From contig CAYTDO010000003.1 of NCBI GenBank assembly GCA_964436645.1, positions 939 through 64,938 on the forward strand: a DNA stretch of 64,000 bases, written 5' to 3'. Shown here piece after piece: positions 1 through 64,000 of this stretch; position 1 is the first letter of the stretch, and each line of letters begins with the position of its first letter. Origin of the DNA: an uncultured Methanosarcinales archaeon (GTDB lineage Archaea > Nanobdellota > Nanobdellia > Woesearchaeales > GW2011-AR4). The position numbers were made by a program, and so were the translations under genes. A model generated the notes under the pieces. The model did not search any database and was not told the origin of the DNA. It saw only the letters and a list, made by a program, of their open reading frames with translations.

Positions 1-51
1 AAACAGATAGAAGCCAAGAAAGAGAAACCATTGAGCAAGTTTTTTGTTTAA
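1..51 (+). CDS. 3' end of a gene that begins upstream of the window (partial: 16 codons plus stop)
   Basis: Open frame from position 1 to the TAA at 49-51. Too short to assign a function. Confidence 0.2.
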   Translation, partial: KQIEAKKEKPLSKFFV

Positions 52-122
52 GGCGTGAGAAGTATAATAACCCTGATTTACAATCAATTAAACGTTTCAT
101 TAATAAAAATTCAAAGACTAGA

Positions 123-338
123 ATGATGGAAAACCGATTAAAAATGGATAAAAACAAATCTTTATTGGTTGCTTCGGCAATTTTTGGAATTATTGCGCTT
201 TTGCACTTACTGAGGTCTGTTTTTGGCTGGGAAGCTGCAATTGGCGGATTTAGCATTCCGTTGTATTTCAGCTATATTGCGGTTGTTGTTGCCGGGTATT
301 TATCGTGGCATATGCATAAGGCAGGTACAATGAAATAG
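123..338 (+). CDS. small hypothetical membrane protein (71 aa)
   Basis: ORF with two hydrophobic helices (LLVASAIFGIIALLHLL and YFSYIAVVVAGYL). No recognisable family. Confidence 0.3.
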   Translation: MMENRLKMDKNKSLLVASAIFGIIALLHLLRSVFGWEAAIGGFSIPLYFSYIAVVVAGYLSWHMHKAGTMK

Positions 339-465
339 GGACATTACAATAAAAAGACCACAATAATAAAATAAAAAAAATCCGACAAAAATAATTCAAA
401 AAAATGATAAAAAGTAGAAATTAATAATAATAAAGTTTTTAATTGCCGTTGTTTTCTAATGTTTT

Positions 466-1434
466 ATGAAAGCTACAGTACTGCATGAATATGGAAATGC
501 TGAGGTTCTTAGGTATGAAGATACTAAAAAGCCTGAGGCAAAAGAGGATGACGCAAGGATTAAACTGGAAGCCATTGGGGTAAATTTCATCGATATATAC
601 CATAGAAAAGGCCTGTATTCAAATAAATTGCCATTTATTCCAGGGATGGAAGGCGCCGGGATTGTTGATAAAGTTGGAAAAAACGGTTTCGGGATAAAAG
701 AAGGAGACAGGGTAGCATATGCAATGAATATTGGCTCTTATGCTGAATATGCAACAATTCCGGCATGGAAATTAGTCAAGGTTCCTGATGAAATTGATAT
801 GAAAACTGCTGCTTCCTTGATGCTGCAGGGAATGACTGCACATTACTTAACGCATAGCACATTTCCACTTAAAAAAAATGATACGGTTTTATTGCATGCG
901 GCTGCCGGAGGGGTTGGATTATTATTAGTACAGATGGCTAAAATAATTGGGGCTAAAGTCATTGGAACTATATCGACAGAAGAGAAAGCAAGGCTTGCAA
1001 AAGATGCTGGTGCTGATTATGTAATTATTTACACAAAAGACGATTTTGAGGAAAAAACAAAAAAAATAACTGGTGGAAAAGGCGTTGATGCTGCCTATGA
1101 TTCTGTTGGAAAAAATACTTTTGAAAAAAGCCTGAATTGCTTAAAGCCAAGGGGCATGCTTGCTTCATTTGGGCAATCGTCCGGGCCAATTGAGAATTTT
1201 GATCCGAGGATTCTTTTAGAAAAGGGCTCATTGTTCCTGACAAGGCCTACTTTATCAAATTATTGCGCTAACAGGGAGGAATTGCTTTGGAGGGCTAATG
1301 CACTGTTCGAGTGGGTAAAAAATAAGAAATTGAAGGTAAAAATCTATAAAACATTCAAGCTATCAGAGGCAAGAAAAGCCCATGAAGAATTGGAAGGAAG
1401 AAAAAGCTCGGGCAAGATTCTAATGGCTCCTTAA
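466..1434 (+). CDS. NADPH:quinone oxidoreductase / zinc-type alcohol dehydrogenase-like (MDR superfamily)
   Basis: 322-aa product with an MDR N-terminal catalytic domain (VLHEYG..., GVNFIDIY) and a Rossmann motif LLHAAAGGVGLLLVQ, typical of Qor-like quinone reductases. Confidence 0.8.
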   Translation: MKATVLHEYGNAEVLRYEDTKKPEAKEDDARIKLEAIGVNFIDIYHRKGLYSNKLPFIPGMEGAGIVDKVGKNGFGIKEGDRVAYAMNIGSYAEYATIPAWKLVKVPDEIDMKTAASLMLQGMTAHYLTHSTFPLKKNDTVLLHAAAGGVGLLLVQMAKIIGAKVIGTISTEEKARLAKDAGADYVIIYTKDDFEEKTKKITGGKGVDAAYDSVGKNTFEKSLNCLKPRGMLASFGQSSGPIENFDPRILLEKGSLFLTRPTLSNYCANREELLWRANALFEWVKNKKLKVKIYKTFKLSEARKAHEELEGRKSSGKILMAP

Positions 1435-1842
1435 TCACTTAATTTTTACCATCTCTAAAGCTGATTCGACTGCCCTTTGCGCATATTCTTTCGCTCTTTT
1501 TTTTGCCTGCGCCCATGTCACTCTTGGCCCTATTACCCCGAAGCCGATTGGCTTATTGTATTTTAATGACATATCTATCAGCTTTGAAGAAATTGCGTTG
1601 CCAATGATAAGATCGTGCTGTGTTTCTCCCTCAGCAATCACTCCCAAGACCGCAAGAGCATTTATTTTTTTGTTTTTTAATAATTTATTTGCGGCAAAAG
1701 GTATCTCAAAAGCTCCAGGGACATGGATTGTTCCTGTTATTTCTGCATTCAATGAGTTTGCTATTTTTGCGGCGTGTTTTTCCATGACTGACGTTATTTC
1801 CTTGTTAAAGTCAGAAACTACCATGCCTAATTTTATTTTCAT
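1435..1842 (-). CDS. ribH: 6,7-dimethyl-8-ribityllumazine synthase (archaeal RibH)
   Basis: 135-aa product aligns along its whole length with archaeal lumazine synthases (VPGAFEIP, GVIAEGETQHDLI, GPRVTWAQAKKRA). First gene of a riboflavin operon. Confidence 0.85.
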   Translation of the reverse strand: MKIKLGMVVSDFNKEITSVMEKHAAKIANSLNAEITGTIHVPGAFEIPFAANKLLKNKKINALAVLGVIAEGETQHDLIIGNAISSKLIDMSLKYNKPIGFGVIGPRVTWAQAKKRAKEYAQRAVESALEMVKIK

Positions 1843-2084
1843 TTTTTCGTTTATTGGTTATTTACTTGTTTTTTTATTATTATGATTTTATTATAGTAAA
1901 TTGTAGGGATTATATGGCTATCAAAAAGCAATTTACCATATTAGAATTGCGCTCAAATGCAATATAATCAGCGCAACTCCCTATATCTTTATTGAGTTTC
2001 TTTATTTAATAGGTTTTTTATTATTGAATTTTATGTTTTATTGAGTTTTTAGCAATGCTTCTTTTTTAATGGAAAAAATATGCT

Positions 2085-2549
2085 TCAAAGTTTAATTGGG
2101 CCTTCGTCTTCTTTTCCCTGCCTTCTTCCGCTTCCAGAATATTCTGCCAGGGCTGTTTTGCTTTCTAAGAGATCGAGGGCATTCAGCGTATGCTTTTCCG
2201 CGCGGCTCTTTGCTATCTGGAACAGTTCCTTGGCATTCTTTGCTTCGTCCGGATGGATGAATATTTCAAGTATATGCGTGCTGGTCATCAATTGCACAGT
2301 CTGCAGGCCTAAAGAAGCTTCATGGCTGCACTGCTTGTCTATAGGCATTGTCCCGGCCATGCCAAATGCCAGTACAATGCCGCATTTATATTTGTTAATC
2401 AGAATCTTGCATGCTACTGGAAGATCCTTGAAACCAGGAACTGTATACCTCTCTATGGCATGTTTTGAGTTTTTCTTGATTGCATCTATTGCAAACTGGG
2501 CCATGTCAATCCTTGCAAAAGTGGTGTCTGCGATTCCTATTTTTGCCAT
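2085..2549 (-). CDS. ribC: archaeal-type riboflavin synthase (RibC; lumazine-synthase-like fold)
   Basis: 154-aa product with the N-terminus MAKIGIADTTFARIDM and the motifs VPGFKDLPVACK and CSHEASLGL. These match the MJ1184-type archaeal riboflavin synthase. Confidence 0.8.
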   Translation of the reverse strand: MAKIGIADTTFARIDMAQFAIDAIKKNSKHAIERYTVPGFKDLPVACKILINKYKCGIVLAFGMAGTMPIDKQCSHEASLGLQTVQLMTSTHILEIFIHPDEAKNAKELFQIAKSRAEKHTLNALDLLESKTALAEYSGSGRRQGKEDEGPIKL

Positions 2550-2557
2550 TTTGTTTT

Positions 2558-2941
2558 TTAATTCTCCCCTAGTTCAATTTTTATTTTATCTCCATCTTTG
2601 AGATTTAACTTTGACCTCAAATTTATTGGAGCTATTATTTCAAGTATATCTTGATTGTGGATGGTTAAGTCGGGAACGATAACTGCAGCGGGAATGCCTT
2701 TTATGGCTGCTGGATAGCAATTAGCGCCTCCATATATTTTGCCTCCTTTGTTAATTCCATCAATTCTTATTTTTGACAGCGTTTTTAGTATTAAAGTTTT
2801 ATTTTTTAAAGTGCTTATGTTAAAGGTGCCGGGGTAAGGAACAAAATCTAATTTTTCTTTTATTTGATCCTTATAATAATCCAATGCTAAAAAACTTGCA
2901 CCTTTTCCCAGGCCGCCGGTTACAACACCTTCCAGCATCAT
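2558..2941 (-). CDS. ribK: CTP-dependent riboflavin kinase (archaeal RibK, MJ0056 family)
   Basis: Conserved GGLGKGASFL, PYPGTFNISTL, IIAPINLRSKLNLKDGDKIKIEL. The start is placed at the internal MM at 2941. The longer ORF to 3049 would overlap the downstream divergent gene. Confidence 0.75.
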   Translation of the reverse strand: MMLEGVVTGGLGKGASFLALDYYKDQIKEKLDFVPYPGTFNISTLKNKTLILKTLSKIRIDGINKGGKIYGGANCYPAAIKGIPAAVIVPDLTIHNQDILEIIAPINLRSKLNLKDGDKIKIELGEN

Positions 2942-3066
2942 CTCTTCACAGAGGCTTATTTTGCTTATAAAGCTTTGCCACAAGGTTTCACAAAATTCGA
3001 TAAAGATATTACTTGTATCATAAGGTATTATCTTTTTGCCCCAAAACATTTTTAAGCATAAACATC

Positions 3067-4287
3067 ATGGAGTTTTTAGAAGAAATGAGCGAAAAAAGGC
3101 TGATTATTGCGGGGATAGATCCAGGGACAACTACGGGGTATGCTATCCTTGATCTCCAAGGAAACATTGTTTCTTTAAAATCTTCGAAAAATCTAGGATT
3201 GAATAGTTTGCTTGAGGAAGTGTTCAAGGAAGGCAAGGTCATTTGCGTTGGAACTGACAGGGCAAAGGTTCCTAATCTTATAGAACTTTTTTCTGCAAAA
3301 ACTGGAGCAAAAATACTTTTCCCGAAAGAGGACTTAAGAGTGGAAGAAAAAAGGGAGATTGTAAGGAAATTCAGTGCAAAGAACGGCCATGAAAGCGATG
3401 CGCTTGCTGCTGCTTTATTTGCTTTTGGCAGGATACGCAGCATCTTGGACAGGATAGAGAACTATGCTAGAGAAAACAATAAAATTGCAATAAAGGCAAA
3501 GATAGCTGACCTTGTTATTACGAAAGAGATTAGCATTAGGGAGGCTGCAGATATAATAGAGAATCCCGGCAAAGAAGAAAGCCAGATAATAAATAAGGTA
3601 ATTGAAAAGGATCAGCTAAGGCAAAAAGATTTCTTGAGGCTTTACCGCATAATAAAAATGCAGGAAAATGAGCTTGCTCTCTTGAAAAGGCAAAACCACA
3701 ATCTAAAGAACTACTCAAGATCTTTGGAAAGGAAGCACATCGGCGTTCAACAAAAAGAGGAATATGAGATTGATAAGAAGATACAAAAAAATCTTTCATT
3801 CAAGAACAAGAGCATCAATTTTCTGGAAGGAAGAGTATTTGAAAAAGACAAAGAGATAGGCATGCTGAAGAAGGCAGTGGCGGAATTTAACAGCCTGCTT
3901 GCCAATATACCTCAATCTACAATATTGAAAAAACTCGACAATCTTGGGAGCGCTGAATTCAGCAAAAAATTCCGTGAATTGAATATAAGCCAAGGCGATA
4001 TTTTGCTTGTCAAGAATCCTAATATAACAAGCACAGGTGTCATCCAGTTTCTCAAGGATAAAGTTGATATAATAGTTACCAAAGATGCCCCAAGCAAAAA
4101 GATAAAGGAAGATTTCAATTTTACATTTCTTGAGGCTGAAGCTCTTAACATCAAAGATCATGGAAAATTTGCATCTGCCCCTAAAATGGAGATAGCTAAA
4201 GCCCTGGAAAGCAAGACTCTCTTGAAATCAGTTATAGAAAGCTATAAGCAGAAAAAGAAAGAGGAGATTACTTCATTAAATCCCTGA
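3067..4287 (+). CDS. DUF460-family protein (predicted RNase-H-fold / Holliday-junction-resolvase-like nuclease) with a coiled-coil C-terminal half
   Basis: The N-terminus (RLIIAGIDPGTTTGYAILD...GKVICVGTDRAKVP...HESDALAAALFAFGRI) matches the archaeal DUF460 signature. The start is chosen at MEFLEEM to avoid overlap with ribK. Confidence 0.55.
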   Translation: MEFLEEMSEKRLIIAGIDPGTTTGYAILDLQGNIVSLKSSKNLGLNSLLEEVFKEGKVICVGTDRAKVPNLIELFSAKTGAKILFPKEDLRVEEKREIVRKFSAKNGHESDALAAALFAFGRIRSILDRIENYARENNKIAIKAKIADLVITKEISIREAADIIENPGKEESQIINKVIEKDQLRQKDFLRLYRIIKMQENELALLKRQNHNLKNYSRSLERKHIGVQQKEEYEIDKKIQKNLSFKNKSINFLEGRVFEKDKEIGMLKKAVAEFNSLLANIPQSTILKKLDNLGSAEFSKKFRELNISQGDILLVKNPNITSTGVIQFLKDKVDIIVTKDAPSKKIKEDFNFTFLEAEALNIKDHGKFASAPKMEIAKALESKTLLKSVIESYKQKKKEEITSLNP

Positions 4288-4702
4288 AGCTAAGGTTTAG
4301 CTTTCTTCCGGTTTTTATTTCCTTGGCCAATACTTTTTTATGCATTTGGATGATCTGAATTTTTTCGCCTTTATGTTCTATAATGTCGCCTTTCTTGAAG
4401 TATGGAAGCTTGAATAAAAGATTGACGCGATGAAGGTCCCTGCTCGTCTGCCTGCTCCTGGTGTGTATCCTGGTGCTTACAAGAATCTGGCCGCCAAAGC
4501 GATTTTGAAGCTTATTGCCAAGGCTCCTCAGTATTTTTTGCCTGGTGATATAGACATCGAACCCATCTCCAATTTCCTTCACTTTGGATATTGCCCCTGC
4601 TGGATCTTTCTCGATTTCGCTTACAACGAAGTTTACTACTTCTTCGTTTGCGTTCCTTAATTGCAAAATGCCTTCGTAATAATTGCTGTGGCGGGCTTCC
4701 AT
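4268..4702 (-). CDS. hypothetical protein, possible NMD3-like / RNA-binding OB domain
   Basis: 144-aa ORF containing GFDVYITRQKILRSLG. Only a weak resemblance to NMD3-like ribosome-biogenesis factors and no Cys cluster. Confidence 0.3.
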   Translation of the reverse strand: MEARHSNYYEGILQLRNANEEVVNFVVSEIEKDPAGAISKVKEIGDGFDVYITRQKILRSLGNKLQNRFGGQILVSTRIHTRSRQTSRDLHRVNLLFKLPYFKKGDIIEHKGEKIQIIQMHKKVLAKEIKTGRKLNLSFRDLMK

Positions 4703-4745
4703 TCTTCAGTTGAATATTATGCCCTTATTAAAGTTTGTCAAAAAC

Positions 4746-4970
4746 TAGCTTCGTGTAAAATGCAGGTTAGCAGCCTTGAGGTCGAATCTCTTTTATTATT
4801 CCAGCCAACTGACAAGGGGAGGTGCCACCTACGGGGAAAGTTAGTCTTTATGCAAAACACGAGAAAATTTCTTTGAAATTTTCTGTGTCCCGGAAATTGC
4901 AAAGCAATTTCCAAGGACATTAAAGATTCTAAGCCACTAACCCAAACGAAGTGAGTTTGTACACAACACT
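4746..4970 (+). mobile_element. decayed copy of a ~210-bp structured MITE-like element (paralog of the element at 52301-52509)
   Basis: Its first 25 nt (aaaatgcaggttagcagccttgagg) are identical to copy B. The 3' end is homologous (taaccc...gag) and internal differences are mostly transitions. Terminal inverted repeats are degenerate: agcttcgtgtaaaat at the left and tttgtacacaacact at the right. An approximate direct repeat tcaaaa(a)c flanks the element. Confidence 0.5.
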
Positions 4971-5014
4971 TCAAAAACAAAACCTTTTTATTCTGTTTGG
5001 AACTTTAAAAAAGG

Positions 5015-5734
5015 ATGAACAGAAAGACCAAAAAATTTGCCAAGAGAATATGGCATTTCATATGGGAGGATGACAGCGCCTGGAGCTGGATTGTTAACAT
5101 AGCCCTGGCTTTTATACTTATCAAGTTTGTAGTTTATCCTGGCCTTGCCTTTGTTCTTGGAACAAGCCACCCCGTTGTTGCAGTGGTTTCAAGCAGCATG
5201 GAGCATAACAGCATTAAATCCTGCGCAAACAATGGCATCAAGGATGTGCTTAGCGGGAATGCCGGCAAATGTGAATCGTATAAATTCACTATGTGCGGCA
5301 ATGTTTATGATGAAAAAAAGAATTTTAGCTTGGATGAATACTGGCAGGAATGCGGAGCATGGTATGAAAATTTAGATATTTCCAAAGAAGAATTTTTGAT
5401 TTTTCCATATAAGAATGGATTTAACAAGGGAGACATCATGGTTTTGAAAGGGGTTGAACCAGAAAAAATTTCTCAAGGAGACATACTGGTTTTCTTCAGC
5501 AACAGGAATGACCCAATAATTCATAGGGTTGTAAGCAAAAACGAAAGTAATGGGGGGATCATCATACATACGAAAGGAGATAATAATGAGGGTTCTATAA
5601 AAAGCAGCGCGCTTGATGAGACCAGGATTAATGAGGATGCAGTTATAGGTAAGGCAGTAATCAGGATTCCCCTTCTCGGCTATATCAAAATATGGTTTGT
5701 CGATGTGCTAAGATTTCTTGGTTTTCCTATTTAG
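5015..5734 (+). CDS. signal peptidase I (archaeal/eukaryal Sec11-type, S26 family)
   Basis: N-terminal TM anchor, then a catalytic Ser motif SSSMEH, box GDIMVLKG, and ...IIHRVV...HTKGDNN, typical of archaeal type I signal peptidases. Confidence 0.65.
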   Translation: MNRKTKKFAKRIWHFIWEDDSAWSWIVNIALAFILIKFVVYPGLAFVLGTSHPVVAVVSSSMEHNSIKSCANNGIKDVLSGNAGKCESYKFTMCGNVYDEKKNFSLDEYWQECGAWYENLDISKEEFLIFPYKNGFNKGDIMVLKGVEPEKISQGDILVFFSNRNDPIIHRVVSKNESNGGIIIHTKGDNNEGSIKSSALDETRINEDAVIGKAVIRIPLLGYIKIWFVDVLRFLGFPI

Positions 5735-5795
5735 ATAAAATTGGCTAATCAAAAGCCATACTTATGGGCAAATATAATTGAGTAATTGTTGCCCG

Positions 5796-5830
5796 TTCGT
5801 AATACTTACAATTTTGTTGTAAGCTACGAA
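5796..5830. other. near-perfect 14-bp stem hairpin (ttcgtaatacttacaa / ttgtaagctacgaa)
   Basis: Inverted repeat with a 5-nt loop, downstream of the signal peptidase gene. Possible terminator or structured element. Confidence 0.3.
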
Positions 5831-5975
5831 TAAAATGAGTATGAGCAAAGGCAATAATTTATGATTAATTATTTGTTGCCTTTACTGTAGCGGCGGAATT
5901 TAATATCCGTAAAAATTTGTTAAAGTCCGCCTGATATAGGCGAGGGCACTAATTTTCGTAAATAAACTTCCTTGC

Positions 5976-5987
5976 CTATATATTTAA
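5976..5987 (+). promoter_or_regulatory. TATA-box-like element upstream of tfs
   Basis: ctatatattta lies about 45 nt upstream of the TFS start codon, with A-rich BRE-like flanks. Weak evidence in an AT-rich genome. Confidence 0.25.
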
Positions 5988-6029
5988 AAACGAAAAGGTT
6001 ATTAAATAAGCTGGAAAAATGCTAATAAA

Positions 6030-6350
6030 ATGTTCTGTCCGAAATGCAGCTCTATATTACTGCCAAAGAAAGAGGGCAGCAAAAAGGTCATGGTATGCAG
6101 CTGCGGCTATAAAAGCAGCAATATGCAGCAGACTAAATTAACCGAGAACGTGGCCAAAAAAGAAAAAGAAATTGAGATTGTAGAAAGGGGCGCTGCTTTG
6201 AATACTTTGCCTAAAACCAAGGTTGAATGCGAGAAGTGCGGAAACAAAGAGGCGTATTTCTGGACCTTGCAGACAAGAGCGGGGGATGAGCCGGAAACTA
6301 AATTCTTGAAATGCACCAAGTGCGGATCTACTTCTAGAGATTATGATTGA
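6030..6350 (+). CDS. tfs: transcription factor S (TFS) / RNA polymerase subunit M-like
   Basis: 106 aa. N-terminal Zn ribbon CPKC...CSCG. C-terminal TFIIS-type Zn ribbon CEKCG...RAGDEPETKFLKCTKCG with the catalytic acidic hairpin. Confidence 0.85.
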   Translation: MFCPKCSSILLPKKEGSKKVMVCSCGYKSSNMQQTKLTENVAKKEKEIEIVERGAALNTLPKTKVECEKCGNKEAYFWTLQTRAGDEPETKFLKCTKCGSTSRDYD

Positions 6351-6778
6351 TTGTGTTTGTTCCCATACGCCTGAATTCTTATTTGTTCAATAATACTTTC
6401 TATTTGACCATCACCCCAAGGCTTCGGTATAATTCCATCTGGATTCAAAGCGGTTAGTCCAGAGGCAAGAGAGGAATATTGGGGGGTTCTTTCAGCAGCA
6501 GTAACCACATAAACAGGTATATTTGGATCTTGGGTTTTAACATGTCGGACTACATCTAGTCCAGATAAGCCTTCTTCCCCCGTATTCAGATCTGTTAGAA
6601 CTCCATAGAAAGGCGTGCCCGCTTTTTTTCTTTGATCGTATAATTCAATTCCTTCCCTTACACCAGAAGCAGAGGTTGGACGTGCATCTGCAATCTCGAT
6701 TAAGGCCTCTAGAGCCAATCTAATATCTGCGCGGTCATCTATTACTAAAATATCCAGCGGTTTAGGTTCATTTGCCAT
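6341..6778 (-). CDS. single-domain response regulator (CheY-like receiver)
   Basis: LVIDDRADIRLALEALI...GVLTDLNTG...PVYVVTA fits the receiver-domain acidic pocket and phospho-Asp position. The locus is GC-richer than its surroundings. Confidence 0.55.
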   Translation of the reverse strand: MANEPKPLDILVIDDRADIRLALEALIEIADARPTSASGVREGIELYDQRKKAGTPFYGVLTDLNTGEEGLSGLDVVRHVKTQDPNIPVYVVTAAERTPQYSSLASGLTALNPDGIIPKPWGDGQIESIIEQIRIQAYGNKHNQS

Positions 6779-7157
6779 TTTAATCTTAAAATAAGAAGAA
6801 AACTTCCTTTATAAACTTTTCTATTTTTGTTATCTTTAAGTAGTAAAAATATTATTTAAAGCCTGCGCCTCTAATCAAAATATGGAGATTGATAAGGATA
6901 TATTTAAAGCAATAATAAAGCCAAATAGCAGGAAAAATGAATAAGGTGTTTTGACAACAATAAAGGCGCTTATATTATACATATTAAGGAAAAAGCAGAG
7001 GGCAACAAGGCAAACATTGAACTTATAAGATTCTTATCAAAGGATTTAGGTAAAAGGGCAAGAATAAAATCAGGCCTTAAATCCAAAATAAAGATTATAG
7101 AAACTTATAAATAATAAACATTTAAATATTGATATCCTTAAGTATTGTAAAAAAGAG

Positions 7158-8531
7158 GTGTTTGATTCGTTGGTTAGCAGATTCCCTATAATAGCAGTTT
7201 CTGGTATTTTTAGCAGCAAATATGAAGATATTGATATTTTGCCCCCTCCGCCACCCTTCCCTAAAATAAAGTCCAAGACAGAGGATGCCAAGGCGACAGA
7301 GAAAGCTGCAAAAGAAGAGCAAAGAAGGCGCAAGGAAGAAGAAAAAGCTCTCAAGCTACAGGAGAAAGATAGGCTTAGAGTAAAGGATCAGCAAAGGAAA
7401 GGGAGGAAGGAAAAGCTGTTTAATCTGCTGCATGGAGCTGGCTTAGTCAAGACTGAGGAAGAAAAGGCGCAGATTCGCAAGGAAAAGGAAAATTATAGAA
7501 ATTTTAAGCTGCAAGGAAAAAAGAAACGAGAAGAAACGTGGATAAAAGCAGAACAGGAAAGGATAGAACAAAAAGCGCTGGAAAAGCCCGGAAAAGAAAA
7601 AGCCTCAGAAAGGCTGCAAAAAGAAAAAGGAGGGCAAAAACCAGCAGATCAAATGGCCAATGAGAAAGAAAGATTAAGGCTTGAAAAGCTAGAAAAACAC
7701 GAGCAGGAGAAAAACGGGAAAAGAGAAAGGCGCGGATTGGATTTGTCTAAAATACAAACTTTAAAGATTCCAGAAAAGAAACAACTTTCCATAAAAGAGC
7801 AATTTTCCGGGCTTTTCCCAAAAATCGGCTTTGGGAGCAAGGAAGATGCTCCGGAACAGTATCCAATCATAACTAAAGAGTGGGGCATCTCTATTCCTAC
7901 TACTAGAACTAAGAAGATTAAGGGTATCCCTACACAAAATTTCCCGGAAGTGCGGGAGCTGAATTCAAAACAAAAAACAGGCTTCAAGAATTTCCCTGCA
8001 TCATCATTAAGCAAAAAGAAGGGAAAACAATTAGAGGAAGAACTTAAAGATTTAGATACGTTTAATGAAGGCAGAATCAAGACTGGAAAGAGTTTGGAGT
8101 TAAAAGATGATTGGGCAGAAAATACCAATGAGATTATTGTGGCGGAGAAAGAGATACAAGATGCTGTCGACGGCCTTAAAGCTGATGTGAAAAGGCCTTT
8201 CTTGAGCAGGATTTTCACGAAAAAGAAAAAAATCGAGACAGATGCCGGAGCTGAACCTCAAGTTGAAATGCCCCATATAATGCCAAGGACTTATGATAAA
8301 ATAGACTTTGTAGAAATGGCAGAGGCAAAGATACACAAGGCAAGGATGGCATTGATGGACTTCAATTTTGAAGATGCCAAAAGAATATATATCGAGGTGA
8401 TGGGGCTCTACAACAAAATGGAGCTTAAGGATAAGCATGATGTTTATGAAGATATAAAGGACCTGTATTATGAAAGGAAGAATGCGGAAAAGTTTGCAAA
8501 AAAAAGCAATGATATTTTAAAAAAATTCTAA
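7158..8531 (+). CDS. Lys/Glu-rich low-complexity coiled-coil protein (hypothetical)
   Basis: 457 aa. A PPPPPFP stretch is followed by about 250 aa of KEKE-type charged repeats and a more ordinary C-terminal domain. Confidence 0.45.
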   Translation: MFDSLVSRFPIIAVSGIFSSKYEDIDILPPPPPFPKIKSKTEDAKATEKAAKEEQRRRKEEEKALKLQEKDRLRVKDQQRKGRKEKLFNLLHGAGLVKTEEEKAQIRKEKENYRNFKLQGKKKREETWIKAEQERIEQKALEKPGKEKASERLQKEKGGQKPADQMANEKERLRLEKLEKHEQEKNGKRERRGLDLSKIQTLKIPEKKQLSIKEQFSGLFPKIGFGSKEDAPEQYPIITKEWGISIPTTRTKKIKGIPTQNFPEVRELNSKQKTGFKNFPASSLSKKKGKQLEEELKDLDTFNEGRIKTGKSLELKDDWAENTNEIIVAEKEIQDAVDGLKADVKRPFLSRIFTKKKKIETDAGAEPQVEMPHIMPRTYDKIDFVEMAEAKIHKARMALMDFNFEDAKRIYIEVMGLYNKMELKDKHDVYEDIKDLYYERKNAEKFAKKSNDILKKF

Positions 8532-8594
8532 AATTCTGGATTGTTATATTTATTTCCGCAAACTTAATAAATTTGCCGAAATTCTAAAAATGCA

Positions 8595-9209
8595 ATGAAG
8601 AATGGAATCTTTATAGTTTTTGACGGGCTGGATGGGAGCGGGAAAAGCACCATAGCAAAAATGCTGCAAGAATATCTTTCCTCTAAAAAACACTGCGATG
8701 TCCTTTTGACGAGAGAGCCTACAGGCGGGCAATATGGCAGGGAGATAAGGAATATTCTTTCTCATGAAGAAAATCCAAATGCTAATGCGGAAAAAATGCT
8801 CGGGCTTTTCCTCAAAGACAGGAAAGAGCACCTTAAAAACGAGATAGTTCCGTTTTTAAGCAAAAAGGGCGGAAAGAAAAATGTGGTAATATGCGACAGG
8901 TATTATTATTCCACAATATCTTTTCAATCTACGCAGGGGATAGATGTTGAGCTTCTAATAGAGAAAAATAAGGGGTTTCTTAAGCCAGATATAGCATTCA
9001 TAATGGATATAACGCCTGAGGATGCCCTTGAAAGGATAAAAAACCGAAAAAAGGAAAAGTTTGAGCAATATAATTTCATGAAAGAATTAAGAGAGAAATT
9101 CCTCCAGCTTCCGGATATTATTAATGACAACATTAAGGTTATTGATGCTTCTGCAAGCAGCAAGGAAGTCCTTGAGCAGGTTAAAAAAGAGATAGAAAAA
9201 ATAATTTAA
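8595..9209 (+). CDS. tmk: thymidylate kinase
   Basis: P-loop FIVFDGLDGSGKST, LTREPTGG, DRYYYS (DRY motif) and a lid region. Confidence 0.85.
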   Translation: MKNGIFIVFDGLDGSGKSTIAKMLQEYLSSKKHCDVLLTREPTGGQYGREIRNILSHEENPNANAEKMLGLFLKDRKEHLKNEIVPFLSKKGGKKNVVICDRYYYSTISFQSTQGIDVELLIEKNKGFLKPDIAFIMDITPEDALERIKNRKKEKFEQYNFMKELREKFLQLPDIINDNIKVIDASASSKEVLEQVKKEIEKII

Positions 9210-9586
9210 GGAGCCTTAAGGTGCTGCTGATGTTCTGGCTTAGCATGAGCATGCTCATCGCGGTCATGGCCATGATTTTGGCGTCTAGCCCCATTTTTTG
9301 ATTTAATTATGAAAGCCGCAGCCACTATTGCTATGCCAAGTATTAAAGAAGGCATAAGCAGGTTGTTTTCAGTAAGTGTTCTTTCAATAACTGGCATTTC
9401 GTGGCATGAAAAATCACTTCCACAGTAATAACCATATTGGCACTGAGAATTTGATTGGCATTCCTTTGAGCTAAAGGTTATGAACCATCCCAAGAAAACA
9501 GCCACTATGAGCACTATAAGCACTGTTGCAGTAAGCACTTCTGCGCGTTTTCCAGGAAAAAGCCCCATAAAGAACCAGTTATGCAA
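9206..9586 (-). CDS. small membrane protein with a Cys-rich ectodomain and a His-rich C-terminal tail (possible metal binding)
   Basis: Two TM helices, the motif CQSNSQCQYGYYCGSDFSC, and the tail HGHDRDEHAHAKPEHQQH. Confidence 0.4.
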   Translation of the reverse strand: MHNWFFMGLFPGKRAEVLTATVLIVLIVAVFLGWFITFSSKECQSNSQCQYGYYCGSDFSCHEMPVIERTLTENNLLMPSLILGIAIVAAAFIIKSKNGARRQNHGHDRDEHAHAKPEHQQHLKAP

Positions 9587-9784
9587 AATAATTTTTAAAT
9601 CTTTCTAATTTGACTACTTTAGAGTAAAAATTACTCTTCTTCTTCCTGGGCTTCTTCTACAATTTTAGTCTCGTATTCTGCGAGCTTCTTGTGCTTTTGC
9701 ATTGTCTTATAACTTACTGCCATCTTCTTACACCTCTTTTGAACATGCTGCCATAAATAAAGATAATGAATAAAATGATAAAAA

Positions 9785-10219
9785 TTATCCGAGGCCTGTG
9801 CTTCCAAAACCGCCTTCATTCCTGGTTGTCTCGCTTAATTTGCTGACTTCTTCAAATACAGCTTCTTCAACTCTTGCGAAAACAAGCTGGCCAATCTTTT
9901 TTCCCTTCTCGACCTTGTAGTCTTGATTGCTTAAGTTAATCAAAGGAACTTTAATTTCACCCCTATAACAGCTGTCTATGGTTCCAACACAATTCGCATG
10001 GCTTATTCCATGATTGATGGCTAGGCCGCTTTTTGGCCTTATCTGGCCTTCATAACCATAAGGTATTTCGAGTTTTAGGCCTGTAGATATCAGTTTTCTT
10101 TCCATAGGCTTCAATGTGCATTCCTCTGCTGCGTATAAGTCAACACCAGAGTCGCCTTTGTGCGCGTATGAAGGAGTGGGCACGTCTGCAAGCTTCTGTA
10201 TCTTTATTTTTAAGGCCAT
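9785..10219 (-). CDS. dut: dUTP diphosphatase
   Basis: dUTPase motifs AHKGDSGVDLYA, IRPKSGLAI, GTIDSCYRGEI and C-terminal RNEGGFGSTG. Confidence 0.9.
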   Translation of the reverse strand: MALKIKIQKLADVPTPSYAHKGDSGVDLYAAEECTLKPMERKLISTGLKLEIPYGYEGQIRPKSGLAINHGISHANCVGTIDSCYRGEIKVPLINLSNQDYKVEKGKKIGQLVFARVEEAVFEEVSKLSETTRNEGGFGSTGLG

Positions 10220-10307
10220 TTTAAAATTAAGTTATATTTCAAAGGGTCCTATTTAAAGAATGTTAAATTTGAAAGTATATGTTGGAGAATTATGTCGCTC
10301 ATAGAAA

Positions 10308-10500
10308 GGGTTGTTGCGGAAGTCGGTGCTTATGTGTATTTGCCACGCAGACAGCTCCGCAGGATTGGGAAAAGCGACCTGAGCACACTTTAGTGTGCGA
10401 GGTTGAGAGGCACTCAAAAACCAAAAAAGATTTTCGGTTTCCACTGCGTGGACAATGTTAAGGCCCCGCATAAGCACGAATTAGGTTTTCGCAACAATCC
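10308..10500 (+). ncRNA. GC-rich rod-like structured element (candidate ncRNA such as SRP RNA, or a MITE with ~30-bp imperfect terminal inverted repeats)
   Basis: The 5' end GGGTTGTTGCGGAAGTCGGTGCTTATGTG pairs with the 3' end CGCATAAGCAC...GGTTTTCGCAACAATCC. There are nested helices (CCACGCAG/CTGCGTGG) and internal hairpins (GCACACtttaGTGTGC, TTGAGaggcaCTCAA). No credible ORF. GC is far above the local background. Confidence 0.4.
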
Positions 10501-10508
10501 AAATAAAA

Positions 10509-11015
10509 TCAAGAATCTTGCCTGAAATTGAGCAAAGATTCTATATGATAATAGACAATCCTGCCGCTTTCCGCGCTCAGCTTCATGTTTAAGGCATTGA
10601 AAGAATGAGTTATGAGTGTAAGGTTCCAGATATCATCATAAGTATCCAGATTTTGGAGTATTGCAATTGTCTTTGATGCTGTTTCTCCGGGATATTTTTC
10701 TTTCTTGAACCTATTGGCCAGCTCCAAGATATCCTTAAATTCCAGATTTACATTCTCTAAGGATATATGCCTTACTTCTGTCTCTGGCCTTTTGAAGACC
10801 TCGTCTTCCTGCTCCATCCTGATGTTATCTCCATCTACTGTGAAAGAGACCATCTTCTCCTTTGATTTCAAGTAAAAGCCAAATTGCCACGGGTCTTCCG
10901 TTTTTTCTTCAAAAATTTTCAGGGCATATGAGAAAAAGTTTTCCGGATTTTGAGCATTCCATTCCTTGAAAGCGCCGCTTCCCTTTAATTTTTCGAATGT
11001 TTCTTTGAAGTCCAT
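10509..11015 (-). CDS. hypothetical protein (168 aa)
   Basis: Clean ORF with no recognisable motif. Confidence 0.4.
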   Translation of the reverse strand: MDFKETFEKLKGSGAFKEWNAQNPENFFSYALKIFEEKTEDPWQFGFYLKSKEKMVSFTVDGDNIRMEQEDEVFKRPETEVRHISLENVNLEFKDILELANRFKKEKYPGETASKTIAILQNLDTYDDIWNLTLITHSFNALNMKLSAESGRIVYYHIESLLNFRQDS

Positions 11016-11125
11016 AAAATCAAGGCTTATTGTAAAAATTTAAATAAGTTTGCATATTACATAGGGTTTAAATCGTTTAGTTTAGATATCATTAAAACCA
11101 ACAACAAGGGGGAAAACAAAATTAT

Positions 11126-12097
11126 ATGACAATCGCATTAAACATATTCCAGGAGCAGCAGGAGCTAAAGAACAAGAAAAGGCACGATGAGGGCTACCGC
11201 TTAGTTGGCAACCATTCTGCTGTCAAGATATGCGGCTACTGCAAAAAAGCAATAAAAGGCGAGGATGTCTGCTATAAGAATACATTCTACGGCATAGAAA
11301 GCTGGCGATGCGTCCAGATGAGCCCTACATTTTTCTGCGACCATAGATGCGTCTTCTGCTGGAGAGACATTGACTATGTATGGCCTAAATGGCAGGGCCC
11401 TGTTGATGATCCAAAGGATATTGTGGAAGGATGCATAAAGGCGCATGTTGAATTGTTGCAGGGATTCAAGGGAAGCTCTAAAGCTGTTGAAGAAAGGCTA
11501 AAGGAGATGGGAAAGCCGCTGCATTTCGCTATTTCTTTGACAGGAGAGCCAACAATGTATCCAAGGCTTCCGGAATTGATTGATTACATCAAGGAAAAGG
11601 GGATGACGGTTTTTTTAGTGACTAATGGAACCATCCCGGATATGGTTGAAAAACTGGTTGAGCACCAGCCTACTCAGCTGTATATCAGTACGTATGGAAG
11701 CAACAAGGAGATGCACCAAAGGACTGCCAATCCAATAACAAAAGATGCCTGGGAGAAATTAAACATGAGCTTATCCATGATTAATAAGTTCAAGAGAAAT
11801 GTCATGAGATTGACTTTGGTAAGAGGATTTAATTTCATGGATCCGGAAGGATATGCAAGATTAATTGAGCAGCATAAGCCTATGTTTGTGGAGGCCAAAG
11901 GGTTTAGTTATGTTGGGCACAGCCAGGAAAGATTAGAGGTAAATAATATGCCTTACCATCATGAAATCCTTGAGTTTGCAAAAAAAATAGAGGAGAATTC
12001 TTCATATAAGATTGTTGACAGCAAGCCGGAGAGCAAGGTAGCTTTATTGGCCAGGGAAGAATTTAAGGAGAGGAGAATGGATTTTGAGGGGTTGTGA
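11126..12097 (+). CDS. taw1: radical SAM tRNA 4-demethylwyosine synthase (TYW1/Taw1)
   Basis: Radical SAM cluster CDHRCVFCWR and a second upstream Cys cluster (CGYC...C). Size and layout are typical of archaeal Taw1. Confidence 0.7.
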   Translation: MTIALNIFQEQQELKNKKRHDEGYRLVGNHSAVKICGYCKKAIKGEDVCYKNTFYGIESWRCVQMSPTFFCDHRCVFCWRDIDYVWPKWQGPVDDPKDIVEGCIKAHVELLQGFKGSSKAVEERLKEMGKPLHFAISLTGEPTMYPRLPELIDYIKEKGMTVFLVTNGTIPDMVEKLVEHQPTQLYISTYGSNKEMHQRTANPITKDAWEKLNMSLSMINKFKRNVMRLTLVRGFNFMDPEGYARLIEQHKPMFVEAKGFSYVGHSQERLEVNNMPYHHEILEFAKKIEENSSYKIVDSKPESKVALLAREEFKERRMDFEGL

Positions 12098-12301
12098 TCT
12101 TTTTAAGTTTGATTAATTTTTTATATTTTAAAACAGCCTATTCAAGAATTATTCCTGACAATGCTGCTGTAAGACTGGTTGTTGAATGCTGCTTGCAATC
12201 TTTCTCTTCTTACTTGGCTCCAATCAGCACCTAAAGGCATTCTTTCGCCAGTTACTATATTTACATATTTTTGCTTAAGAACTCTTAATAAAAGCTCAAA
12301 A

Positions 12302-12670
12302 ATGATGAAATTTGGCAGCTCTATATTGTATTACCTCATAGAGGAGTTAGAAGACTTGGGAGACGAGTTTAAAGCGATTGGAGCCATTCTTGCGAAAAAC
12401 AAGCCGGACAAAGATGTCCTTGATATCATTGCAAAATTGAATGAATTGTTCAGGATTAGCTACGAATTCTTTTATGAGCCGAAGAAAGACAAGGCTGTGC
12501 GCGCATTTAAAATGAATCAGGAAATTAAATCCTTAATAGATAACGTAGTTGATAAGAAAAATAAGGATATGGTTAAAGTGTTAATCGGGCTGGAATTATC
12601 CAACAGAATAGTTTACCATCTGACAACAATGCGGCTTGATACTCTAAAGGAATTGTCAGGGAATATGTGA
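12302..12670 (+). CDS. hypothetical helical protein (122 aa)
   Basis: The ORF 12179-12670 begins at an unlikely start. The internal MMKFG start is preferred. No family recognised. Confidence 0.35.
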   Translation: MMKFGSSILYYLIEELEDLGDEFKAIGAILAKNKPDKDVLDIIAKLNELFRISYEFFYEPKKDKAVRAFKMNQEIKSLIDNVVDKKNKDMVKVLIGLELSNRIVYHLTTMRLDTLKELSGNM

Positions 12671-12730
12671 TTTCACAAAAACTCCGAAAGCATGCCTGCC
12701 TAGATGGCTTCATCGTTTGGGCTATTATTG

Positions 12731-12853
12731 GAATTTTACGCTCGCTCAATAGCTCGCATCACGCTCGAAAATCGTAGATTTTCGGTGTCCTGGAAATCTT
12801 TGATTTCCATGATTTTTGCCATTAAATGGGCGGAGGCACATTTTTTCCGCGCT
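12731..12853. repeat. ~125-bp hairpin-rich intergenic repeat, copy 1 of 3
   Basis: Shares gctcgcatcac...cgaaaatcgtagattttcg...ggaaatctttgatttcc...gccattaaatgggcggaggc...ttccgcgct with copies at 21204-21306 and 49867-49989. Three internal stem-loops. Confidence 0.65.
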
Positions 12854-12904
12854 TAATGCAGTAGCTGACAGAACTGAGTTTATTGCTACGGACTAATTTA
12901 GCAG

Positions 12905-13507
12905 TTATATCTCTATTATTTTTCCGTATGGGCCCGGATTTATTATTCTTGTCTTGTTTATCTTGTCTTCTTTCCCGAAGTTTTCATGCAGATGCCCGCA
13001 AATATGCAAGTCAACTTTATTTTTGGATATAAAGTTCCTTAAGGTCTTATTGCCGCAATGGCTTGTTACAATTAAATCCAGTTTTGTTCCGTATGGCGGG
13101 GCATGAGTTATAAATATTATTTTCTTAGCTTTGTTTTTCCTTATTATTTTGGCAAAGTTCTCCCCTATTCTGTAAAAGACTGGCTCTATCAAAGCAAATC
13201 CTGAGCCGCCATATCCCAAGAAGAGATATCCATTATGCCTGTATTGCTTTTTATGGATAAAGATTAAGTTTTTGTATTTTTTGCAAAGCCTTTTCATTAC
13301 GCTTCCGGTTTCATGATTTCCATGTATTAACAGTGTTTTTACGTTAAAGCTGTTTAATTTGCTTAGGATAAAATCGAGTCCGTGCTCAAATATTGTAAGG
13401 TCGCCAGCGCTTATTAATAAATCGGGCTTCTGCCTTTTTGCCTTTGACTTTATTTTTTTGAATGCTACTGAAGATAGGTGCAGATCGGTAAAGGCCAGGA
13501 GCTTCAT
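12905..13507 (-). CDS. metallophosphoesterase (calcineurin-like phosphoesterase)
   Basis: Motifs AFTDLH, ISAGDL, IHGNHE, GHLHE. Confidence 0.75.
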   Translation of the reverse strand: MKLLAFTDLHLSSVAFKKIKSKAKRQKPDLLISAGDLTIFEHGLDFILSKLNSFNVKTLLIHGNHETGSVMKRLCKKYKNLIFIHKKQYRHNGYLFLGYGGSGFALIEPVFYRIGENFAKIIRKNKAKKIIFITHAPPYGTKLDLIVTSHCGNKTLRNFISKNKVDLHICGHLHENFGKEDKINKTRIINPGPYGKIIEI

Positions 13508-13595
13508 TTTTTGAAATTTGGATTATAACTATTTAAATTTGTGTTTTTTGATAAAATTATAATAGGTTTTTAAATATACTAACATTACCAATCTT

Positions 13596-14579
13596 ATGAT
13601 TTCGAATATTTCTAGACCAGATGTGGTATTGATTGGAGTTATAAACCATGGTATTTCTTATCCATATTCTGAGCCCGAAACTGAGAAAAATAGTTGGGTG
13701 GACTACATCAGCTATGAGGCTGGTGGTCGAGTTTCAATAACGGCAACAGCACTTTCAAAGATGGGAGTACGGCCTTTGGTTGTAGGGTCAATTGGAGATG
13801 ATGATATAGGAGAAATAGTAAAGGCCCAGTTAAGAAGAAATGGAGTTGATTTTTCATTTGAAGTGCACAAAGGAGTAACAACTGATGCCGTTCTTTCTGA
13901 AGAATTTGCAGATGGAACTAAACGGCATAGGTCGACTGGCAATAGTGCCAGACTTTTAACTCCTGGTTACTTATCAGAGATGGAAGAAACTATTTACAAT
14001 GCTAAAGCAGTAATGTTTGCAGGTTATGAAAGAATGGAGCTTGTGAGAAAGCACATGGCCGATATTTTTGAACGATCAAGGAAAAAAGGGGTGGTTACCC
14101 TTATTGATTTAATTCCTTCCGAGGCTGAGGAAGCCCTTTTTTCCCAAATGAGAGGGCAAATTTTTCCAAATCTTGATGTGCTTTGCCTTAACTCTTACCA
14201 ACTTACTGATATTGGAAGGCGAGATTACCACGCGACAAAAAGAACTGGAGATGGGGCAACCAAGGAAGAGCTATTGTACTACGCTGCAAGACTATTAGAC
14301 GAGGGCATTAAGATGATAAATCTCCATTGGGGGAAGAATGGAACGATAATAGCAAGGAAAGGCAAAAACGTTCATGCCTTGCCACCTAAAGCTAAAAAAA
14401 TCGTCCTGTCAAACGGCACAGGAGATGTTCAGAATGCCGGTGTTATAAAATCAATTTTAGATGGAAAGGACGATCTTGAAACTGCTCGATTTGCAAATGC
14501 TGTTGGTGCATTGCGAGTTATGGGGAATAAGTATCCAGATTTGGATGAAATAGAACAGCTAGTTAAAGGAACTTATTAA
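13596..14579 (+). CDS. PfkB-family carbohydrate/nucleoside kinase (ribokinase-like)
   Basis: N-terminal GG-type substrate lid (EAGGRVSITATALSKMG) and a C-terminal anion-hole motif SNGTGDVQNAGV resembling the PfkB DTxGAGD motif. Confidence 0.6.
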   Translation: MISNISRPDVVLIGVINHGISYPYSEPETEKNSWVDYISYEAGGRVSITATALSKMGVRPLVVGSIGDDDIGEIVKAQLRRNGVDFSFEVHKGVTTDAVLSEEFADGTKRHRSTGNSARLLTPGYLSEMEETIYNAKAVMFAGYERMELVRKHMADIFERSRKKGVVTLIDLIPSEAEEALFSQMRGQIFPNLDVLCLNSYQLTDIGRRDYHATKRTGDGATKEELLYYAARLLDEGIKMINLHWGKNGTIIARKGKNVHALPPKAKKIVLSNGTGDVQNAGVIKSILDGKDDLETARFANAVGALRVMGNKYPDLDEIEQLVKGTY

Positions 14580-14589
14580 TTTTTAAAAA

Positions 14590-15819
14590 TCAAACCGAAT
14601 AATAATCCTCCAGCACAACCCTATCCACATTCTCAACATCTTTTACAACATAAAGCCTTCCGTGGCCCAATTCAACAAGCTTCTCAGCAAACTTCTTTCC
14701 TTTTTCGTTTAGGTTTATCCCAATTAAGGATATTGTAATGCCTTTGTTCCTGGCTACAGAAGCTTCTTTTAATGCATCTTCTTCCGGGGATTCTCCAGTT
14801 GTAGGCAAGGCATCTGTTATAAGTATCAGATGTTTTGTGACGTCTTCATTCGGAAATATTTCAATTGCTTTTCTTAAAGTAGATACTAAATCCGTTTCCC
14901 TGGAAGCCTTGGCCATAGTAATGCTTCTCAAAAGGTAAGCGAAATCGTGGGTTGGCTCTACTACTGTTCTGATTTCCGAGCCAAAAACTATCAAGCCTAC
15001 TTTGTCCCTTTCGCTTATTGCCTTGTAGGCCAGCGCAATTCCGGCGCGCTTGCATGCATCTATCTTGTTTCCTTTCATGCTTCCGGAGGAGTCTAAGGCG
15101 TAAATAATGTAGCTTTGGCCCCTTGATTGGCGCTCAAAAACCCTAAGGTCTTGCTCCTCCAACGATTTATGGCCTCTTCTTATCGCAACTTTTACGGATT
15201 GCTTTATTGCTATGTCCTTGTAACGGTCGCCTTTCTTGTAAAATTTTGTATCTTCCTTTGCGCCATAGGCGGAGATTTTTTTATGCAGCTTCTCGCCGAA
15301 AAGCCCTTTGGGAGTTATCTTATCAAGCTCCTCAAAATACATGACTAAAGAAGCTAATTCAATCCCTTTTTCTGTTATAAAACCGTCTTTACTGAGCAGG
15401 CCGTCTTCTTTTAACTTTTCCGTGGTTTTTTCAATCTTGAATTTGAGCTCTCTTTGAAATTCAGGAATTGTAATATTTTTCTTTATGTAGTCTGGATTGT
15501 AGCCAGTAGCTAATTTCAATAATGAAGGCCCGTAAATATGCTCGGCCATCGAATAATTCCTTACCATCTGCTGGTACATCAGGTCAGGAGTAAAAGAATT
15601 AAGGCCTTGGTTTATAGAATCACGAAGCAGCTTTCCCTTGTCTATAGCATCCTTATCATTCTCAAGAACTGAGTGCATCAGTTTTTTTTCTTCCTGCTGG
15701 GAAGAAAGTTTTCCAGTCAGCTCCTCTACAAAATCTTTTTCACTAATGTCCTGCTGCCTGTCAAAGTAAATCGCCACTTTTATCTTCTGAAAGCTCACTC
15801 CCAGATATATTCTTCTCAA
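14590..15819 (-). CDS. von Willebrand factor A (VWA) domain protein, partner of the adjacent MoxR-like ATPase
   Basis: MIDAS-containing VWA core YIIYALDSSGSMKGNKIDACKRAG...LIVFGSE. The first ATG overlaps the upstream ATPase by about 58 nt, so the true start may be internal. Confidence 0.65.
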   Translation of the reverse strand: MRRIYLGVSFQKIKVAIYFDRQQDISEKDFVEELTGKLSSQQEEKKLMHSVLENDKDAIDKGKLLRDSINQGLNSFTPDLMYQQMVRNYSMAEHIYGPSLLKLATGYNPDYIKKNITIPEFQRELKFKIEKTTEKLKEDGLLSKDGFITEKGIELASLVMYFEELDKITPKGLFGEKLHKKISAYGAKEDTKFYKKGDRYKDIAIKQSVKVAIRRGHKSLEEQDLRVFERQSRGQSYIIYALDSSGSMKGNKIDACKRAGIALAYKAISERDKVGLIVFGSEIRTVVEPTHDFAYLLRSITMAKASRETDLVSTLRKAIEIFPNEDVTKHLILITDALPTTGESPEEDALKEASVARNKGITISLIGINLNEKGKKFAEKLVELGHGRLYVVKDVENVDRVVLEDYYSV

Positions 15820-16693
15820 ATTGCATCCTGATATAATCTTCAGGTGTTTGCAGGTATTTTATAGAAGGCTTTAATCTTATCCTATGCGCTAGTACAGAGA
15901 TAACTGCGCCTTTCACGTCTTCAAGACTTACTGTTTTTCTTCCCCTTAACAGGGCATTTGATTGCGATCTTTCGTATAATCCCAGAGACGCCCTTACAGA
16001 TGGTTTTTTCTCAAGATTTTTGTCTTCTCTTAACATTCGTACAAAGTATATCATTGCTGTCAGGAGCTTATCGCCTATGCTTATGCCATCCAATTTTATG
16101 CCTTTTTTTGCCACAATCTGCTTTTCAAAATCTATTGTTTCAGGATAATGCATGTATACTAAATCAAACCTGTCTAATAAAACATCAGAAAGTTTCTCTG
16201 TTGAGGTATCTTCAGGGTTCATTGTTCCTATAAATATTAAGTCAATGTCAAAGTCAACATCATAGCTGCCAATAGTTGCTTTTTTTTCCTCTAAAACCTG
16301 CAATAAAGAGTTTTGGACTTTTTCAGGGCACCTGTTTAATTCGTCAAAAAACAAAATGCCTTTATCAGCTTTGAATATTTTTCCCTTGGTAAAGGCTTCA
16401 ATGCTTAAAGGGCCGTATTTTAATGCCTTAATCGGATCTATGTCGCCCAATAAGTCCTCAACAGTTAAGTCCGGGCTTCCCTGGACCCTGACAAAGGGAG
16501 TTTTTTTGCCAAGAATATCTGCAACATTTTTTGCCAATGTTGTCTTTCCTATTCCGGGAGAGCCTACAAGGATTATATGCCTTCCCGCCAATAATGCGGA
16601 TTTTACAGATTCCTTTACTGAATCCTGGCCTATTATGTCAGGGAAAGATTCTTTTTGGTCCAATAATGATTTTGCCAGGTCTTTTGATATCAT
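15761..16693 (-). CDS. AAA+ ATPase, MoxR / ChlI-BchI family
   Basis: Walker A ILVGSPGIGKTTLAK, Walker B ILFFDELNRC, sensor motifs, and the MoxR-type C-terminus. Confidence 0.8.
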   Translation of the reverse strand: MISKDLAKSLLDQKESFPDIIGQDSVKESVKSALLAGRHIILVGSPGIGKTTLAKNVADILGKKTPFVRVQGSPDLTVEDLLGDIDPIKALKYGPLSIEAFTKGKIFKADKGILFFDELNRCPEKVQNSLLQVLEEKKATIGSYDVDFDIDLIFIGTMNPEDTSTEKLSDVLLDRFDLVYMHYPETIDFEKQIVAKKGIKLDGISIGDKLLTAMIYFVRMLREDKNLEKKPSVRASLGLYERSQSNALLRGRKTVSLEDVKGAVISVLAHRIRLKPSIKYLQTPEDYIRMQFEKNISGSELSEDKSGDLL

Positions 16694-16965
16694 TTTTAAA
16701 GGTTCAAGGTAAGGGCTGAAGTTTTATAAAGGTTTGTTTTAAATAATTGGGCTAGGCATTTTTCAATAAATAACGATCATTAACGAAAAATCCAATAATT
16801 AAAAACATATTAAACAAAAACTCAGTTATAACAATAAGCCTCATTAGAGAATAAAAACACATTAAGAATAATAAAAGGCAATAATAAAAATAAATTTTAA
16901 AAAATAATAAATAAAAATAAATTAAAAATCATAGTAAAGGCAATTTTTATTCAAAAAACCAAAAA

Positions 16966-17550
16966 CTATCCCTTAAACTTCCCTGCCATCACTATTTCCT
17001 TCAATGGCTTTCTTTGAGAAGGTGTTTCTTTTTCCTGGAGCTCTTTTGACAGGCTTTCTTTTCCGCCTTTTTTGCCTATCACAATCATGGCTTCCACTGC
17101 ATAGCTGTCAGGAACTTCAAGATCCTTTTTCGCTTTTTCGTAATCAAAGCCCTGCATGCCATGCGCTACAAGCCCCATGGTCTCTGCCTGCAAGGCAATG
17201 TTTTCCCATGCAGATCCAGTATCGAAGCTGTGGGTTATAGAAGGCTGATTGTTATGGTCGAATGTTTTTTTGGATATTGCCAAAATCAACACTGCGGCAT
17301 TTTTTGCCCATGATTGATTGAATTCTACCATCAGATTAAATATAGTATCCCAATGCTGAGTATCTCTTTTCGCGTAAATAAAGCGCCAGGGCTGGTTGTT
17401 ATAGGATGACGGGGCCCATCTTGCAGCCTCAAATAAAGTCATCAGCTCTTCATCTGCTATTGTCTCTCCACTCATTGCCCTCGGAGACCATCTATTTGAT
17501 ATTAGTGGGTTAATATCATAATCTGGTTTCCTATTAGTAACGTTTTCCAT
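16966..17550 (-). CDS. nitroreductase-family NAD(P)H-flavin oxidoreductase
   Basis: RWSPRAMSGE...LFEAARWAPSSYNNQPWRFIY matches nitroreductase FMN-binding motifs. Confidence 0.8.
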   Translation of the reverse strand: MENVTNRKPDYDINPLISNRWSPRAMSGETIADEELMTLFEAARWAPSSYNNQPWRFIYAKRDTQHWDTIFNLMVEFNQSWAKNAAVLILAISKKTFDHNNQPSITHSFDTGSAWENIALQAETMGLVAHGMQGFDYEKAKKDLEVPDSYAVEAMIVIGKKGGKESLSKELQEKETPSQRKPLKEIVMAGKFKG

Positions 17551-17628
17551 TTTCTAATCACCTGTCAAAAGAATTGTTGCCAGATTAATAAACCTTGCCA
17601 TAATATATTATTAAGATTTAAAAATAAT

Positions 17629-18795
17629 TTAGAAAAGCCTCAAAAACCAGATAGTGGCGCCTGCTACCAAAGGTATCACCAGATTGTCATCAACTTCCTC
17701 TGCTCCAATCTTTAACTCGATGCCTTCTGCAATCATAGCTATTAATGATGCTATTAATGCTTCAGTCCATGATACAAAAAATAATGCGCCTAAAAATCCT
17801 GCAAGTATCCCTGCAATAGTTCCTTCTATGAATTTTTTGTCTGTCAGGGGATGCTTTATCTTGCCGAACTTCACTCCAAATATATGGCTGGTAGAGTCTC
17901 CAAGCGCAAGAATAATTATAGAGGCCAATGCTATATCTGGGGGAAACAACATTATTGATAAAAATGCGCCAACCAGGTAGAATAAAAGCCCTTTTGCGAC
18001 AAAGCCCTTGAGATGCTTTTCCCTCTCGAACACTGTAAGCATCGGATATATTATTGGCAGACGGTACTTTTTGCTGAACATCGAAAGCATGATGACTGCG
18101 ATTATCAAAAATACCAATTCAATTTTTCCAAGAACTTTTAGTTTTATCAGTGCTACCAGAACTATTCCCAGGACAGTATGGAAAGCCTTGCGCCTGAATT
18201 CAAATTCCTTTATCATCATTTCAAATTCTTTCGGAGTCATCGATTCTTTCTTCTCTTCCAAGTATATCATGAAAGCTCCTATAAAATAACCAAAGAGCGC
18301 TCCTGCAACTATGTCGCTAAAATAATGAAGGCCCAAATATAATCTGCTGGAGGAATATAACAAAGCGAAGGAAATCCATGCAATTTTAAGCCTTGGCAGG
18401 CTTTTATTTAGTATAGCCAATATGGAAAATGCAGCCATTGCATGCATGCTGGGGAAGGAATAGCTGATTATGTTCAAGAAAGTGTATAAAATTTCGCCGG
18501 ACGGCCTGGGGCGCAATACAATCAGCTTCAATAAGAAGGCTAAAACTAAAGAGATTATGAATGATGCCCATAAATATCCAACCCATTTTCTTTTTTTGCT
18601 GTCGAAAAAAAGCAATATTGTTGCGATGCCCATTACTGCTGCCATGACTGCTGGATTGGTGATTATGCCAAAAGCTGCATCAAAAAATGAATTGTTAATG
18701 TAGGATGCCAGATTAAAGGCATATTCATCCAAGAATAAAGATATGATTATGCCCAGCGAGACTGCAATCAATACCAGGGTATTTCTTTTTTCCAT
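17629..18795 (-). CDS. polytopic membrane protein: N-terminal PAP2 phosphatase domain fused to a C-terminal dolichol-kinase / CTP-transferase-like domain
   Basis: PAP2 motifs LRPRP (KX6RP), SFPSMHA (PSGH) and SSSRLYLGLHYFSDIV (SRX5HX3D). The C-terminal half (GDSTSHIFGVKFGKIKHPL...KFIEGTIAG) resembles dolichol kinase / CarS-type CTP-dependent enzymes. Confidence 0.55.
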   Translation of the reverse strand: MEKRNTLVLIAVSLGIIISLFLDEYAFNLASYINNSFFDAAFGIITNPAVMAAVMGIATILLFFDSKKRKWVGYLWASFIISLVLAFLLKLIVLRPRPSGEILYTFLNIISYSFPSMHAMAAFSILAILNKSLPRLKIAWISFALLYSSSRLYLGLHYFSDIVAGALFGYFIGAFMIYLEEKKESMTPKEFEMMIKEFEFRRKAFHTVLGIVLVALIKLKVLGKIELVFLIIAVIMLSMFSKKYRLPIIYPMLTVFEREKHLKGFVAKGLLFYLVGAFLSIMLFPPDIALASIIILALGDSTSHIFGVKFGKIKHPLTDKKFIEGTIAGILAGFLGALFFVSWTEALIASLIAMIAEGIELKIGAEEVDDNLVIPLVAGATIWFLRLF

Positions 18796-18808
18796 GGATT
18801 AGTTATTT

Positions 18809-19840
18809 TTATTCAACATCATTACTTATTTTTCCGGTTATTTTTTTACCTGGCCATATCTTGCAGCCAGGCATTATGGCCACATTTTCTGCTTTTACGT
18901 TATCTCCTATAATAGCTCCGAGAGTTCCTGCCGATATTGATTTTCCTTTTATTACGGAAACTGCATTATTTTTTGCTTTGGCTGTGCCTTTGAAATAAAC
19001 ATTTTCTCCAATTATGGAATTTTCTATTACTGAGTTTTTTTCTATGATTGAGTTGTCCATGATTATTGAGTTTTTAATGCTGCCCTTTATCCTGCAATTT
19101 TTTCCAATAGATGAATTTTCAGCCTCTCCGGAAATTTCTGAGCTGCTTTCAATTGAATTTTTCCCGTTTCTTATTTCCCTATCAGCTTCCAATAAATCCC
19201 AGGGGTAGCTTATCTGCAGGCATGAGGAGCTGTGGACGCAATGCACACTGCCACGATTAGCAAGATGCCTTATTGCGTCGGTTATCTCGTATTCATTCCT
19301 TTCTGATTTTTTCAGTTTCTTAAGAAGCTCGAATATTTTTTTATCTAATGAGTATAAGGCGCAGCTTGCTAAATCTGAAGGAGGATTTTTTGGCTTCTCC
19401 ATGATATTTTTTACCAGGCCATTTTTTTCAATGATAACGCCAAAAATCTCAGGGTTTTTTACTTTTTTTGCCAAGATTGAATATTTATGCTTTGAAACTT
19501 CTTTTATGTCTTGTTTTGAATAAATATTATCACCCATAAGGAGAAGGAACCTGCCATTGATGTGCTTCTCTAAGATTGAAACTGCATGGCCAGTCCCAAG
19601 CTGCTCTTTTTGCTCAATAAGCTTTATATTCAGGTTTTTGCAGTTTTCTTTGACGAACTTTTCCATCATCTCTTTTTTGTAGCCCACAACAATGATTATT
19701 TCGCCTGATACTTCTTTTAGGGCTTCAAGGTTATATTCAAGGATGGTTTTGTTTGCCGCCTTAAGCAGCGGCTTGGGCCTTGTCAAAGTCAAAGGGAATG
19801 TCCTTGTTGAGCTTCCTGCCGCAAGAATCACGGATTGCAT
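18809..19840 (-). CDS. sugar-1-phosphate nucleotidyltransferase with a C-terminal left-handed beta-helix (GlmU-like bifunctional architecture)
   Basis: N-terminal ILAAGSSTRTFPLTLTRPKPLL (GxGTR-type). The C-terminus has many hexapeptide repeats (IGKNCRIKGSIKNSIIMDNSIIEKNSVIENSIIG...). Confidence 0.7.
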   Translation of the reverse strand: MQSVILAAGSSTRTFPLTLTRPKPLLKAANKTILEYNLEALKEVSGEIIIVVGYKKEMMEKFVKENCKNLNIKLIEQKEQLGTGHAVSILEKHINGRFLLLMGDNIYSKQDIKEVSKHKYSILAKKVKNPEIFGVIIEKNGLVKNIMEKPKNPPSDLASCALYSLDKKIFELLKKLKKSERNEYEITDAIRHLANRGSVHCVHSSSCLQISYPWDLLEADREIRNGKNSIESSSEISGEAENSSIGKNCRIKGSIKNSIIMDNSIIEKNSVIENSIIGENVYFKGTAKAKNNAVSVIKGKSISAGTLGAIIGDNVKAENVAIMPGCKIWPGKKITGKISNDVE

Positions 19841-21091
19841 TCACATCAACTCTATTTTTTTAACATTGTCTTTAATATTGGCTGTCTTGAACAGATTTTT
19901 AAGAAATGACTCTGCATCTGCAAAGGGGCGGTTTTCAAGGGCATATACTTTGTTGCTTTTCATGAAAGTTTTTTTGTGCTTTTTCCTGAAAAAATCTACA
20001 TGCATCTTCATTTTCAGGGGAGGGCCTTGCAGCTCTATTGCCTTTGAAAGGTTTTTGCTTTCAAGGGCATAGTACAGCAAAGAGCTGCTTTTTCCGTTCC
20101 AAATCATATTGCTTTCAATTATTTTAAAGCCGTAATCTAAAAATTTTTGCTGAATAAAATTAAATGCCTTCAGCATCTTTGCTCCAGCTACATCATCTTT
20201 TTTATCTAAAGGAAATGCCATGATTAAAATTAAATTCTTTCCAAATTTTCCCCTTAAATCCTGCTCTGATGCATGCCTGATTTCAAAAAATTCCTTTGAG
20301 GGTTTTTTCATGAATTCCCTTGCCCTTTGCTTCAAGAGCTCGAATTTTTCGCCGTCAAGAGCAGCAGATGCATTCCTGTCTTTTTGCACAGGATCTATCA
20401 GGATTAATGGGCTGACAAGCTTCGATTTATTCAGCTCCATAAGGATGTTTTTTCCCTTATGGGAATTTTTAGGGTCAATTATCTCCTTGCCTTTCCATTG
20501 GGATGATGCTTTTATCAGGTTACGGAAAGAGCCGTAATGTATTGTCAATATCTCGCAGACATATCCGGAGAATCCTTTTATGTAACTTTCAGCGCCATAG
20601 ACTCTTGCAGCCTTGAAGAACTGCTTTGCAAGCCTCATCTCGTCAATGAGCTTCTTGTGCTTTAGGACAAAATCTGCATGCAAAGGGCTTACATCAGTTA
20701 TGTTTTTTGCTTCCTCTGCTTTTTTAATTTCCAGGATTGGCACGATCTCAAAAGTAAAATCCTCCTGCCTTATCTGAAAATAATCTCTTGAACCGTGCAA
20801 TCTTGTTATCTTGAAATGCTTCTTTAGGAATTTTTCGAGAATTTCTGAGAGCTGAGAGTCCTTGTTTTTGTATTTCGCATAATTGAATTTGACAAAAATG
20901 TCAGCATCAAATGATTTTAGCCATGTTCCTTTCGCTCCAGAGCCCCCAAGGATTGCTTTTGCATCTTTTATTCCTTTGTTTATTGCTTTGATTATTTTGG
21001 AAGCTTTTTCAAGTATTTCCTGCTCATATCCTTTGTTGGGCCTTATGTCTTCCAGCACTTCTGAAAGAAGGTTTTTCATGTCGTTTTGCAT
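19841..21091 (-). CDS. cca: CCA-adding tRNA nucleotidyltransferase, archaeal class I
   Basis: GGSGAKGTWLKSFDADIFV matches the archaeal Cca GS...GT...D.D motif. Size 416 aa. Confidence 0.8.
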   Translation of the reverse strand: MQNDMKNLLSEVLEDIRPNKGYEQEILEKASKIIKAINKGIKDAKAILGGSGAKGTWLKSFDADIFVKFNYAKYKNKDSQLSEILEKFLKKHFKITRLHGSRDYFQIRQEDFTFEIVPILEIKKAEEAKNITDVSPLHADFVLKHKKLIDEMRLAKQFFKAARVYGAESYIKGFSGYVCEILTIHYGSFRNLIKASSQWKGKEIIDPKNSHKGKNILMELNKSKLVSPLILIDPVQKDRNASAALDGEKFELLKQRAREFMKKPSKEFFEIRHASEQDLRGKFGKNLILIMAFPLDKKDDVAGAKMLKAFNFIQQKFLDYGFKIIESNMIWNGKSSSLLYYALESKNLSKAIELQGPPLKMKMHVDFFRKKHKKTFMKSNKVYALENRPFADAESFLKNLFKTANIKDNVKKIELM

Positions 21092-21203
21092 ATGGGGCCA
21101 TGGTTTGAGAGTATATAAAAAGATTTAGGTTTTAGATTGGTTTAGTATTTTTTAATTTTGTAAATGTTTCTTTTTTATTGAAAAATATGCTTTGCAAAAT
21201 ATA

Positions 21204-21306
21204 GGCTCGCATCACGCTCGAAAATCGTAGATTTTCGGTGTCCTGGAAATCTTTGATTTCCATGATTTTTGCCATTAAATGGGCGGAGGCAGCATTTTAC
21301 CGCGCT
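21204..21306. repeat. ~125-bp hairpin-rich intergenic repeat, copy 2 of 3
   Basis: Near-identical to 12752-12853 and 49888-49989. Lies in the divergent promoter region between cca and the antiporter gene. Confidence 0.65.
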
Positions 21307-21398
21307 GACTTAATTTAAAAACTTCCTAAGAGGGAGCAAGTAACTTGGGCGATAACTATTTATACTTGTTTTAAGAGGTTTTTATCAAAAGAGGTTAT

Positions 21399-22553
21399 AT
21401 GGCTAGCGAAGTCTTATTGTACCTGGGCTATTTGGCAATTGTATTGCTGATAGGGCTTTTGACTTCTGCTTTAAGCCAAAAATTTAGAATTCCTAATATC
21501 TTGCTGCTTCTGCTTATAGGCTTTGGGATTGGAAGGATTAAGTATAATGGAATTCATTTAATCCAGTTTCCTGATAGTTTCATTTTAAGCATAAGCATAC
21601 TTGCTTTAGTTATGATTGTATTTGATTCTACATCTCGGCTTAAGCCTTTGAAGTTTGATTACTTTTCTATGCATACATTATGGCTGTCTTTCGTTTTCTT
21701 GTTATTTAACCTGATTTTTCTTACAATCATTGCGCGATGGATTTTTGGCATTAGCTGGATTAGTGCAGTTATATTTGGGGCTTTGATGTCTGGGACTGAC
21801 TTTAATTCGGTCTTGTCATTTTTTAGGGGAGCAAAGAATCAGGTGTTTGAATTTTTGGAGATGGAATCGTGGTTCAGCACAATATTTGTGAGTTTATTGC
21901 CTTTTCTTATTTTAGATTTTAGCGAGGCTTTAGGGGCTGCTAATGGCTTGTGGCTTTTTATTCAAAACATTACCATGAGCATTGCTGTTGGAGTGCTTAT
22001 AGGATTTGTAATGTTCAAGTTTATAGGGAGAAAATATTCTTCTGTGTCAAGCCCGCTTGCACTTATTTTATGCGCTTTGCTGGCCTATATTGTTGCGGAG
22101 AAGTTCAATGGAAACGGTGTTGTGGCTGCTGCGGCTTTAGGGCTTCTGTTTGGGAATGTTCATTTGAACCATAAAGAGCAACTGCATTCTTTTTCATCTG
22201 TTTTTTCCAGCTCTTTGGAAATTTTAGTGTTTGTTTTTATAGGCTTGATTGCACCTATTGATTTTTCACTTCGATTTTTTATCAATTCCCTGCTATTGTT
22301 TATTGCTTATGTTGGAATAAGGCTTTTTGCCATGCTTTTCTCTTTAAGGGGGATGCACTTTAGATTTAAAGATAAATTATTTATGGCATTGAATGCACAG
22401 AAAGGCGCAGTGGTTGGAGTGATTATCTTTGCATTTGCCAGCATGAAAATTAGCGGAATTAGCGGGATTTTGGGATTAAGCGTTATGTTTATGACTTATT
22501 CTTTGGTTTTGTCTTTTTTCTCCATGAGAATTGCAAAATCTTTTAGGTCGTAG
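21399..22553 (+). CDS. cation:proton antiporter (CPA/NhaP-Kef-like) membrane protein
   Basis: 384 aa with about 11 TM helices. N-terminal helix pattern YLGYLAIVLLIGLLTSALSQKFRIPNILLLLLIGFGIG is typical of Na+/H+ exchangers. Confidence 0.5.
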   Translation: MASEVLLYLGYLAIVLLIGLLTSALSQKFRIPNILLLLLIGFGIGRIKYNGIHLIQFPDSFILSISILALVMIVFDSTSRLKPLKFDYFSMHTLWLSFVFLLFNLIFLTIIARWIFGISWISAVIFGALMSGTDFNSVLSFFRGAKNQVFEFLEMESWFSTIFVSLLPFLILDFSEALGAANGLWLFIQNITMSIAVGVLIGFVMFKFIGRKYSSVSSPLALILCALLAYIVAEKFNGNGVVAAAALGLLFGNVHLNHKEQLHSFSSVFSSSLEILVFVFIGLIAPIDFSLRFFINSLLLFIAYVGIRLFAMLFSLRGMHFRFKDKLFMALNAQKGAVVGVIIFAFASMKISGISGILGLSVMFMTYSLVLSFFSMRIAKSFRS

Positions 22554-22653
22554 ATTATAGCGAGCAAATTAGAATGGCAGTTATTTTTTTTAGTTTTGAG
22601 AGCAAGAGACTTATTATGGAACTTATGGGGAACTAGATAAATAAACTAATTTT

Positions 22654-25122
22654 TCATTCTTTCACAATCTTAGCCATGCCAACTAATTTATCCCCGTCAT
22701 CCAGCTTTATCAGCCTTACTCCCTGGGTATTTCTTCCTATTATAGAAATCTGGGAAACTGATGTCCTTATGGTTATGCCTTTCTTTGTCACTAACATTAT
22801 CTCATCATCATCCAGGACGGAAGCTATAGAGGATACTTTGCCGTTCCTGTCAGAGCATAATATATTAATTACTCCAGAACCGCCTCGGCTTATGAGCCTG
22901 TATTCAGAGATTGCAGTTCTTTTGCCATAGCCGTTTTCCGTTACGGTAAGCAGAGCCTTGTCATCTTTGGCAACTACCATGCCAACTACATAATCATCTT
23001 TTGAAAGCCTTATGCCCCTTACACCTTGAGACGATCTTCCTGTAGGCCTTACATCGTTTTCATTGAACCGCACTGCGTTTCCATTTCTGGTAGCCACAAT
23101 TATTTCTTGATTGCCGTCAGTAAGCTTGACCTCTATCAAACTATCGCCTTCATCCAAGGATATTGCAATTATTCCCCCATTTCTTGGATTGGAGTATGAT
23201 GCAAGGCTTGTTTTTTTTATTGTTCCATTTTTAGTGGCCATAATCAAATAATGGGTGCCGTCAAAAGCTTTTATTGGGATGCGGGCAGTTACTTTTTCCC
23301 CTTCCTGCAAATTTACAAGATTTACAATTGCTTTTCCCATAGCTTGGCGGGAGGCCTCCGGAATATCATAGACCCTTATCCAATGCACTCTGCCCATGCT
23401 CGTGAACAACAGCAAGTAATCGTGAGTGTTTGCAATGAAAATATCGCTTACAAAGTCTTCCTCCCTGGTTGTGGTTGCAATCAGCCCCTTGCCCCCCCTA
23501 TTTTGCTGCTTGTAGACTTCGACAGCCTGCCTTTTTATGTAGCCGGAATGAGACACTGTAACAACACATTCACTTTGCGCAATCATGTCTTCCATTTCGA
23601 AATTTTCTGCTTCGCTCTCTATAACCTCTGTTTTTCTCTTGTCGCCATAAGCCTGCTTAAGCTCCATAAGCTCCTGCTTGATTATATCCAGGATTTTTTG
23701 AGGAGATTGCAAAATCTCTTTTAATTGGGATATTAGTTTTAACAAGCCGCTATGCTCCTGCTTAACCTTATCCTGTTCCAAAGAAGTCAATCTTTGCAGC
23801 TTCATTTCAAGGATAGCGACGCTTTGCTCCTCTGAGAGCTCAAAATTTGAGATTAATGCTGCCTTTGCGTCTTCAACTGATTTGCTTTCCTTTACCAATT
23901 TTATGGTTTTATCAATATTATTCAAGGCTATGATAAGCCCTTCTAAAATATGTGCTCTCGTCTGGGCTTTGTGCAAATCAAAAAGAGCCCTTTTTTTTAC
24001 TATATCTTTCCTGTGCTCAATATAATAATAAATCATCTGATTAAGATTGAGGGTCTTGGGAATATTATTTACCAGAGCGACCATGGTTATTCCAAAAGTG
24101 GTTTGCAATCTGGAATGCGAGTAAAGCTGGTTAAGGAGAACATCCGGGTTTGCGTCTTTTTTCATCTCAATCACTACTCGAATGCCGTCCCTGTCAGATT
24201 CATCCCGTATATCGCTTATGCCCTGAATTTTTTTATCCCTAACTAGGTCGGCTATATGAGTTATCATCTCTGATTTATTGACCATATAAGGAATTTCAGT
24301 AATCACAATTTTCTTATTTCCCTTGGACTCTTCCACACTAGCTTTTGCCCTTACAATAAGTTTTCCTCTTCCAGTTTTGTAAGCGCTTAATATTCCGCTT
24401 CTTCCGCATATTGTAGCTCCAGTAGGGAAATCGGGGCCTTTGATGTGCTCCATAAGCTCCTGCAAAGAAATTGCTGGATTATCTATCTGGGCTATTACTC
24501 CCCCTATTATTTCAGCCATATTATGAGGGGGGATATTTGTGGCCATGCCTACTGCAATTCCCGAGCTGCCATTCACCAATAAATTAGGGAATTTGGAAGG
24601 CATGACAGCTGGCTCCTGAGCAGTATTGTCAAAATTAGGCGAAAATTTTACAGTTCTTTTGTCAATATCCTGCAGCATCTCTTCTGCGAGTTTTGTCAAT
24701 CTTGCCTCGGTATATCTCATTGCGGCGGCATTATCTCCATCCACAGAGCCAAAATTACCCTGACCATCAACTAGAAGATAACGCATTGAGAAATTCTGCG
24801 CTAACCTGACCAAAGTATCATAAATGGCTGCATCTCCATGAGGGTGAAATTTTGCCATGCAGTTTCCGACAACATTTGCAGATTTTCTGAAAGGCTTGTT
24901 ATGCAATAATCCTGATTCCCACATTGTAAAAAGAACTCGCCTATGAACTGGTTTAAGCCCATCCCTTACATCAGGAAGCGCTCTTCCAACAATGACTGAC
25001 ATAGAATAATCCAGGTAAGATTGCTTCATCTCATCTTCGATGATTCGCTGGATTATTATAGTGCCGGAGGAGGTATTTTGGTCTTTTTCCGCGCTGTTGC
25101 TCTGGCTGTTTTTTTCGTCCAT
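22654..25122 (-). CDS. gyrA: DNA gyrase subunit A
   Basis: 822 aa. N-terminal [25 protein letters not shown], the active-site region [10 protein letters not shown], and C-terminal beta-pinwheel repeats. Confidence 0.95.
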
Positions 25123-25239
25123 TTTTTAATTAAGAAAATTATAGTTTTCCGTCGATAAATAGTATTTTTTTATGTTTATAAGGGTTGCGGTTTTGGGTAT
25201 TTATTTTCTATATAGAATAGAATATATAAAATCTGGTGA

Positions 25240-25386
25240 TTATTTGGCTTCGCTTACGATGCTTGAACAGACAGTGTAAGACTTCCCGCAATAAACGCAT
25301 CTTTTCTTATTTTTTTCAGATAGAGGCTTCATATTCTGATATTTCATTTTATGCTTGCATTGAGGGCATTGTAAAAGCAGCATCAT
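25240..25386 (-). CDS. unannotated small zinc-ribbon protein (48 aa, C-x2-C-x19-C-x2-C)
   Basis: Hand translation gives MMLLLQCPQCKHKMKYQNMKPLSEKNKKRCVYCGKSYTVCSSIVSEAK. It falls below the ORF-track size cutoff and sits in the gyrA-scpB spacer. Confidence 0.3.
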   Translation of the reverse strand: MMLLLQCPQCKHKMKYQNMKPLSEKNKKRCVYCGKSYTVCSSIVSEAK

Positions 25387-25449
25387 TTTTTAGATTATTT
25401 TTTTATTTTTGTGATTTTTATTATAGTATATTTTTGTTTTTGCCCAGGT

Positions 25450-26502
25450 TTATTGGATTTTCTTTTTCTTCTTTGTTTTGTTGTCTTCCTGCTCTTCTTC
25501 CATTGCAGCTTCCAGAAGGTCCTTTTCTTCGCTTCCATATTTTTCCTGCTCAATTGAATCCAATTCGCCATCATTACCTGAACTTTCTTTTTTTTCTTTT
25601 TCTTGATTGGATTCTCCTTTTGGATGCAGAATATTTTCAACGCGCTCATCTACCATTCTTTCCTCTTCAGAGCTTAGTTCTATGCCGCCTTCCAAGGGCT
25701 CTTCCTCTTGCGGTTCTTTTTCTTCTGCTGCTTTTTGAACTTCTTCCTTGATATGCTGGAGCCTTTCCCGGTCTTTCTCGAGCTCTTCCTCGGAAGGCTC
25801 ATCTACAACTTCAAGGCTTCCGAGCTTCCCTTCAAAAATTGATTGAGATGCTGTTGCAGGCTTTTCTTCTGCCTTTTTTTGCCCCTCCTGGCCATAAGGC
25901 TCAAGATCTATGCCTTTTTCCATCTGCTCCTTCATTTTCTTTTCTTCTTCTGCACTTACTTTTTGCTGTTCCCTTATTCTTTTAACTTCGGACTCCTTTT
26001 CTTCTATGGCTTTTGCTATTGTTGAGAAATCGTGGAAGACTTCCTTCAGCTTCTCTTCCGGAAGGTCAAAATATTCGAAGAATTTTTGAGAGAGCTTTAT
26101 CAGATTGGTCCTTCCATGCTTCTGACGGGTAATATAGCCCATCTCCTCAAGCTCTTTAAGATGATCATATGCCTTGTTTGTCCTGATTTTAATTAGTTCA
26201 GATTGCTTTATTGGATACTTAAATGCTATTACTGCCAAAGTCTCAAGAATAGTCCTGCTTAATTCAGTTTCTGTCACTATCTTGCTGACTATGGGAAGGA
26301 AGGGCTCCCTCACTGTAAGTTTCCAGGAATCTCCTTCATTCACGAGCATGATGCTTGAGTTCTTTTCATCATATTCCATTTTGAGCTCTGCTAATGCAGA
26401 CTTTATATCTTCAGCCTTGGATTTAGTAATCTGAGAAAATTCCCCTACGCCCATCTTCCTTCCTGAAGAAAATAGCAGAGCTTCAATATCTTTCTTAAGC
26501 AT
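25450..26502 (-). CDS. scpB: segregation and condensation protein B (ScpB) with a ~200-aa acidic disordered C-terminal extension
   Basis: The N-terminal 150 aa show the two winged-helix repeats of ScpB (IEALLFSSGRKMGVGEFSQIT..., ILETLAVIAFKYPIKQSELIKIR). The rest is an E/K/D-rich tail. Confidence 0.7.
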   Translation of the reverse strand: MLKKDIEALLFSSGRKMGVGEFSQITKSKAEDIKSALAELKMEYDEKNSSIMLVNEGDSWKLTVREPFLPIVSKIVTETELSRTILETLAVIAFKYPIKQSELIKIRTNKAYDHLKELEEMGYITRQKHGRTNLIKLSQKFFEYFDLPEEKLKEVFHDFSTIAKAIEEKESEVKRIREQQKVSAEEEKKMKEQMEKGIDLEPYGQEGQKKAEEKPATASQSIFEGKLGSLEVVDEPSEEELEKDRERLQHIKEEVQKAAEEKEPQEEEPLEGGIELSSEEERMVDERVENILHPKGESNQEKEKKESSGNDGELDSIEQEKYGSEEKDLLEAAMEEEQEDNKTKKKKKIQ

Positions 26503-26532
26503 GCAAACCTCTTTATTAAATTTTTATATAGA

Positions 26533-27120
26533 TTATATTATCAAACTATAGAGCTCTTCTTCCTTTTTAATCTTGTTTTCTTTTTCCAGGTTTTCCAAAA
26601 ATATTTCCAGCTCTTTTTCGTGTATTCCGGTAAGCTTTGAAAGAGACTCCTTTGTCATTTTTCCTCTTGACAATGAGATTAGTATGACATTCTGGGCTGC
26701 TTTTGCAAGATTTTGCCTTAAGAAATCATTTTCATTTTTCTGTTTCTTTACTACCATGTCGACAGTATGCAGCCTTGCCTGCAGGTCATTTATGAGGTTT
26801 TCAACTGTGGAGTTCTGCACTATCAGCTCTTCAGGCTTGGATATCTCAACAGAGGAAGGCATATAATCAAAACAGAATGCAATAAGCTTCGGTAGACCCT
26901 TGATAACCATATCAAGCTCAACAAATGTGGTCCACAGGCCGTCTTTTTCCTGCGCATCGGCAAAATCTGAACCCATCACTATAAAGCCTGAGTCTTTCTT
27001 TATGCTTTCAACATAATCCTTTATAGTTTTCTCTACATGCTCCTTCGGCTTGCCAAGTATCTCTATAATTATTTTGCACCTTAAATGTGTTTTTTCAGCT
27101 ATTAATTTTTCATCTGGCAT
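26533..27120 (-). CDS. hypothetical protein with a C-terminal winged-helix domain
   Basis: 195 aa. The C-terminus NVILISLSRGKMTKESLSKLTGIHEKELEIFLENLEK looks like a wHTH. Adjacent to scpB. Confidence 0.4.
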   Translation of the reverse strand: MPDEKLIAEKTHLRCKIIIEILGKPKEHVEKTIKDYVESIKKDSGFIVMGSDFADAQEKDGLWTTFVELDMVIKGLPKLIAFCFDYMPSSVEISKPEELIVQNSTVENLINDLQARLHTVDMVVKKQKNENDFLRQNLAKAAQNVILISLSRGKMTKESLSKLTGIHEKELEIFLENLEKENKIKKEEELYSLII

Positions 27121-27189
27121 AAAATGATAGAGCCTTGTTTTGTTTAAAAAGGTTTTGGCAAAGAATTGTGCAAAGTTAATGAAATCTAG

Positions 27190-27205
27190 GCGCCAACGTT
27201 GGCGC
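27190..27205. promoter_or_regulatory. perfect 16-bp palindrome GCGCCAACGTTGGCGC in a divergent intergenic region
   Basis: A GC-rich palindrome in an otherwise AT-rich spacer between divergently transcribed genes. Candidate operator. Confidence 0.3.
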
Positions 27206-27280
27206 TGGGTTATTTTTGTTCATTTAATTTCCTCAAGTGGATATATTTAAATACAGTTATTGATTGCGAATATATAGAAA

Positions 27281-28117
27281 ATGGCAGAATCAATCAAAGA
27301 ATTAAGGAAGATATGCTATGAAGGCTCGGACAAGAAAAGGCCCTTGTATATGGAGCTTTTTACCATGAAGGTTTCCATCTATGTGACTAAGCTATTGATT
27401 TATACTCCAATCCATGCTGACCAGGTAACTATGCTTATGGTGCTGCTTGCAATTATAGGCTCCGGAATGATGGCTTTTGGCAGCATCTGGACGATGTTTA
27501 TCGGGATAACTATAATACATTTTACAGTGGTTTTAGATAATGTAAACGGGGAAGTTGCAAGGTACAGGAAGGAGGGGAGCCTGATGGGGACTTTCCTTGA
27601 GGAGTTTTACCATACACTGTCGATTCCATTTATTTTTTTCTCATTGGGCTATGGAATTTTCAACCAGACCGGGATAAAATATGCACTTATATCTGGATTT
27701 TTGGCTGCAATATTTGCCAGCCCTATCGTGCTTACTTCAATAAAGACTGCGGTTGTGAAAAAGGGAATGGACAGGCTTAAAGCCAAAAAAGGGATGCTGC
27801 CCAAGAAATATACTATGCTTAAATCGGCAATCAATGTGAAAGGGGGAAGCACAGAAACTGGAAGGGAGCTTTATTCTCTGTATGATAATATAAAAGAGTT
27901 ATGGGGATTTCCTTTCAATATACTGCACATCCAGATAGTTTTGGCTTTGGAATTAGCCAATTACTATTATCATTTTATGCCTGCGTTTATTTTATCATTA
28001 ATTTACATTATTTTGTATGGATCGGTTTCGGTTTTGAGGCAGATAATATCTTTTGTTGTGCATTACAAAGGAAAGACCGTTTTCCATTACTATAACGCAT
28101 TATTTAATAAAAAATAA
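27281..28117 (+). CDS. membrane protein, divergent CDP-alcohol phosphatidyltransferase-like
   Basis: Multi-TM protein with LDNVNGEVARYRKEGSLMGTFLEEFYH. This resembles the D-x2-DG-x2-AR-x8-G-x3-G-x3-D-x3-D motif but has N/E/H substitutions. Confidence 0.35.
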   Translation: MAESIKELRKICYEGSDKKRPLYMELFTMKVSIYVTKLLIYTPIHADQVTMLMVLLAIIGSGMMAFGSIWTMFIGITIIHFTVVLDNVNGEVARYRKEGSLMGTFLEEFYHTLSIPFIFFSLGYGIFNQTGIKYALISGFLAAIFASPIVLTSIKTAVVKKGMDRLKAKKGMLPKKYTMLKSAINVKGGSTETGRELYSLYDNIKELWGFPFNILHIQIVLALELANYYYHFMPAFILSLIYIILYGSVSVLRQIISFVVHYKGKTVFHYYNALFNKK

Positions 28118-28190
28118 TAACAATAATAATAAAACATATCCAAAATAACATTATTAAAATTTTATAAAATAACTCTAAAAATCAACTACC

Positions 28191-29612
28191 ATGAATACAG
28201 CAAGAAGATTAACTGCAAATTTTTTGGTCCTTGCATTCTCTGAGTTCTTTTCTAAGGCAATGCAGCTGGTGGTTTTTGTTTACATTGCAAGAATCCTTGG
28301 GAAAGAAAGCTTCGGCCTTTTCAGTTTTGGGCTTGCTTTTGGGCTGTTAGCAGCTATAATCGCGGACTTTGGATTGAGCTCCCTGATTGTAAGGGAGATA
28401 AGCAGGAGCAGGAAAGACGCGGAAAAATATCTTTCCAATGCTATTGCAATAAAAATTGCGCTTTCACTAATCACTGTAGGCTTATCTTTTCTGATATTAA
28501 ATATAATTGGCTATGGCAGCCAGGAAAAAACTATTGCATATGTGATGCTAGCTTTCGCAATATTGCAGACTTTTACAGACATCTATTGCTCGATATTCAG
28601 GGCATTTGAGCGGATGCACTATGATGCGTCAATAAAAATACTGAGGATGGTGCTGCTGGCTGGAATTGTATTTTTTGCTCTTAGCGGCAATTCTTCTTTG
28701 GTAACTTTATCCTCATCTTTCCTTTTAGCGGAGATTATAGTTTTGGTGGTAGCTATTATATTGGTTTATTTTAAATTTGTAAAGATAAGCCTGGATTTTA
28801 ATCTTTTGTTGCTGAAAAAACTGCTTAATGAAGGGATGTTTTTTTTCCTGTCAATTGCGTTTGCAGGTCTTTTCCTGTATATTGATATAATCATGCTTTC
28901 GAAACTTGGTTCGTCATCTGAGGTTGGAGTTTATGCCGCTGCATCAAATATAGTCCTTGCATTGCTTTCAATACCTATGATGTATGGGAATGCAATTTAT
29001 CCGGTTATATCACGATTTTACATAAATTCTAAAGAAAGCCTAAGGTTTGTTTACGAGCGCTCGTTCAAGTACATGCTCATCCTTGGAATTGCAGTTTCAG
29101 CAGGAATTTTCGCAACTTCAGATAAAATAATAGGGGTTTTTTATGGAAGTGAATACGCAGCTTCTGCAATTGTGTTGTCAATAATAGCCTGGCAATTATG
29201 CCTCAGGTTCCCAAATATCATATCTGGAGTGACTTTATCTTCGACAGACAAGCAGCGCTCCAGGGTTTTAAGCCAGGGGCTCATTGTACTGGTAAAAGTG
29301 GCGCTTAATTTGCTGCTTATACCCATATATGGAATCGTAGGCGCTGCACTTGCGACATTGCTAACAGAAGCAGTATTTTTTGTCGCATACAACTTCTTTA
29401 TTTCAAGATATGGAATAAGGATAGACTACATAAAGCCAGTCATCAAGCCTGCAATAGCTGCATTAATCATGATAGCAGTACTTTATTTTATAGGAGATTT
29501 TTTTATTTCGGTTGTTTTGGGGGCAATTATTTACATCTCGGCAATTCTTTTATTGAAAACATTTGATGCAGAAGATAGAAAGATGATAGATAAGATAGTA
29601 AAGAATTCTTAG
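28191..29612 (+). CDS. polysaccharide/oligosaccharide flippase (Wzx-like, MOP superfamily)
   Basis: 473 aa with about 12-14 TM helices and a Wzx-like N-terminus. Confidence 0.75.
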   Translation: MNTARRLTANFLVLAFSEFFSKAMQLVVFVYIARILGKESFGLFSFGLAFGLLAAIIADFGLSSLIVREISRSRKDAEKYLSNAIAIKIALSLITVGLSFLILNIIGYGSQEKTIAYVMLAFAILQTFTDIYCSIFRAFERMHYDASIKILRMVLLAGIVFFALSGNSSLVTLSSSFLLAEIIVLVVAIILVYFKFVKISLDFNLLLLKKLLNEGMFFFLSIAFAGLFLYIDIIMLSKLGSSSEVGVYAAASNIVLALLSIPMMYGNAIYPVISRFYINSKESLRFVYERSFKYMLILGIAVSAGIFATSDKIIGVFYGSEYAASAIVLSIIAWQLCLRFPNIISGVTLSSTDKQRSRVLSQGLIVLVKVALNLLLIPIYGIVGAALATLLTEAVFFVAYNFFISRYGIRIDYIKPVIKPAIAALIMIAVLYFIGDFFISVVLGAIIYISAILLLKTFDAEDRKMIDKIVKNS

Positions 29613-29972
29613 AATGTGTTTAGCAGCTTCAAATCTAATTAGAGAATACCATTCAGATTTGTATTGCCTTGCCTTAAAGTCATGTAGCTTTGTGGTTTTG
29701 TCATATTCTTTGCCAGTATAATCAAATCTAGTTGTTTCTCCTCCCTGTATCGGCTCGCCAAACGGCGAATAAAGACTCTCCTCAACCACATCCCCATTCT
29801 GGTCAGTAATCAAAGAAGTTGAACCCAAGTGATCAGCATGGTAGAAATACTTTGTTTCCCTTAATTTTTCATTATTGGAATTGAACAATAAATACCATGA
29901 AGCTTTATCAAGAATGTTTAATGATTTATTGTAAACAAACGAATAATTCTCGTATTTTTCATCCGCTGAAAT
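29550..29972 (-). pseudogene. remnant of an RHS/YD-repeat protein (RHS repeat-associated core only; 5'-truncated, no ATG; toxin domain absent)
   Basis: The translation ...NYSFVYNKSLNILDKASWYLLFNSNNEKLRETKYFYHADHLGSTSLITDQNGDVVEESLYSPFGE...RFDYTGKEYDKTTKLHDFKARQYKSEWY matches the conserved C-terminal RHS core. The frame opens after a stop with no ATG. The ORF track begins at a TTG. The protein ends about 25 aa after the core. Confidence 0.6.
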
Positions 29973-30000
29973 GAGAACATTTTATGTAATCAATTTTACC

Positions 30001-30225
30001 CTAATTTAAATATTGCCTAATATCTATCTTTTTTATTTTAATAATCAAAAAAATTAGAAAATTGAAGACAATAACAAAACTCAAGCTTCTAATGAATAGA
30101 AATAAAGTAGAGTCATTAGTTTCTTCCTCAATTAAGAATAGTGTATGATAATAAGGAGCAATAAACACCATAATATTCAATAAAACATAGATTAAGATTA
30201 CACTGTATTTCTTAATTTTGCTCAT
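30001..30225 (-). CDS. small hypothetical membrane protein (74 aa)
   Basis: Two TM helices. Adjacent to the RHS remnant. Confidence 0.3.
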   Translation of the reverse strand: MSKIKKYSVILIYVLLNIMVFIAPYYHTLFLIEEETNDSTLFLFIRSLSFVIVFNFLIFLIIKIKKIDIRQYLN

Positions 30226-30339
30226 ATTAAACTACTAAAAGGCTCTATTTATAAAATTTTTTAAATTTTAATATTCTTTAAACAAGAAAAGTTGAAAATA
30301 ATTCACCGTCCACTTATGCCCTTTTCTTCCCCAATATTC

Positions 30340-30684
30340 TTATTTTTTACCTCCTTTTTTTGCTGCCTGTCGTTGCTTATTAATAATTTTAGCAGCTAAT
30401 GCCTCGCTTGCTGCCCTTTGTTCAGATGTTTTTAAAGTGCTACCTCCTGCTGACTTGATGACTTGTTGTATAGAATTGCTACCGAGAGTGCTTGTACCCC
30501 CTCCGCTTCCGCTTGAAGACCAACTATTACTTGCAACCATTGCTTTATTACTATTATCTACTCCATTATTAAAGACATTTTGCAGATAATAATTAGCACC
30601 TATACTAGCAATTTGTTGCCCAATAAATTTTATGTTATTAATGGTAGTAAGACTATTCCCCATAAACATCCTGAGTTTTATCAT
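30340..30684 (-). CDS. small Gly/Ser/Asn-rich hypothetical protein with a basic C-terminus
   Basis: 114-aa ORF. The adjacent upstream ORF (30653-30847) carries a signal peptide, so the two may be one frameshifted secreted protein. Confidence 0.3.
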   Translation of the reverse strand: MIKLRMFMGNSLTTINNIKFIGQQIASIGANYYLQNVFNNGVDNSNKAMVASNSWSSSGSGGGTSTLGSNSIQQVIKSAGGSTLKTSEQRAASEALAAKIINKQRQAAKKGGKK

Positions 30685-30847
30685 AAAATGAAGTCATGCA
30701 AGTATCTTTCTCTTCAAGGCTTATGGAAGGAGTTACTTGTGTATTCTTAGAGATAATATTAGTAAACGAGCTTAACTGGCTTAATGCCGTTATAGAGAGC
30801 AAAATGGCAATAACTGACATAGCTATAACTAAATTTATCTTTTTCAT
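30653..30847 (-). CDS. small signal-peptide-bearing hypothetical protein (64 aa)
   Basis: The N-terminus MKKINLVIAMSVIAILLSITALSQ is signal-peptide-like. Confidence 0.3.
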   Translation of the reverse strand: MKKINLVIAMSVIAILLSITALSQLSSFTNIISKNTQVTPSISLEEKDTCMTSFYDKTQDVYGE

Positions 30848-31014
30848 ATAATTACCCCCGCGTTAAATTTTAAAGTTTTATCGAGATAGATATGACTAAG
30901 AACGCAAAATAGATCGTTGCTAAAACTCACTTTTTTTTAGTTAAATCCGCCCACCAAATGGATTCCTGAGAAAACCTCTATTAAAATCTTTTTATTTTCA
31001 AAATATGCACTTGA

Positions 31015-31947
31015 TTAACTTTTAGAAGCAAACCATTCAATCGTCTTGTTAATGCCGTCTTCCAATTGGACTTTCGGCTCCCAGCCAAGCTCTTTCCTTG
31101 CTTTTGAAATATCGGGCCTTCTGACTTTTGGATCATCAGTTGGCAGATTCTCATAAATTATCCTGCTTGTGCTTTTGGCAAGTTTTTTTATTATTCCTGC
31201 AAACTCACCTATAGTATGCTCTTCCGGATTTCCCAGGTTTACCGGGTCATTTATTTTTGAGAGCATTAGCTTGTAGATTCCATTTATCAAATCATCAACA
31301 TAACAAAAGCTCCTGGTCTGGTTTCCATCGCCATAGACGGTTATTGGGCTGTTATTCAGGGCCTGGGTAATGAAATTAGGAACAACTCTTCCATCGTTCT
31401 TTCTCATCCTCGGGCCATAGGTGTTGAAAATTCTCGCGATTCTTGTATCAACTTTATGTATCCTATGGTAGGCCATGACGAGCGCTTCCGCAAACCTTTT
31501 TGCTTCATCATAGCAGCCCCTTATTCCGACAGGATTTACATTGCCCCAATAGGTTTCAGGCTGAGGGTTTACAAGAGGATCACCATAAACCTCGGATGTT
31601 GATGCTAAGAGGTATTTTGCTTTTTTTGCCAAAGCCAACCCCAAAGTGTTATGTGTTCCAAGGCTTCCAGCTTTCAATGTCTGTATTGGAATCTTTTGAT
31701 AATCGATAGGAGATGCTGCACTTGCAAAATGAAGGATATAGTCAATTTTTTCTTCTATAGAAATATGCTTGGAGATATCATGGCTGATAAATGCAAAGTT
31801 CTTATTTATTTCGAGATGCTCTATATTTTTTTTATTTCCAGTAATAAGGTTGTCCATACATAGAACTCGGAAACCTTTGCTCAGCAAGAATTCGCATAAA
31901 TGGCTTCCTATGAAGCCTGCGCCGCCTGTTACTAAAACTATTGCCAT
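31015..31947 (-). CDS. UDP-glucuronate decarboxylase (UDP-xylose synthase) / NAD-dependent epimerase-dehydratase
   Basis: [13 protein letters not shown], a YxxxK catalytic motif and an extended SDR fold. Closest to UXS-type enzymes. Confidence 0.75.
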
Positions 31948-31949
31948 TT

Positions 31950-32714
31950 TTATCGGTTGAATGTCTTGTCTGCTTTTTCGAGCTGCTCTAAAGTGCCTAT
32001 GTCATACCATTCTTTATCTATTTCATGGGCATAGACCTGTTCTTTTTTGTGGAGCCACTCTATAAAGCTGCCGCTTTTATCAGGATTGCTGCCTTCATCA
32101 ATATATTTTTGCATCAATCGAAGAGTTTTTTTTTGAAACATGTAAATGCCAGTGGATATTAGAGTAGATTCCGGGTTTTGCGGCTTCTCAACAAATTTGG
32201 CTATTATCCCGTTTTTTACTGAAACTACGCCATAGTTTTTGGCTAATTCCTTATTGTTGACATCATAAAGCGCGATGACATCTGATTTTGTATTTTTGAA
32301 TATGCCAAGCATTTCCTTTAGGGAAAAATCAAAAATATTATCGCCAGCAACAACTAAAATATCGTCGCTTATTTTTTTGTTTTTTATGGCAAATTGTATG
32401 TCTCCAATTGATCCTAAACGGTCGTCGTTGCTGCTTGTTCCGTCATTTATTATATTTATCTGGAATCTTGAGCTATACTTTTTTTCCCAATCCAGAAAGT
32501 TCTTTGTAAATTTGTTGTTTGTGATTATATAAATCTTAGAGATCTCTTTTAGCTCTTCTATCTTGTCCAGTATATGCTCTATCATTACCTTGCCAGCTAC
32601 TTCAAGCAATGGCTTGGGTGTGTTTTCCGTCAATGGGTAAAGCCTTGTTGCGTACCCAGCTGCAAGCACTAAAGCTTCAATTTTTATCACCTTTGAAGAC
32701 TGGGTTCCTGCCAA
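31950..32714 (-). CDS. sugar-1-phosphate nucleotidyltransferase (short form)
   Basis: [23 protein letters not shown] matches GxGTRLxPLT. 254 aa. Confidence 0.75.
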
Positions 32715-33993
32715 TGCTTATGTAAGTAAAGCCTTCATTTTTCATTTCTTCTGGATTGTAAATATTACGGCCGTCAATTATTATTGGAGCTTTTAGGAGA
32801 TATTTTATTTTTTTCATATCAATTTCCTTGAATTCGTTCCATTCTGTCAATATAAGCATGGCATCTGCATTCTTGCATGCTTCGTAAGCATCCCTGCAAA
32901 ATTTTATGTCTTTAAAAAGGGAATTTGCCTTTCCCATGGATGCAGGATCATATGCATTTATTTTTGCCCCTGATTTCTGCAATTCATTGATTATGTAAAC
33001 GCTAGGGGCAAATCGCATATCATCAGTGTTAGGCTTGAATGCCAATCCCAATGCTGCGAGGGTTTTTCCTTTAAGGTCTCCTAAATTGTTTTTTACTTTT
33101 TCAGCAAAATCTTTTTTTTGCTCATCATTTATGTCATTTGTTGCCTTAAGGAGCTTGTAGTCATAGCCATAATCCTCTGCTATCTTTATGAAAGCCTGCG
33201 AGTCTTTTGGAAAGCATGAACCTCCATACCCTATCCCAGCATTAAGAAAAGATCTCCCTATTCTTTTATCGTAGCCCATCCCTTCGGCAACTTTTTCGAC
33301 ATCTGCGCCGGAGAATTCACAGATTTTTGCGACTGAATTAATAAAAGATATTTTAGTTGCTAAAAATGCATTTGAAGCGTGTTTTATCAGCTCTGCACTT
33401 TTTATGTCCGTGATTATTAGGGGGGATTTTATAGGGCTGTAGAGATTTTTCATTATCTCAATTGATTTATTGCTTTCTGCCCCTATAACAATCCTGTCCG
33501 GCTCTAGAGTGTCTTTTATTGCAGTCCCTTCCCTTAAAAATTCCGGGTTGCTTACGACATCAAATGATATGCCGGGCTTAATGTTATTTTTGATGATTTT
33601 TTTTACTTTTTCTCCAGTCTCTACCGGCACGGTGCTTTTATGCACTATTACTTTGTAAGAATCCATGTTTTGAGCTACTTCTAATGCAACAGCTTCCACA
33701 TATTTCAGCTCAGTTTGCCAGTTTTCCTTTGGAGGAGTGCCTACACATATGAAAATAATATCACCATGCCCTATTACTTCCTTGTTATCTGCGGTAAAAA
33801 TAAGCCTTTTTTCCTTGACATTCCTGTCTACAATTTCCTTTAGCCCAGGCTCGTATATTGGCATTATCCCATGCTTTAGGCCCTCTATCTTCTTTTTGTC
33901 TGCATCTGCAGCCATGACATCATTGCCTAGCTCTGCGAGTACTGCTGCAGTGGATAATCCTACATATCCTGTCCCTATCACTGAAATCTTCAT
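32677..33993 (-). CDS. ugd: UDP-glucose 6-dehydrogenase
   Basis: MKISVIGTGYVGLSTAAVLA, a catalytic Cys region (GGSCFPKD) and the UDPGDH C-terminal domain. Confidence 0.9.
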   Translation of the reverse strand: MKISVIGTGYVGLSTAAVLAELGNDVMAADADKKKIEGLKHGIMPIYEPGLKEIVDRNVKEKRLIFTADNKEVIGHGDIIFICVGTPPKENWQTELKYVEAVALEVAQNMDSYKVIVHKSTVPVETGEKVKKIIKNNIKPGISFDVVSNPEFLREGTAIKDTLEPDRIVIGAESNKSIEIMKNLYSPIKSPLIITDIKSAELIKHASNAFLATKISFINSVAKICEFSGADVEKVAEGMGYDKRIGRSFLNAGIGYGGSCFPKDSQAFIKIAEDYGYDYKLLKATNDINDEQKKDFAEKVKNNLGDLKGKTLAALGLAFKPNTDDMRFAPSVYIINELQKSGAKINAYDPASMGKANSLFKDIKFCRDAYEACKNADAMLILTEWNEFKEIDMKKIKYLLKAPIIIDGRNIYNPEEMKNEGFTYISIGRNPVFKGDKN

Positions 33994-34090
33994 TTTATAG
34001 CTAAAAAAGCAAAATTATTTAAATATCTTACCATTATCCTACTTTATACTACTAAATATTAGTTAATTTTTAAAGAACTACACCAACACT

Positions 34091-34888
34091 ATGCCAAAAA
34101 CAAAAATCTCAATAACAATAAATGAAAAGACTTTGCAGGATATAGACTCCATAGTGGACAATATCTACATCCGGAACAGGTCGCAAGCTATTGAGCATCT
34201 TGCAAAGTATGCCCTTGGCGAGAATAAGACTGCAGTAATACTGCTTGGCGGGGATGAAGAGCATCTCAAGGCGGCAAAAGATGTCTTTAGGCCTACTGTC
34301 AAAATAAATAATTCTACAGTTATCGGACTAGCTGTCAAGAAACTGAGGGAGAACAATTTTAGGTCAATATATATTGTGGCGAGGCATAATCTCCTTACAA
34401 AAATTTTTGAAATTTTGAAGGATGGAACTGATTATGGGGTCAAGATAAGCTATGTAGAGGAAAAGGCTTCAAATGGCTCTGCAGATTCCTTAAGGCTGCT
34501 TAAGGGCAAAATAAAAAATAATTTCCTCATTGTATATGGAGACATAATATTCAACAAGATAAATATCGAAGGATTATGGAATGACCATATAAAGCAGAAT
34601 GCAGCCGCTACAATAATGCTTACAACTTCTCCAAGGCCAAGCGAGAAAGGCACTGTCAAGGTTGAGGGCAATAAGGTTTTGTCATTTACCCAAAAACCAA
34701 AGGAGTCTGACATCTATCTTGTATTTTCTCCGATATTTGTGGCGGATCCCCAGATACTGGAATACTCGGGAAAAAGCCTTGAATTTGATGTTTTCCCTGA
34801 GCTGGCGCAGAAAGGGCTGCTAAATGGCCACTTGAGCAGCGAGAAAGAAGTGCATGTGCATACATTGAAGAATTTGCCTAAAAATTAG
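34091..34888 (+). CDS. ribbon-helix-helix (CopG-like) DNA-binding domain fused to a nucleotidyltransferase-like domain with a degenerate GxGTR motif
   Basis: N-terminal KISITINEKTLQDIDSIVDNIYIRNRSQAIEHLAKYAL is an RHH. The remainder has an NTP_transferase fold (AVILLGG...DGTDYGVKISYVEE...IVYGDII), but the GxGTRL motif is replaced by GGDEEHLK. Confidence 0.55.
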   Translation: MPKTKISITINEKTLQDIDSIVDNIYIRNRSQAIEHLAKYALGENKTAVILLGGDEEHLKAAKDVFRPTVKINNSTVIGLAVKKLRENNFRSIYIVARHNLLTKIFEILKDGTDYGVKISYVEEKASNGSADSLRLLKGKIKNNFLIVYGDIIFNKINIEGLWNDHIKQNAAATIMLTTSPRPSEKGTVKVEGNKVLSFTQKPKESDIYLVFSPIFVADPQILEYSGKSLEFDVFPELAQKGLLNGHLSSEKEVHVHTLKNLPKN

Positions 34889-34898
34889 TAAAAAAGGT

Positions 34899-35010
34899 GG
34901 ACAGCTTCCCTAGTTTCCCATGCATTAACACAGTACAGCTAGGAACGGAGGCTTGTTTAACTTCGGAGTTCGGAATGGGATCCGGTGGAACCATGCCCCT
35001 ATGGCCGTCC
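34899..35010 (-). rRNA. 5S ribosomal RNA
   Basis: The minus-strand sequence GGACGGCCAUAGGGGCAUGGUUCCACCGGAUCCCAUUCCGAACUCCGAAGUUAAAC...GGGAAGCUGUCC shows 5S hallmarks (CCGAAC, AGUUAA loop region, helix I pairing GGACGGC/GCUGUCC). Confidence 0.85.
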
Positions 35011-35033
35011 AGCAAATAAGGAGTAATTCTTGC

Positions 35034-35042
35034 TTTAAAAAG
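35034..35042 (-). promoter_or_regulatory. TATA-like box about 24-32 nt upstream of the 5S rRNA 5' end
   Basis: The minus-strand sequence cTTTTTAAAgcaagaattactccttatttgct is immediately followed by the 5S start. Confidence 0.35.
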
Positions 35043-35075
35043 CTTACGGTCAATTCGTTTAAAAAATCGCCGATA

Positions 35076-35495
35076 TTAAGAAGCCTTGTTCTTTTTACTT
35101 TTTTGTTTCGGTTTATTCTTAATTACCCTACCTATTTGCCTACCAATAGGCTTAAATTCACTTGGTGAAAAAACATCACTCTTTGCGTTATTACACCAAT
35201 AACATATTAACCCACAATTTCCTTCTGTATATCTTTGTTTAGATTCTTTTTTGTCAATCTCTAAAACATATCCCCTTTTTCGCTTGGTTTTATCATAATT
35301 TACTCTAAATTTTTTTGATTCTTCCTTAGTAATGCCGCAAATATAGCATTTCTTATATGTTTTATACCATTCAATGAATTTTTTTCTGCCCCAATGCTTA
35401 TCTAAGTCCTTGTCTCTCTGTTTTATAGAGCTATACCGCTTCGAAATATGTTTCTCTTCTTCAGAATATTTCTTAGACATTGACATAACTTTCAA
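35076..35495 (-). CDS. HNH endonuclease-family protein (basic, 139 aa)
   Basis: C-terminal LEIDKKESKQRYTEGNCGLICYWCNNAKSD fits the HNH/beta-beta-alpha-Me pattern (E-x-D...N...C-x2-C-N). There is an additional upstream CYIC pair. Confidence 0.5.
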   Translation of the reverse strand: MKVMSMSKKYSEEEKHISKRYSSIKQRDKDLDKHWGRKKFIEWYKTYKKCYICGITKEESKKFRVNYDKTKRKRGYVLEIDKKESKQRYTEGNCGLICYWCNNAKSDVFSPSEFKPIGRQIGRVIKNKPKQKSKKNKAS

Positions 35496-36820
35496 ACTTC
35501 CCTTAAATAGCCCCAGTTATGCAGCTTATCAGAATCCTCAGACCATCTGTCTCCAATGTCTTTTCTATAGTACATATTAGGAATCAGTATATTGTCAATC
35601 TTTTTATACACATTCTTCTTTGCTTCCCTCATTGTGGAGCCGATGCCTACAACTATTAAAATAACTCCAGTATCGCCAGTTATAAGCCATTCATCATCAA
35701 CCATCTTGACATCCTCAATATGAATTCCTTCCATGTTGGGCTTTTTGAAAAGGACTACTGCATCTTTTGAGTGTATCTCAAACATGTTCCTGTCATCATA
35801 GGGGAAAGGGGGGACGACAATCCTAACTCCAATCTGGAATCCGGATTTCGTCTTAAAATTCTTCAGTTCTCCTGTGGCAAGATCGTAAAGAAATTCTCCA
35901 ATTGGGCTTGTTATGCCTTCCTGCTGTATTGAGATAGTTGGATACCCAAATCTTGCAGTAAATTCAAGAGGATAAATGCCGTTGGTGTTCACGATGCAGT
36001 TAAGATCAAAATATCCCACATAATGCTCCGCCCTCAGAGTCTCTTCCATCTTTTTGATTGTAGCATTAAATAACCTGTTTGGGCCTGACCAGAACATGAG
36101 CGTTCCCATTTCGCCGGTGCTCGGCCCTATGTTTCCAGGGAAAAGCTTCTTATGCTCGAAGTTTACATTTATTGGGTAAACGAATTCATGCCCGTTAAAA
36201 AAAGCACCAACTGCCACTTCAACTCCAACGACCCTTTTTTGGAGCTGGAAAATCATAGCTTTTTTCCAAGCTTTCTTGTAAGCTTCCAAGACCTGAATTA
36301 CGTCATGGCCGTCTTCCTGCTCTCCGACAAAGAGCATATTTTTTATGTTCTGGACTTCTCCGGAAGGTTTTATCACATACCTGGATGGATTTAATTTTAC
36401 AAATTCCATGGCATCATCAAAATTATTGAAATTCCAGCTTGGCATTGTCCCTATATCATGCCTTTTCAGCTCTTCCTGGCCAAATTGACGGTCATCTTCA
36501 AGCTTATCAGTATATGCAGTCCCGCCGATGACAAGCTTCCCTTCTTTTCTTAATTTAGCGGCTTTCTTGCCATGCCCTAAAACATCGTCGAATACAATAA
36601 TGTCTGCCCACGAAACTTCTTTTTCCCAATCGGTTACTTTTGGAACAAATCCATCCGCAACTTCTTTTTCAGCAGGATCTTCTATGAAATACTTGGCTTC
36701 ATGCCCTTCTTTAAGGACTTGCCACGCTATATCGCTTATCAAAGCGTCAATAGAAACAAAAAGGAATTTTTTCTTTGAGCCATTTCCATTATTTTTCTGC
36801 ATTTTTTTATGAATATTCAA
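35492..36820 (-). CDS. purD: phosphoribosylamine--glycine ligase
   Basis: ATP-grasp enzyme with GPSTGEMG (compare GPNTGGMG) and PurD-like N- and C-terminal domains. Confidence 0.8.
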   Translation of the reverse strand: MNIHKKMQKNNGNGSKKKFLFVSIDALISDIAWQVLKEGHEAKYFIEDPAEKEVADGFVPKVTDWEKEVSWADIIVFDDVLGHGKKAAKLRKEGKLVIGGTAYTDKLEDDRQFGQEELKRHDIGTMPSWNFNNFDDAMEFVKLNPSRYVIKPSGEVQNIKNMLFVGEQEDGHDVIQVLEAYKKAWKKAMIFQLQKRVVGVEVAVGAFFNGHEFVYPINVNFEHKKLFPGNIGPSTGEMGTLMFWSGPNRLFNATIKKMEETLRAEHYVGYFDLNCIVNTNGIYPLEFTARFGYPTISIQQEGITSPIGEFLYDLATGELKNFKTKSGFQIGVRIVVPPFPYDDRNMFEIHSKDAVVLFKKPNMEGIHIEDVKMVDDEWLITGDTGVILIVVGIGSTMREAKKNVYKKIDNILIPNMYYRKDIGDRWSEDSDKLHNWGYLREV

Positions 36821-36903
36821 ATTGATATTTATATGTTTCTTTAATTCGCATCATTTATAATAATGCAGTTTAAATAAAAGGAAGAAGATTTATTTGAATA
36901 AGA

Positions 36904-38016
36904 TTAAATTTCTATAGAAATCTTTCTTTCCCTAGAGTCTATCTCTTTTATTATCTTATGGCCTTTAAGCTTATCTTTTATGTCTTCCCAGGAATATTTT
37001 TCCTTTGCCTTGTTTATTTCCGCCAATATCTCCTTGACAAGCTGGTAATTATTATAAATAATTTCACCTTTGAGCCTTATCTCTTCTTCTTCTGAGTGCA
37101 GGGTTTTGATTGACATTTCCTGTTCCCCTATGATTCTTTTGAGTTCGTTTATTTTTTTAGAATATGGGGACTCTTTTTTAGACAGTTTTGCCTCATTGTT
37201 GAAATAATGCTCCAAAGCGCTGCTAAAATTGGAAAAATCCTTAGTTCCATAATCCTTGCAGGATTCCAGCTTGATTGGAACGACATCTAAGGCCTGATTG
37301 TCTTTGTATATAATTTTTGCATTTATTTTGCTTTTTATCATTTTTTTGATAGAGCTTGCTAATTTTTTGGCTTGCTGCGGCTTGATGTCTTTTGGCGCTA
37401 TGTTTTTATCAACATCTGCAATTATGGAGATTTCTTCAGAATAAACTCCGCCTAATCCGAGCTCGGTTGCCAGGCTTGTGACTAATTTGTCTTTTTTTGA
37501 GTTTTTAAACAATTCTGAAAGCTTTTTTTCAGTTATATCAAGAAAATTATATGCCATCACCGGGTATCGATAGTTTTCCTTAGGTATTATTGAGCGATCC
37601 TTGAACTGCTGGTGCACTAAAGCGTCTATTATCAGCCCATCTTCATTGCATAATATTGAATTGCCTTTGCCAAAAAACTCAAGATAAAGAATTTTTATGC
37701 CTTCCTTTGACTTAAATATCAGCTTAGCTATTCTTTCCGGCTCTATCTGCCCTATTGAACCAAAGAATTTTCCTTCCAAATGCTTTCTTAAAAGCATGCA
37801 GAAGCCAGAGGGATTTTCATCGGCAGTTTTAGTTTCAGCAGCAAAGATTGCTTTTCCAATAACTACTCTTATTATCTTTTTTCCTTCATTGCTCTTATGC
37901 AGCTGAACATATAGGTCTTCCTTTCCGTTTAGATAAATCCGGTCTACCCTCGAGCCTTCCAGCTGCTTAAGCTCTTTAACCAAGAAATGCAGTTCCAGGG
38001 ATGAAATTTGCTTCAT
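36904..38016 (-). CDS. NFACT-N (FbpA/Rqc2-like N-terminal domain) protein, short archaeal form
   Basis: The N-terminus LELHFLVKELKQLEGSRVDRIYLNGKEDLYVQLHK matches the NFACT-N domain. 370 aa, with a coiled-coil C-terminus. Confidence 0.5.
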   Translation of the reverse strand: MKQISSLELHFLVKELKQLEGSRVDRIYLNGKEDLYVQLHKSNEGKKIIRVVIGKAIFAAETKTADENPSGFCMLLRKHLEGKFFGSIGQIEPERIAKLIFKSKEGIKILYLEFFGKGNSILCNEDGLIIDALVHQQFKDRSIIPKENYRYPVMAYNFLDITEKKLSELFKNSKKDKLVTSLATELGLGGVYSEEISIIADVDKNIAPKDIKPQQAKKLASSIKKMIKSKINAKIIYKDNQALDVVPIKLESCKDYGTKDFSNFSSALEHYFNNEAKLSKKESPYSKKINELKRIIGEQEMSIKTLHSEEEEIRLKGEIIYNNYQLVKEILAEINKAKEKYSWEDIKDKLKGHKIIKEIDSRERKISIEI

Positions 38017-38091
38017 AAGTAAAAATAAAGCATAATAGTATTTAAAATTATACCTGATAACTTTGAGATTATTTTATGAGATTAGGCTTAA

Positions 38092-39564
38092 TTAACCCAA
38101 AAAGCCCCTAATAAATCCCGCTCTGGCAATATTTTCCGTAAGGAGCCTGTGGTCTTTCTTTTTGAAATTATCAACTATTATAGAAGTAACTTTCTTATGC
38201 TTTTCATCTGAATCATAGATTGTCATTTTTTCCATACTTTCCACTAATTTTCGGATCTCATTTGGAAATAAAGATAGATTATCTTTGTTTAAGTATTGCA
38301 GGGAATCCCTTAAATCATTATCAAAATTGGCATAAATCTGCCGTATATAATCTAAATCTTTAGTGTCTAGAGCATTTAGCCCTAAAATTTCTGGCGGCAG
38401 CCCATAAGAGTAAAGTGCTGCGCAAAAGGTAATTGCTCTTGGTAGCTTTAGGCCTGAAACGTTCCTTGAATATCCAAAAAGACCAATATGTAATTTTCTT
38501 TTTCTCCTTGGAGGCACATAAGGAGCTAAATCATTAATGTACGTTTCTAGCAGCTTTACCTGTTTTTGGTATTCAGCTGTAAGCTTTTCCACTATTGCAA
38601 GGCATTTTTGCTCCTCTACATATATGGGTTTTTTAGGCATAGTTTCATTCAAATGCTTTACAGCCTTCTGAACCTGCCCGATATCATAATCGTACTTAAA
38701 AGCGGACTGCAATGTAAAAGTATAAACACTTGGGAATCCCGCCAAACAATTATCTATGTTGGCTGGCTTAAAATTTCCCCTGAAAGGGGAAGAGCCGCAG
38801 CCTAATATTGGCAGTATATCTGCAGAAAGCTTTTCCTGCATATCCCACAACTTTTGCAGCGCTATTTTTAGTATCAAAACAGTTGCCAAGCTTCCATAAT
38901 TCAAAGCTGGATCGCTTCTTGCCAGCCATACTCTTTGATAATCCCCGATTTTTTCTTCCTGCAAGAATTCTTGAACGATTTTATCAGCATTTAAAATTGA
39001 AGCCTTATCCTCTATCAATGGGATTACCCTAATGCTTTCAGGCTTAAAGTCCCCTATCCATTCTGCGACTGTTGTGCCATTGTGCAGATTATGGTGCTTT
39101 TTTCCGACGACATGCTTTTTGTAATATTGTGCAACCCTTATAATTTCTTTTGCATCTGTTGTCATCGGCAATGCCACTTCAAAAATAGGAGCTGCTTCCT
39201 CTCCATAAAATATTTTGGCTGCGTCAAAATTCCTCGGTATGCTCTCTAAAGTTTCTAATAAAATTTTCGCCTCGCCTTTGTCAACAGCAGGGTTTGGGAC
39301 CCTCACAGTAAGAAATATTTCCTTGCCAAGCTTATGATTGCTAAAATACGGCTCGTATTTAGTAAAGAGCTTTTTGACAACAAAATTATCAACTTCTTTT
39401 CCTTCACAATCCCACAATTGCTCCCTGCAATGAATATGGGAATATGCATAGAAAGCTTCTTTTATCTCATCGTCTCCGGAAAGTTCCGGATGGTCTGCAA
39501 AGAAGGGGGTATGCACATTATCAGGATGCTGCGTAGACATTGCTCTTGAGACATTATGATTCAT
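38092..39564 (-). CDS. ppcA: archaeal-type phosphoenolpyruvate carboxylase
   Basis: The N-terminal MSTQHPDN signature and about 490 aa are typical of PepcA. Confidence 0.85.
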   Translation of the reverse strand: MNHNVSRAMSTQHPDNVHTPFFADHPELSGDDEIKEAFYAYSHIHCREQLWDCEGKEVDNFVVKKLFTKYEPYFSNHKLGKEIFLTVRVPNPAVDKGEAKILLETLESIPRNFDAAKIFYGEEAAPIFEVALPMTTDAKEIIRVAQYYKKHVVGKKHHNLHNGTTVAEWIGDFKPESIRVIPLIEDKASILNADKIVQEFLQEEKIGDYQRVWLARSDPALNYGSLATVLILKIALQKLWDMQEKLSADILPILGCGSSPFRGNFKPANIDNCLAGFPSVYTFTLQSAFKYDYDIGQVQKAVKHLNETMPKKPIYVEEQKCLAIVEKLTAEYQKQVKLLETYINDLAPYVPPRRKRKLHIGLFGYSRNVSGLKLPRAITFCAALYSYGLPPEILGLNALDTKDLDYIRQIYANFDNDLRDSLQYLNKDNLSLFPNEIRKLVESMEKMTIYDSDEKHKKVTSIIVDNFKKKDHRLLTENIARAGFIRGFLG

Positions 39565-39669
39565 AATTTTGCTGGATTAGAATTTTCTTTATATAGGTTA
39601 TGTTGCAATGATAACATATAGTATATTATTCCATAGTAACAGCTATATTCACCGTAGAAATCCTTATTT

Positions 39670-40830
39670 TTATCTTATTTTACCCTTAACCCATTTTTTT
39701 ATCCTATCCATTCCCTGTTCAATATCCTTCATAGAGGCTGCATAGCTCAATCTAATATAGCCCTCTAATCCAAATGCTGTTCCTGGAACGACAGCAACCA
39801 AGGCCTCATCTAAAAGTTTGGCAGAAAAATCCATGGAACTCATTTCTGTTCCATTAATATCCGGGAATGCATAGAAGGCTCCTTCCGGCTCGCTGCACTT
39901 AATTCCAGGAATTTCATTAAGCCTCTTATGCATGAATTTCCTTCTTTGGTCGAATGCTTTTATCATCTCTTTAATGCTATTCTGGGGGCCTTTTATTGCT
40001 TCCAGGGCAGCCATCTGAGAAATATTGGATACATTGCCGGATGCGTGGCTCTGGAAATTTTCCATCGCTTTTATCACTTCCCTGCTTGCGCCGCAGTAGC
40101 CTACTCTCCATCCAGTCATTGCATAAGTCTTTGAAAAAGAGTTGGCAGTTATTGTAAGATTTTTTATTTTGTTGTTGAGCGAGGCTATGCTTACTCTTTC
40201 CTTATTTCCATATGTAAAATGCTCGTAAACTTCATCAGATACTACATAAAAATTATGCTCTACAGCCAGCTTTGCAATCTTTTCCACTTCTTTTCTTTCA
40301 ACTATTGCGCCGCTCGGGTTGCTTGGGCTGTTCAGGATAAGCATTTTTGTTTTAGAGGTTATCTTTTTTTTGACATCTTCTGCTGTAAGCCTAAAGGTTT
40401 CATCAGTCTTGCAAAAAATCGGCTTTGCGCCTGCCAGCTTGACCATTTCCCCAAAGCTAACCCAGTAAGGTACTGGAAGTATTGCTTCATCTCCATCATT
40501 AAGTATGCTTGCTGCAATATTATAGAGGCCGTGCTTTCCGCCGGAGCTTACCATAACTTCAGAAGAATCGTAGTTTATCTTGTTATAGTATTGAAATTTT
40601 TTTGCTATCGCTTCCCTTAGCTCCGGAATGCCGCCAACAGGGGTGTATCTTGTGATATTGTTGTCTATTGCTTTCTTTGCAGCATCCTTGATGTTTTGAG
40701 GAGTGTTAAAGTCCGGCTCTCCAGCTCCAAAATTCAGAACGTCCTTGCCCTCTTTCTTAAGCTGCTTTGCCTTGGAATCAATTGCCAAAGTAGCGCTCGG
40801 GGTTATATTTTTAACTCTGCCGGATACCAA
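39670..40830 (-). CDS. aspartate/aromatic aminotransferase (class I PLP aminotransferase)
   Basis: PLP-lysine region SFSKTYAMTGWRVGY. Fold-type I aminotransferase, about 386 aa. Confidence 0.85.
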   Translation of the reverse strand: MVSGRVKNITPSATLAIDSKAKQLKKEGKDVLNFGAGEPDFNTPQNIKDAAKKAIDNNITRYTPVGGIPELREAIAKKFQYYNKINYDSSEVMVSSGGKHGLYNIAASILNDGDEAILPVPYWVSFGEMVKLAGAKPIFCKTDETFRLTAEDVKKKITSKTKMLILNSPSNPSGAIVERKEVEKIAKLAVEHNFYVVSDEVYEHFTYGNKERVSIASLNNKIKNLTITANSFSKTYAMTGWRVGYCGASREVIKAMENFQSHASGNVSNISQMAALEAIKGPQNSIKEMIKAFDQRRKFMHKRLNEIPGIKCSEPEGAFYAFPDINGTEMSSMDFSAKLLDEALVAVVPGTAFGLEGYIRLSYAASMKDIEQGMDRIKKWVKGKIR

Positions 40831-41377
40831 TCAAACCACCAACTTTCTCTGATATTTTGCTTATATCAATGCCTTTTGTTGTATCAACAATTAAAAGAAT
40901 ATGCTTGTTTTCCTTTGCCTCATTTAAGCAGATATCAAATATCTCAGCATCGAGATTTTCCCTTATTTTATCCTTCCTGTATTTTTTCTTTTTTAATCTT
41001 TTTTGCAGGATTTTCAGATTGCACTTTGCAACGATGCATAGATCTGCGTATTTTTTTGGAAGGTAATGAGATAGGTGGGAGTCTATTATTATTCCGTCAG
41101 GTTTTTTTGTTTTTAGGTTATTTTTTGCCGATTTTTTTGAAGTTTTAATATTGCTGGAGTTTTTATTGTAATTGCTTATTTCTTTAATTATTGCTTTGTT
41201 TAGTTTTTTTGTGTCTATAATTTTCGTTTCTCTTTTTTTATCGTAACCTTCAGAAAGATTATATTTTTTAATCATTAGGTTAACATCCAAATAATGAAGA
41301 TTGAGGGATTGGGCTAATCTTTTAGACAAAGTTGTTTTGCCGGTTCCAGGGGTCCCCGTTACTATGATTGTTTTCAT
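40811..41377 (-). CDS. Fap7/AK6-like adenylate kinase (P-loop NTPase) with a Lys-rich insertion
   Basis: IIVTGTPGTGKTTLSKRLA, a downstream IIDSHL motif, and an insertion rich in K/N/S. Confidence 0.6.
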   Translation of the reverse strand: MKTIIVTGTPGTGKTTLSKRLAQSLNLHYLDVNLMIKKYNLSEGYDKKRETKIIDTKKLNKAIIKEISNYNKNSSNIKTSKKSAKNNLKTKKPDGIIIDSHLSHYLPKKYADLCIVAKCNLKILQKRLKKKKYRKDKIRENLDAEIFDICLNEAKENKHILLIVDTTKGIDISKISEKVGGLIGIRQS

Positions 41378-41476
41378 TGAAGCATAATAAGCATTTATTT
41401 ATGGATTTTTAAAGGTGTCCATTTTATTTACTCAAAACAAAAATATTTTTAAATAAAATAAGATTAATTCCGGAAG

Positions 41477-41878
41477 ATGCAGGAAGTAATTTCTATAACA
41501 ACCTCAAAAAAACAGGAAATGATAGATATAACTAATAAGGTTTATTCTATAGTTAAAAAATCAAAAATCAGGGAAGGAGTATGCAACATCTTTGTCATGC
41601 ACACCAGCGCAGCAATAATTATAAATGAGAACTATGACCCAAACATATGCCTTGATATAATAGATGCACTGAATGGCATGGTGCCTAAACTGGAATGGAG
41701 GCATAACAAGGTTGATGGGAATGCTGAGGCGCATATAAAGGCGGCAATATTAGGGCCGCATGAGATAATACCCTTAAAAGACGGCAAGATGCAGCTGGGA
41801 AAATGGCAAAGCCCGATGCTGGTGGAGCTTGACGGCCCAAGGAAAAGAGAGATTATTATACAAATAACAGGTGATTGA
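41477..41878 (+). CDS. YjbQ-family (UPF0047) secondary thiamine-phosphate synthase-like enzyme
   Basis: 133 aa with NIFVMHTSAAIIINENYDP, EAHIKAAILGP and the C-terminal LVELDGPRKR, characteristic of YjbQ. Confidence 0.75.
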   Translation: MQEVISITTSKKQEMIDITNKVYSIVKKSKIREGVCNIFVMHTSAAIIINENYDPNICLDIIDALNGMVPKLEWRHNKVDGNAEAHIKAAILGPHEIIPLKDGKMQLGKWQSPMLVELDGPRKREIIIQITGD

Positions 41879-42337
41879 ATGATATGCGACATGTGCAGCG
41901 CCAAAGGGAGATTGTATAAGGTTAAAGTAGAGGGCGCTGAGCTGACTTTATGCAAGGATTGCAGCAAATTTGGGGAAGTTATCGGGCAGGTGCAGCAGGA
42001 AAGCGAGAGTTTCAATAAAAAGCAAAAAACAATAATCAATGAAGGCCCGGAATTAATAGAGATACTATCCGAGGATTACGCTGACAAAATAAAGAAGAAA
42101 AGAGAAAGCCTAGGGCTTAGCCAGAAAGATTTTGCAGAAAAGCTCAATGAGAAAGAGTCCATTATCCAAAAACTTGAGAACTGGCATCTTGAGCCTTCTA
42201 TAGATCTTGCAAAGAAAATAGAAAAGTCACTTGGACTAAAAATTTTGGAGCAGTATGAAGAAAAGCATGAGAAGCAGAACAATAAAGGGAGTATGGGCAC
42301 CTTTACAATAGGAGATTTCATAAAAATCAAGAAGTGA
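41879..42337 (+). CDS. mbf1: archaeal multiprotein-bridging factor 1 (Zn-ribbon + HTH XRE)
   Basis: N-terminal CDMC...C..C ribbon and a C-terminal HTH (LSQKDFAEKLNEKESIIQKLE). Confidence 0.8.
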   Translation: MICDMCSAKGRLYKVKVEGAELTLCKDCSKFGEVIGQVQQESESFNKKQKTIINEGPELIEILSEDYADKIKKKRESLGLSQKDFAEKLNEKESIIQKLENWHLEPSIDLAKKIEKSLGLKILEQYEEKHEKQNNKGSMGTFTIGDFIKIKK

Positions 42338-43718
42338 AGATGCTATATTCGCAATTGCCTTCTTTCTCGCTTAACTCTGGCTTAAAATTTTTTGATAAAA
42401 AATCCTTAAATTCCTCATGCTCCATTGCGCATGCCCCTTCATAAGGCGGGCATGGCAGCAGGTCGCAGCTATTTATCAGCACATATTTTGCCTTGGTTAT
42501 TTTTCCATTTAAATCCCGAATCTTATCAGCATTATACAGCGGATAATAGATGATCTCATCTGCTTTTGAGTCGCCATAAGCTATAAATGATGGATTTGAA
42601 ATCCACAGGCCATCCTTGATATTTTGATTTTCCATGAATTTGTAGAATGGATCCAGTTTATCATCATATTTATCCAGCCTTAGCTGCGGAGCTATGCTTA
42701 AAATTCCGATAATCAATATTAAAAAAAGCGCAATTTTCCTGTATTTTCCAAAATACCCAGAAAACTTGACAATCCCATAGCCAGCCATTATTGAAAGCAA
42801 AGGCAAAATAAATATCAGAAACCTCATTTCCTTGTGGGGTGTAAAAATATGAGGGATAAATCCGGATAAGAATATTAAAGGGATAAGGGCTTGCATTTTT
42901 TTTTTGCTCCTAAAAATTAATATCATCCCCAGAATGGAGAATATTGACAAGATATTTTCCTTTGCCAGGCCTATAAAATAAAATCTAAATGGCTGATTAA
43001 ATGCCCATCCTGTAAATTTAGCCATCCATGCCTGCAATAAAAATGGGTAGAACGGGTTTTTGTAAAGTATAATGTTTAATATTAAAAATGGCAGCACTGG
43101 AATTAAAAAAAATAATAATGAGGCTACCAGCTGGTTTTTTGCGGCTTTCTTCTTATATGTTAAGTAAATAAAAAAAATGTACATTGGAGCTATAAGAAAT
43201 ATCTGGAAAAACCTTGCCATGAAAGCTAATCCTAAAATCAAGCCTCCAAGGTTATATTTTTCATTTATAAAAAAATACATGCCAAGCATGATAAAAAATG
43301 TTGATGGTATTTCTGTGAATAGTATATTATTGAAAAGAAAAAATGTCGGAAAAAACATAAGCAAAAAAGATGAGACTATAGCTGTTTTTTTTCCAAATAA
43401 TTTAGCTGCGATAGAATAAGTTAATATTACAATGCCAATCCAAAATAATAAAACTGATAATTTACCGAAAAAAATTGCGTCCAATCCTATTTTCCAGAAA
43501 AATCCCAAAATCAATGGCCAGGCTAAAGGCCTGGAAGCCTCGTACAATCCGGATTGCCCGGAGGAGTAAATGTATTTCCCCATGCCAAGATAAACAGAAG
43601 AATCCCACCATAAATCTGCATCAGCATTAAGATTATAGGCAAAAGAAAGGATAAAAAGGATTAATATTCCTATTATAGCCCCATGTTCTTTCAGTGATTT
43701 TGTTGTTAGACTATTCAT
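42327..43718 (-). CDS. GT-C-fold membrane glycosyltransferase (PMT/ArnT, GT39/GT83-like)
   Basis: About 12 TM helices and an N-terminal loop with an acidic motif (NADADLWWDSSVY), typical of GT-C enzymes. Cys-rich C-terminus CDLLPCPPYEGAC. Confidence 0.55.
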   Translation of the reverse strand: MNSLTTKSLKEHGAIIGILILFILSFAYNLNADADLWWDSSVYLGMGKYIYSSGQSGLYEASRPLAWPLILGFFWKIGLDAIFFGKLSVLLFWIGIVILTYSIAAKLFGKKTAIVSSFLLMFFPTFFLFNNILFTEIPSTFFIMLGMYFFINEKYNLGGLILGLAFMARFFQIFLIAPMYIFFIYLTYKKKAAKNQLVASLLFFLIPVLPFLILNIILYKNPFYPFLLQAWMAKFTGWAFNQPFRFYFIGLAKENILSIFSILGMILIFRSKKKMQALIPLIFLSGFIPHIFTPHKEMRFLIFILPLLSIMAGYGIVKFSGYFGKYRKIALFLILIIGILSIAPQLRLDKYDDKLDPFYKFMENQNIKDGLWISNPSFIAYGDSKADEIIYYPLYNADKIRDLNGKITKAKYVLINSCDLLPCPPYEGACAMEHEEFKDFLSKNFKPELSEKEGNCEYSIFTS

Positions 43719-44967
43719 TCTTCTTCCAAATATTGTATTGGCTTTTCCTAAAATAATCCGGCAGCATAAGAATGTAAATTGCCATTATAAGGAGCCAAAA
43801 GGGGAACATGAAGCAAATAGGTATTATATGCCATAAGTCAATTTTCCTATCAAATTTTATTATTGCCATTATAAATAACGGGTAGGATAGCAGAGTTGCT
43901 GTTATTCCTGTTATTGTTGCTGCTGTAAGGGGAGTTGCTCCGCTTATTACGCTGGCAGTCCATTTTATAAAGCCTATAATTGAGAGCCAGTCGAAGAAGA
44001 ATCTCAGCATGTCAAAGCTAAAATAAATTGATTTGGATGCAAAATAAGTTATGTAACCGGAAACTATCTGGTATATTGTAAAAGACCCCAAAATAACTGC
44101 TTGTATATAGGAAAACAAAAACAATGGCAAAGTGTAGAGGTCAATAATTTTGTTATTGAGCTGCAGGTGTTTCCTGAAGATTTTTAAAATTCCTCTTGCA
44201 AATCTTGCGCGCTGCCTCAAAAATCCCCTTATATCGGAAGGCATGTTTGTTTCTGCCACTGCTTTTTCTGAAAAACCTATCTTATAGCCTTTTCTTATCA
44301 GCCTTATAGCAACATCAATATCCTCAGAAAATCCCTGGACGCTAAAACCGCGAGCTTCGATAAGCTCTTTTTTTCTGTATATGCTTAATGGGCCAGGGGT
44401 CACAATGTTTGCATTTATTTTTGAGAGAAGCAATCTCATCAATGAGTTATAAAGCTGCTCAATATGCACCCACATGCATATGAATTTTTTCCTGTTCTTT
44501 ACTTTTATAACTCCGGTTGCAGCCGCTATATTTTCGCGCTCAACTTCTTCCTTCAGTTCATTCAATGCATTCTTGTGGATTATACTATCTCCGTCAACCA
44601 CTGCAATAAGGTCTCCTTTTGAAATCAATAATGCTTTGTTTAAAGAAGAGGCTTTTCCGGAATGAACCGTTTTAATTAGCTCAATATTTGGCTTGTATCT
44701 TAATGCAATTTCGTAAGTCTTGTCTTTACTGCCATCATCGACAACAATTATTTGCCTGTCTCCATTGAAATCTGCATTTAAAACTGATTCTATTGCATCC
44801 GCAATATATTTTTCCTCATTGTGGGCTGGTATTATTATGGTTATACTTGAGAATTCATGCTCTTTTGCTGGCTTTTTTATTTTTATAAATATTAGGGCAT
44901 AGTAGGAAATTATAGTTATTAAAAATATGAAAGTAATCAAAGCCGGCAGATATTCTAAAAGAGCCAT
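43711..44967 (-). CDS. family 2 glycosyltransferase with a C-terminal multi-TM domain
   Basis: IIIPAHNEEKYI...IVVDDGSKDKT...DGDS (DXD), followed by TM helices. Confidence 0.8.
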   Translation of the reverse strand: MALLEYLPALITFIFLITIISYYALIFIKIKKPAKEHEFSSITIIIPAHNEEKYIADAIESVLNADFNGDRQIIVVDDGSKDKTYEIALRYKPNIELIKTVHSGKASSLNKALLISKGDLIAVVDGDSIIHKNALNELKEEVERENIAAATGVIKVKNRKKFICMWVHIEQLYNSLMRLLLSKINANIVTPGPLSIYRKKELIEARGFSVQGFSEDIDVAIRLIRKGYKIGFSEKAVAETNMPSDIRGFLRQRARFARGILKIFRKHLQLNNKIIDLYTLPLFLFSYIQAVILGSFTIYQIVSGYITYFASKSIYFSFDMLRFFFDWLSIIGFIKWTASVISGATPLTAATITGITATLLSYPLFIMAIIKFDRKIDLWHIIPICFMFPFWLLIMAIYILMLPDYFRKSQYNIWKKNE

Positions 44968-45050
44968 TTAAATCATAGTAGGGATATGGGTTAGAATTCT
45001 TATATATTGCGGTTAAATTTAGAAAATTAAAATATTTATCAAAAACTATA

Positions 45051-45158
45051 GGAAATAACTTCAATATTTGTATGTCAAAATATTTGTAAAGTTATTTCCT
45101 AATAAGCAAATCACTCATTAAGGATGGGGCAAAATTTCTATTATTAAAGTGATTTGCT
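45051..45158. other. two 11-bp inverted-repeat pairs (ggaaataactt/aagttatttcc; agcaaatcact/agtgatttgct) in the spacer between two GT2 genes
   Basis: Seen directly in the sequence. The second pair brackets the stop codon of the upstream GT2 gene. Possible terminators or operators. Confidence 0.3.
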
Positions 45159-46400
45159 ATAAACAAGCTTTGAATTTGCCTGTTTCGGGGTGCAGAACCA
45201 GGAGAGCTGCTGCTTGGAAGCTGCCTTAAAGAATGCTATGCTGTTCGCAACAGCAAGGACAAGCCCTATTGTAAGAGATGTAAGGATTAAGTAAGGCAAT
45301 TCCTTGAGCAGCCTATTTTTGTAAAAAGTCATTGTTCCGATAACAAGAAAACCGGCTGTGAGAGAGAATCTTACTGCCATGTCCACTAAATCGCTGAAGC
45401 TAAAAAGCTTAGGATCTCCTAAAAACCAGCCGCTGAAGCCAGCTATCGTCATGATAAAGACAAAAGGAGCAATTATATTCCCCAAAGTGATATAGAGGAT
45501 CATCACTCTTTGCTTAAAGGTAATGCCTTTCTTGAGGAGTATCTTAAATGCGTTGTCGAAAAAAACACGGGCATTGCCATAACACCATCTCATCTGCTGT
45601 TTTATGAAGCTTTCAAAAGTAGCAGGAACTTCGCTTGGAGTCTCAAAATTAAGATAAACGGTCTTATATCCCTTAAGCAGCAGATTAACTGTCAAATCCG
45701 AGTCTTCTGTCAAACTATTAAGGTTCCATCCACCTACTTTCTCAAATGCTGATTTTCTTATTGCCCCGGCAGTTCCGCAGAAAAATACGCAGTTTATCCT
45801 ATTATTAATAGGCATGATAATTGTATGGTAAATCATCAAAAGGTAGGAAGCGCTCCTTGTTATTAAATTTGAGTCTTTATTGTAAAAGCCCTGCCTTGTC
45901 TGGACAATAGCGACTTTTGGATCAGAAAAAGGCTTTATGACTTTAGCCAGGAAATCTTTTTGAGGCATCCAGTCAGAATCAAATATCACAATAAATTCCC
46001 CTTTGGCATGCTTCATGCTGTTTTTCAATGCCCCTGCCTTGAAACCTTGCCTATGGCCTCTATGAACATATTTTACAAATCCTGGATTTTGTTCGGCAAA
46101 TTTTGCTAATATATGCTGTGTTTCAATATGAGTGCTGTCATCTGCAATAATTATCTTATACTTATCCTTAGGATAATCGAAGTCAATGCAGTGCCTTATG
46201 CATCTCTCTGCAATAGGATCATTGTATGTAGGTATCTGAACTGTTATAAATGGAAGCTTTTTAAGCTCTTTGAATTCTTTCTTCTCTTGTTTATACAACA
46301 GGAGATTAAGGAGGGCAAGCATCATAAATAGGACCGAGAAAAAAACTATGGGAAGTAAAGTAAGGTTATAAACAAATAATGCGATGTCTTGCGGTGCCAT
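45144..46400 (-). CDS. processive family 2 glycosyltransferase (cellulose/chitin/hyaluronan-synthase-like)
   Basis: VQIPTYNDP, DDSTH, FDSDW (DXD) and QQMRWCYG (QxxRW), flanked by TM helices. Confidence 0.8.
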   Translation of the reverse strand: MAPQDIALFVYNLTLLPIVFFSVLFMMLALLNLLLYKQEKKEFKELKKLPFITVQIPTYNDPIAERCIRHCIDFDYPKDKYKIIIADDSTHIETQHILAKFAEQNPGFVKYVHRGHRQGFKAGALKNSMKHAKGEFIVIFDSDWMPQKDFLAKVIKPFSDPKVAIVQTRQGFYNKDSNLITRSASYLLMIYHTIIMPINNRINCVFFCGTAGAIRKSAFEKVGGWNLNSLTEDSDLTVNLLLKGYKTVYLNFETPSEVPATFESFIKQQMRWCYGNARVFFDNAFKILLKKGITFKQRVMILYITLGNIIAPFVFIMTIAGFSGWFLGDPKLFSFSDLVDMAVRFSLTAGFLVIGTMTFYKNRLLKELPYLILTSLTIGLVLAVANSIAFFKAASKQQLSWFCTPKQANSKLVYSKSL

Positions 46401-46402
46401 TT

Positions 46403-47113
46403 TTAGTTCCCTATTTTTATTTCACTCTGCCTTATTGCCTGCTGGAATTCTGCATAAGGCCGGACGCCATCCAGGATTATGTTTTCTCTTCCCGACAAGC
46501 CTATATAAAATCTCTGGTTTATGCCGACAATGCCCAATCCTTCAATCTCCAGCGCATTTTTGTATAAAGTGTCTAGGATTTCAGTCCCATACATGCATTC
46601 GTTGTAGCTGCCAACATCTATCTGGTAATTTTCGAGCATTTTTCTTATTGTTATGTCGTTTGACAGCATTTCGAAATATATGGAGTAGTATTCTTCGCTT
46701 TTAAGTGTTTTGATGCATTCCAGCATCATTGCATCCTCAAAGTTGCCATTCCTTTCCACTATATCCTGAAAAGTTATGTAAGGCTTGTGGTAAAACTTAA
46801 GCAAGCCCTGACCAATATAATCCTTATCCAACAACGGAAAAATATCCTGCACAAAACTCCCTGAGGCCTTAGAGCTTGCATCTGTAAAGGCTATGAGGGT
46901 TATGCCTGCTTTTTCATTCCCATAAACTGGGCCTTCCATGCCGGGGTTTGAGGTCAAAAAAAACCTGGAAGCATAGGCTGCATCTTTAATGTGTTCTTTA
47001 AGAGTATCCCTATTATGCTGCATCCTGTAAAAAACAAAGCTGAAGGCCATCAGTAAGGAGATAATTAAAATTGTATAGAATATCATGATTTTTTTATGGT
47101 TTATCTTTTTCAT
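46403..47113 (-). CDS. membrane-anchored DsbA/thioredoxin-fold protein lacking the CxxC active site (SSKAS in place of CxxC)
   Basis: N-terminal TM helix, then ITLIAFTDASSKASGSF in the position of the DsbA F-x-D-CPYC motif. Confidence 0.45.
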   Translation of the reverse strand: MKKINHKKIMIFYTILIISLLMAFSFVFYRMQHNRDTLKEHIKDAAYASRFFLTSNPGMEGPVYGNEKAGITLIAFTDASSKASGSFVQDIFPLLDKDYIGQGLLKFYHKPYITFQDIVERNGNFEDAMMLECIKTLKSEEYYSIYFEMLSNDITIRKMLENYQIDVGSYNECMYGTEILDTLYKNALEIEGLGIVGINQRFYIGLSGRENIILDGVRPYAEFQQAIRQSEIKIGN

Positions 47114-47856
47114 TTTTTAGAAATTGCAGTATTTGAAGCTTTAAGCAGCTCGTCAGAAGTAAAAAGTCTTCCCTGCATGACCCGGTCATTGATTATTATT
47201 GCTGGTGTCGAGTTGATATTGTAGTATTTCTTGAGATTCTCGACTATCGGCTCTTTCATGTAAAAATCTATTGGAAACATTATCATTTCCCTACCCTGCT
47301 GCTTGATTTTGTTCCCTAAAATGTCCAACTGCTCGCCTTGACTGATGCACTCTTCGCAATCGGCAGAATAGAAATACAATCCGTGAACAATGTCCATCTG
47401 GCATTGCTGGTATTGGTTCCTTGCAAGTATCCACGTCCTTATAGAGACATGAGCATATTCTTTCTTAAGGAGAATGTAGTTAGGGGAGAGCTTATTGTAT
47501 TTCTCATACTCCTCAATCCTGTATGGAAGCTTGCTCCAGTAATAGCTAAGCTGGGAGAAAAGCTCATTTAACGATATTTTTGAGAAATTGCACATTTGGC
47601 CCTTGCTTAAGGTTTCGATAAAAGTCTGCTCAAGCTGCATATTTTTAAGGTTGCCGTCCAGGAAATCTATGTAGTTCTGGAGCAGCTCAAGGTCTTTTGA
47701 TGTTTCTGTCTTGAAGTCAAATATGTCTTTTGAGGTTGATTCCTTTACAACCTTATTAGCATAAAGCCCGCTGAATACACCTGCAAAGTACAGGATTATG
47801 GAGATAAGTATTGCAAAAAATATGATATATTTTCTTTTTGGGCTTTGCTCGGTCAT
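47110..47856 (-). CDS. membrane-anchored thioredoxin-fold thiol:disulfide oxidoreductase (CxxC)
   Basis: N-terminal TM helix, active site YFYSADCEECIS, and cis-Pro STPAIIIND. Overlaps the downstream gene by 4 nt (operon). Confidence 0.55.
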   Translation of the reverse strand: MTEQSPKRKYIIFFAILISIILYFAGVFSGLYANKVVKESTSKDIFDFKTETSKDLELLQNYIDFLDGNLKNMQLEQTFIETLSKGQMCNFSKISLNELFSQLSYYWSKLPYRIEEYEKYNKLSPNYILLKKEYAHVSIRTWILARNQYQQCQMDIVHGLYFYSADCEECISQGEQLDILGNKIKQQGREMIMFPIDFYMKEPIVENLKKYYNINSTPAIIINDRVMQGRLFTSDELLKASNTAISKK

Positions 47857-48362
47857 TCTCTCCTCTCTATTGAGTCCTTATCTATTTGGGCGTATTTATG
47901 TGTTTTTATTCCTGTAAACAGCAAAAACATGCTCCATACAGACAATGGCAGGGGGTTTACCAAAACCCAGCCAAAAAGCAGCATGGGGGCCAAGGAATAG
48001 AATGATATTTTCAGCAATGAAGTGTACTTTATTTTTCTTAGGAATATTTTCAAGATAAGGCTTGCAAAGAATAATAAAAAAGTGCCTGCAAATAGGTAAA
48101 GGAATATTAAGGATGTTGATTTTCCTATTGAATAGTTTATCATCCTAAAGTATTGGATACTGATATTTACAGATATATCGAGATAGAGGGCTTGCAATAA
48201 TGAGAATATAAAATTAAAAACACCGGCAAGCAAAGCTGCTGCAATTAATAGGTACATGTAATCTGCTATCACTGATTCAAAGCTTCTCTTATTTAAAGCT
48301 TCGAACTCCCGCTTAGGATTCAATAACAGATTTAATGATTTTTTAATTGGCTCTTTAAACAT
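47853..48362 (-). CDS. integral membrane protein (Yip1-like, 5 TM)
   Basis: Hydrophobicity pattern only. Confidence 0.35.
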   Translation of the reverse strand: MFKEPIKKSLNLLLNPKREFEALNKRSFESVIADYMYLLIAAALLAGVFNFIFSLLQALYLDISVNISIQYFRMINYSIGKSTSLIFLYLFAGTFLLFFASLILKIFLRKIKYTSLLKISFYSLAPMLLFGWVLVNPLPLSVWSMFLLFTGIKTHKYAQIDKDSIERRE

Positions 48363-48412
48363 GTATTAGAGTTATTGAATTCCTTATTTAAATGATGGGG
48401 TTTTGAGGGGGT

Positions 48413-49759
48413 TTATGCTTTGATATAATCGGTTATGAATTCTGCTGCTTTCAGATCGCATTTTCGGCAATTGCAGCTTATTTTATTTATTTCTTCAATA
48501 TCAGAAGTTTTGTATTTTTCCATGGCTGATTCTATATTTCTTAGCCTGTATTGGTATGGCATCCCATAATCTCCATTTATGCATTCGTTATTTTTTTGGA
48601 AATTAAGGAATTTGATGTCAAAATTGATCTGGTAGGCTAGAATCAGCAAAATGAGGATTATTATCAGGTTTTTTGCAATTTTTGGAAAGGCTTCCATCAA
48701 TAATGCAATTGCGGTTCCTATCATTATGAAATAAAGCGGGAAAAATGACACAAAATAATGCGAGTCTATTGTTTGGACTTTGCTTATGGCAAGGAAAAAA
48801 GTTCCGACTAGAAGCCATAAAACCAGGATTATAGACTTTTTTTTGTATGCCAATAAAAAAGCTATTGATAAGAATAATATTGACATTGCTAAAATATCAA
48901 AGAATTTTATTGTTAATGTTTGGCTTTCAAATTTATTGTAATCTTCTCCGAATAGAGCTTCAAAGCCGTTTGTAGTCATTAAACTAAAAGGCATTAAAAA
49001 GGTATTTGTATGAAAGTTTGATTCTGTGTTTTTTAGATTTATGATAGTTTTAATGTCAACAAAATCATTGTTTATTTGAAATATAAAGTAGGGTATGAAA
49101 GTTATAAGAAATAAAATAATTCCAATGCTTAGGTATTTTTTATTGATGTTTTTCCAGTATAGAGCTATAGCTATTATTGCTACAAGGAGGAAGTACAATG
49201 CTGAGAGGTGTGTTTGAATCAAAAGGCCTAATGTTATTAAAGCATAAATTAAATGCAATTTGTTTTTATCGTAGATTGCATTGTAAAGGAAGTAAATGAA
49301 TATTATTGCGAATAATGGCAATAAATCCTGCGACCATATCTTTCTTGAGAATAAAATCTGCCAGGGATTTACTGCGTATAATGCAGAGGCTATTATTGCT
49401 GCTGTTCTATTGTAGAATTTTTTAATGAACGAGTAGAGCAAAAATATTGCGAATACGTTTAGTATTGCAATGAATGCCGCTGCCATTACTGGATTTTTTG
49501 AGATTAAGTATTGGATTGCCAATAAGTATATGAATATTGGGGGCTCATGGATTCCTGTTGTGCCTATAGAGGCCGTCAATGGAAATTCTTTTCCCCCTGC
49601 AAGATTTGATGCTTTAATTGAGTTAAAGGCCTCGTCTCCCTTGAATTCCATGTATTGGATGTTGTGCAATCTTAGGAAGAGGGCTATCAAGATGATGATT
49701 ATTATTGGCAAATAATTTTTTATTTTGGATATTAGCGGTTTTTTATCTGTTTTTCCCAT
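48413..49759 (-). CDS. GT-C-fold membrane glycosyltransferase-like protein (second copy in the locus)
   Basis: 448 aa, about 12 TM helices, and an N-terminal periplasmic loop with MEFKGDEAFN. Cys-rich C-terminus CNCRKCD. Confidence 0.5.
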   Translation of the reverse strand: MGKTDKKPLISKIKNYLPIIIIILIALFLRLHNIQYMEFKGDEAFNSIKASNLAGGKEFPLTASIGTTGIHEPPIFIYLLAIQYLISKNPVMAAAFIAILNVFAIFLLYSFIKKFYNRTAAIIASALYAVNPWQILFSRKIWSQDLLPLFAIIFIYFLYNAIYDKNKLHLIYALITLGLLIQTHLSALYFLLVAIIAIALYWKNINKKYLSIGIILFLITFIPYFIFQINNDFVDIKTIINLKNTESNFHTNTFLMPFSLMTTNGFEALFGEDYNKFESQTLTIKFFDILAMSILFLSIAFLLAYKKKSIILVLWLLVGTFFLAISKVQTIDSHYFVSFFPLYFIMIGTAIALLMEAFPKIAKNLIIILILLILAYQINFDIKFLNFQKNNECINGDYGMPYQYRLRNIESAMEKYKTSDIEEINKISCNCRKCDLKAAEFITDYIKA

Positions 49760-49866
49760 TGGATTATTTTTACTTTAGTTTTTTAAAAGCTTGATTTTTA
49801 ATTATTCTCTTTATGGGTTTTAATGAGTTTATTAGTGGAAATTTAATATTGAGCCATATTATCTTC

Positions 49867-49989
49867 GAATTTTACGCTTGCACAGTGGCTCGCATCACAC
49901 GCGAAAATCGTAGATTTTCGGTGGCCTGGAAATCTTTGATTTCCATGATTTTTGCCATTAAATGGGCGGAGGCGCATTTTTTCCGCGCT
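49867..49989. repeat. ~125-bp hairpin-rich intergenic repeat, copy 3 of 3
   Basis: Same element as 12731-12853. Shares the 5' extension gaattttacgct with copy 1. The listed ORFs 49813-50022 (+) and 49843-50034 (-) are translations of this repeat. Confidence 0.65.
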
Positions 49990-50093
49990 CGGTATCTTAC
50001 TAACACGATAATACCTTACTAATATCCCTTTCATTTGTTCTGTTTATTATTTTATTGCTAAAATTAATAAAGCCTGTTCTATAACTGCTGCTT

Positions 50094-50789
50094 ATGGAGA
50101 AATTGCCGACAGGCAGCAAGGTGCTGGATACGATGCTGGAAGGAGGGTATGAGAAAGATGTCATTACCACAGTTTACGGTCCTGCCGGAGCTGGAAAGAG
50201 CAACCTATGCATACTTTGCGCGATGAATACTGCGCGCTCAGGGAAAAAAGTCATTTACATCGATACTGAGAATAATTTCTCCATTGAAAGGTTCAGGCAG
50301 ATGTGCAGCGCCATAAAGCTCAATTACGCCAAATTGCTCAATAATATTGTTTTTCTCAAGCCAGCTTCATTTGAAGAGCAGAAAAAAACTTTTGAGAAAT
50401 TAAGGGATCATATCAACGACAAGATAGGTCTGATTGTTTTTGATTCGATTGCAATGCTTTACAGGCTGGAGCTCGGGAAGACAGAGGATGTGTATGAGAC
50501 AAATAGGGAATTGGGGAAGCAGCTTGCTCATCTTAAAGAGATTGCCTCCAGGAAGCAGATTCCTGTTTTGATAACCAACCAGGTCTATGCTGATTTTGAG
50601 GAGAAAGACCATGTGAATATTGTTGGAGGAGATTTGTTAAAGTATGGGAGCAAATGCCTGATGGAACTGCAGATAACTCCTTCCGGAAACCGCAGGATTA
50701 TCATTAAAAAGCACAGGCACATTCCAGCAAACAGGGAAATAATCTTCAAGATTGTGGAAGGTGGGATTATTGGGACGAAGGAAGGGTAA
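50094..50789 (+). CDS. radB: RadB / KaiC-like RecA-superfamily ATPase
   Basis: Walker A GPAGAGKSN and Walker B LIVFDS. About 230 aa, lacking the RadA N-terminal domain. Confidence 0.7.
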   Translation: MEKLPTGSKVLDTMLEGGYEKDVITTVYGPAGAGKSNLCILCAMNTARSGKKVIYIDTENNFSIERFRQMCSAIKLNYAKLLNNIVFLKPASFEEQKKTFEKLRDHINDKIGLIVFDSIAMLYRLELGKTEDVYETNRELGKQLAHLKEIASRKQIPVLITNQVYADFEEKDHVNIVGGDLLKYGSKCLMELQITPSGNRRIIIKKHRHIPANREIIFKIVEGGIIGTKEG

Positions 50790-50808
50790 GTGGTTTTTGG
50801 TTCGTTTC

Positions 50809-51087
50809 TTAACAGTTTGCACTGGAAATGACTTCATATTGCACCGGACATTCGCGCGTAAGGCTTATAAATAAAAAATCCTGCCCAATCTTTTGCAGAT
50901 ATAAATCTGAGGGCAATAATCCATCATGACCAACCAATGGAATAACCTGGAAAGCCAAGGACAGGAAAGCAAACAGATAGATGAAGCCAATAAGCCTCAG
51001 AAAAACAAATCGTGTGTGCCAATAGCCAGAGGTTAGCTTGGACCGCCCCCACATTGTTTTAATGGTTTTCTCAATCAAATAAAACAC
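50809..51087 (-). pseudogene. N-terminal fragment of an HTTM-domain (vitamin-K carboxylase / LMF1-like) membrane protein, truncated after ~90 aa
   Basis: GYWHTRFVFLRLIGFIYLFAFLSLAFQVIPLVGHDGLLP matches the start of the HTTM domain. The frame ends at 50809 against the radB stop. Confidence 0.3.
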
Positions 51088-51238
51088 CTTTTTTGGAAAT
51101 GAATGTTAAGCTATTTAAGTTTTGCACTGACCCCCTAGCTTAAAAACTTTTTTCAAAAGATATTTAATGAAAGAAAGAAGAAAAGAAATCCCAACAAGGA
51201 ACTAAAATTTACATAATTTAACCGGCGCAACCGAACTT

Positions 51239-52120
51239 TTATTTCTTAAACTCGTACATAGGCTCTGAATCAAAATTCCAGAGCTCTTTCCAGCTGGATT
51301 CTATTGATAAAAAATCTATTTCTTTGCATTTGTGAATTATCGCGCTCTTAATTTGCTCAGATATAATCAGCTTCCCGATATTTTTTATTTTAGTATTTCT
51401 GCCTGAAGCAAGCACATAGTAAGTGCCATTGTATATCACTCCAAATCCAGCTGCCTCAACATTGCTGCCAATACTAACGCTTACAAAATCCGCCATTTCT
51501 TTGATTAACGCAATATTAGCAGCTTTTTTCATACTGCTGGCAAATTGCTTATCCCTAAAATTTGACTCTTTGCCAAACATAGCTTTATTCATGGCTATAA
51601 GCCTGTCAAAAACCTGCAATTTATTTTTTTCAATTGAATAATTTAATTCTTTCAGCTTCTTAAGGTCATAGTTCAGGTTTTTCCTGTGTTTTTTGTTAAA
51701 AAATTTCAAATAATTATCAAAGCTATTACCATATTTTTGCAGATTAAGAAAATATCTTTTATCTCCAAGCTCAAAATCATAGTATTTTGCTTCCTCCGAG
51801 GATATATAATAAATCTGAGTATCTTTAGGGCAGTTCTCAAAAAAAAGCTCAGCATTTTTTTTATCTTCAATCAAAAGCTTGTTCTGCTCAGGAAAATCAT
51901 CGCCAAAATAGGTAAAACTTCCATCGGACTTAGAGGAAACTAAAGGTAAAACCCCTATGGGCTTTCCATTCTCAGCCCCTAAAATAAAATTAAGCTTAAA
52001 ATCCTTAGTATGGAAGCATGATCTGAACTCCCATAAATCCCAAAGAGTCCGATTCTCACTGTATTTTTCCCAAATAGCTTTGCACTTGCTCTCTTCGGTA
52101 ATAACTTTAAACTTGGCCAT
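51239..52120 (-). CDS. FemAB/CelD-like GNAT-fold acyltransferase (hypothetical)
   Basis: 293 aa with a layout similar to BioF2/FemAB-family N-acyltransferases. Weak assignment. Confidence 0.4.
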   Translation of the reverse strand: MAKFKVITEESKCKAIWEKYSENRTLWDLWEFRSCFHTKDFKLNFILGAENGKPIGVLPLVSSKSDGSFTYFGDDFPEQNKLLIEDKKNAELFFENCPKDTQIYYISSEEAKYYDFELGDKRYFLNLQKYGNSFDNYLKFFNKKHRKNLNYDLKKLKELNYSIEKNKLQVFDRLIAMNKAMFGKESNFRDKQFASSMKKAANIALIKEMADFVSVSIGSNVEAAGFGVIYNGTYYVLASGRNTKIKNIGKLIISEQIKSAIIHKCKEIDFLSIESSWKELWNFDSEPMYEFKK

Positions 52121-52300
52121 CTAATCTCTATCGTTTGCTCCTGACAATAGAAAAAGTGTATGTTTATAAACTCTCTCAGGCCTGAATTTCTTCTTGAAAT
52201 TGAGCAAAATTGCCTGAACCTCCAAAATCAGTGCAATCATAGCCTACTCCTGTAAGCCGATAATTCAGTTTTTAGGTATTTTAAATATTTTGCATAGATG

Positions 52301-52509
52301 GGCTTCCATGAAAATGCAGGTTAGCAGCCTTGAGGCCGAGCCCCTTGCTAAGCACATCTAAAGAGTCCGAGGGGCCGCTCCGTGAGATGCGACGAGCGGC
52401 TTTTTAGCTCGCCGCCCGCAATTCACCGGACCTGACCGATGCTTTCAGCCCAGATGCAATGGGCTCGAAGCTGCTAACCCGTAGCGTAGCGGAGATTTTC
52501 ATGGAAGCC
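52301..52509 (+). mobile_element. intact ~209-bp GC-rich structured MITE-like element: perfect 15-bp terminal inverted repeats and perfect 9-bp target-site duplication
   Basis: TIR ggcttccatgaaaat (52301-52315) and attttcatggaagcc (52495-52509). TSD gcatagatg at 52292-52300 and again at 52510-52518. The interior is about 58% GC with a nested terminal helix GGTTAGCAGC/GCTGCTAACC and further helices (CCGAGCCC/GGGCTCG, CATCT/AGATG, CCGCTC/GAGCGG). A second copy lies at about 4746-4970. Confidence 0.7.
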
Positions 52510-52614
52510 GCATAGATGAGAACAAAGCCTAGTTACGGAGATTTTAAACAAACTTTTCCACAACCTTTTTAAACCGCTATTCGTAACTTTATACTCTAAC
52601 TAAAGGTAAGTTTC

Positions 52615-54123
52615 ATGCCTAAAGATACTGCTAAGGAAGAGAAGGAAGCAATCAAAACCCAGCACGACAAAGGTAAATTGACGGCTAGGGAAAGAATAGC
52701 TCTTTTGCTGGACAAAGGGAACTTCGTAGAGCTTGATGCCGGGGTAGAGTTGAGGAGTACTAATTTCGGATTGCAGGAAAAAAAGAAGCCCGGAGATGGA
52801 GTAATAACCGGCTTTGGAAAGATAAATGACAGGCCAGTATGCATTTTTGCCCAGGATTTTATATTCATGGGCGGCTCGATGGGAGAGATGCACAACAAAA
52901 AGATATCGGCCATCCAGGAGCATGCCTTGAAGATAGGATGCCCAATAATAGGAATATTTGATTCAGGGGGGGCTAGAATCCAGGAAGGCATTAATTCTCT
53001 TGATGCCGGCGGCTTAATTTTCAAAAACAACACTTTAGCTTCCGGAGCAATACCGCAGATTTCCATTATTCTAGGGCCATGCGCTGGAATTGCTGTTTAT
53101 TCTCCAGCGTTGACTGATTTTATTTTCATGACCAAGAAGATAAGCTACATGTTTATTACCGGCCCTAATGTTATAAAGACAATTACCGGGGAGAATATTG
53201 ATTTCGACGGTTTAGGTGGGCCAATTGCTCATTCTGAAAAAAGCGGAGTGGCGCATTTTATAAGCGAAGACGAGAAAGACTGTTTTGAGACAGTAAAACT
53301 GCTCCTAAGCTACCTTCCGCAAAACAATTTAGAAAATTCTCCTTATATGTCTGTGCAGGATAATGCTGAAAGGCAGAATACAAAATTAAAAAATATAATT
53401 CCAAAAGAAGACAAGAAGAGCTATGACGTCAATGATGTAATTAATGAGGTTGTGGACAAAAATACATTTTTAGAGGTGCAGCCGTTATACGCGCAGAATG
53501 CAGTCACTGGGTTGGCAAGATTAAATGGGCTATCTATTGGCATAGTTGCAAACCAGCCAAAGATTCTTGCTGGATGCCTGGACATAAACAGCTCTGATAA
53601 GATTGCAAGATTTGTAAGGCTATGTGATGCATTTAATATTCCTATTATCAATTTTGTGGACGTAACAGGATATTTGCCTGGAGTCAGCCAGGAGCATAAT
53701 GGAATAATAAGGCATGGGGCAAAAATACTTTATGCTTATTCGGAAGCAGTTGTCCCTAAGATCAGCCTTATCATGAGGAAGGCTTATGGCGGCGCTTATA
53801 TTGCTTTGGCATCCAAGCAGATGGGATATGACAAGGTCATAGCATGGCCTAATTCTGAGATTGCGGTAATGGGGGCGGAGCAGGCTGTAAATATTATTTA
53901 TAAAAAAGATATTGATGCTGACAAGAGCGGGAAAGTAAAGAAGGAAAAAATAGCTGAATATTCTGAAAAATTCCTAAATCCGGACGAGGCCGTAAAACAT
54001 GGCCAAGTCGATTTAATTATCGAGCCAAAGGACACCAGGAAGATACTAATCCGGTGCCTTGAGATGATTATTACCAAGAGAGAAAGAAGGCCGGCAAAAA
54101 AACATGGCAATATTCCGTTATAA
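52615..54123 (+). CDS. acyl-CoA carboxylase carboxyltransferase subunit (PccB / methylmalonyl-CoA carboxyltransferase family)
   Basis: 502-aa product with N- and C-terminal crotonase-fold CT domains and motifs matching propionyl-CoA carboxylase beta. Confidence 0.9.
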   Translation: MPKDTAKEEKEAIKTQHDKGKLTARERIALLLDKGNFVELDAGVELRSTNFGLQEKKKPGDGVITGFGKINDRPVCIFAQDFIFMGGSMGEMHNKKISAIQEHALKIGCPIIGIFDSGGARIQEGINSLDAGGLIFKNNTLASGAIPQISIILGPCAGIAVYSPALTDFIFMTKKISYMFITGPNVIKTITGENIDFDGLGGPIAHSEKSGVAHFISEDEKDCFETVKLLLSYLPQNNLENSPYMSVQDNAERQNTKLKNIIPKEDKKSYDVNDVINEVVDKNTFLEVQPLYAQNAVTGLARLNGLSIGIVANQPKILAGCLDINSSDKIARFVRLCDAFNIPIINFVDVTGYLPGVSQEHNGIIRHGAKILYAYSEAVVPKISLIMRKAYGGAYIALASKQMGYDKVIAWPNSEIAVMGAEQAVNIIYKKDIDADKSGKVKKEKIAEYSEKFLNPDEAVKHGQVDLIIEPKDTRKILIRCLEMIITKRERRPAKKHGNIPL

Positions 54124-54237
54124 AAATTGATGAATAAATCGCGAGGCGAGATTAGTGGCAAGACAATTTCGCCAAGCACTATATGTTGCCGCGAAGCGAC
54201 ATATTGAAGTTTAGAATTACTAAAATTTTTACTCCAA

Positions 54238-54627
54238 ATGGAAGATCTAACCATCAAAGTTGACGGCAAGGAATATAGCGTTAAGGTAGAGGAGACTGAA
54301 GATGGCAAGCTTCTGGTGCACTGCAATGGCGATGTCTATGAGGTTGAAACTCCATATAATAAGCAGGCGGCAATCTTCAGCAGGGCAAAGAGACAGGACA
54401 TAGAAGAAACCGGGAAATCTGCCATCACTGCTCCCTTGCCAGGTACAATATTCGAGGTCAAGATTAAGAAAGGGGATAAAGTCAAAGAAGGGGATTCCTT
54501 AATCAAACTTATTGCGATGAAAATGGAGAATGACATCACTGCCAAAAAATCCGGAGTGGTGCAGGAAGTAAGGGTCAAGAAGAATGATACTGTCAATAAG
54601 GATGATATTTTGGCCATTATAGAATAA
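54238..54627 (+). CDS. biotin carboxyl carrier protein (biotin-requiring domain)
   Basis: C-terminal LIKLIAMKMENDI contains the biotinyl-lysine AMKM motif. Confidence 0.85.
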   Translation: MEDLTIKVDGKEYSVKVEETEDGKLLVHCNGDVYEVETPYNKQAAIFSRAKRQDIEETGKSAITAPLPGTIFEVKIKKGDKVKEGDSLIKLIAMKMENDITAKKSGVVQEVRVKKNDTVNKDDILAIIE

Positions 54628-54809
54628 AAGGAGCATTATTAAGAAAACAGTAAATATAAATTCAATTAAAAATAATAAGAACCAATAGAAAAAAAATCAA
54701 TAACTAATGGAATATAATAAAATTAATATCATAACAATAAAAACACTTAAAATAAAATTTAAAAAATAAATTTAATTGAAAATTGACAAAATGAAGCGGA
54801 GGTAATCTC

Positions 54810-55388
54810 ATGGCGAAGAAAAAAACAGAGACTGGCGATAGAAAAAAACAGCAATCAAATCTGAAACTTTTGGTCTTCTCGGCTTTGTTTGCCGCTTTGA
54901 CGGCTGCAATAGCGCCTTTCAAGATACCTCTTTGGTTTACACCTGTTCCAATTACTTTGCAAACTTTAGCTGTCCTGATGTCTGGAGCAATGCTCGGGCC
55001 TTATTATGGAGCCCTGGCAATGATACTCTATGTTGTTGTCGGAGCATTGGGCCTTCCTGTGTTTGCTGGAGGGGGTTCTGGAATAGGAGCTCTTCTTGGG
55101 CCAACTGGCGGATATCTGATAAGCTATTTCATAGCAGCATTTGTAATTGGAAAAGTTGTGCAGATGAGAAAAGAGCCTAAGTATGTTGATTATGTTGTTG
55201 CAATGGTAGCTGGAACGCTTATAATCTATTTGCTTGGCGCTGGGTGGGCAATGGTTGTGCTTCCAGAGCTGACTTTAACAGCAGTCCTTATAGGATGGGT
55301 GCTTCCGTTCATAATTGGAGATACAATAAAGCTGCTCATAGCTGCGCATATAGCAAATACTGTCAAATTAAAGCAGTATTTGAGATAA
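54810..55388 (+). CDS. bioY: biotin transporter BioY (ECF S component)
   Basis: 192 aa, six TM helices, with BioY-like motifs PVPITLQTLAVLMSG and GGYLISYF. Confidence 0.8.
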   Translation: MAKKKTETGDRKKQQSNLKLLVFSALFAALTAAIAPFKIPLWFTPVPITLQTLAVLMSGAMLGPYYGALAMILYVVVGALGLPVFAGGGSGIGALLGPTGGYLISYFIAAFVIGKVVQMRKEPKYVDYVVAMVAGTLIIYLLGAGWAMVVLPELTLTAVLIGWVLPFIIGDTIKLLIAAHIANTVKLKQYLR

Positions 55389-55406
55389 ATCCTTTTTTGA
55401 GGGAAA

Positions 55407-56279
55407 ATGAGTTCTGCAAAGATTGAGCTATTGGATATTTTCTCATATAGCTGCATGAACTGCTTGAGGTCTTTAGAGTATATTAAAAAACTCGATAAAA
55501 GATATGGAAAATTTGGATTAGCTACTATATTAGTCCATGTTCCTGAATGGGAATTTGAGAAGAATAAGTCCAATATACAAAAAGCAATAAAAAAATACAA
55601 AATAAAATTCCCAAAAATAATCGATAAAGACAGAAAATTGCTGGGGAGAATGAAGATTAATTTTTGGCCTGCGCAAATATTGCTAAAAGATGCTCGAACG
55701 GAAATTCGAACAGAGTTCGGCGTCCACTACATGGAGTTCGGCACCAACTACGTTGATGGTAAGGAAGTTTACAGGCATGTTGGGGAGGGCAACTATAAAT
55801 TATTAGAGAATAAGATAAGAACTGAACTTGGAATAAATAAAATTAGCAAATTATTGTTTAAAACTGAGCCAAAGTATTCAAAGCATCCTACAATATATGC
55901 CGGCAGCAGAAAAAATGGAAAGGTCTCGGGATCATATGATGCAGAAGACATGAAGTATGGAACTATTTACGCTAACGGGTCTTTTTTGCAAAAAAAGGAA
56001 TATTTGGAAAGTATTGGCAAAGGATCAATAAAAATAAAAACGAGATGCAAAATAATCAATATTGTTGCAGAATCGTTAACAAAAAAATCAATAATGATTA
56101 AAATATCTTCCAATAAAAGAAAAAAAAAAGGAAAAAATCATAAAAAAATCAATACAAAAGTTATCAGAATATGCAATCCGAGACTATATACACTTAATCA
56201 ATCAAAAAAAACTAATCCGCAAATTTTAGAGATTGAAACTAATAAAGGATTGGCAGTTTATTCATTTTCATTTCAATAA
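55407..56279 (+). CDS. thioredoxin-fold (redoxin/TlpA-like) protein with a Lys-rich low-complexity C-terminal half
   Basis: SYSCMNC (CxxC), FPKIIDKDRKLLGRMKINFWPAQILL (redoxin-like with cis-Pro), then a K/N-rich tail. Confidence 0.45.
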   Translation: MSSAKIELLDIFSYSCMNCLRSLEYIKKLDKRYGKFGLATILVHVPEWEFEKNKSNIQKAIKKYKIKFPKIIDKDRKLLGRMKINFWPAQILLKDARTEIRTEFGVHYMEFGTNYVDGKEVYRHVGEGNYKLLENKIRTELGINKISKLLFKTEPKYSKHPTIYAGSRKNGKVSGSYDAEDMKYGTIYANGSFLQKKEYLESIGKGSIKIKTRCKIINIVAESLTKKSIMIKISSNKRKKKGKNHKKINTKVIRICNPRLYTLNQSKKTNPQILEIETNKGLAVYSFSFQ

Positions 56280-56315
56280 ATAATTTCAATCATAAAATAT
56301 CAAATTTAAAAAACA

Positions 56316-57014
56316 ATGATAGAAGCAAAAAATCTCCATTTCCAGTATGAGGGAGAAGCAGTATTGCAAAAAATAAGCCTAAGCATAAGGGAAGGGAGCT
56401 ATACTGCTATTATAGGGGCCAATGGCTCGGGAAAGACTACTCTTGCAAAGCATTTCAATGCCTTGCTTACACCAACGAAAGGCGCCGTTTTTGTCGATAA
56501 TATTGACACAAAAAAAGATCCTTTTGCAGTCAGGAAAAAGGTTGGTTTTGTGTTCCAGAATCCAGAGGACCAGTTGGTTTATTCTATTGTAGAGGAAGAT
56601 ATTGCTTTCGGGCTGGAAAACATTGGCATGGAAACAAAAGCAATGAAGGAGAAAGTAAATTTTATCCTTAAAGAATTAGGGATAGGGCATCTTGCAAAGA
56701 AGAATGTCAATGCGCTTTCAATGGGGCAGAAGCAGCTTACCGCTCTTGCAGGTGTATTGGTTATGAGCCCAAAATATATAGTTTTTGATGAGCCAACTAC
56801 AATGCTGGACAGCCGCAATAAAAATAATATTATGTCGATAATAAATCACATAAATAAAAAAAATAATATTGGGATAATAATGGCCACTAATGTGCTTGAT
56901 GATACAAAATATGCAGAGAATGTGGTTGCATTAAAGAATGGAAAAATAATATTCAATGATAAAAAATCTAAATTAAATCGAAAAGTTATCAAGGGGGCTG
57001 GTTTGGATGCTTAA
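56316..57014 (+). CDS. ecfA: ECF transporter ATP-binding protein (EcfA/CbiO)
   Basis: Walker A GANGSGKTTL, signature LSMGQKQ, Walker B IVFDEPTTMLD. Confidence 0.85.
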   Translation: MIEAKNLHFQYEGEAVLQKISLSIREGSYTAIIGANGSGKTTLAKHFNALLTPTKGAVFVDNIDTKKDPFAVRKKVGFVFQNPEDQLVYSIVEEDIAFGLENIGMETKAMKEKVNFILKELGIGHLAKKNVNALSMGQKQLTALAGVLVMSPKYIVFDEPTTMLDSRNKNNIMSIINHINKKNNIGIIMATNVLDDTKYAENVVALKNGKIIFNDKKSKLNRKVIKGAGLDA

Positions 57015-57729
57015 GAGGCTTAGCTTCGGCCAATATACGCATAAGGATTCTTTAATCCATAAATTGGACCCCCGGATAAAGGTACTAGCGGTTGTTATTT
57101 TAAGCGCATCGGCATTTTTGATAAAATCTTACTACAATATGTCCATGCTTTCCTTTCTTGTTTTGCTGCTTGTGCTCATTGCAAAAATCAATTTTTCTTC
57201 CTTGATAATAAATCTAAGGCCTTTATCCCCGATAATGATATTTATCCTTATAATGTATCTTTTATTCTCGCCAAACCAATTAGATAAGGGTATATTATCC
57301 ATATGGAGGTTTTTATTGTTCGTCGCTATAGCGCTTATACTTACTTTTACCACAACAATTAATTCAATGGTCACTGGAATAGAAAAAATGATTGTGCCAT
57401 TGAAATTTTTTAGAGTAAATCCAAGGACATTTGCATTGCTTATTTCACTGACAATACGATTTATTCCTTCGTTTTTTCTTTACGCAGAGCGTATTAGAGA
57501 TGCAAGATTAGCCAGGTTAGGCAGCCTGAAGAAGGCAAAGCATATCAAATTGCTGTTTATCCAGTTGCTTGACAGAATTTTCAAAAGCGCATCAACTATG
57601 AGCGATGCCATGGTTGCAAGGAGCTATACTGCTGAAAGAAAATCTTATTTCAATAAAATACATTTAAGGGCTAATGATTATATCTCTCTTTTTGTTTTAA
57701 TGGCTGCAGTATTGATTATATTAATTTAA
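57007..57729 (+). CDS. ecfT: ECF transporter transmembrane component (EcfT/CbiQ)
   Basis: 240 aa, about 5 TM helices. The position after ecfA and an Arg-rich coupling helix region (ERIRDARLARLG) fit EcfT. Confidence 0.7.
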   Translation: MLKRLSFGQYTHKDSLIHKLDPRIKVLAVVILSASAFLIKSYYNMSMLSFLVLLLVLIAKINFSSLIINLRPLSPIMIFILIMYLLFSPNQLDKGILSIWRFLLFVAIALILTFTTTINSMVTGIEKMIVPLKFFRVNPRTFALLISLTIRFIPSFFLYAERIRDARLARLGSLKKAKHIKLLFIQLLDRIFKSASTMSDAMVARSYTAERKSYFNKIHLRANDYISLFVLMAAVLIILI

Positions 57730-57851
57730 TGAGTGTATTGATTAATTGATCCAATTTATTTAGCTAAAATTGATTTTATTGGATTATTTAGCCTACTTAA
57801 TTGATTTAATAAGTTAGGATTGTTTTTAGAACTGGCTGCTTAGTTGGTTAT

Positions 57852-58088
57852 TTACTGCCTTGGTGATTTCTGTCCGAATAATATTCCTGTCAGAACGTTA
57901 AGGGCCCATGCCTGCCAGACATTTATGGAATGCATGCTTCCAAAGACAAAGTTCCACAGCAATTTTACCGGGAATGCGAGGACTAGGCCTACAATGCCGC
58001 TTATCAGTATAACTAATAGAAGAGTGTAGCTCATCTCGAGCATCCTTTTCAAAAACGGCACATCATTCAAAAAGCCCATAGTTGTCAA
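57852..58088 (-). CDS. small hypothetical membrane protein (78 aa)
   Basis: One clear TM helix. Overlapped by an alternative plus-strand ORF, so uncertain. Confidence 0.25.
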   Translation of the reverse strand: MTTMGFLNDVPFLKRMLEMSYTLLLVILISGIVGLVLAFPVKLLWNFVFGSMHSINVWQAWALNVLTGILFGQKSPRQ

Positions 58089-58161
58089 TTCTATAGAAAA
58101 AGCAGCCCTTTTTAAAGATTTTGATGAAAAGTTTATAAATTACAGCCAGCTAAAAATCCAA

Positions 58162-58569
58162 ATGAGGGCCAATAGAACTGAGCAGAGGGTTTATTATTCT
58201 GATACTGACCATGTCGGAGTTGTTTATTACGCCAATTACCTTAAGTGGTTTGAAATAGGCAGGACAGAGATTCTTAGGGAAAATAAGCTTGATTATGATG
58301 AGTTCGAAAGGCAGGGATTAATAGCTCCTGTTGTTGAGGTAAAATGCACATTTAAGGATCCTGCGAAATATAATGACCGGATAATCATAGAAACCAAAGT
58401 CGAGCATGTTGGAAACAGCAGCATAAAGTTTGTTTATGGCATAATAAGAAAAAATGACAAGAAATTGCTGGCAGAAGGCTATACTGTAAATGTATTTGTA
58501 GGCATGAAGACTGGAAAGCCTGCAAGAATACCTGAGAGATTGAGGAAGATTTTTTATGGCAAGAATTAA
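58162..58569 (+). CDS. acyl-CoA thioesterase (YbgC/4HBT hot-dog family)
   Basis: YYSDTDHVGVVYYANYLKWFEIGRTE is the canonical 4HBT/YbgC N-terminal motif with catalytic Asp. Confidence 0.85.
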   Translation: MRANRTEQRVYYSDTDHVGVVYYANYLKWFEIGRTEILRENKLDYDEFERQGLIAPVVEVKCTFKDPAKYNDRIIIETKVEHVGNSSIKFVYGIIRKNDKKLLAEGYTVNVFVGMKTGKPARIPERLRKIFYGKN

Positions 58570-59285
58570 ACAACAAAAATGTCCGCTTCTGTTATTTTCT
58601 TGGTTTTTCCATTTTTTAATTTTAGTATGAGATTGCAGCCATCATCTACGTCTATTGCTTTGCCGACAAAATCTCCATTGAGGGTTTTTGCCTTTATATC
58701 TTTTCCAAGAGTATGCGAGGATTTTTTCCATAATGATATTATTTTTTTGTAGCTTTTAGATTCATAGCATTTGTATAATGATGAGAAGTTTTTAATGATG
58801 GATTTTGACATATTCTCTATGCTGAATGTTTTTTTTGATTCCAGTTTCAATGATGTAGCTTTGTTTTTTATAGAATTTGAAAACTTATCTATGTTTACGT
58901 TAACACCTATCCCAACCAAGGCGTAATTCTCTTTGCCGTGTATGGTTTCGGTCAATATCCCGCAAACTTTTTTATCGCTTATCAAAACATCGTTTGGCCA
59001 TTTTACCCTTGCATTTAACTGCGATATAGTTTTTATGGATTTTGCGACTGCAATCGAGGCAATAAGCGTAAGGTATTTTATCCTAGCTGGATGCTCTTCT
59101 TTTAAAATTATCGTCATGTAAAGACCGCCTAATTCCGAGTTCCATTTCCTTCCAAACCTGCCTTTGCCCCCTTCCTGCTTTTTTGCAGTTATTACCAAAT
59201 TATAGATGCCTTGGCCTGCAAATTCTTTTGCCTTGTCATTGGTTGATGAAATAGTTTCAAAATTGCAGAATTCAAAATTTAGCAT
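58566..59285 (-). CDS. birA: biotin--protein ligase (BirA catalytic domain, no HTH)
   Basis: GGKGRFGRKW matches the GRGRxGRxW biotin-binding loop. KWPNDVLI. Confidence 0.85.
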   Translation of the reverse strand: MLNFEFCNFETISSTNDKAKEFAGQGIYNLVITAKKQEGGKGRFGRKWNSELGGLYMTIILKEEHPARIKYLTLIASIAVAKSIKTISQLNARVKWPNDVLISDKKVCGILTETIHGKENYALVGIGVNVNIDKFSNSIKNKATSLKLESKKTFSIENMSKSIIKNFSSLYKCYESKSYKKIISLWKKSSHTLGKDIKAKTLNGDFVGKAIDVDDGCNLILKLKNGKTKKITEADIFVV

Positions 59286-61182
59286 TTAGCTCTTGCTCCA
59301 TCAAATCACGACGTCCTGCCATTGTCCACTGAGAATTAGATTGGACAAATTTTTTCTTCTCAAGATATCTGGATACTGATGTTGTTACAATTATAAGCCT
59401 TTGCTCCTTTGTAAGCTCCTTCTTCTGACCATAATAATTCTTGACTTCCTTGAGAATTTCATTTTTCTCTATAAAAGATGTTGTGACTCTTCCCCTAATA
59501 AAATTTGTATTGTTAAGGGCAGCAAGATGGAAGGGTATTGTGGTGCTAATCCCCTGGATTTTGTATTCCTTCAATGCTCCAATCATTCTTGCCAAAGCCT
59601 CTTGCCTAGTTTTGCCGTGGCATATCAGCAAGGCCAATAAGGAATCATAATGCGGCAGAACTTTATAGCCCTGATGGCAGATGCTGTTCAGCCTTATACC
59701 TGGGCCGCCAGGAGGAAGGTAGTTAGTTATTGTTCCTATCGAAGGGGTAAAGTCTCCCAACGGGTCTTCTGCATTTATCCTGCATTCAATTGCGCAGCCA
59801 TTCATCTTTATGTCTTCCTGGGTAAATGCCATTTTAGCCCCTGCTGCAATCTTTATCTGCTCCTTTACTAAGTCAACGCCAGTCACCATTTCTGTTACAC
59901 CGTGCTCTACCTGGATTCTTGTGTTAACTTCAATGAAATAGAAGTTTTTGTTTTTATCCAATAAGAATTCAACAGTCCCGGCGCCTTCATAATTTGCAGC
60001 GGAAATTACTTTTACAGCGGCATTGCCCATCTTTTCCCTTAACTCATCACTTAAAGCAGGGCTTGGGCTTTCCTCTATAAGCTTCTGGTGCTTCCTCTGT
60101 ACACTGCAATCTCTTTCTCCAAGATGGATTACGTTGCCATATTGATCTGCTAAAATCTGGAATTCTATATGTCTGGGATTCTCAATATATTTTTCCATGT
60201 ACAATGTCTTGTCCTTGAAAGAAAGCATTGCCTCAGCTTCCGCGCTTTCATAGAATTTTTCGACATCTTCTTCCTTCCTTACGATCCTCATCCCCTTCCC
60301 GCCGCCGCCGGCAGCAGCTTTAATGATAACAGGGAATCCTATAGTTTTTGCAAGCTTAAGGGCATGGCGCTTGTTTTTGAGAGACTTTATCGTCCCAATG
60401 ATTATAGTGACTCCTGCCTTCAAAACTGTCTTTTTTGCTTTTACTTTGTTTCCCAAAAGCCCTATTGTCCTGGAAGAAGGCCCTATAAACTTAATATTGT
60501 TCTTGGTGCATAATTTCGCAAACTTGGCATTTTCAGCCAAAAAGCCATATCCCGGATGGATTGCATCTGCCTCAATCTTTTTAGCGATTTGTATTATTTT
60601 TTTAATGTCGAGGTAGCTTGAGCCTTGGCCAATATAGTAAGATTTGTCTGCAAGCTTTACAGCCAGATTATCTTTATCATGATTGGAATAAACTAAAGCT
60701 GTTTCGATTCCCAGCTCTCTGCATGCCCTTATCACCCTTAAGGCTATCTCACCCCTATTTGCAATCAGAACTTTCTTGAACTGTTTTTCTTTTGCCAGCA
60801 GGGTGTATTCTTTTTCTTCCCCAACACTAAGCCCTTTTGCAATCATATCAATAAAGCTTTTTGAGGATTTGCTTTCAACTATTTTCTTCAACTCTTTATG
60901 GTCAACATGAGAAAACTTTCCAAGAAGCCTTGAGGTTATTGCCTCTCCGATATGCGCCAAGTGCTTTTTTTTGAAAGATGGATTATGCTTTCCAATCTGG
61001 ACTACATTGCTTTTGATAAAATGATCAATCTCTTGGTAGACTAAAGGAGCTGATTTTTGAACATGCTTTGCGGCTTTTTTCAAGGCCCTATAGGAATAAA
61101 CTACAGGGGTTAAGCTTTTGTTTAGGGCGGCTGCTAGGGTTTTTTTTAGTTTAAAGCGTATTCCTGATTCATTTACTGCCAT
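59272..61182 (-). CDS. biotin carboxylase (AccC/PycA-like) with an unusual ~112-aa basic N-terminal extension. An alternative start lies at 60846.
   Basis: KKVLIANRGEIALRVIRACRELGI..., an ATP-grasp core, and the C-terminal biotin-carboxylase domain. The conserved region begins at residue ~130 of the longest ORF. Confidence 0.85.
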   Translation of the reverse strand: MAVNESGIRFKLKKTLAAALNKSLTPVVYSYRALKKAAKHVQKSAPLVYQEIDHFIKSNVVQIGKHNPSFKKKHLAHIGEAITSRLLGKFSHVDHKELKKIVESKSSKSFIDMIAKGLSVGEEKEYTLLAKEKQFKKVLIANRGEIALRVIRACRELGIETALVYSNHDKDNLAVKLADKSYYIGQGSSYLDIKKIIQIAKKIEADAIHPGYGFLAENAKFAKLCTKNNIKFIGPSSRTIGLLGNKVKAKKTVLKAGVTIIIGTIKSLKNKRHALKLAKTIGFPVIIKAAAGGGGKGMRIVRKEEDVEKFYESAEAEAMLSFKDKTLYMEKYIENPRHIEFQILADQYGNVIHLGERDCSVQRKHQKLIEESPSPALSDELREKMGNAAVKVISAANYEGAGTVEFLLDKNKNFYFIEVNTRIQVEHGVTEMVTGVDLVKEQIKIAAGAKMAFTQEDIKMNGCAIECRINAEDPLGDFTPSIGTITNYLPPGGPGIRLNSICHQGYKVLPHYDSLLALLICHGKTRQEALARMIGALKEYKIQGISTTIPFHLAALNNTNFIRGRVTTSFIEKNEILKEVKNYYGQKKELTKEQRLIIVTTSVSRYLEKKKFVQSNSQWTMAGRRDLMEQELNAKF

Positions 61183-61250
61183 AGACTAAAGCATAGTTTT
61201 TTGTTTTATAAACGTTTCTACCAATTGGTTACGCGCGATTGATACGCAAT

Positions 61251-61320
61251 GAGGGGCATAAAGCCCCTCGCCGCAGCTTTCTTGCTGCTTGATAGCTGCG
61301 GTGTATGGCTTACAGCCATA
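61251..61320 (+). other. three tandem GC-rich stem-loops followed by a T-run (candidate small RNA, terminator or leader)
   Basis: Stem-loops gaggggc-ataaa-gcccctc, ccgcagct-(16 nt)-agctgcgg and gtatggct-taca-gccatac, then catccTTTTTT. Lies in the divergent spacer between the biotin carboxylase and fabZ-like genes. Confidence 0.35.
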
Positions 61321-61406
61321 CATCCTTTTTTGGCTCTTAGTGATTCAATTTTAGCCCTAAGATTCCAAGACGAAACCTTTTTAAACGACTTAGCATTAGA
61401 CGAGAC

Positions 61407-61904
61407 ATGCAGGAAATAGACAATTTCAAGGATAAAAACGGGGGCATTTCAAGGGAAAATATAAAGAAAATCATTCCTTATGACGACCCTTTTTTGCTTA
61501 TTGACCATATTTCAGGCTTATCAAAGAAGAAGGTAGTTGCGACAAAGGAAGTCAAAGCAGATGAATATTATCTTAAGGGGCATTTCAAGGATTTTCCAAT
61601 CATGCCAGGGGCTTTGATTGTTGAAGGGCTTGGCCAGGCAGCAACTTTGCTTATCCGATATAATATCCCTAATCATTGGGAAAAGGATGTTTTGGCATAT
61701 AAGATTAGAGGAGCTAAGTTTTTCAGGCCTGCATTTCCTGGGCATACTTTAACTTTTAAGGCTAAGCTCATATTAATGTTCAAAAAAATCGCTTTTGTGA
61801 ACGGAGAGGTTTTCAGGAATGAAAAGCTTGTTTCGAAAGTGAAGATGGTCTTGGCAATTGTTGATAAAAAGCAATTCCGCGAAAGATACAGCGGGAAAAT
61901 ATAA
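61407..61904 (+). CDS. FabZ-like 3-hydroxyacyl-thioester dehydratase (hot-dog fold)
   Basis: LLIDHI...YYLKGHFKDFPIMPGALIVEGLGQAA matches the FabZ/FabA active-site His and motif. Confidence 0.75.
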   Translation: MQEIDNFKDKNGGISRENIKKIIPYDDPFLLIDHISGLSKKKVVATKEVKADEYYLKGHFKDFPIMPGALIVEGLGQAATLLIRYNIPNHWEKDVLAYKIRGAKFFRPAFPGHTLTFKAKLILMFKKIAFVNGEVFRNEKLVSKVKMVLAIVDKKQFRERYSGKI

Positions 61905-61928
61905 TTTTAAGGTTCTATCGAGGGAAAA

Positions 61929-63056
61929 ATGTATATCAAAGGAGTAGGAATGACGAAATTCGGTGTGCATGCTGAAACCAGCCAGGAGATGTGCTATGAG
62001 GCTATTTCCGAGGCTCTTGAAGATGCAGATATGCCATTGGAAGAGATAGATGAAATCATAATAGCTAAAGGAGATTCCTCTGTTGATGGGGAAAGGCAAA
62101 GGCTTTTTTCAGCGGTTTTGAGCAGCATGCTGCAGGACAGGGGAATTCCAATCATCAGAGTTGTTGCTGCATGCAGCGGCGGAGGGGCTGCTGTATGGAA
62201 TGCTGTCAACTCAGAAGCTAGAAATATTTTGGCAGTTGGAGTTGAAAAGCTAACACCGCCTCCAACGAGGTTTGTAACTGATGACCTTATGATGGCCTCA
62301 GAGAGGATTTATGAGCAGACAGAAGGGATGAATTTTCCGGCGCAGAATGCGTTGATTGCGCAGCAATATATGATGAAATATAATGTTTCTCCTAAAGACC
62401 TATCTCTTGTTGCATTGAAAAATCATGAGAATGCTTTCAATAATCCTAAGGCGCGTTTTTTTGGAAAAAAAGTAACTTTGGATATGATAAATAAATCTCC
62501 CATTGTTGCTTCTCCCTTGAGGCTTTTTGACTGCAGCATATCTGTTGATGGGGCTGCAGCTGCGATAATAAGCAAGGATAAAACTGATATTGAGATTGCA
62601 GGGTCTTCATTGTACGCAGATAGATTGCCTGCTTTCGAAGCCAAGGATATGACATCATGGAATGGCAGCGTACTTGCTTCAAAAGATGCTTATGCTCAAG
62701 CCGGGATTAGTGCGAAAGATGTTGATTTTGCCGAGCTGCATGATGCCTTTACCTCAGTGGAATTGATGGCTTATGAAGATCTAGGATTTGCAGAAAAAGG
62801 AAAGGGCAAGGATTTGATTAGAAAAGGAAAGACAAGCATGAATGGTGAGCTTCCTGTGAATACCTCTGGCGGATTGAAAGCCAAAGGGCACCCTATCAGC
62901 GCTACCGGAATATCTCAAATTTATGAGATAGCAAGGCAGATGAGGAAGCAGGCTGATAAAAGACAGTTAGACAGGACGAAGATAGGATTAGCGCATAATG
63001 TAGGCGGAGTAGGAAGCACAGTTACTGTGCATATATTAAAATGTATAGGTGGTTAA
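61929..63056 (+). CDS. archaeal-type thiolase (acetyl-CoA C-acetyltransferase, SCP-x-like)
   Basis: 375 aa with N-terminal YIKGVGMTKFG and an active-site Cys region (VVAACSGGGAAV), typical of archaeal thiolases that pair with DUF35 proteins. Confidence 0.85.
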   Translation: MYIKGVGMTKFGVHAETSQEMCYEAISEALEDADMPLEEIDEIIIAKGDSSVDGERQRLFSAVLSSMLQDRGIPIIRVVAACSGGGAAVWNAVNSEARNILAVGVEKLTPPPTRFVTDDLMMASERIYEQTEGMNFPAQNALIAQQYMMKYNVSPKDLSLVALKNHENAFNNPKARFFGKKVTLDMINKSPIVASPLRLFDCSISVDGAAAAIISKDKTDIEIAGSSLYADRLPAFEAKDMTSWNGSVLASKDAYAQAGISAKDVDFAELHDAFTSVELMAYEDLGFAEKGKGKDLIRKGKTSMNGELPVNTSGGLKAKGHPISATGISQIYEIARQMRKQADKRQLDRTKIGLAHNVGGVGSTVTVHILKCIGG

Positions 63057-63058
63057 AA

Positions 63059-64000
63059 ATGATAATAAGATGGGTTTCTGAAGACGGAAAGAGAAAGTGG
63101 ATGTATCCAGTAAAGCAGGATTTGCATACTAAAGGCAGAGTAATCAAACAGGTAAGCAGGAAAGCTAAAATAATTGGAATCACCAAAGTGAATATACCCT
63201 CTCCATTGCATCCAATAGTTCCTTACAATATTCTATTGCTTGAAGATGAGTATGGAAATAGAATGCCTAAAAAAACTATGAAAGAGTACAGGATAGGGGG
63301 AACTTATGAAGTTATGCCGGCAAAGACGGATGGAGCTGTTGTTGTTACGAAAATAAAATATGATCTTTTGGAGTATCTTAAAGAATCTTTACGGCTGGTC
63401 CATGAGTATAATATAAGTGCTGAGGATAAAATTCTGATAAAGCCGAGCATAATTGAGCCTGCTTACGGCTACCAGGCTGTCAATACAAACCCCCAGATCC
63501 TTGATGCGCTTTTGGAGATACTTAAGGATAAAGGAGTAACGGATATTGTTGTTGCTGAGCAATCGATGCTTGGGAATGATACTATTGAAAGCGCAAAGAA
63601 ATCAGAGCTATTGGATGTGTGCAAGAAAAATGCTGTGAAGTTTGTTGATTTATCCAAATCTGAATTTGTTTCGAAGGAATTTGATGGGTTTAATTTTAAA
63701 ATTGCGAAAGAATTGTTTGAGAGGAAGGTTATTAATTTACCAGTCATGAAGACGAATTCCCAGATTGGAATTTCAGGCGCAATTGAAAATATGTTAAGGG
63801 TTGCGGATGCGGAAACCCAGAAAAGAATGTTTTCAGAGGATATAGAAAAAACACTGCCTAAGTTGCTTAAGGTCCTGCCTGAGTTTTTGACAATAGGAGA
63901 TGCTACTATCGGAATGCAGGCGCAAGGGCCTACATCATTAGGAGAGCCAGCTTTCCTGAATATGGTTTTTGTCAGCAGGGATGCCGTCGCTTTGGATGCT
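63059..64000 (+). CDS. DUF35-type OB-fold protein (thiolase partner) continuing without a stop into a DUF362-like domain. Partial: runs off the window end.
   Basis: Hand translation from the ATG at 63059 is open to position 64000. The N-terminal part (GRVIKQVSRKAKIIGITKVNIPSPLHPIVPYNILLLEDEYGNRMPKKTMKEYRIGGTYEV) matches the DUF35 OB-fold but has no Zn ribbon. Downstream, KILIKPSIIEPAYGYQAVNTNPQILDALLEILKDKGVTDIVVAE resembles DUF362. Confidence 0.5.
   Translation, partial: MIIRWVSEDGKRKWMYPVKQDLHTKGRVIKQVSRKAKIIGITKVNIPSPLHPIVPYNILLLEDEYGNRMPKKTMKEYRIGGTYEVMPAKTDGAVVVTKIKYDLLEYLKESLRLVHEYNISAEDKILIKPSIIEPAYGYQAVNTNPQILDALLEILKDKGVTDIVVAEQSMLGNDTIESAKKSELLDVCKKNAVKFVDLSKSEFVSKEFDGFNFKIAKELFERKVINLPVMKTNSQIGISGAIENMLRVADAETQKRMFSEDIEKTLPKLLKVLPEFLTIGDATIGMQAQGPTSLGEPAFLNMVFVSRDAVALDA

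Follow-up and report, generated by a model that had tools for sequence, protein, structure and literature searches.

In eukaryotes, dolichol kinase (Sec59/DOLK/AtDOK1) is a polytopic membrane protein of ~500 aa and 13–15 TM helices that carries a CTP motif with the spacing D-x6-G-x3-G-x8-KK-xx-EG in a predicted cytoplasmic loop, and the Dol-PP phosphatase activity resides in a protein of its own, Cwh8/DOLPP1. Yeast Dgk1 and plant VTE5/FOLK, stand-alone members of the same family of small CTP-dependent lipid-alcohol kinases, accept different lipid alcohols and act on DAG or C15–C20 prenols. Gram-positive bacteria convert free polyprenol to the carrier monophosphate with a DgkA-type undecaprenol kinase, which is unrelated in fold, uses ATP, and is not fused to a phosphatase. 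Among the PAP2 phosphatases, PgpB, BcrC, YbjG, and LpxE (5jki, 6ebu, 4px7) are single-domain enzymes built on a six-helix core, with three sequence motifs and an active site that faces outward. The return of the carrier lipid across the membrane was partly solved in 2022–23 via DedA and DUF368, C55-P translocases known to occur fused to PAP2 and BacA (Sit et al. 2022, PMC9876793). A published survey found dolichol-kinase homologs to be missing from most archaea, with the end of the pathway unknown (PMC5088576).

The 64,000-nucleotide stretch of DNA analyzed here (the window) contains a gene in which a PAP2 phosphatase and a dolichol-kinase-like domain are joined. We consider its product fairly likely to be a bifunctional polyprenyl-diphosphate phosphatase/polyprenol kinase that recycles a polyprenyl-phosphate carrier of the dolichyl or undecaprenyl type. 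The earlier proposal of a single polypeptide joining two domains is upheld by the reading frame, which begins with ATG 14 bp 3' of the preceding gene and continues for 388 aa on the minus strand as one frame uninterrupted by a stop (ORF list); the AF2 model of the full protein has a pLDDT of 83. Both domains are present with intact catalytic motifs, and the fusion and its gene neighborhoods are conserved. The features of the protein are as follows.

17629–18795, minus strand: complete ORF of 388 aa, PAP2 phosphatase plus CTP-dependent polyprenol-kinase-like domain, 13 predicted TM helices (ORF list, family alignment A1, AF2)
18241–18795, minus strand: PAP2 lipid phosphatase domain, residues 1–185, six TM helices (PF01569, Foldseek, phmmer)
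18502–18528, minus strand: PAP2 motif C1, K-x6-R-P, KLIVLRPRP, K90–P98 (regular expression and translation)
18442–18453, minus strand: PAP2 motif C2, P-S-x-H, PSMH, residues 115–118 (regular expression and translation)
18313–18348, minus strand: PAP2 motif C3, S-R-x5-H-x3-D, SRLYLGLHYFSD, residues 150–161 (regular expression and translation)
18190–18249, minus strand: charged, predicted cytoplasmic linker between the domains, residues 183–202, KESMTPKEFEMMIKEFEFRR (mean of 5.4 K+R in 16 sequences)
17632–18240, minus strand: putative CTP-transferase-superfamily domain of the dolichol/polyprenol-kinase type, residues 186–388, seven TM helices
18022–18027, minus strand: invariant E257-R258 in a predicted cytoplasmic loop between kinase TM helices 2 and 3 (invariant columns)
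17821–17898, minus strand: putative CTP-binding motif D300-x6-G307-x3-G311-x8-K320-K321-x2-E324-G325 (spacing compared with the published motif)
17671–17691, minus strand: invariant acidic motif D369-D370-N371-x3-P375, DDNLVIP, in a predicted cytoplasmic hairpin before the last TM helix (invariant in A1)

The first-pass annotation had placed all three PAP2 motifs in the N-terminal half, which is confirmed by a Pfam match to PF01569 over residues 73–182 (E = 6e-18, 65.3 bits against a GA of 27.2) and by translation of the motif coordinates. Invariant columns were taken from alignment A1, which comprises the full-length fusion family with 16 relatives. K90, R97, and P98 of C1 are retained in 16/16, as are P115, S116, and H118 of C2, here the PSMH variant of PSGH, and R151, H157, and D161 of C3; the sole exception to motif invariance is an S-to-G change in P0009. 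The half also has the six-helix membrane core and the fold of solved PAP2 enzymes, with Foldseek matches to Bacillus subtilis PgpB (5jki, E = 7.9e-6, TMt 0.69) and Aquifex aeolicus LpxE (6ebu, TMt 0.76), the latter recovered by sequence as well (phmmer, E = 1e-6). It shares the three motifs, the core, and the predicted outward active site with the single-domain PAP2 enzymes but continues into a kinase-like domain that they lack. PAP2 enzymes are promiscuous. The best NCBIfam match was the undecaprenyl-diphosphatase SepP (E = 4e-13, 49.7 bits, below the cutoff of 250), the nearest unfused PAP2 relatives carry the name undecaprenyl-diphosphatase in their source records, and PAP2–DedA (PAP2-VTT) fusions (P0028, P0029) are among the nearest PAP2 relatives.

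Residues 186–388 are conserved, with invariant polar residues in the 16 full-length relatives, and the evidence supports assigning them to the CdsA/CarS superfamily, in its branch of CTP-dependent lipid kinases. The segment D300STSHIFGVKFGKIKHPLTDKKFIEG325 has spacing identical to that of the published dolichol-kinase motif, DxxAxxxGxxxGx8KKTxEG, and agrees with it at seven of nine specified residues, the mismatches being A to S and T to F. Of the 16 fusion proteins, 15 keep this spacing; P0016 conforms to the strict form of the eukaryotic consensus. Upstream of the motif, the linker KESMTPKEFEMMIKEFEFRR, which contains a short helix at residues 188–195 in the AF2 model, leads into the kinase domain, at whose start E199-x2-R202-x3-H206 is invariant; downstream, the counterparts of the acidic motif (D185/N186/P190) are invariant in alignment A3 too. 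Both dolichol kinase and the fusion are polytopic membrane proteins, the fusion being a CTP-transferase-superfamily member presumed to phosphorylate an alcohol. It differs from dolichol kinase in the two motif substitutions, in the size of its kinase domain (~200 aa and seven TM helices), in having no Pfam match of its own there, and in the attached PAP2 domain.

Domain assignment by Pfam, as suggested in the first-pass annotation, recovered only the PAP2 half of the window protein. Its residues 186–388 gave no PF01148 match even at E ≤ 10 and reached no NCBIfam threshold, with single-sequence Pfam and NCBIfam scans returning only Ac81, ThrE, DAGK_prokar, and CarS at E = 0.04–3.6. PF01148 did score above GA in four of 76 close homologs (25–28 bits against 24; P0152, P0171, and P0175 among them), and as these match the domain profile at E = 1e-53 to 1e-57, the PF01148 link to the window protein is transitive. 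The C-terminal half also shares ~50% identity with DPANN proteins that stand alone, of which some pass PF01148 and some are named "dolichol kinase"; "diacylglycerol/polyprenol kinase family," NCBI's name for P0177, is the other source name among relatives. Motif spacing, the PF01148 matches and names of homologs, and a CarS/CdsA fold together sustain the original likening of this half to dolichol/polyprenol kinases. Matches to the ThrE transporter, found in four of the 76 homologs, were sub-threshold (E ≥ 0.002, below the gathering score) and were rejected as noise, and nothing else pointed to the unrelated transporter family that had been raised as a counter-assignment.

Based on AF2 helix boundaries and the positive-inside rule, the protein is predicted to span the membrane with 13 TM helices, exposing the PAP2 site to the exterior and the kinase site to the cytoplasm. 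Across 16 sequences, the putative inner loops carry a mean of 22.2 K+R versus 6.3 for the outer loops, a contrast that would put the PAP2 motifs outside and the KKxxEG, DDN, and ER residues inside. The loop with the CTP motif (residues 309–323, mean 4.1 K+R) lies on the same, predicted cytoplasmic, side as the linker. The prediction thus agrees with the earlier supposition that the active sites occupy opposite membrane faces, extracellular for PAP2 and cytoplasmic for the kinase.

The gene lies within a block whose order is conserved in DPANN archaea: CCA enzyme, sugar-1-phosphate nucleotidyltransferase, a variable slot, fusion, MoxR, and VWA. The window holds these and further genes of glycan assembly.

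19841–21091, minus strand: archaeal CCA-adding enzyme, first gene of the conserved block (TIGR03671, 286.8 bits, above cutoff; synteny)
18809–19840, minus strand: archaeal GlmU-like sugar-1-phosphate nucleotidylyltransferase with LbH domain, upstream and probably co-transcribed (PF00483, E = 2e-33)
14590–16693, minus strand: downstream conserved pair, MoxR-type AAA+ ATPase (15761–16693) and VWA protein (14590–15819) (Pfam)
28191–29612, plus strand: Wzx/MOP-type lipid-linked oligosaccharide flippase, a consumer of polyprenyl-P carrier (PF01943, E = 1e-37)
42327–49759, minus strand: glycosylation cluster (Pfam)
42327–43718 and 48413–49759, minus strand: GT-C enzymes (PMT_2/GT22, a family using polyprenyl-P-sugar donors) (Pfam)
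43711–44967 and 45144–46400, minus strand: GT2 enzymes (Pfam)

The link to the adjacent nucleotidyltransferase, drawn previously for this locus, is no coincidence: the enzyme, which here scores 258 bits with TIGR03992 (below the cutoff of 292), is encoded directly or one gene upstream of the fusion in ~30 DPANN loci, and MoxR and VWA follow the fusion in most. In 17 of 33 DPANN loci, the slot directly upstream holds DedA (14), DUF368 (1), or Sm_multidrug_ex (2), and stand-alone kinases at the same locus are likewise preceded by DedA or DUF368. In the 64-kb window, the upstream gap is only the 14 bp mentioned above, and tblastn found no DedA or DUF368 homolog. In CPR bacteria, the fusion overlaps a glutamate-racemase-family (Asp/Glu-racemase, MurI-like) gene, a peptidoglycan-precursor gene. 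The glycosylation genes said to lie elsewhere in the window are indeed present as Wzx, two GT-C, two GT2, and NDP-sugar enzymes; no oligosaccharyltransferase is encoded in the window.

From these data, we draw the following inferences on substrates, CTP use, and the coupling of the two halves. The extracellular PAP2 site would hydrolyze the polyprenyl diphosphate released by glycan transfer outside the cell, and may strip the last phosphate too. The cytoplasmic C-terminal domain, using CTP, would rephosphorylate free polyprenol or dolichol, restoring the monophosphate needed to start the next round of glycan assembly, which is the role that DgkA-type undecaprenol kinase has in Gram-positive bacteria. 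Where present, the adjacent DedA or DUF368 would bring polyprenyl-P back across the membrane. Archaea and bacteria have different bulk membrane lipids but similar polyprenyl carriers, and the occurrence of the fusion in both favors a shared substrate. Carrier-lipid recycling, as first suggested, stands as the best reading, but its restriction to N-glycosylation proves too narrow, because the window has no oligosaccharyltransferase and the bacterial members adjoin a peptidoglycan-precursor gene. Characterized kinases of the family also phosphorylate diacylglycerol, phytol, and farnesol, so the kinase half may accept an alcohol other than a polyprenol.

There is perhaps some chance, though we would not count on it, that the fusion by itself returns the glycan carrier lipid across the membrane, without need of a flippase. 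The outward PAP2 site would then take polyprenyl-PP fully to the uncharged polyprenol, which would pass unaided through the bilayer, perhaps along the surface of the fusion protein itself, to be trapped as polyprenyl-P by the fused inward kinase at the cost of CTP. Such a path, if true, would explain why an adjacent DedA or DUF368 is missing at about half of the loci, including the window, why the fusion is concentrated in DPANN and CPR, and why the PAP2 domain seems to have been gained or lost repeatedly at one locus. In these ultra-small symbionts, the fusion could also capture polyprenyl lipids from the host membrane.

The rival reading that survives best is a glycerolipid pair, in which an outer-leaflet PAP2 acting on phosphatidate, archaetidate, or PGP is matched with an inner-leaflet, Dgk1-like, CTP-dependent diacylglycerol or archaeol kinase for the remodeling or import of membrane lipids, for instance those scavenged from a host. 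The same CTP-transferase family includes a CTP-dependent DAG kinase, yeast Dgk1 (PMC2459266), the NCBI name of P0177 admits diacylglycerol, the PAP2 half has its closest structural counterpart in a PGP phosphatase (5jki), and some DedA proteins (PetA) flip phospholipids. We nevertheless regard this pairing as unlikely: the family spans archaea, with ether isoprenoid lipids, and bacteria, with acyl ester lipids, the undecaprenyl-diphosphatase names of the nearest unfused PAP2 relatives point elsewhere, and the neighbors (sugar-1-phosphate nucleotidyltransferase, DedA/DUF368, and MurI-like in CPR) indicate glycan and carrier-lipid metabolism.

The same gene linkages bear on salvage of short-chain prenols, which we judge distinctly improbable. 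Here, a phytol/geranylgeraniol/farnesol-kinase-like half (VTE5/FOLK, Plasmodium prenol kinase) would work with a PAP2 domain acting on FPP or GGPP to feed or buffer the isoprenoid diphosphate pool. Phytol and farnesol kinases do belong to the same CTP-dependent family, and the stand-alone DPANN proteins, at ~196 aa, resemble plant and cyanobacterial phytol kinases in their small size and differ in it from the eukaryotic dolichol kinases (~500 aa). An outward PAP2 site, as predicted, is however ill suited to cytosolic FPP and GGPP, the DedA/DUF368 and NDP-sugar linkage suits long-chain carriers, in contrast to the substrates of Dgk1 and VTE5/FOLK, and the CPR fusion adjoins a gene for peptidoglycan precursors.

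The C-terminal half might instead be a CdsA/CarS-like cytidylyltransferase, yielding a CDP-activated lipid with no kinase activity. CarS (5guf) and CdsA (4q2e/4q2g) are its top fold matches, which places it in the CdsA/CarS superfamily, and are the sole solved relatives; we know of no solved structure for any kinase of the CTP-dependent lipid-kinase family, so fold cannot tell a kinase from a cytidylyltransferase. A faint NCBIfam match to CarS (NF003114, E = 1.7) and one homolog's match to phosphatidate cytidylyltransferase (E = 0.0017) lean the same way, and the DxxAxxxGxxxG core of the dolichol-kinase motif is common to cytidylyltransferases. By sequence, however, the family profiles A2 and A3 (76-sequence profile) matched no CdsA or CarS at E ≤ 10 when compared with all PDB sequences, returning only chance matches (I-MsoI, PsbH). 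The CDP-DAG-synthase signature, which we take from PROSITE to be S-x-[LIVMF]-K-R-x4-K-D-...-H-G-G-x2-D-R, and its HGGxxDR core occur in none of the 314 collected relatives. With the G-x8-KK-xx-EG spacing being that of dolichol kinases and different from that of CarS and CdsA, and with relatives called kinases by independent pipelines, we give this assignment only a slim chance.

Finally, a merger of adjacent genes through sequencing or assembly error or over-extended gene calling, to which stand-alone kinases encoded at the corresponding locus of some DPANN genomes might lend color, is effectively refuted by the continuous frame, by the conserved linker, and by the same two-domain protein in dozens of genomes from different studies, with end-to-end matches in ~73 independent cluster representatives.

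That count comes from a search for the same fusion in relatives, a check proposed at the outset, which recovered it end to end in ~73 of the best 150 representatives of 50%-identity clusters. The family comprises at least 70 such clusters and occurs in dozens of species-representative genomes of DPANN archaea and CPR bacteria, with OY969931.1 and OZ245819.1 as examples of complete genomes that carry it. Relatives 58–66% identical to the window protein include one (P0006) named Nanoarchaeota; together with the archaeal CCA enzyme and GlmU and the common gene order, they point to a DPANN archaeon (Nanoarchaeota or Woesearchaeota) as the source of the window. CPR loci labeled "C-only" by tblastn encode full fusions, the label reflecting a divergent PAP2 probe. 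In a neighbor-joining tree built without support values, fused and unfused kinase domains interleave, a hint of repeated gain or loss of the PAP2 domain at one locus. Existing labels are one-sided, with NCBI giving PAP2 phosphatase only and JGI dolichol kinase only, and Pfam misses the kinase half in ~95% of close homologs. Our literature search found no description of a PAP2–dolichol kinase fusion and nothing relevant on dolichol kinase in DPANN or CPR. PAP2–DedA, PAP2–DUF368, and DUF368–BacA fusions show the same coupling of a carrier-lipid phosphatase to the next recycling step (PMC9876793); the partner of PAP2 in the first two is a translocase, whereas here it is a kinase-type enzyme domain, an architecture not listed in that study.

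The archaeal enzymes that make or regenerate dolichyl phosphate are largely unidentified, and the fusion family offers a concrete candidate diphosphatase and kinase for DPANN archaea and CPR bacteria, one that is genetically tied to known translocase families. Because of the one-sided labels and the missed kinase half, metabolic reconstructions probably under-report carrier-lipid salvage in both groups. If the two halves do work as a coupled cycle, this would be a new way to move a lipid carrier across a membrane. The PAP2–kinase layout is common to many ultra-small archaea and bacteria, in which it probably regenerates the lipid carrier for sugar export.

The fusion gene is a single uninterrupted frame with an ATG start, beginning 14 bp after the stop of its upstream neighbor:

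17629-18795 (−): PAP2-kinase fusion, 388 aa
14590-16693 (−): MoxR-type AAA+ ATPase and VWA protein, a pair directly downstream of the fusion

The window G+C (~37%) is even along its length. The closest relatives of the fusion share 58-66% identity and include P0006, a Nanoarchaeota protein by its source name; their loci are syntenic with Woesearchaeota and Nanoarchaeota genomes. Residues 73-182 match the Pfam PAP2 model (PF01569; 65.3 bits, gathering score 27.2) and span the three catalytic motifs:

residues 90-98: PAP2 motif 1, KLIVLRPRP
residues 115-118: PAP2 motif 2, PSMH
residues 150-161: PAP2 motif 3, SRLYLGLHYFSD

All three are retained in 16 full-length relatives, apart from one Ser-to-Gly change in P0009. 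The AlphaFold2 model of the full-length fusion (pLDDT 83.2) gave the Bacillus subtilis PAP2 phosphatase PgpB as its top PDB fold match (5jki, E=7.9e-6), with further matches to Aquifex aeolicus LpxE (6ebu) and Escherichia coli PgpB. LpxE was also the first match in a PDB sequence search. The nearest unfused PAP2 relatives, PAP2-DedA fusions among them, carry the source name undecaprenyl-diphosphatase. The N-terminal PAP2 domain with all three motifs, as proposed in the first-pass annotation, is fully confirmed by the Pfam, motif, and fold matches.

The C-terminal half alone matched no Pfam or NCBIfam model, its best relevant NCBIfam score being to CDP-archaeol synthase (E=1.7). A family profile of this half recovers >170 relatives at roughly 50% identity, mostly stand-alone proteins of ~196 aa from Woesearchaeota; many are named "dolichol kinase" by JGI and one "diacylglycerol/polyprenol kinase family protein" by NCBI. 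Three stand-alone relatives pass the PF01148 (CTP_transf_1) threshold, but overall only 4 of 76 homologues reach it. Modeled alone from the 76-sequence alignment, the domain is very confident (pLDDT 94.8, pTM 0.90). The CTP-binding motif of dolichol kinases is given as DxxAxxxGxxxGx8KKTxEG in PMC5853391 and in PMC13586052, both with reference to Shridas and Waechter 2006. The fusion carries D300STSHIFGVKFGKIKHPLTDKKFIEG325, with the exact spacing and seven of the nine specified residues; of 16 fusion proteins 15 share the spacing, and one, P0016, has the strict consensus. The PROSITE cytidylyltransferase signature occurred in 0 of 314 collected relatives, and family profiles run against all PDB sequences did not recover CdsA or CarS. 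Given the motif spacing, PF01148 passes, source names, confident model, and absence of both the signature and a CdsA/CarS match, the domain probably belongs to the kinase branch of the CTP-transferase superfamily. The dolichol-kinase/CTP-transferase-like character suggested earlier for this half is supported by motif spacing and its relatives' PF01148 passes and names, its own Pfam matches being nil.

Helix boundaries were taken from the AlphaFold2 model, and Lys and Arg were counted over 16 aligned sequences. Loops assigned as cytoplasmic average 22.2 such residues versus 6.3 in external loops, and simple hydropathy analysis was concordant. The fusion is predicted to have 13 TM helices, with the N-terminus and charged linker (183-202) inside and the three PAP2 motifs outside. 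Polar residues conserved in the kinase half (E257/R258, D300, K320/K321/E324, and D369/D370/N371) are all predicted on cytoplasmic loops or helix ends. Phosphatase and kinase sites would therefore lie on opposite membrane faces, the arrangement for which a topology check had been suggested; PAP2 carrier-lipid phosphatases of bacteria share this sidedness, as does human dolichol kinase.

Both domains are members of known superfamilies, and precedent exists for carrier-lipid phosphatases fused to recycling partners; the PAP2-kinase architecture itself was not found in the searchable literature. NCBI annotates the family (P0006, P0019) as "phosphatase PAP2 family protein" and JGI (P0011, P0014, P0129) as "dolichol kinase"; each pipeline sees one half, and neither sees both domains. 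One survey found most archaea without dolichol-kinase homologues (PMC5088576). The full-length-alignment profile, searched against 1.84 billion cluster representatives, gave 621 matches at E<=1e-30, and among the top 150 some 73 are two-domain proteins, 340-440 aa long, that the profile matches over their whole length. GTDB species representatives hold 247 relatives. Among the best 80 of these, the full two-domain form, sought in related genomes at the first pass's suggestion, occurs in DPANN archaea (Woesearchaeota, Nanoarchaeota, Pacearchaeota) and CPR bacteria (Peregrinibacteria, Peribacteria, Gracilibacteria, "Altimarinota," "Patescibacteria group"). The bacterial loci carry DnaB, YbeY, and a glutamate-racemase-family gene and are therefore truly bacterial. 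In CPR the fusion gene and the end of an Asp/Glu-racemase (MurI-like) gene overlap. The flanks of the CPR loci (L002-L007) hold a tandem DUF881 pair, DUF4012, and a GMP synthase gene in convergent orientation, joined in some cases by Wzy_C genes; this conserved neighborhood differs from the archaeal one. Fused and stand-alone kinase domains intermix in a neighbor-joining tree (without support values), and this interleaving hints that PAP2 was gained or lost repeatedly.

The conserved DPANN block comprises a CCA enzyme, a sugar-1-phosphate nucleotidyltransferase, a one-gene slot, the (PAP2-)kinase, a MoxR ATPase, and a VWA protein. In the window, which is archaeal, the two upstream genes encode a CCA-adding enzyme (TIGR03671, above cutoff) and a GlmU-like sugar-1-phosphate nucleotidylyltransferase, each of the archaeal type. 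Slot occupants alternate (e.g., L001:6089-6721; L005:5117-5980; L008:2351-2827; L043:3514-3999; L015:3280-3903; others), as counted at 33 DPANN fusion loci with readable upstream sequence:

DedA/VTT gene (PF09335): 14/33, 9 by Pfam and 5 by tblastn or similarity
DUF368 gene (PF04018): 1/33, Pfam
Sm_multidrug_ex gene (PF06695; weak VTT similarity): 2/33, Pfam
empty: 16/33, gap <=160 bp

The window slot is empty as well (14-bp gap), and DedA or DUF368 also precedes stand-alone kinases at the corresponding locus. Undecaprenyl phosphate translocation has been shown for the two unrelated families DedA and DUF368, both known as fusions with PAP2 and BacA (PMC9876793). The alternation resembles non-orthologous replacement acting on a polyprenyl-phosphate translocase, and slot position nominates Sm_multidrug_ex as a possible third type.

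In most DPANN loci the conserved MoxR/VWA pair directly follows the fusion gene. A conserved stand-alone metallophosphoesterase gene lies a few genes downstream of the fusion (window 12905-13507 (−), L001:12039-12641, L005:10069-10665), and one PAP2 relative, P0023 (478 aa), has a calcineurin-like metallophosphoesterase (PF00149/PF12850) as its fusion partner. The CCA/nucleotidyltransferase/fusion/MoxR/VWA block recurs in many "uncultured Methanosarcinales archaeon" TPA MAGs (L008, L009, L013, L016, L021, others), the same as in Woesearchaeota and Nanoarchaeota genomes; the Methanosarcinales label on these records is probably wrong.

The best-supported reading, which we consider reasonably likely, is a bifunctional carrier-lipid recycling enzyme. 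Alongside the observed domains, motifs, fusion, and synteny, we infer substrates, nucleotide, and coupling of the halves: the external PAP2 site would remove phosphate from polyprenyl diphosphate freed by extracellular glycan transfer, the internal kinase site would convert free polyprenol or dolichol with CTP to the monophosphate, and a neighboring DedA or DUF368 protein, where present, would flip polyprenyl phosphate. Users of polyprenyl-phosphate carriers in the window are one Wzx-type flippase and four glycosyltransferases (two GT-C, two GT2), along with several NDP-sugar enzymes. That one fusion family spans archaea and bacteria favors polyprenyl carriers, a class of substrate present in both, over bulk membrane lipids. 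A phosphatase-kinase pair acting on glycerolipids (PA/DAG, or archaeol), comparable to PgpB plus Dgk1, appears improbable. Short-chain prenol salvage of the VTE5/FOLK type is more doubtful still, and a C-terminal cytidylyltransferase in place of a kinase is slightly less credible again. An artefactual merger of two genes is effectively excluded by the single frame, the alignment of 16 full-length relatives, and the end-to-end fusions among cluster representatives and GTDB species genomes.

Other genes in the window include:

38092-39564 (−): archaeal-type phosphoenolpyruvate carboxylase (PF14010, E=2e-184)
52615-54123: carboxyltransferase
54810-55388: BioY
56316-57729: ECF ATPase and T component
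58566-59285: biotin-protein ligase
59272-61182: biotin carboxylase
61929-63056 (+): thiolase (PF22691/PF00108)

For a small DPANN genome, the biotin-related cluster (52615-61182) amounts to a considerable metabolic commitment. The glycosyltransferase cluster contains, between its GT2 and Yip1/PMT_2 genes, a pair of neighboring ORFs (236 and 248 aa; 46403-47856 (−)) that had no Pfam match at E<=1e-5; three further sizeable ORFs, at 5015-5734 (+) (239 aa), 7158-8531 (+) (457 aa), and 27281-28117 (+) (278 aa), matched no Pfam family at E<=1e-4.

A 165-aa ORF precedes the thiolase (61407-63056 (+) for both), and the two may form the archaeal acetoacetyl-CoA thiolase/DUF35 pair that starts the mevalonate pathway. 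In that case the organism may synthesize isoprenoids itself; the thiolase could mark that pathway, which counsels caution over a "lipid auxotroph" idea. The idea of a flippase-independent cycle (dephosphorylation, spontaneous flip, rephosphorylation), or of carrier lipid being captured from a host, is unlikely.

Follow-up and report, generated by a model that had tools for sequence, protein, structure and literature searches.

A probable Tc/RHS-type polymorphic-toxin operon reduced to fragments in a Woesearchaeota-like DPANN archaeon

Between two sugar-pathway genes of an archaeal contig lies an RHS-like reading frame accompanied by three small ORFs, which raises the question of whether these sequences represent a working toxin and immunity system, a store of gene cassettes, an assembly error, or a locus in decay. 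The segment that contains them occupies 1,402 nt (29613–31014, ~1.4 kb) of the window, as we call the whole 64-kb stretch of DNA analyzed, and all its parts assigned to a toxin operon are located on the minus strand. The flippase and epimerase genes at its borders are convergent, and their stop codons are 14–18 nt apart in seven syntenic relatives (loci L009–L011, L026, L027, L029, and L033), so that the 1,402 nt are lineage-specific. The segment and its borders contain the following features.

28191–29612, plus strand: flippase gene, convergent with the epimerase gene; one border of the segment
29613–29648, minus strand: spacer of 36 nt with no recognizable origin, separating the RHS-homologous sequence from the stop codon of the flippase gene
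29649–29855, minus strand: fragment D2, first half of an RHS repeat-associated core (TKYFYHADHLGSTSLITDQNGDVVEESLYSPFGEPIQGGETTRFDYTGKEYDKTTKLHDFKARQYKSEW), from HMM matches and archaeal core proteins
29841–29855, minus strand: junction B, ACA AAG TAT TTC TAC (T-K-Y-F-Y), codons present on both the shell and the core side in relatives (L017, L002, L001)
29841–29981, minus strand: fragment D1, 47-aa mid-shell piece of a Tc/RHS beta-cocoon (NVLISADEKYENYSFVYN...KLRETKYFY), from homology to related shells
30001–30225, minus strand: part C, intact 74-aa ORF with two transmembrane (TM) helices predicted from hydropathy (residues 4–29 and 39–69)
30340–30664, minus strand: fragment B, most of a 114-aa Gly/Ser-rich ORF; last ~105 codons and stop codon of a signal-peptide/YD/RHS-core/CT protein
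30659–30664, minus strand: junction A, TATGGG, where homology to the 212-aa-family gene ends and toxin-tail homology starts (DNA alignments to L009 and L012)
30656–30847, minus strand: fragment A, 64-aa signal-peptide ORF; corresponds to the initial ~63 codons of a conserved Woesearchaeota family of Cys-rich secreted proteins (~212 aa)
30848–30887, minus strand: conserved sequence preceding the 212-aa-family gene, recognized by aligning the DNA with that 5' of the family gene in Woesearchaeota MAG locus L009
31015–31947, minus strand: UDP-sugar epimerase/decarboxylase-type gene; the other border of the segment

Outside the segment, the window is collinear with the Woesearchaeota MAG GCA_016187495.1, and the neighboring proteins are 61–80% identical; the homology of the flippase to its L009 counterpart extends to its last residues. 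Contamination during binning is unlikely, given that the relic lies in a syntenic part of the chromosome with housekeeping genes. A metagenome scan based on the epimerase recovered 80 loci (identity ≤81%), none of which (0/80) had homologues of the RHS, tail, or 74-aa sequences beside the epimerase gene, and the 64 kb contain no other RHS, 212-family, or tail sequences. At 90% identity, each of the window proteins that were tested is a singleton. No tRNA and, 5S rRNA apart, no Rfam family was found in the window. A search for flanking repeats of mobile elements returned just two-copy matches of 15–24 nt with 79–88% identity, which were judged to be chance matches.

The RHS-like reading frame (29981–29550, minus strand) is 143 codons long and contains no ATG, as an earlier note on this DNA had stated; the ORF-calling tool and the NCBI record both start it at the TTG at 29888, which yields a 112-aa product (P0001). 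The RHS similarity named in that note is real, with matches to PF03527 (E = 5e-5), TIGR03696 (E = 1.3e-6), and ~20 archaeal RHS-core proteins, which align by tblastn to 29855–29649 with E-values between 1e-19 and 7e-28 and all end at 29649–29637; this significant similarity to RHS core regions points to descent from RHS genes. However, the core is halved and both HMM matches fall below the curated cut-offs. The TIGR03696 match covers positions 1–41 of 76 with 28.8 bits against a cut-off of 32.5, so the piece lacks a complete core scoring above that value; intact relatives reach 42.8–56.3 bits over positions 1–76. The closest core sequences are DPANN copies, with 67% identity to the Aenigmatarchaeota locus L002; identity to the Methanosarcinales loci L004, L006, and L007 is 50–61%.

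Upstream of the core, fragment D1 maps uniquely to residues 845–891 of a 1637-aa TcB-TcC-like protein from locus L017 (60% identity, E = 7e-18), and also matches residues 133–180 of the L002 shell ORF (E = 2e-13), 828–873 in L006, and 836–878 in L004. The core piece D2 maps to residues 1330–1396 of the same L017 protein, the closest full-length relative, so that relative to it ~438 codons are missing at junction B, an in-frame internal deletion. Fragments D1 and D2 together form a 115-codon shell-to-core fusion, in which 47 shell residues are left, whereas a YD-repeat region that can form the beta-cocoon shell (PF05593, TIGR01643, or PF25023) extends over hundreds of residues; neither PF05593 nor TIGR01643 has a match in the 143-aa frame. 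A DPxG-type aspartyl-protease autocleavage motif is found at the end of the RHS core (PMC8636562); it is absent here, as is the segment that would match ...PDT...NPY.Y.DP.G(H/K) of the relatives, and tblastn with the L017 proteins detected no trace of SpvB, FG-GAP, or TcdB_toxin_midN domains in the window.

At its other end, RHS homology stops after ...ARQYKSEW (29649), 36 nt ahead of the flippase stop codon. Past this point, the ORF annotated as 112 aa crosses the 36-nt spacer and enters the flippase gene in antisense at its 3' end (29612–29550); these two parts make up the last 32 codons of the frame. In the earlier note, the frame was described as ending about 25 aa after the core, converging on the flippase gene. 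The same note had reported no toxin domain, and we likewise find none after the core: 29649 is followed by the spacer and then by flippase antisense. All three frames upstream of the piece are closed, with nothing RHS-like in them. Translation of all three minus-strand frames over 29400–30300 and 30226–31014, together with tblastn searches with every ORF of the related loci, detected no further RHS sequence, and thus no single frameshift restores a gene. The RHS piece is a doubly truncated and internally deleted fragment.

The three small ORFs exist as the earlier note described them (74 aa with two TM helices, 64 aa with a signal peptide, 114 aa and Gly/Ser-rich), except that they are located upstream of the RHS piece on the coding strand, not downstream. 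The 64-aa ORF is preceded by an SD-like GGGGGT ~7 nt ahead of its ATG. Its homologues (P0010–P0027) are up to 81% identical (P0010) over the fragment part only, and it covers columns 1–65 of 231 in the family alignment (A1); in a tblastn search with the L009 family protein, only residues 1–69 of the query were matched. The remaining ~150 codons are lacking, hence nine of the ten near-invariant cysteines, one being kept. Fragment A is therefore a homologous fragment and not a member of the 212-aa family, whose proteins have ~212 residues, a signal peptide, and 10 cysteines. This family has neither a name nor a Pfam entry, and an AlphaFold2 model based on 17 sequences reached a mean pLDDT of 65.9, too poor for a meaningful fold search.

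Fragment B has a different relationship. A phmmer search against 1.84 billion representative sequences matched it to P0009 (3.6e-27), P0028 (4.7e-20), P0029 (8e-15), and P0033 (2e-9), which share the conserved tail ...DNSNKA...GGGTSTLGSNSIQQVIKSAGGSTLKT.EQRAASE..AAKIINKQR.AAKK (alignment A2). Two of the proteins with this tail, P0029 and P0036, are RHS-core proteins with TIGR03696 scores of 42.8–42.9 bits over the full length, and the parent type of fragment B is ~420–445 aa long. The tail is conserved at the DNA level, and the fragment includes neither the core nor a toxin domain. Searches of the small ORFs against Pfam and NCBIfam returned noise only, the best match being dsrm on the tail (E = 0.069).

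In the earlier note, the signal-peptide and Gly/Ser-rich ORFs were suggested as possibly one frameshifted gene; in such a variant, a single secreted protein, with an immunity or accessory role in the RHS system, would be split at a GGGG run. The two ORFs do overlap by 32 nt (30653–30684) around this run, where a change of one nucleotide would be enough to join them. However, a search with the fused sequence returned two disjoint sets of homologues: the ~212-aa proteins match its first 62–69 residues only, whereas P0009 and RHS-core proteins of 314–444 aa match only the tail, and no homologue (0) spans both parts. The sequence is, moreover, identical in an independently built assembly. With disjoint homologues for the 64-aa and 114-aa ORFs, we reject the fusion, which has next to no chance of being correct; two unrelated families have instead met at a deletion junction. 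The TATG at junction A is common to both parents, a microhomology of 4 nt.

The 74-aa ORF starts 114 nt downstream of the fragment B stop codon, and a TATA-like TTTATAAATA begins 30 nt ahead of its ATG. It is the only gene in the relic that is still intact. Its position corresponds to that of immunity genes, i.e., a small gene directly downstream of the toxin C-terminal end; in six related loci (L002, L003, L004, L012, L019, and L023), core-CT genes arranged in arrays are each followed by a small ORF for a membrane protein with 2–4 TM helices. No homologue was found among 5.8 billion proteins, the search returning only the query itself, and, apart from noise, no Pfam or NCBIfam family matched at E ≤ 1. 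BLASTP detected no similarity to the downstream ORFs of the related loci, including the one of 109 aa located in L012 behind the closest tail homologue. The position suggests that the ORF is possibly an orphan immunity gene, and its very low G+C content (0.23) would fit a chance ORF in an AT-rich spacer just as well.

Since the contig comes from a metagenome, the fragments might have been produced by a short-read assembler that collapsed or chimerically joined repetitive RHS cassettes, the real genome having intact genes. Relatives do contain RHS arrays with near-identical cores (L003, L004, and L006/7). The independent Logan assembly ERR4904393 (contig L018) is nevertheless 100% identical to the window over 981 nt (29860–30840) and so reproduces junction A along with the 74-aa gene and the 5' margin of the RHS piece. 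The Logan contig ends at 29860, 5 nt short of junction B, which may signal branching of the assembly graph, and junctions B and C (29855–29613) lie outside its coverage. Only 4 and 15 nt are shared at the junctions, lengths well below those of assembler k-mers, and a de Bruijn collapse would not join sequences there; besides, both flanks are collinear with relatives, and fragment A has in-frame stop codons past junction A. An artefact of this type is, accordingly, very improbable.

Alternatively, the pieces could be kept as a silent cassette store, like orphan rhs cassettes in bacteria; the homology arms for recombination with a full-length RHS gene at another genomic site would be supplied by the core stub and by the tail conserved at the 3' end. 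Such a store would be in keeping with DPANN and Methanosarcinales relatives, in which 5'-truncated core-CT cassettes form arrays together with immunity genes, and with the tail of fragment B, conserved in its DNA and followed by an intact small gene. To be usable, however, an orphan cassette must have a region of core homology with an alternative toxin domain and its immunity gene behind it. In the window, nothing follows the core stub, and the tail fragment with the 74-aa gene has neither core nor toxin domain. For the same reason, namely that no C-terminal domain follows the core, the displaced C-terminal cassette suggested in the earlier note would not be usable. The 64 kb contain no full-length RHS gene, and the fusion of the tail to the 5' end of an unrelated gene favors loss over storage. 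We therefore regard storage as unlikely by a wide margin, if slightly less so than an assembly error.

The organization of the related intact loci indicates what the fragments may derive from. In L017, a 212-aa Cys-rich secreted protein (a 211-aa gene in this locus) is followed by a ~420–490-aa protein, the 1637-aa cocoon protein, small ORFs, a second YD-shell/PKD protein, and at least one signal-peptide/YD/core/CT protein; the 211-aa gene, the TcB/TcC-like gene, and the signal-peptide/core gene are located on one contig in the same orientation. The 1637-aa protein contains SpvB, FG-GAP, and TcdB_toxin_midN domains, RHS repeats, a full RHS core, and a C-terminal domain. Thus, 212-family genes head operons in relatives, and TcB/TcC-RHS genes can be among the members of these operons.

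As every fragment has specific homologues, they can be placed in one operon type. We assign a probability of roughly 0.85 to the reading that a Tc/RHS-type polymorphic-toxin operon of this Woesearchaeota-like DPANN archaeon has survived in segment 29613–31014 only as a non-functional wreck. The decayed polymorphic-toxin/immunity locus of the earlier note is thereby upheld, with an RHS-core/toxin tail, a 74-aa ORF in the immunity position, the 64-aa 5' end of an operon head, and an RHS fragment as its constituents. Of gene 1 (the 212-aa family), the promoter region and the initial ~63 codons would remain, and of one core-CT protein the last ~105 codons, along with the small two-TM gene that followed it; the 115-codon shell-to-core fusion would be the other piece. 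Deletion or illegitimate recombination probably brought the pieces together, in three events or more, at short common sequences (TATG and ACA-AAG-TAT-TTC-TAC). No part of the locus is able to form a beta-cocoon, to cleave itself, or to deliver a toxin. Pseudogene fragments are all that the 112-aa RHS CDS, the 64-aa ORF, and the 107/114-aa ORF represent. The 74-aa two-TM gene would have survived because it encodes an immunity protein, which would still shield the cell membrane from the hydrophobic, Gly/Ala-rich C-terminal toxins secreted by relatives.

Several observations qualify this history. The order of the remnants is tail, two-TM gene, and shell/core piece, whereas the cocoon protein comes first in L017; the history was therefore more than simple nested deletions, or the ancestral order was different. 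The homologies at the two junctions, just 4 and 15 nt long, may be due to coincidence. Since the 212-family gene also heads operons with no detectable RHS genes (L009, L013, and L014), fragment A could come from another operon than the RHS pieces. The past horizontal acquisition considered in the earlier note is compatible with the absence of the 1.4 kb from the seven syntenic relatives; a recent bacterial origin, on the other hand, is not indicated, because the closest homologues are all archaeal, either DPANN or Methanosarcinales.

The decayed toxin operon is of an ordinary kind, and it is the host lineage that is new. Bacterial examples include Rhs1 of Photorhabdus (PMC8636562) and polymorphic toxin systems (PMC3482391), and the likeness to bacterial Rhs/TcC systems lies in the homology of the window piece to the RHS-associated core (TIGR03696, PF03527) and in the archaeal relatives, which have a shell, a core, a variable C-terminal domain, a small downstream gene, and arrays of 5'-truncated cassettes. 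Decay to fragments beside a gene in the immunity position is likewise a familiar fate. Degenerate and orphan fragments also occur among the rhs elements of E. coli. In contrast to the bacterial systems, the host of the window is a DPANN archaeon, and the remnant lacks a shell (except for the 47-aa mid-shell piece fused in frame to the core), a complete core, the cleavage motif, and a toxin. The core-CT unit of the archaeal relatives also differs in being a separate signal-peptide protein of ~420–470 aa with a conserved basic tail at the C-terminus. To our knowledge, no such tail occurs in bacterial Rhs proteins.

Polymorphic toxins and RHS systems have been described as rare in archaea (PMC3482391), as the earlier note also held; nevertheless, several DPANN contigs carry full RHS arrays. 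The RHS arrays of Methanosarcina (Zhang et al., 2012; PMC3482391) are archaeal, as is the window, and in the Methanosarcinales loci L004, L006, and L007, a main gene is accompanied by orphan cassettes with small TM ORFs. Those arrays are, however, intact, several kilobases long, and located in large genomes, whereas the window has 1.2 kb of fragments in a small-genome lineage. No paper on Rhs systems in DPANN was found in the searched literature, with the survey of Makarova et al. (2019) outside that search.

The relic indicates that a Woesearchaeota-like DPANN lineage once had Tc/RHS polymorphic-toxin genes and lost them via successive deletions, a course that fits the streamlining expected of small genomes. 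The locus itself is best treated as a pseudogene cluster with no function, and its annotation as a 112-aa CDS and hypothetical proteins should give way to pseudogenes. The intact related loci L002, L003, and L017 are of more interest, as they could open antagonism and host interaction in DPANN to experiment.

A broader interpretation, which we consider doubtful, treats the relic as the footprint of a DPANN-native, Sec-exported family of Tc/RHS conflict systems with a split design and a 212-aa head gene, from which the weapon was lost and the 74-aa immunity gene kept. The split may consist in a shell/PKD protein and separate signal-peptide/YD/core proteins, in which a variable, hydrophobic Gly/Ala-rich toxin segment may be sandwiched between the core and the conserved basic C-terminal tail, and the operon with the 212-aa Cys-rich head may adjoin a cell-surface glycosylation cluster. 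The cell would then be a "disarmed but shielded" member of its population. The searched literature held no description of such a family.

In Tc toxins, the BC components reportedly form a TcB-TcC cocoon. The L017 1637-aa protein has the architecture of a TcB-TcC fusion, whereas the window has no TcB-type domain, and no TcA-like gene was seen in the 10.8 kb of L017 that were analyzed. Among solved structures, the best sequence matches of the L017 protein, although weak, are the T6SS Rhs proteins 8qja and 8cp6.

The DNA contains several archaeal markers (archaeal-type PEP carboxylase, archaeal RqcH, an archaetidylinositol-phosphate-synthase-like protein, ScpB, and GyrA) and is collinear with JACPJP010000012.1 from the Woesearchaeota MAG GCA_016187495.1 (locus L009). 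Protein identity between the two is 80% for the epimerase, 79% for UDP-glucose dehydrogenase, 77% for a 278-aa protein, 65% for the flippase, and 61% for both RqcH and the nucleotidyltransferase. The epimerase and flippase genes are convergent in L009 and two further loci (L010, L011), with 17 nt from stop to stop, and in four syntenic metagenome contigs (L026, L027, L029, and L033) their stops are 14-18 nt apart; in the window they are separated by 1,402 nt. The segment is thus probably lineage-specific at this site, and includes the following parts:

29613-31014, the segment between epimerase and flippase, with all parts below on the minus strand
30664-30659 (-), TATGGG, junction A between the 64-aa and 114-aa ORFs
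30340-30500 (-), conserved C-terminal tail within the 114-aa ORF
30225..30001 (-), intact 74-aa ORF with two hydrophobic segments
29981..29841 (-), RHS shell piece
29855-29841 (-), junction B between shell and core pieces
29855..29649 (-), RHS core piece

The minus-strand frame of the RHS piece is open from 29981 to 29550, and ORF callers begin it at TTG 29888, yielding a 112-aa protein (P0001, an NCBI singleton from a 71,963-bp contig). The earlier note regarded it as an orphan RHS-core remnant; the RHS similarity is real, but only half of the core is present. The frame matches PF03527 'RHS protein' in a Pfam profile search (E 5e-5, 23.5 bits, below the gathering score of 27.9) and TIGR03696 'Rhs_assc_core' in NCBIfam (E 1.3e-6, 28.8 bits, below the cut-off of 32.5), the latter at model positions 1-41 of 76 only. 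In tblastn, approximately 20 core-bearing proteins of archaeal loci match 29855..29649 with E-values of 1e-19 to 7e-28, and therefore the similarity is far beyond chance; all of these alignments end at 29649-29637. Codon-level comparison with the closest relative, the Aenigmatarchaeota locus L002 (67% identity), reveals identity up to ...HDFKARQYKSEW and none beyond, where L002 goes on with GRFIVPD...NPYFYVDPNGK, missing from the window; the corresponding part of the core carries the autocleavage motif (PMC8636562). Judging from these alignments, only the first half of the RHS core is kept. It is followed by 36 nt of unrelated DNA and then by the flippase 3' end, stop codon included, in antisense, leaving no toxin domain, as had been noted. 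The frames upstream of the RHS piece are closed in all three phases, and tblastn detected no other RHS-like sequence in the entire 64-kb window.

The 47 residues preceding the core, NVLISADEKYENYSFVYNKSLNILDKASWYLLFNSNNEKLRETKYFY, have a single matching place in full-length relatives, namely the middle of the shell: residues 845-891 of the 1637-aa L017 protein, from an intact operon (60% identical, E 7e-18), 133-180 of the L002 shell ORF, which is cut at its N-terminus (E 2e-13), 828-873 in L006, and 836-878 in L004. The window core corresponds to aa 1330-1396 of the L017 protein, and ~438 residues are missing between the two pieces by this comparison. In the relatives, the missing stretch is flanked by T-K-Y/W-F-Y, encoded by ACA AAA TAC TTC TAC vs. 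ACT AAA TGG/TAC TTT/TTC TAT, and the window carries only one copy, ACA AAG TAT TTC TAC. The simplest reading of junction B would be an in-frame deletion through recombination at this 15-nt similarity.

The 64-aa signal-peptide ORF and the 114-aa Gly/Ser-rich ORF had been proposed to form one frameshifted gene. The homologues of a hypothetical fusion query fall into two disjoint sets. Its first 62-69 residues align with the N-terminal part of ~212-aa proteins, best with P0010 (81% identical; hypothetical protein, Candidatus Woesearchaeota archaeon, in NCBI); the alignment of this family shows a signal peptide and ten near-invariant cysteines, of which the window copy, stopping at column 65, keeps one. 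Scanned with full HMMER against 1.84 billion representatives, the 114-aa ORF matches nothing but C-termini, among them those of P0009 (3.6e-27), P0028 (429 aa, 4.7e-20), P0029 (444 aa), P0030, P0033 (435 aa), and P0036 (422 aa). These homologues begin with a signal peptide and ...AEEL.L.YDANGNL..., hold a complete RHS core (TIGR03696, 42.8-42.9 bits, positions 1-76), continue after ...NP.K..DP.GH with a variable segment that is often Gly/Ala-rich and hydrophobic, and end in the conserved ...DNSNKA...GGGTSTLGSNS.QQVI..AGGSTLKT..QRAASE..AA.II..QR.AA.K... (alignment A2). In DNA alignments, the homology to the 212-aa gene includes 40 nt of its upstream region and ends at ...GTTTATG, and that to the toxin tail starts at TATGGG...; hence a deletion has brought parts of two unrelated genes together, and the ORFs are not one frameshifted gene.

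The basic tail, GGGTSTLGSNS.QQVI..AGGSTLKT..QRAASE..AAKII.KQR.AAKK, is common to P0028, P0029, P0030, P0033, P0026, P0032, P0009, and the window, and follows the variable segment, an odd arrangement, since the extreme C-terminus of polymorphic toxins is normally their variable part. The only hint from family searches was a weak dsrm match (E 0.069). In contig L012 (733-1263), a second tail copy (...TLGSNTPQQAIRSAGGSTLKTASQRAASEAAAASIINRQRAAAQKSSSSRR) lies in another frame after the P0009 gene and a 109-aa three-TM ORF; having no upstream core, it represents a further truncated cassette and shows that fragments with only the tail are not confined to the window.

The 74-aa ORF starts 114 nt past the stop of the tail and has hydrophobic segments at residues 4-29 and 39-69. 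Searches of 5.8 billion proteins returned no homologue besides itself, and Pfam and NCBIfam gave no family match. Each core-CT (core/C-terminal toxin) gene of the related loci is likewise followed by a gene for a small protein that varies in sequence and has 2-4 TM segments (L002, 81 aa; L003, 86, 131, and 136 aa; L004, 133, 100, 172, and 143 aa; L012, 109 aa; L019, 175 aa; L023, 168 aa). The 74-aa gene may thus persist as a candidate orphan immunity gene. A TATA-like TTTATAAATA starting 30 nt upstream of its ATG would fit a leaderless archaeal transcript, weakly so in such AT-rich DNA. The G+C content of the ORF and its flanks (29900-30350) is 0.23 vs. 0.37 for the window, a drop that a foreign origin, relaxed constraint, or simply a protein rich in Ile, Phe, Leu, Lys, and Asn might explain.

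In L017, the 212-aa family gene and its partner (here 211 and 417 aa) precede the 1637-aa protein, whose domains are SpvB, FG-GAP, TcdB_toxin_midN, RHS repeats, a complete core, and a C-terminal domain of ~200 aa. After it come two small ORFs, an RHS/PKD shell protein of 734 aa, and a signal-peptide/YD/core protein. Thus, all four window fragments represent gene types that co-occur in one operon of a relative. By homology, four genes or gene fragments of the Tc/RHS operon type make up a mosaic in the segment, three of them so heavily truncated that no shell, complete core, cleavage motif, or toxin domain is left; the decayed toxin/immunity locus suggested earlier holds with these corrections. 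An operon of >10 kb would have shrunk to 1.2 kb through three or more events of deletion or illegitimate recombination at short homologies. The window order (tail, two-TM gene, shell/core piece) departs from that of L017, where shell/core comes first. A full operon may formerly have lain between epimerase and flippase, or an already fragmentary piece may have been inserted. In L009 and L044, an intact copy of the 212-aa gene is located beyond the flippase block, as the first gene of an operon for large secreted proteins.

A constant two-gene unit consists of the 212-aa Cys-rich gene and an overlapping gene of 397-492 aa with ~230 conserved residues at the C-terminus (L009 10001-15356, L013 10001-19534, L014 8127-16312, L044 12696-20405, and L017 205-2090), with no Pfam family for either. 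This unit stands at the front of operons that otherwise vary and encode very large secreted proteins of S8 peptidase/FG-GAP, PKD/cadherin-like, Laminin_G_3, or Tc/RHS type; the operons often adjoin the surface-glycosylation cluster. In DPANN contigs from Aenigmatarchaeota and Nanoarchaeia and in a Woesearchaeota-type Logan contig (L002 167-6789, L003 184-9549, and L017 8119-10838), the RHS system is split into a large YD-shell protein ending in PKD/Ig-like repeats without a core and a separate protein of ~400-470 aa with its own signal peptide, few YD repeats, full core, and toxin, followed by small TM ORFs and 5'-truncated extra cassettes. In L001 (134-1848), a DDE_3/HTH transposase gene directly follows the core gene P0002 (219 aa, sharing 59% identity with the window core), which hints that insertion sequences take part in cassette shuffling.

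Window 29860-30840 is matched at 100% identity by Logan contig L018 (run ERR4904393, 981 nt), an independent assembly that may share its source sample with the MAG. L018 spans junction A, the 114-aa ORF piece, the 74-aa gene, and the beginning of the RHS piece; junction B and the RHS end on the flippase side lie outside. The contig ends 5 nt short of junction B and 7 nt inside the 212-aa gene start. Contigs often break off in this way where the assembly graph branches, and further copies of the RHS core and the 212-aa gene 5' end may therefore be present in the sample.

The locus is a relic ordinary in kind. Degenerate or orphan rhs fragments beside immunity genes are commonplace in bacteria, and the likeness extends to a gene in the immunity position, the host here being a DPANN archaeon. 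Zhang et al. (2012; PMC3482391) noted RHS arrays in Methanosarcina and regarded most archaea as generally lacking polymorphic toxins. In the literature searched, whose scope ended short of the survey by Makarova et al. (2019), no paper on Rhs systems of DPANN archaea was found. Objects of this kind are known; little appears to have been described of the host lineage or of how its intact relatives are organised, and those relatives merit separate attention.

Elsewhere in the 64 kb, a lone 5S rRNA gene occurs at 34896-35012 (-), with no 16S or 23S rRNA and no tRNA. The ScpB homologue (25450-26502, minus strand, 350 aa) matches the 186-position model only at residues 2-148, the rest being a long, highly charged Glu/Lys-rich extension.

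Follow-up and report, generated by a model that had tools for sequence, protein, structure and literature searches.

Ribbon-helix-helix (RHH) repressors of the CopG, Arc, MetJ and omega type bind short operators made up of tandem repeats or of repeats about one helical turn apart, and these operators overlap the core promoter and serve in autoregulation. The operator of NikR is an inverted repeat with a long spacer. The DNA-binding domain of PutA is an RHH domain and the enzyme half of NadR is a nucleotidyltransferase, and GDP-mannose pyrophosphorylase (GMPP) proteins carry a C-terminal β-helix domain. To our knowledge almost no regulators have been characterized in the DPANN archaea, which are uncultured and have reduced genomes. 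A precedent for a pseudo-enzyme of the nucleotidyltransferase (NTase) fold that acts as a sensor is GMPPA which, according to PMC11228364, senses the nucleotide-sugar product of its pathway. Here we describe a gene encoding an RHH domain followed by an NTase-fold domain (RHH-NTase), which lies in a 64-kb stretch of Woesearchaeal DNA (the window, the whole of the sequence analyzed). Full-text literature searches for RHH together with nucleotidyltransferase, sugar nucleotidyltransferase or DPANN found no published description of an RHH-NTase fusion.

Results

The RHH-NTase gene and its neighbors

The gene, its two domains and the three genes of the divergent operon are as follows.

34091–34888, + strand: RHH-NTase gene, an open reading frame with an ATG start (265 residues plus stop codon)
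34091–34231, + strand: RHH DNA-binding domain of the NikR/CopG type, residues 1–47 (family profile, Pfam RHH_1, structural model)
34232–34885, + strand: NTase-fold domain, residues 48–265, read as a non-catalytic sensor (PF00483, Foldseek, residue loss)
34247–34270, + strand: signature loop in degenerate form, reading G53-G-D-E-E-H-L-K60 instead of G-G-x-G-T-R-L-x (alignments to RmlA and to intact RHH-NTases)
32677–33993, − strand: ugd, UDP-glucose 6-dehydrogenase, first gene of the divergent operon (N-terminal, central and C-terminal Pfam UDPG_MGDP_dh domains; NCBIfam TuaD, 583 bits)
31950–32714, − strand: ntp, canonical sugar-1-phosphate NTase with an intact motif (...PKPLL), second operon gene (PF00483, E=2.4e-40)
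31015–31947, − strand: uxs, UDP-glucuronate decarboxylase (UDP-xylose synthase), third operon gene (human UXS1, 4gll/2b69, E=1.6e-109)

The codon at 34091 is the first in-frame start after a stop codon, and the N-termini of the homologues open in the same manner with M-x-K-x-K-I-S-I-T-I. There were 842 homologues, the best 120 of which showed 77–89% identity; those of the Woesearchaeota are named either 'hypothetical protein' or 'NDP-sugar pyrophosphorylase family protein'. Homology to the RHH plus NTase arrangement was collinear and full length (118 full-length cluster representatives; top 150 matches, residues 1–3 to about 264), and the window protein fits the size of about 250–290 residues seen in this unnamed fusion family of DPANN archaea, Altiarchaeota and CPR bacteria.

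The sequence-only reading had placed ugd, an NTase gene and a UDP-xylose synthase gene beside and divergent from RHH-NTase, and profile searches confirmed the three identities. The ugd product also scored above the cut-off for the NCBIfam NDP-sugar dehydrogenase subfamily, the operon NTase is AglF-like (E=1e-28) and the next-best family for the uxs product after UXS1 reached only 1e-37. The same reading spoke of a glycan locus, of which the three-gene UDP-xylose operon is present and a large glycan locus is not: apart from this operon and one flippase, the surroundings in the window are mostly housekeeping genes. Of 80 species, about 73 have ugd upstream and divergent of the RHH-NTase gene, as a rule with the genes for the NTase and UDP-xylose synthase after it; the genes downstream of RHH-NTase vary between species. 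RHH-NTase is the best-conserved gene of its neighborhood across the Woesearchaeota/Nanoarchaeia, with between-species identities of 77–81% compared with 63–73% for Ugd, 52–62% for the NTase and 47–60% for NFACT, and this order of conservation is also seen over 80 species.

The N-terminal RHH domain

Taken alone, the window protein gave a weak match to the NikR model NCBIfam TIGR02793 (E=0.002, residues 5–47) and no Pfam RHH match above threshold. A profile built from 40 family N-termini, when compared with the PDB, matched the RHH domain of E. coli NikR (1q5v) with E=3.8e-11, antitoxin 8u12 with E=4e-6, P. horikoshii NikR (2bj1) with E=1.4e-6 and CopG (1b01) with E=0.006, and 38 of these 40 N-termini matched Pfam RHH_1 (PF01402). 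The AlphaFold2 monomer model (mean pLDDT 88.4), the input of which was 81 sequences that included distant relatives with intact motifs, has an extended segment at residues 1–11 followed by helices at 12–24 and 30–42, a strand-helix-helix arrangement. Within the strand K3-T-K5-I-S7-I-T9, residues K5, S7 and T9 align with R3, T5 and T7 of NikR, and the sequence K-I-S-I-T-I fits the alternating-polar pattern of the superfamily. Among 79 orthologues, residues K3, K5, S7, T9, R30, S31 and E35 show little or no variation. By profile match and topology we assign the N-terminus to the RHH (CopG/NikR/Arc-MetJ) superfamily.

The NTase domain has lost catalytic residues

Residues 48–228 match Pfam NTP_transferase (PF00483) with E=2.7e-19, at a score of 70 bits, whereas the neighboring canonical NTase reaches 139 bits. 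The best PDB sequence match of the domain was RmlA (3hl3, E=6e-11). Foldseek comparison of the model with the PDB (E about 1e-17, TM 0.70–0.75) returned tlr0611, GDP-mannose pyrophosphorylases, RmlA and ADP-glucose pyrophosphorylase as neighbors, with GMPPA and GMPPB chains also close. Both the RHH and the sugar-NTase fold proposed from the sequence alone are thus borne out, as is the replacement of the GxGTRL loop by GGDEEHLK: G53-G54-D-E-E-H58-L-K aligns with RmlA G10-G11-S-G-T-R15-L-H.

Among the 79 orthologues the signature loop occurs in 76 different sequences, none of which contains G-x-G-T-R. The position of RmlA R15, H58 in the window protein, is occupied by K (22), H (18), R (8), S (8), N (5) or Q (4), so that some orthologues (8 of 79) do have arginine there. 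Opposite RmlA K25 stands R67, and the orthologues have R (61), S (7), M (4), K (3), C (3) or N (1). The position of the second Mg2+-binding aspartate (RmlA D225) is H255 here and histidine in all 78 of the 78 orthologues compared. The first (RmlA D110) corresponds to D151, which is kept in 70 of 79 and replaced by histidine in nine. In the counterpart of the E-K-P motif (RmlA E161-K162), K202 and P203 are invariant and the glutamate is exchanged for an invariant Q201. The pocket residues common to NTases are E123-E124...G129, Y-G-D151 and Q-K202-P, and the invariant positions of the domain comprise Q201-K202, E123/E124, G129, K186-G187, F212-S213 and E231. A new invariant motif, E-K-E-x-H-x-H (E251, E253, H255 and H257), stands where the enzymes have G-Q-W-F-D-T-G. 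Hence, of the features of active PF00483 enzymes the window protein has the fold and lacks the G-x-G-T-R motif, the catalytic lysine and the full pair of Mg2+-binding aspartates. The catalytic arginine and lysine positions are free of constraint in the Woesearchaeal orthologues, and the domain has presumably lost catalysis, although residual or altered catalysis is still conceivable because D151 and K202 (RmlA D110 and K162) are kept.

Full-length relatives with intact catalytic motifs occur in Altiarchaeota, other DPANN archaea and CPR bacteria, and thus fusion of the RHH and NTase domains predates the loss of catalysis. One altiarchaeal RHH-NTase (P0283), which retains all of the catalytic motifs, is 33% identical to the window protein over its full length (E=4e-39), and the altiarchaeal gene adjoins a phosphomannomutase/phosphoglucomutase gene. 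For the nearest of these intact relatives, the top-scoring family is mannose-1-P guanylyltransferase. Derivation of the sensor domain from a recent duplication of the neighboring NTase gene was ruled out, the two proteins being 22% identical over 122 residues.

These retained and novel residues could also be read as a working enzyme in the style of PutA, BirA or NadR that still forms a nucleotide-activated product, and in which E251, E253, H255 and H257 together with D151 and K202 would form a non-canonical active site in a protein that also binds its own promoter. The very strong purifying selection on the NTase domain outside the loop and the invariance of the new motif are in keeping with such an enzyme-repressor, as are the intact-motif fusions of Altiarchaeota and CPR, which are probably enzyme-regulators. 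However, the residues responsible for holding the NTP phosphates and stabilizing the transition state (G-x-G-T-R and K25) are now acidic or freely varying, and the presumed target operon already encodes a canonical NTase. We regard a bifunctional protein as unlikely.

A second possibility is that the dead NTase domain acts on a protein rather than on DNA, allosterically modulating the operon NTase much as GMPPA does GMPPB or GalF does GalU, with the RHH as mainly an oligomerization module or a minor second function. The closeness of GMPPA and GMPPB chains in the Foldseek comparison and the presence, in most species, of a gene for an active NTase at a distance of about 1.4 kb point in this direction. 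According to PMC11228364, GMPPA itself is a paralogue without catalytic activity, binding GDP-mannose and regulating GMPPB. Against it, the base-contacting residues of the RHH are near-invariant and are matched by a conserved phased DNA repeat at the promoter (below), and several species keep the regulator gene where ntp is missing beside ugd (for example L045, L063, L083 and L085). Moreover, RHH-NTase ends directly after the NTase domain at 265 residues, compared with about 360 for the GMPP matches from Foldseek, has no Hexapep (β-helix) Pfam match and so is without the C-terminal left-handed β-helix of the GMPP/AGPase matches (about 360–420 residues). A protein-level regulatory subunit therefore seems to us improbable.

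A conserved repeat block between the divergent promoters

Cross-species alignment of the spacer between ugd and the RHH-NTase gene gave a near-invariant block of about 33 bp in 77 of 81 loci, flanked by spacer that does not align. In the window it occupies 34018–34053 and consists of a TATA-like box followed by three repeats with 10–11 bp phasing.

34018–34025, strand not assigned: TATA-like box TTTAAATA (octamer TTTAAATA or TATAAATA in 50 of 55 loci)
34024–34032, + strand: candidate operator repeat R1, TATCTTACC, which abuts the TATA box at the expected position of the ugd BRE (near-invariant in 77 of 81 loci)
34035–34043, + strand: candidate operator repeat R2, TATCCTACT, which begins 11 bp after the start of R1 and is the most conserved element
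34045–34053, + strand: candidate operator repeat R3, TATACTACT, a weaker repeat that begins 10 bp after the start of R2

The TATA-like box has its center about 28 bp away from the start codon of ugd and is therefore probably the TATA of a ugd promoter that gives a leaderless transcript; the distance from the octamer to the ugd ATG is 21–27 nt in 38 of 55 loci. The three repeats have the consensus TATC(T/C)TAC(C/T) in direct orientation. In more distant species R3 reads TATCCGATA or TATGCGATA, and R2 is retained where R1 has decayed (L083, L086). The units have no exact 6-mer in common and thus escaped an exact direct-repeat search; they were recognized from the cross-species alignment and a degenerate pattern search. 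The latter found the R1-R2 pair once in the 64-kb window and in none of 100 shuffles, and no further copy of the block was present in the window at up to three mismatches. The palindromic operator anticipated by the sequence-only reading was not borne out: the inverted repeats of the spacer are weak and AT-rich (70–83% complementarity) and were rejected because they are not conserved across species, and the candidate operator instead consists of direct repeats that follow one another at intervals of one helical turn.

The block is found once per locus in constant orientation. It remains with the regulator gene where ugd has been displaced (L040, L046, L052, L061, L066 and L076) and with ugd where the regulator has been displaced or is not nearby (L077, L115, L119 and L131). 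In L023 and L032 the regulator gene lies behind an unrelated gene and the repeat block is absent, hence autoregulation through the block is not universal. In many species the repeats are situated upstream of the BRE and TATA elements of the two promoters, a position that is compatible with activation as well; in some species they fall between the TATA box and the beginning of the regulator gene. Co-location and co-conservation suggest R1–R3 as the binding site of RHH-NTase.

That the block is instead just a strong core promoter (BRE, TATA and initiator) active in both directions, or is bound by another factor, with RHH-NTase binding elsewhere as, for example, a global regulator or chromatin-associated protein, would agree with the TATA box at the right distance for ugd, with the two species that carry the gene without the block and with a conservation of RHH-NTase above that of the neighboring enzymes, but we give this little credence given that about 25 bp past the TATA box are near-invariant with an internal period of 10–11 bp, neither of which a core promoter needs, that no other promoter of the window has the block, and that matches away from ugd and the regulator in a metagenome scan were mostly 11-bp satellite arrays or unrelated sequence without TATA context.

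Discussion

As an RHH domain and an apparently dead NTase domain adjoin a conserved repeat site between both promoters, RHH-NTase is most likely the transcriptional switch of the UDP-xylose pathway. We think it reasonably probable that the protein is a one-component transcription factor acting, probably as a repressor, on its own gene and on the ugd-ntp-uxs operon. The view that it is a regulator rather than an enzyme, first taken from the sequence alone, is supported by catalytic-loop positions that are unconstrained beside near-invariant DNA-reading residues in the 79 orthologues, by the recurrent divergent pairing with ugd and by the operator-like block in the spacer.

In the mechanism we propose, the RHH would dimerize, in indirect agreement with the conserved strand residues and the phased repeats, and the resulting two-stranded sheet would enter the major groove at R1–R3 with K5, S7 and T9. 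Spaced 10–11 bp apart, these repeats would face the same side of the helix. They start within the ugd TATA box and cover the BRE of that promoter, where the bound protein would most likely stand in the way of TFB/TBP or RNA polymerase and so repress both the regulator gene and the divergent operon, the predicted route of which is glucose-1-phosphate to UDP-glucose to UDP-glucuronate to UDP-xylose. The ancestor of the sensor would be an enzyme resembling mannose-1-P guanylyltransferase, to which the RHH was already attached; the sensor appears to have lost the phosphate-gripping loop, the catalytic arginine and lysine and one Mg2+-binding aspartate. As the rest of the pocket is kept invariant, it probably binds a pathway metabolite, either a nucleotide sugar or a sugar phosphate and presumably the former, and such binding would be coupled to DNA affinity.

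More tentatively, RHH-NTase fusions may be an undescribed class of nucleotide-sugar-responsive transcription factors of DPANN archaea, Altiarchaeota and CPR bacteria that ranges from enzyme-repressors to pure sensors, with catalysis lost more than once. The Woesearchaeal branch would then be the first feedback regulator proposed for archaeal UDP-glucuronate/UDP-xylose synthesis, acting at a compact divergent promoter that in some species may have a single TATA for two leaderless genes, and E-K-E-x-H-x-H might mark a site for a ligand or metal that is not known from any NTase.

The locus offers a complete regulatory unit for testing (a protein, a candidate operator of about 30 bp and a three-gene target operon) that is conserved across a whole order-level lineage, and the near-invariant candidate operator can serve as a handy marker and as a reagent ready for in vitro experiments on the recombinant protein. 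Surface glycans draw on UDP-glucuronate and UDP-xylose, and since such glycans likely matter to organisms thought to depend on cell contact, a dedicated and strongly conserved switch on UDP-sugar supply would be biologically meaningful. If the proposal is correct, the NTase fold joins the known ligand-sensing domains of prokaryotic one-component regulators, and a single family shows how an enzyme with a DNA-binding tail became a dedicated sensor.

Comparison with known systems

RHH-NTase resembles CopG in that it matches the RHH family profile. However, CopG, Arc, MetJ and omega are small stand-alone proteins of bacteria, phages or plasmids, mostly without a ligand domain, whereas RHH-NTase is chromosomal, archaeal and fused to a large putative sensor domain. 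NikR is closer, being the best sequence match for the RHH and having the same order of N-terminal RHH and C-terminal ligand-sensing domain. The NikR sensor is a small ACT-like metal-binding tetramerization domain in place of a 220-residue NTase fold, and the candidate RHH-NTase repeats are direct and 10–11 bp apart, unlike the NikR operator. Membership in the NikR family was rejected because the ACT-like domain is absent: the NikR models match only residues 4–47, at 18 bits against a cut-off of 175, and the C-terminus is the NTase fold.

With RmlA, GDP-mannose pyrophosphorylase, GalU and AglF (PF00483) the protein has in common the fold and many pocket residues, and it differs from these enzymes in its additional RHH and in that G-x-G-T-R, the catalytic lysine and the second Mg2+ aspartate are lost or unconstrained. 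GMPPA, GalF and the gamma and epsilon subunits of eIF2B likewise combine an NTase fold and lost catalysis with a regulatory role, which for RHH-NTase is a prediction, but those proteins act by protein-protein contacts whereas RHH-NTase has a DNA-binding RHH. PutA, BirA and NadR, like RHH-NTase, join a DNA-binding domain to the domain of a metabolic enzyme, which reports on the pathway it belongs to. The enzyme family of RHH-NTase is unlike those of all three, and because its enzyme half appears catalytically dead the Woesearchaeal protein would be a pure sensor.

RHH and nucleotidyltransferase domains of the protein

The protein under study, called the regulator here for brevity, is encoded as follows.

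34091-34888, + strand, RHH-NTase ORF, 265 aa; the translation begins MPKTKISITINEKTL and contains VILLGGDEEHLKAAKDVFRPT

Databases name it 'hypothetical protein' or 'NDP-sugar pyrophosphorylase family protein', and no NCBIfam model matched it at that model's cut-off. Residues 48-228 match the Pfam family NTP_transferase (PF00483, E=2.7e-19), and the top solved relative by sequence is RmlA (glucose-1-phosphate thymidylyltransferase, 3hl3; E=6e-11). By itself the N-terminus gave only a weak NikR match (E=0.002, residues 5-47). A profile of 40 family N-termini matched the ribbon-helix-helix (RHH) domain of E. coli NikR with E=3.8e-11, P. horikoshii NikR with E=1.4e-6 and CopG with E=0.006, and 38 of the 40 matched Pfam RHH_1. 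This family-wide evidence settles the identity of the N-terminus. The AlphaFold2 model (81 input sequences, pLDDT 88.4, pTM 0.81) has residues 1-11 extended, helices at 12-24 and 30-42 and then a sugar-1-phosphate nucleotidyltransferase (NTase) fold, the nearest solved structures being tlr0611, GDP-mannose pyrophosphorylases, RmlA, GMPPA/GMPPB and ADP-glucose pyrophosphorylase (E ~1e-17, TM ~0.7). Both halves proposed by the sequence-only reading are thus borne out, the RHH by the NikR profile match and RHH_1, and the NTase fold by PF00483 and the structural neighbours of the model.

Drift of the catalytic site

The active site was mapped by alignment to P. aeruginosa and B. anthracis RmlA and to full-length intact-motif relatives, using the catalytic roles that we take the RmlA residues to have.

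Active-site positions of the window protein and their RmlA equivalents
G53-G54-D-E-E-H58-L; RmlA G10-G11-S-G-T-R15-L
R67; RmlA K25
E124; RmlA Q82
D151; RmlA D110
Q201-K202; RmlA E161-K162
H255; RmlA D225

The loop had been called degenerate, and the alignment of GGDEEHL to RmlA G-G-S-G-T-R-L agrees. We tabulated the site in 79 translated orthologues from 80 species-level genomes. The R15-equivalent position holds K (22), H (18), R (8), S (8), N (5) or Q (4) and the K25-equivalent position R (61), S (7), M (4), K (3) or C (3). The catalytic loop has 76 distinct sequences among the 79, none of which (0 of 79) is a G-x-G-T-R loop. The D225-equivalent position is His in all 78 orthologues that cover it, and the pocket residues E123/E124, G129, K186-G187, E192-G193, F199, Q201-K202-P203, F212-S213 and E231 are invariant. 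In place of the enzymes' G-Q-W-F-D-T-G the orthologues carry a new motif, S-S-E-K-E-x-H-x-H. The phosphate-gripping catalytic half of the site drifts freely and the remainder is tightly constrained. A drifting loop with a fixed pocket is the pattern that a ligand-binding pseudo-enzyme would have and is unexpected for an active pyrophosphorylase.

The RHH strand and helix-2 cap (K3, K5, S7, T9, R30, S31, E35) are essentially invariant in the same orthologues. Identity between the window and four relatives is 77-81% for the regulator, 74-83% for Uxs, 63-73% for Ugd, 52-62% for the NTase, 66-77% for an aminotransferase and 47-60% for NFACT; across the 80 species Ugd drops to 41-72% and the regulator keeps 56-81%.

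The divergent gene pair and its surroundings

Three genes run divergently from the regulator.

32677-33993, opposite strand to the regulator, ugd, UDP-glucose 6-dehydrogenase
31950-32714, opposite strand, ntp, canonical NTase
31015-31947, opposite strand, uxs, UDP-glucuronate decarboxylase, that is, UDP-xylose synthase (human UXS1, E=1.6e-109)

Upstream of the regulator on the opposite strand lies ugd in about 73 of the 80 species, mostly at 50-130 bp, usually followed by ntp and uxs. Downstream are a 5S rRNA gene, an HNH-like ORF and a purD-like gene in the window, and LemA/M48, MazE or NFACT directly in other genomes; as these genes vary, the divergent ugd-regulator pair is the stable unit. 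The divergent ugd, NTase and uxs genes described earlier are confirmed, but the glycan locus proposed around them is not a large one, the surroundings being mostly housekeeping (gyrA, scpB, CCA-adding enzyme). By the names of homologues, the window comes from a Woesearchaeota/Nanoarchaeia archaeon.

Several features of the region were recorded in passing. The listed TTG start of ntp (254 aa) overlaps the ugd end by 38 nt (32677-32714); with orthologues of 243-246 aa, translation probably begins a few codons further on. A lone 5S rRNA gene (34896-35012, - strand, Rfam 80.8 bits) lies convergently 8 nt past the regulator stop codon, at a place where the gene calls of the relatives examined have protein-coding genes; the 64-kb window gave no 16S, 23S rRNA or tRNA gene. 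Adjoining it is a 139-aa lysine-rich ORF (35076-35495, - strand) that contains paired Cys motifs and matches HNH weakly (E=0.024); the relatives examined lack it, and it may encode a small, mobile HNH endonuclease. The PurD-like ATP-grasp protein (35492-36820, - strand) has GARS_A and GARS_C domains and a divergent N-terminal region; scoring far under the purD cut-off (113 versus 288 bits), it is unlikely to be a standard glycinamide ribonucleotide synthetase. Between a flippase gene and uxs, an ORF with an RHS-core fragment (PF03527, E=5e-5) and three small ORFs, at least two hydrophobic, look like a remnant polymorphic toxin/immunity cassette inserted beside the sugar operon (29550-30847, - strand). 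A second NTase, archaeal GlmU-like and with a hexapeptide beta-helix at its C-terminus, lies 14 kb off (18809-19840, - strand), and the window therefore encodes at least three NTase-fold proteins. Homing elements interrupt the operon in related loci: L001 (3737-5692) encodes a 651-aa, intein-like Uxs with a faint LAGLIDADG_3 match between two sets of Epimerase/GDP_Man_Dehyd matches, and in L008 and L009 (5372-6538) a free-standing LAGLIDADG_2 ORF separates ugd from ntp.

A candidate operator in the spacer

We aligned 57 ugd-regulator spacers and then anchored 77 of 81 loci on the core, which gave ~33 near-invariant bases within spacer DNA that is otherwise unalignable. The consensus of this block is T(T/A)TAAATA-TCTTACC-n-TTATCCTAC-(T/C)-TTAT-n-C-(T/G)-A-(C/T); the more distant species have a second TATA-like box, TTTATATA, after it. 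The block combines the TATA octamer with three repeats.

34024-34032, R1, TATCTTACC
34035-34043, R2, TATCCTACT
34045-34053, R3, TATACTACT

The repeat starts are spaced 11 and 10 bp, so the repeats lie on one helix face. The 64-kb window has a single R1-R2 pair and none of 100 shuffles has one; the 22-mer has one site in the window even with 3 mismatches. Each matching locus has one block copy, which always faces the same way with respect to the regulator. Where a ~1 kb insertion separates the genes or ugd is missing, the block adjoins the regulator (L040, L046, L052, L061, L066, L076); L077 and L115 have the insertion on the other side and keep the block at ugd. Two loci have the block at ugd and no regulator gene within 2-7 kb (L119, L131), and in two species the regulator has moved behind another gene without the block (L023, L032). 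A metagenome-wide R1-R2 scan found mainly this locus: 39 matches had both genes nearby, 12 the regulator alone and 6 ugd alone. Away from both genes, most matches fell in 11-bp satellite arrays or in unrelated sequence that had no TATA context. Three metagenome contigs (L111, L116, L154) carry kilobase-long arrays of the 11-bp satellite ATTATCCTACC and variants, which matches the operator core by chance and is unrelated to the regulator locus.

Promoter geometry

The ugd start codon lies 21-27 nt from the TATA octamer in 38 of 55 loci (mode 22-23), which puts the octamer centre ~27 bp from the first base of the ATG. Archaeal promoters canonically have this spacing between TATA box and transcription start, and it implies a leaderless ugd mRNA. 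By its position R1 would occupy the ugd BRE; R2 and R3 lie farther upstream. The regulator promoter has two layouts. One, seen in many distant species, has a second TATA box beyond R3, spaced so that a leaderless start would be possible. In the other, seen in several species, the ATG lies 5-20 nt past the repeats; there a single TATA box would serve both directions, with the repeats between it and the regulator start. In four related loci (L041, L064, L067, L068; about 6950-7005) the divergent start codons are only ~50 bp apart and a lone TATA box is centred ~27-29 bp from each ATG, an arrangement suggestive of one bidirectional TATA for two leaderless genes. Both layouts would fit best with repression through occlusion of TFB/TBP or polymerase; activation from a position upstream of the BRE would also be compatible.

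Proposed mechanism

We propose that RHH dimers would read the phased repeats via K5, S7 and T9, and that the NTase-fold domains would supply oligomerization and a ligand pocket. Ligand occupancy would alter operator affinity and thereby set transcription of the regulator and ugd-ntp-uxs. That the protein is a DNA-binding regulator of the divergent promoter seems to us very likely; the full statement, with a non-catalytic sensor, we hold probable. A nucleotide sugar as ligand is a more tentative proposal. It would most plausibly be one from the pathway, the end product UDP-xylose, or UDP-glucuronate or UDP-glucose, the two grounds being gene context and the precedent of GMPPA, described in PMC11228364 as an NTase paralogue that is non-catalytic and binds GDP-mannose.

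Three other readings are to be set against the shared invariance of the strand residues and the phased repeats. A repressor that is still an active enzyme explains it less well than the mechanism proposed here, as does a regulator acting at the protein level like GMPPA or GalF. A generic promoter, with the protein acting elsewhere, likewise accounts for it less well.

The wider RHH-NTase family and its origin

Searched with a profile, 1.84 billion cluster representatives yielded 82 proteins at E<=1e-30 and 1120 at E<=1e-10; 118 of the best 150 matches were full-length and collinear with RHH-NTase. Named members come from Woesearchaeota, Aenigmarchaeota, Diapherotrites, Altiarchaeota, Nanoarchaeota and CPR bacteria, among them Nomurabacteria and Minisyncoccia. 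Many keep every catalytic motif (GGKGTRMRPxTYExPKP, EExxxLGTAGPL, NGDVL, EKPK, GQWFDTGT) and score highest as mannose-1-phosphate guanylyltransferase, those of Altiarchaeota lying directly upstream of a phosphomannomutase/phosphoglucomutase gene; other branches have the loop lost or deleted. The window protein shares 33% identity over its full length with an intact Altiarchaeal member (E=4e-39) and only 22% over 122 aa with the neighbouring NTase. The RHH-enzyme fusion is therefore ancestral, and the enzyme half appears to have turned into a sensor within the Woesearchaeal lineage.

Just before the start codons of intact-motif RHH-NTases from Altiarchaeota and a CPR bacterium lie GTATGAT-type or AGTAT-N3-ATACT-type elements (loci L090, 5920-6000; L091 and L092, 5950-6000), a hint that enzyme-bearing relatives may also autoregulate, via a different operator.

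Comparison with known systems

Full-text literature searches turned up no description of an RHH-NTase fusion. The DNA-binding half is a bona fide RHH with NikR as its nearest match; lacking the ACT-like domain, the protein is not itself a NikR. Nor is it classed as an active NTase: it has the fold and lacks three of the catalytic features that define the enzyme. In a lineage with almost no characterised regulation, it would be a one-component regulator whose sensor has a new fold and whose candidate operator is well defined. Functionally it resembles NikR as an RHH plus a sensor, and GMPPA and GalF as a dead NTase used as a metabolite sensor; the likeness to PutA, BirA and NadR applies to its intact relatives.
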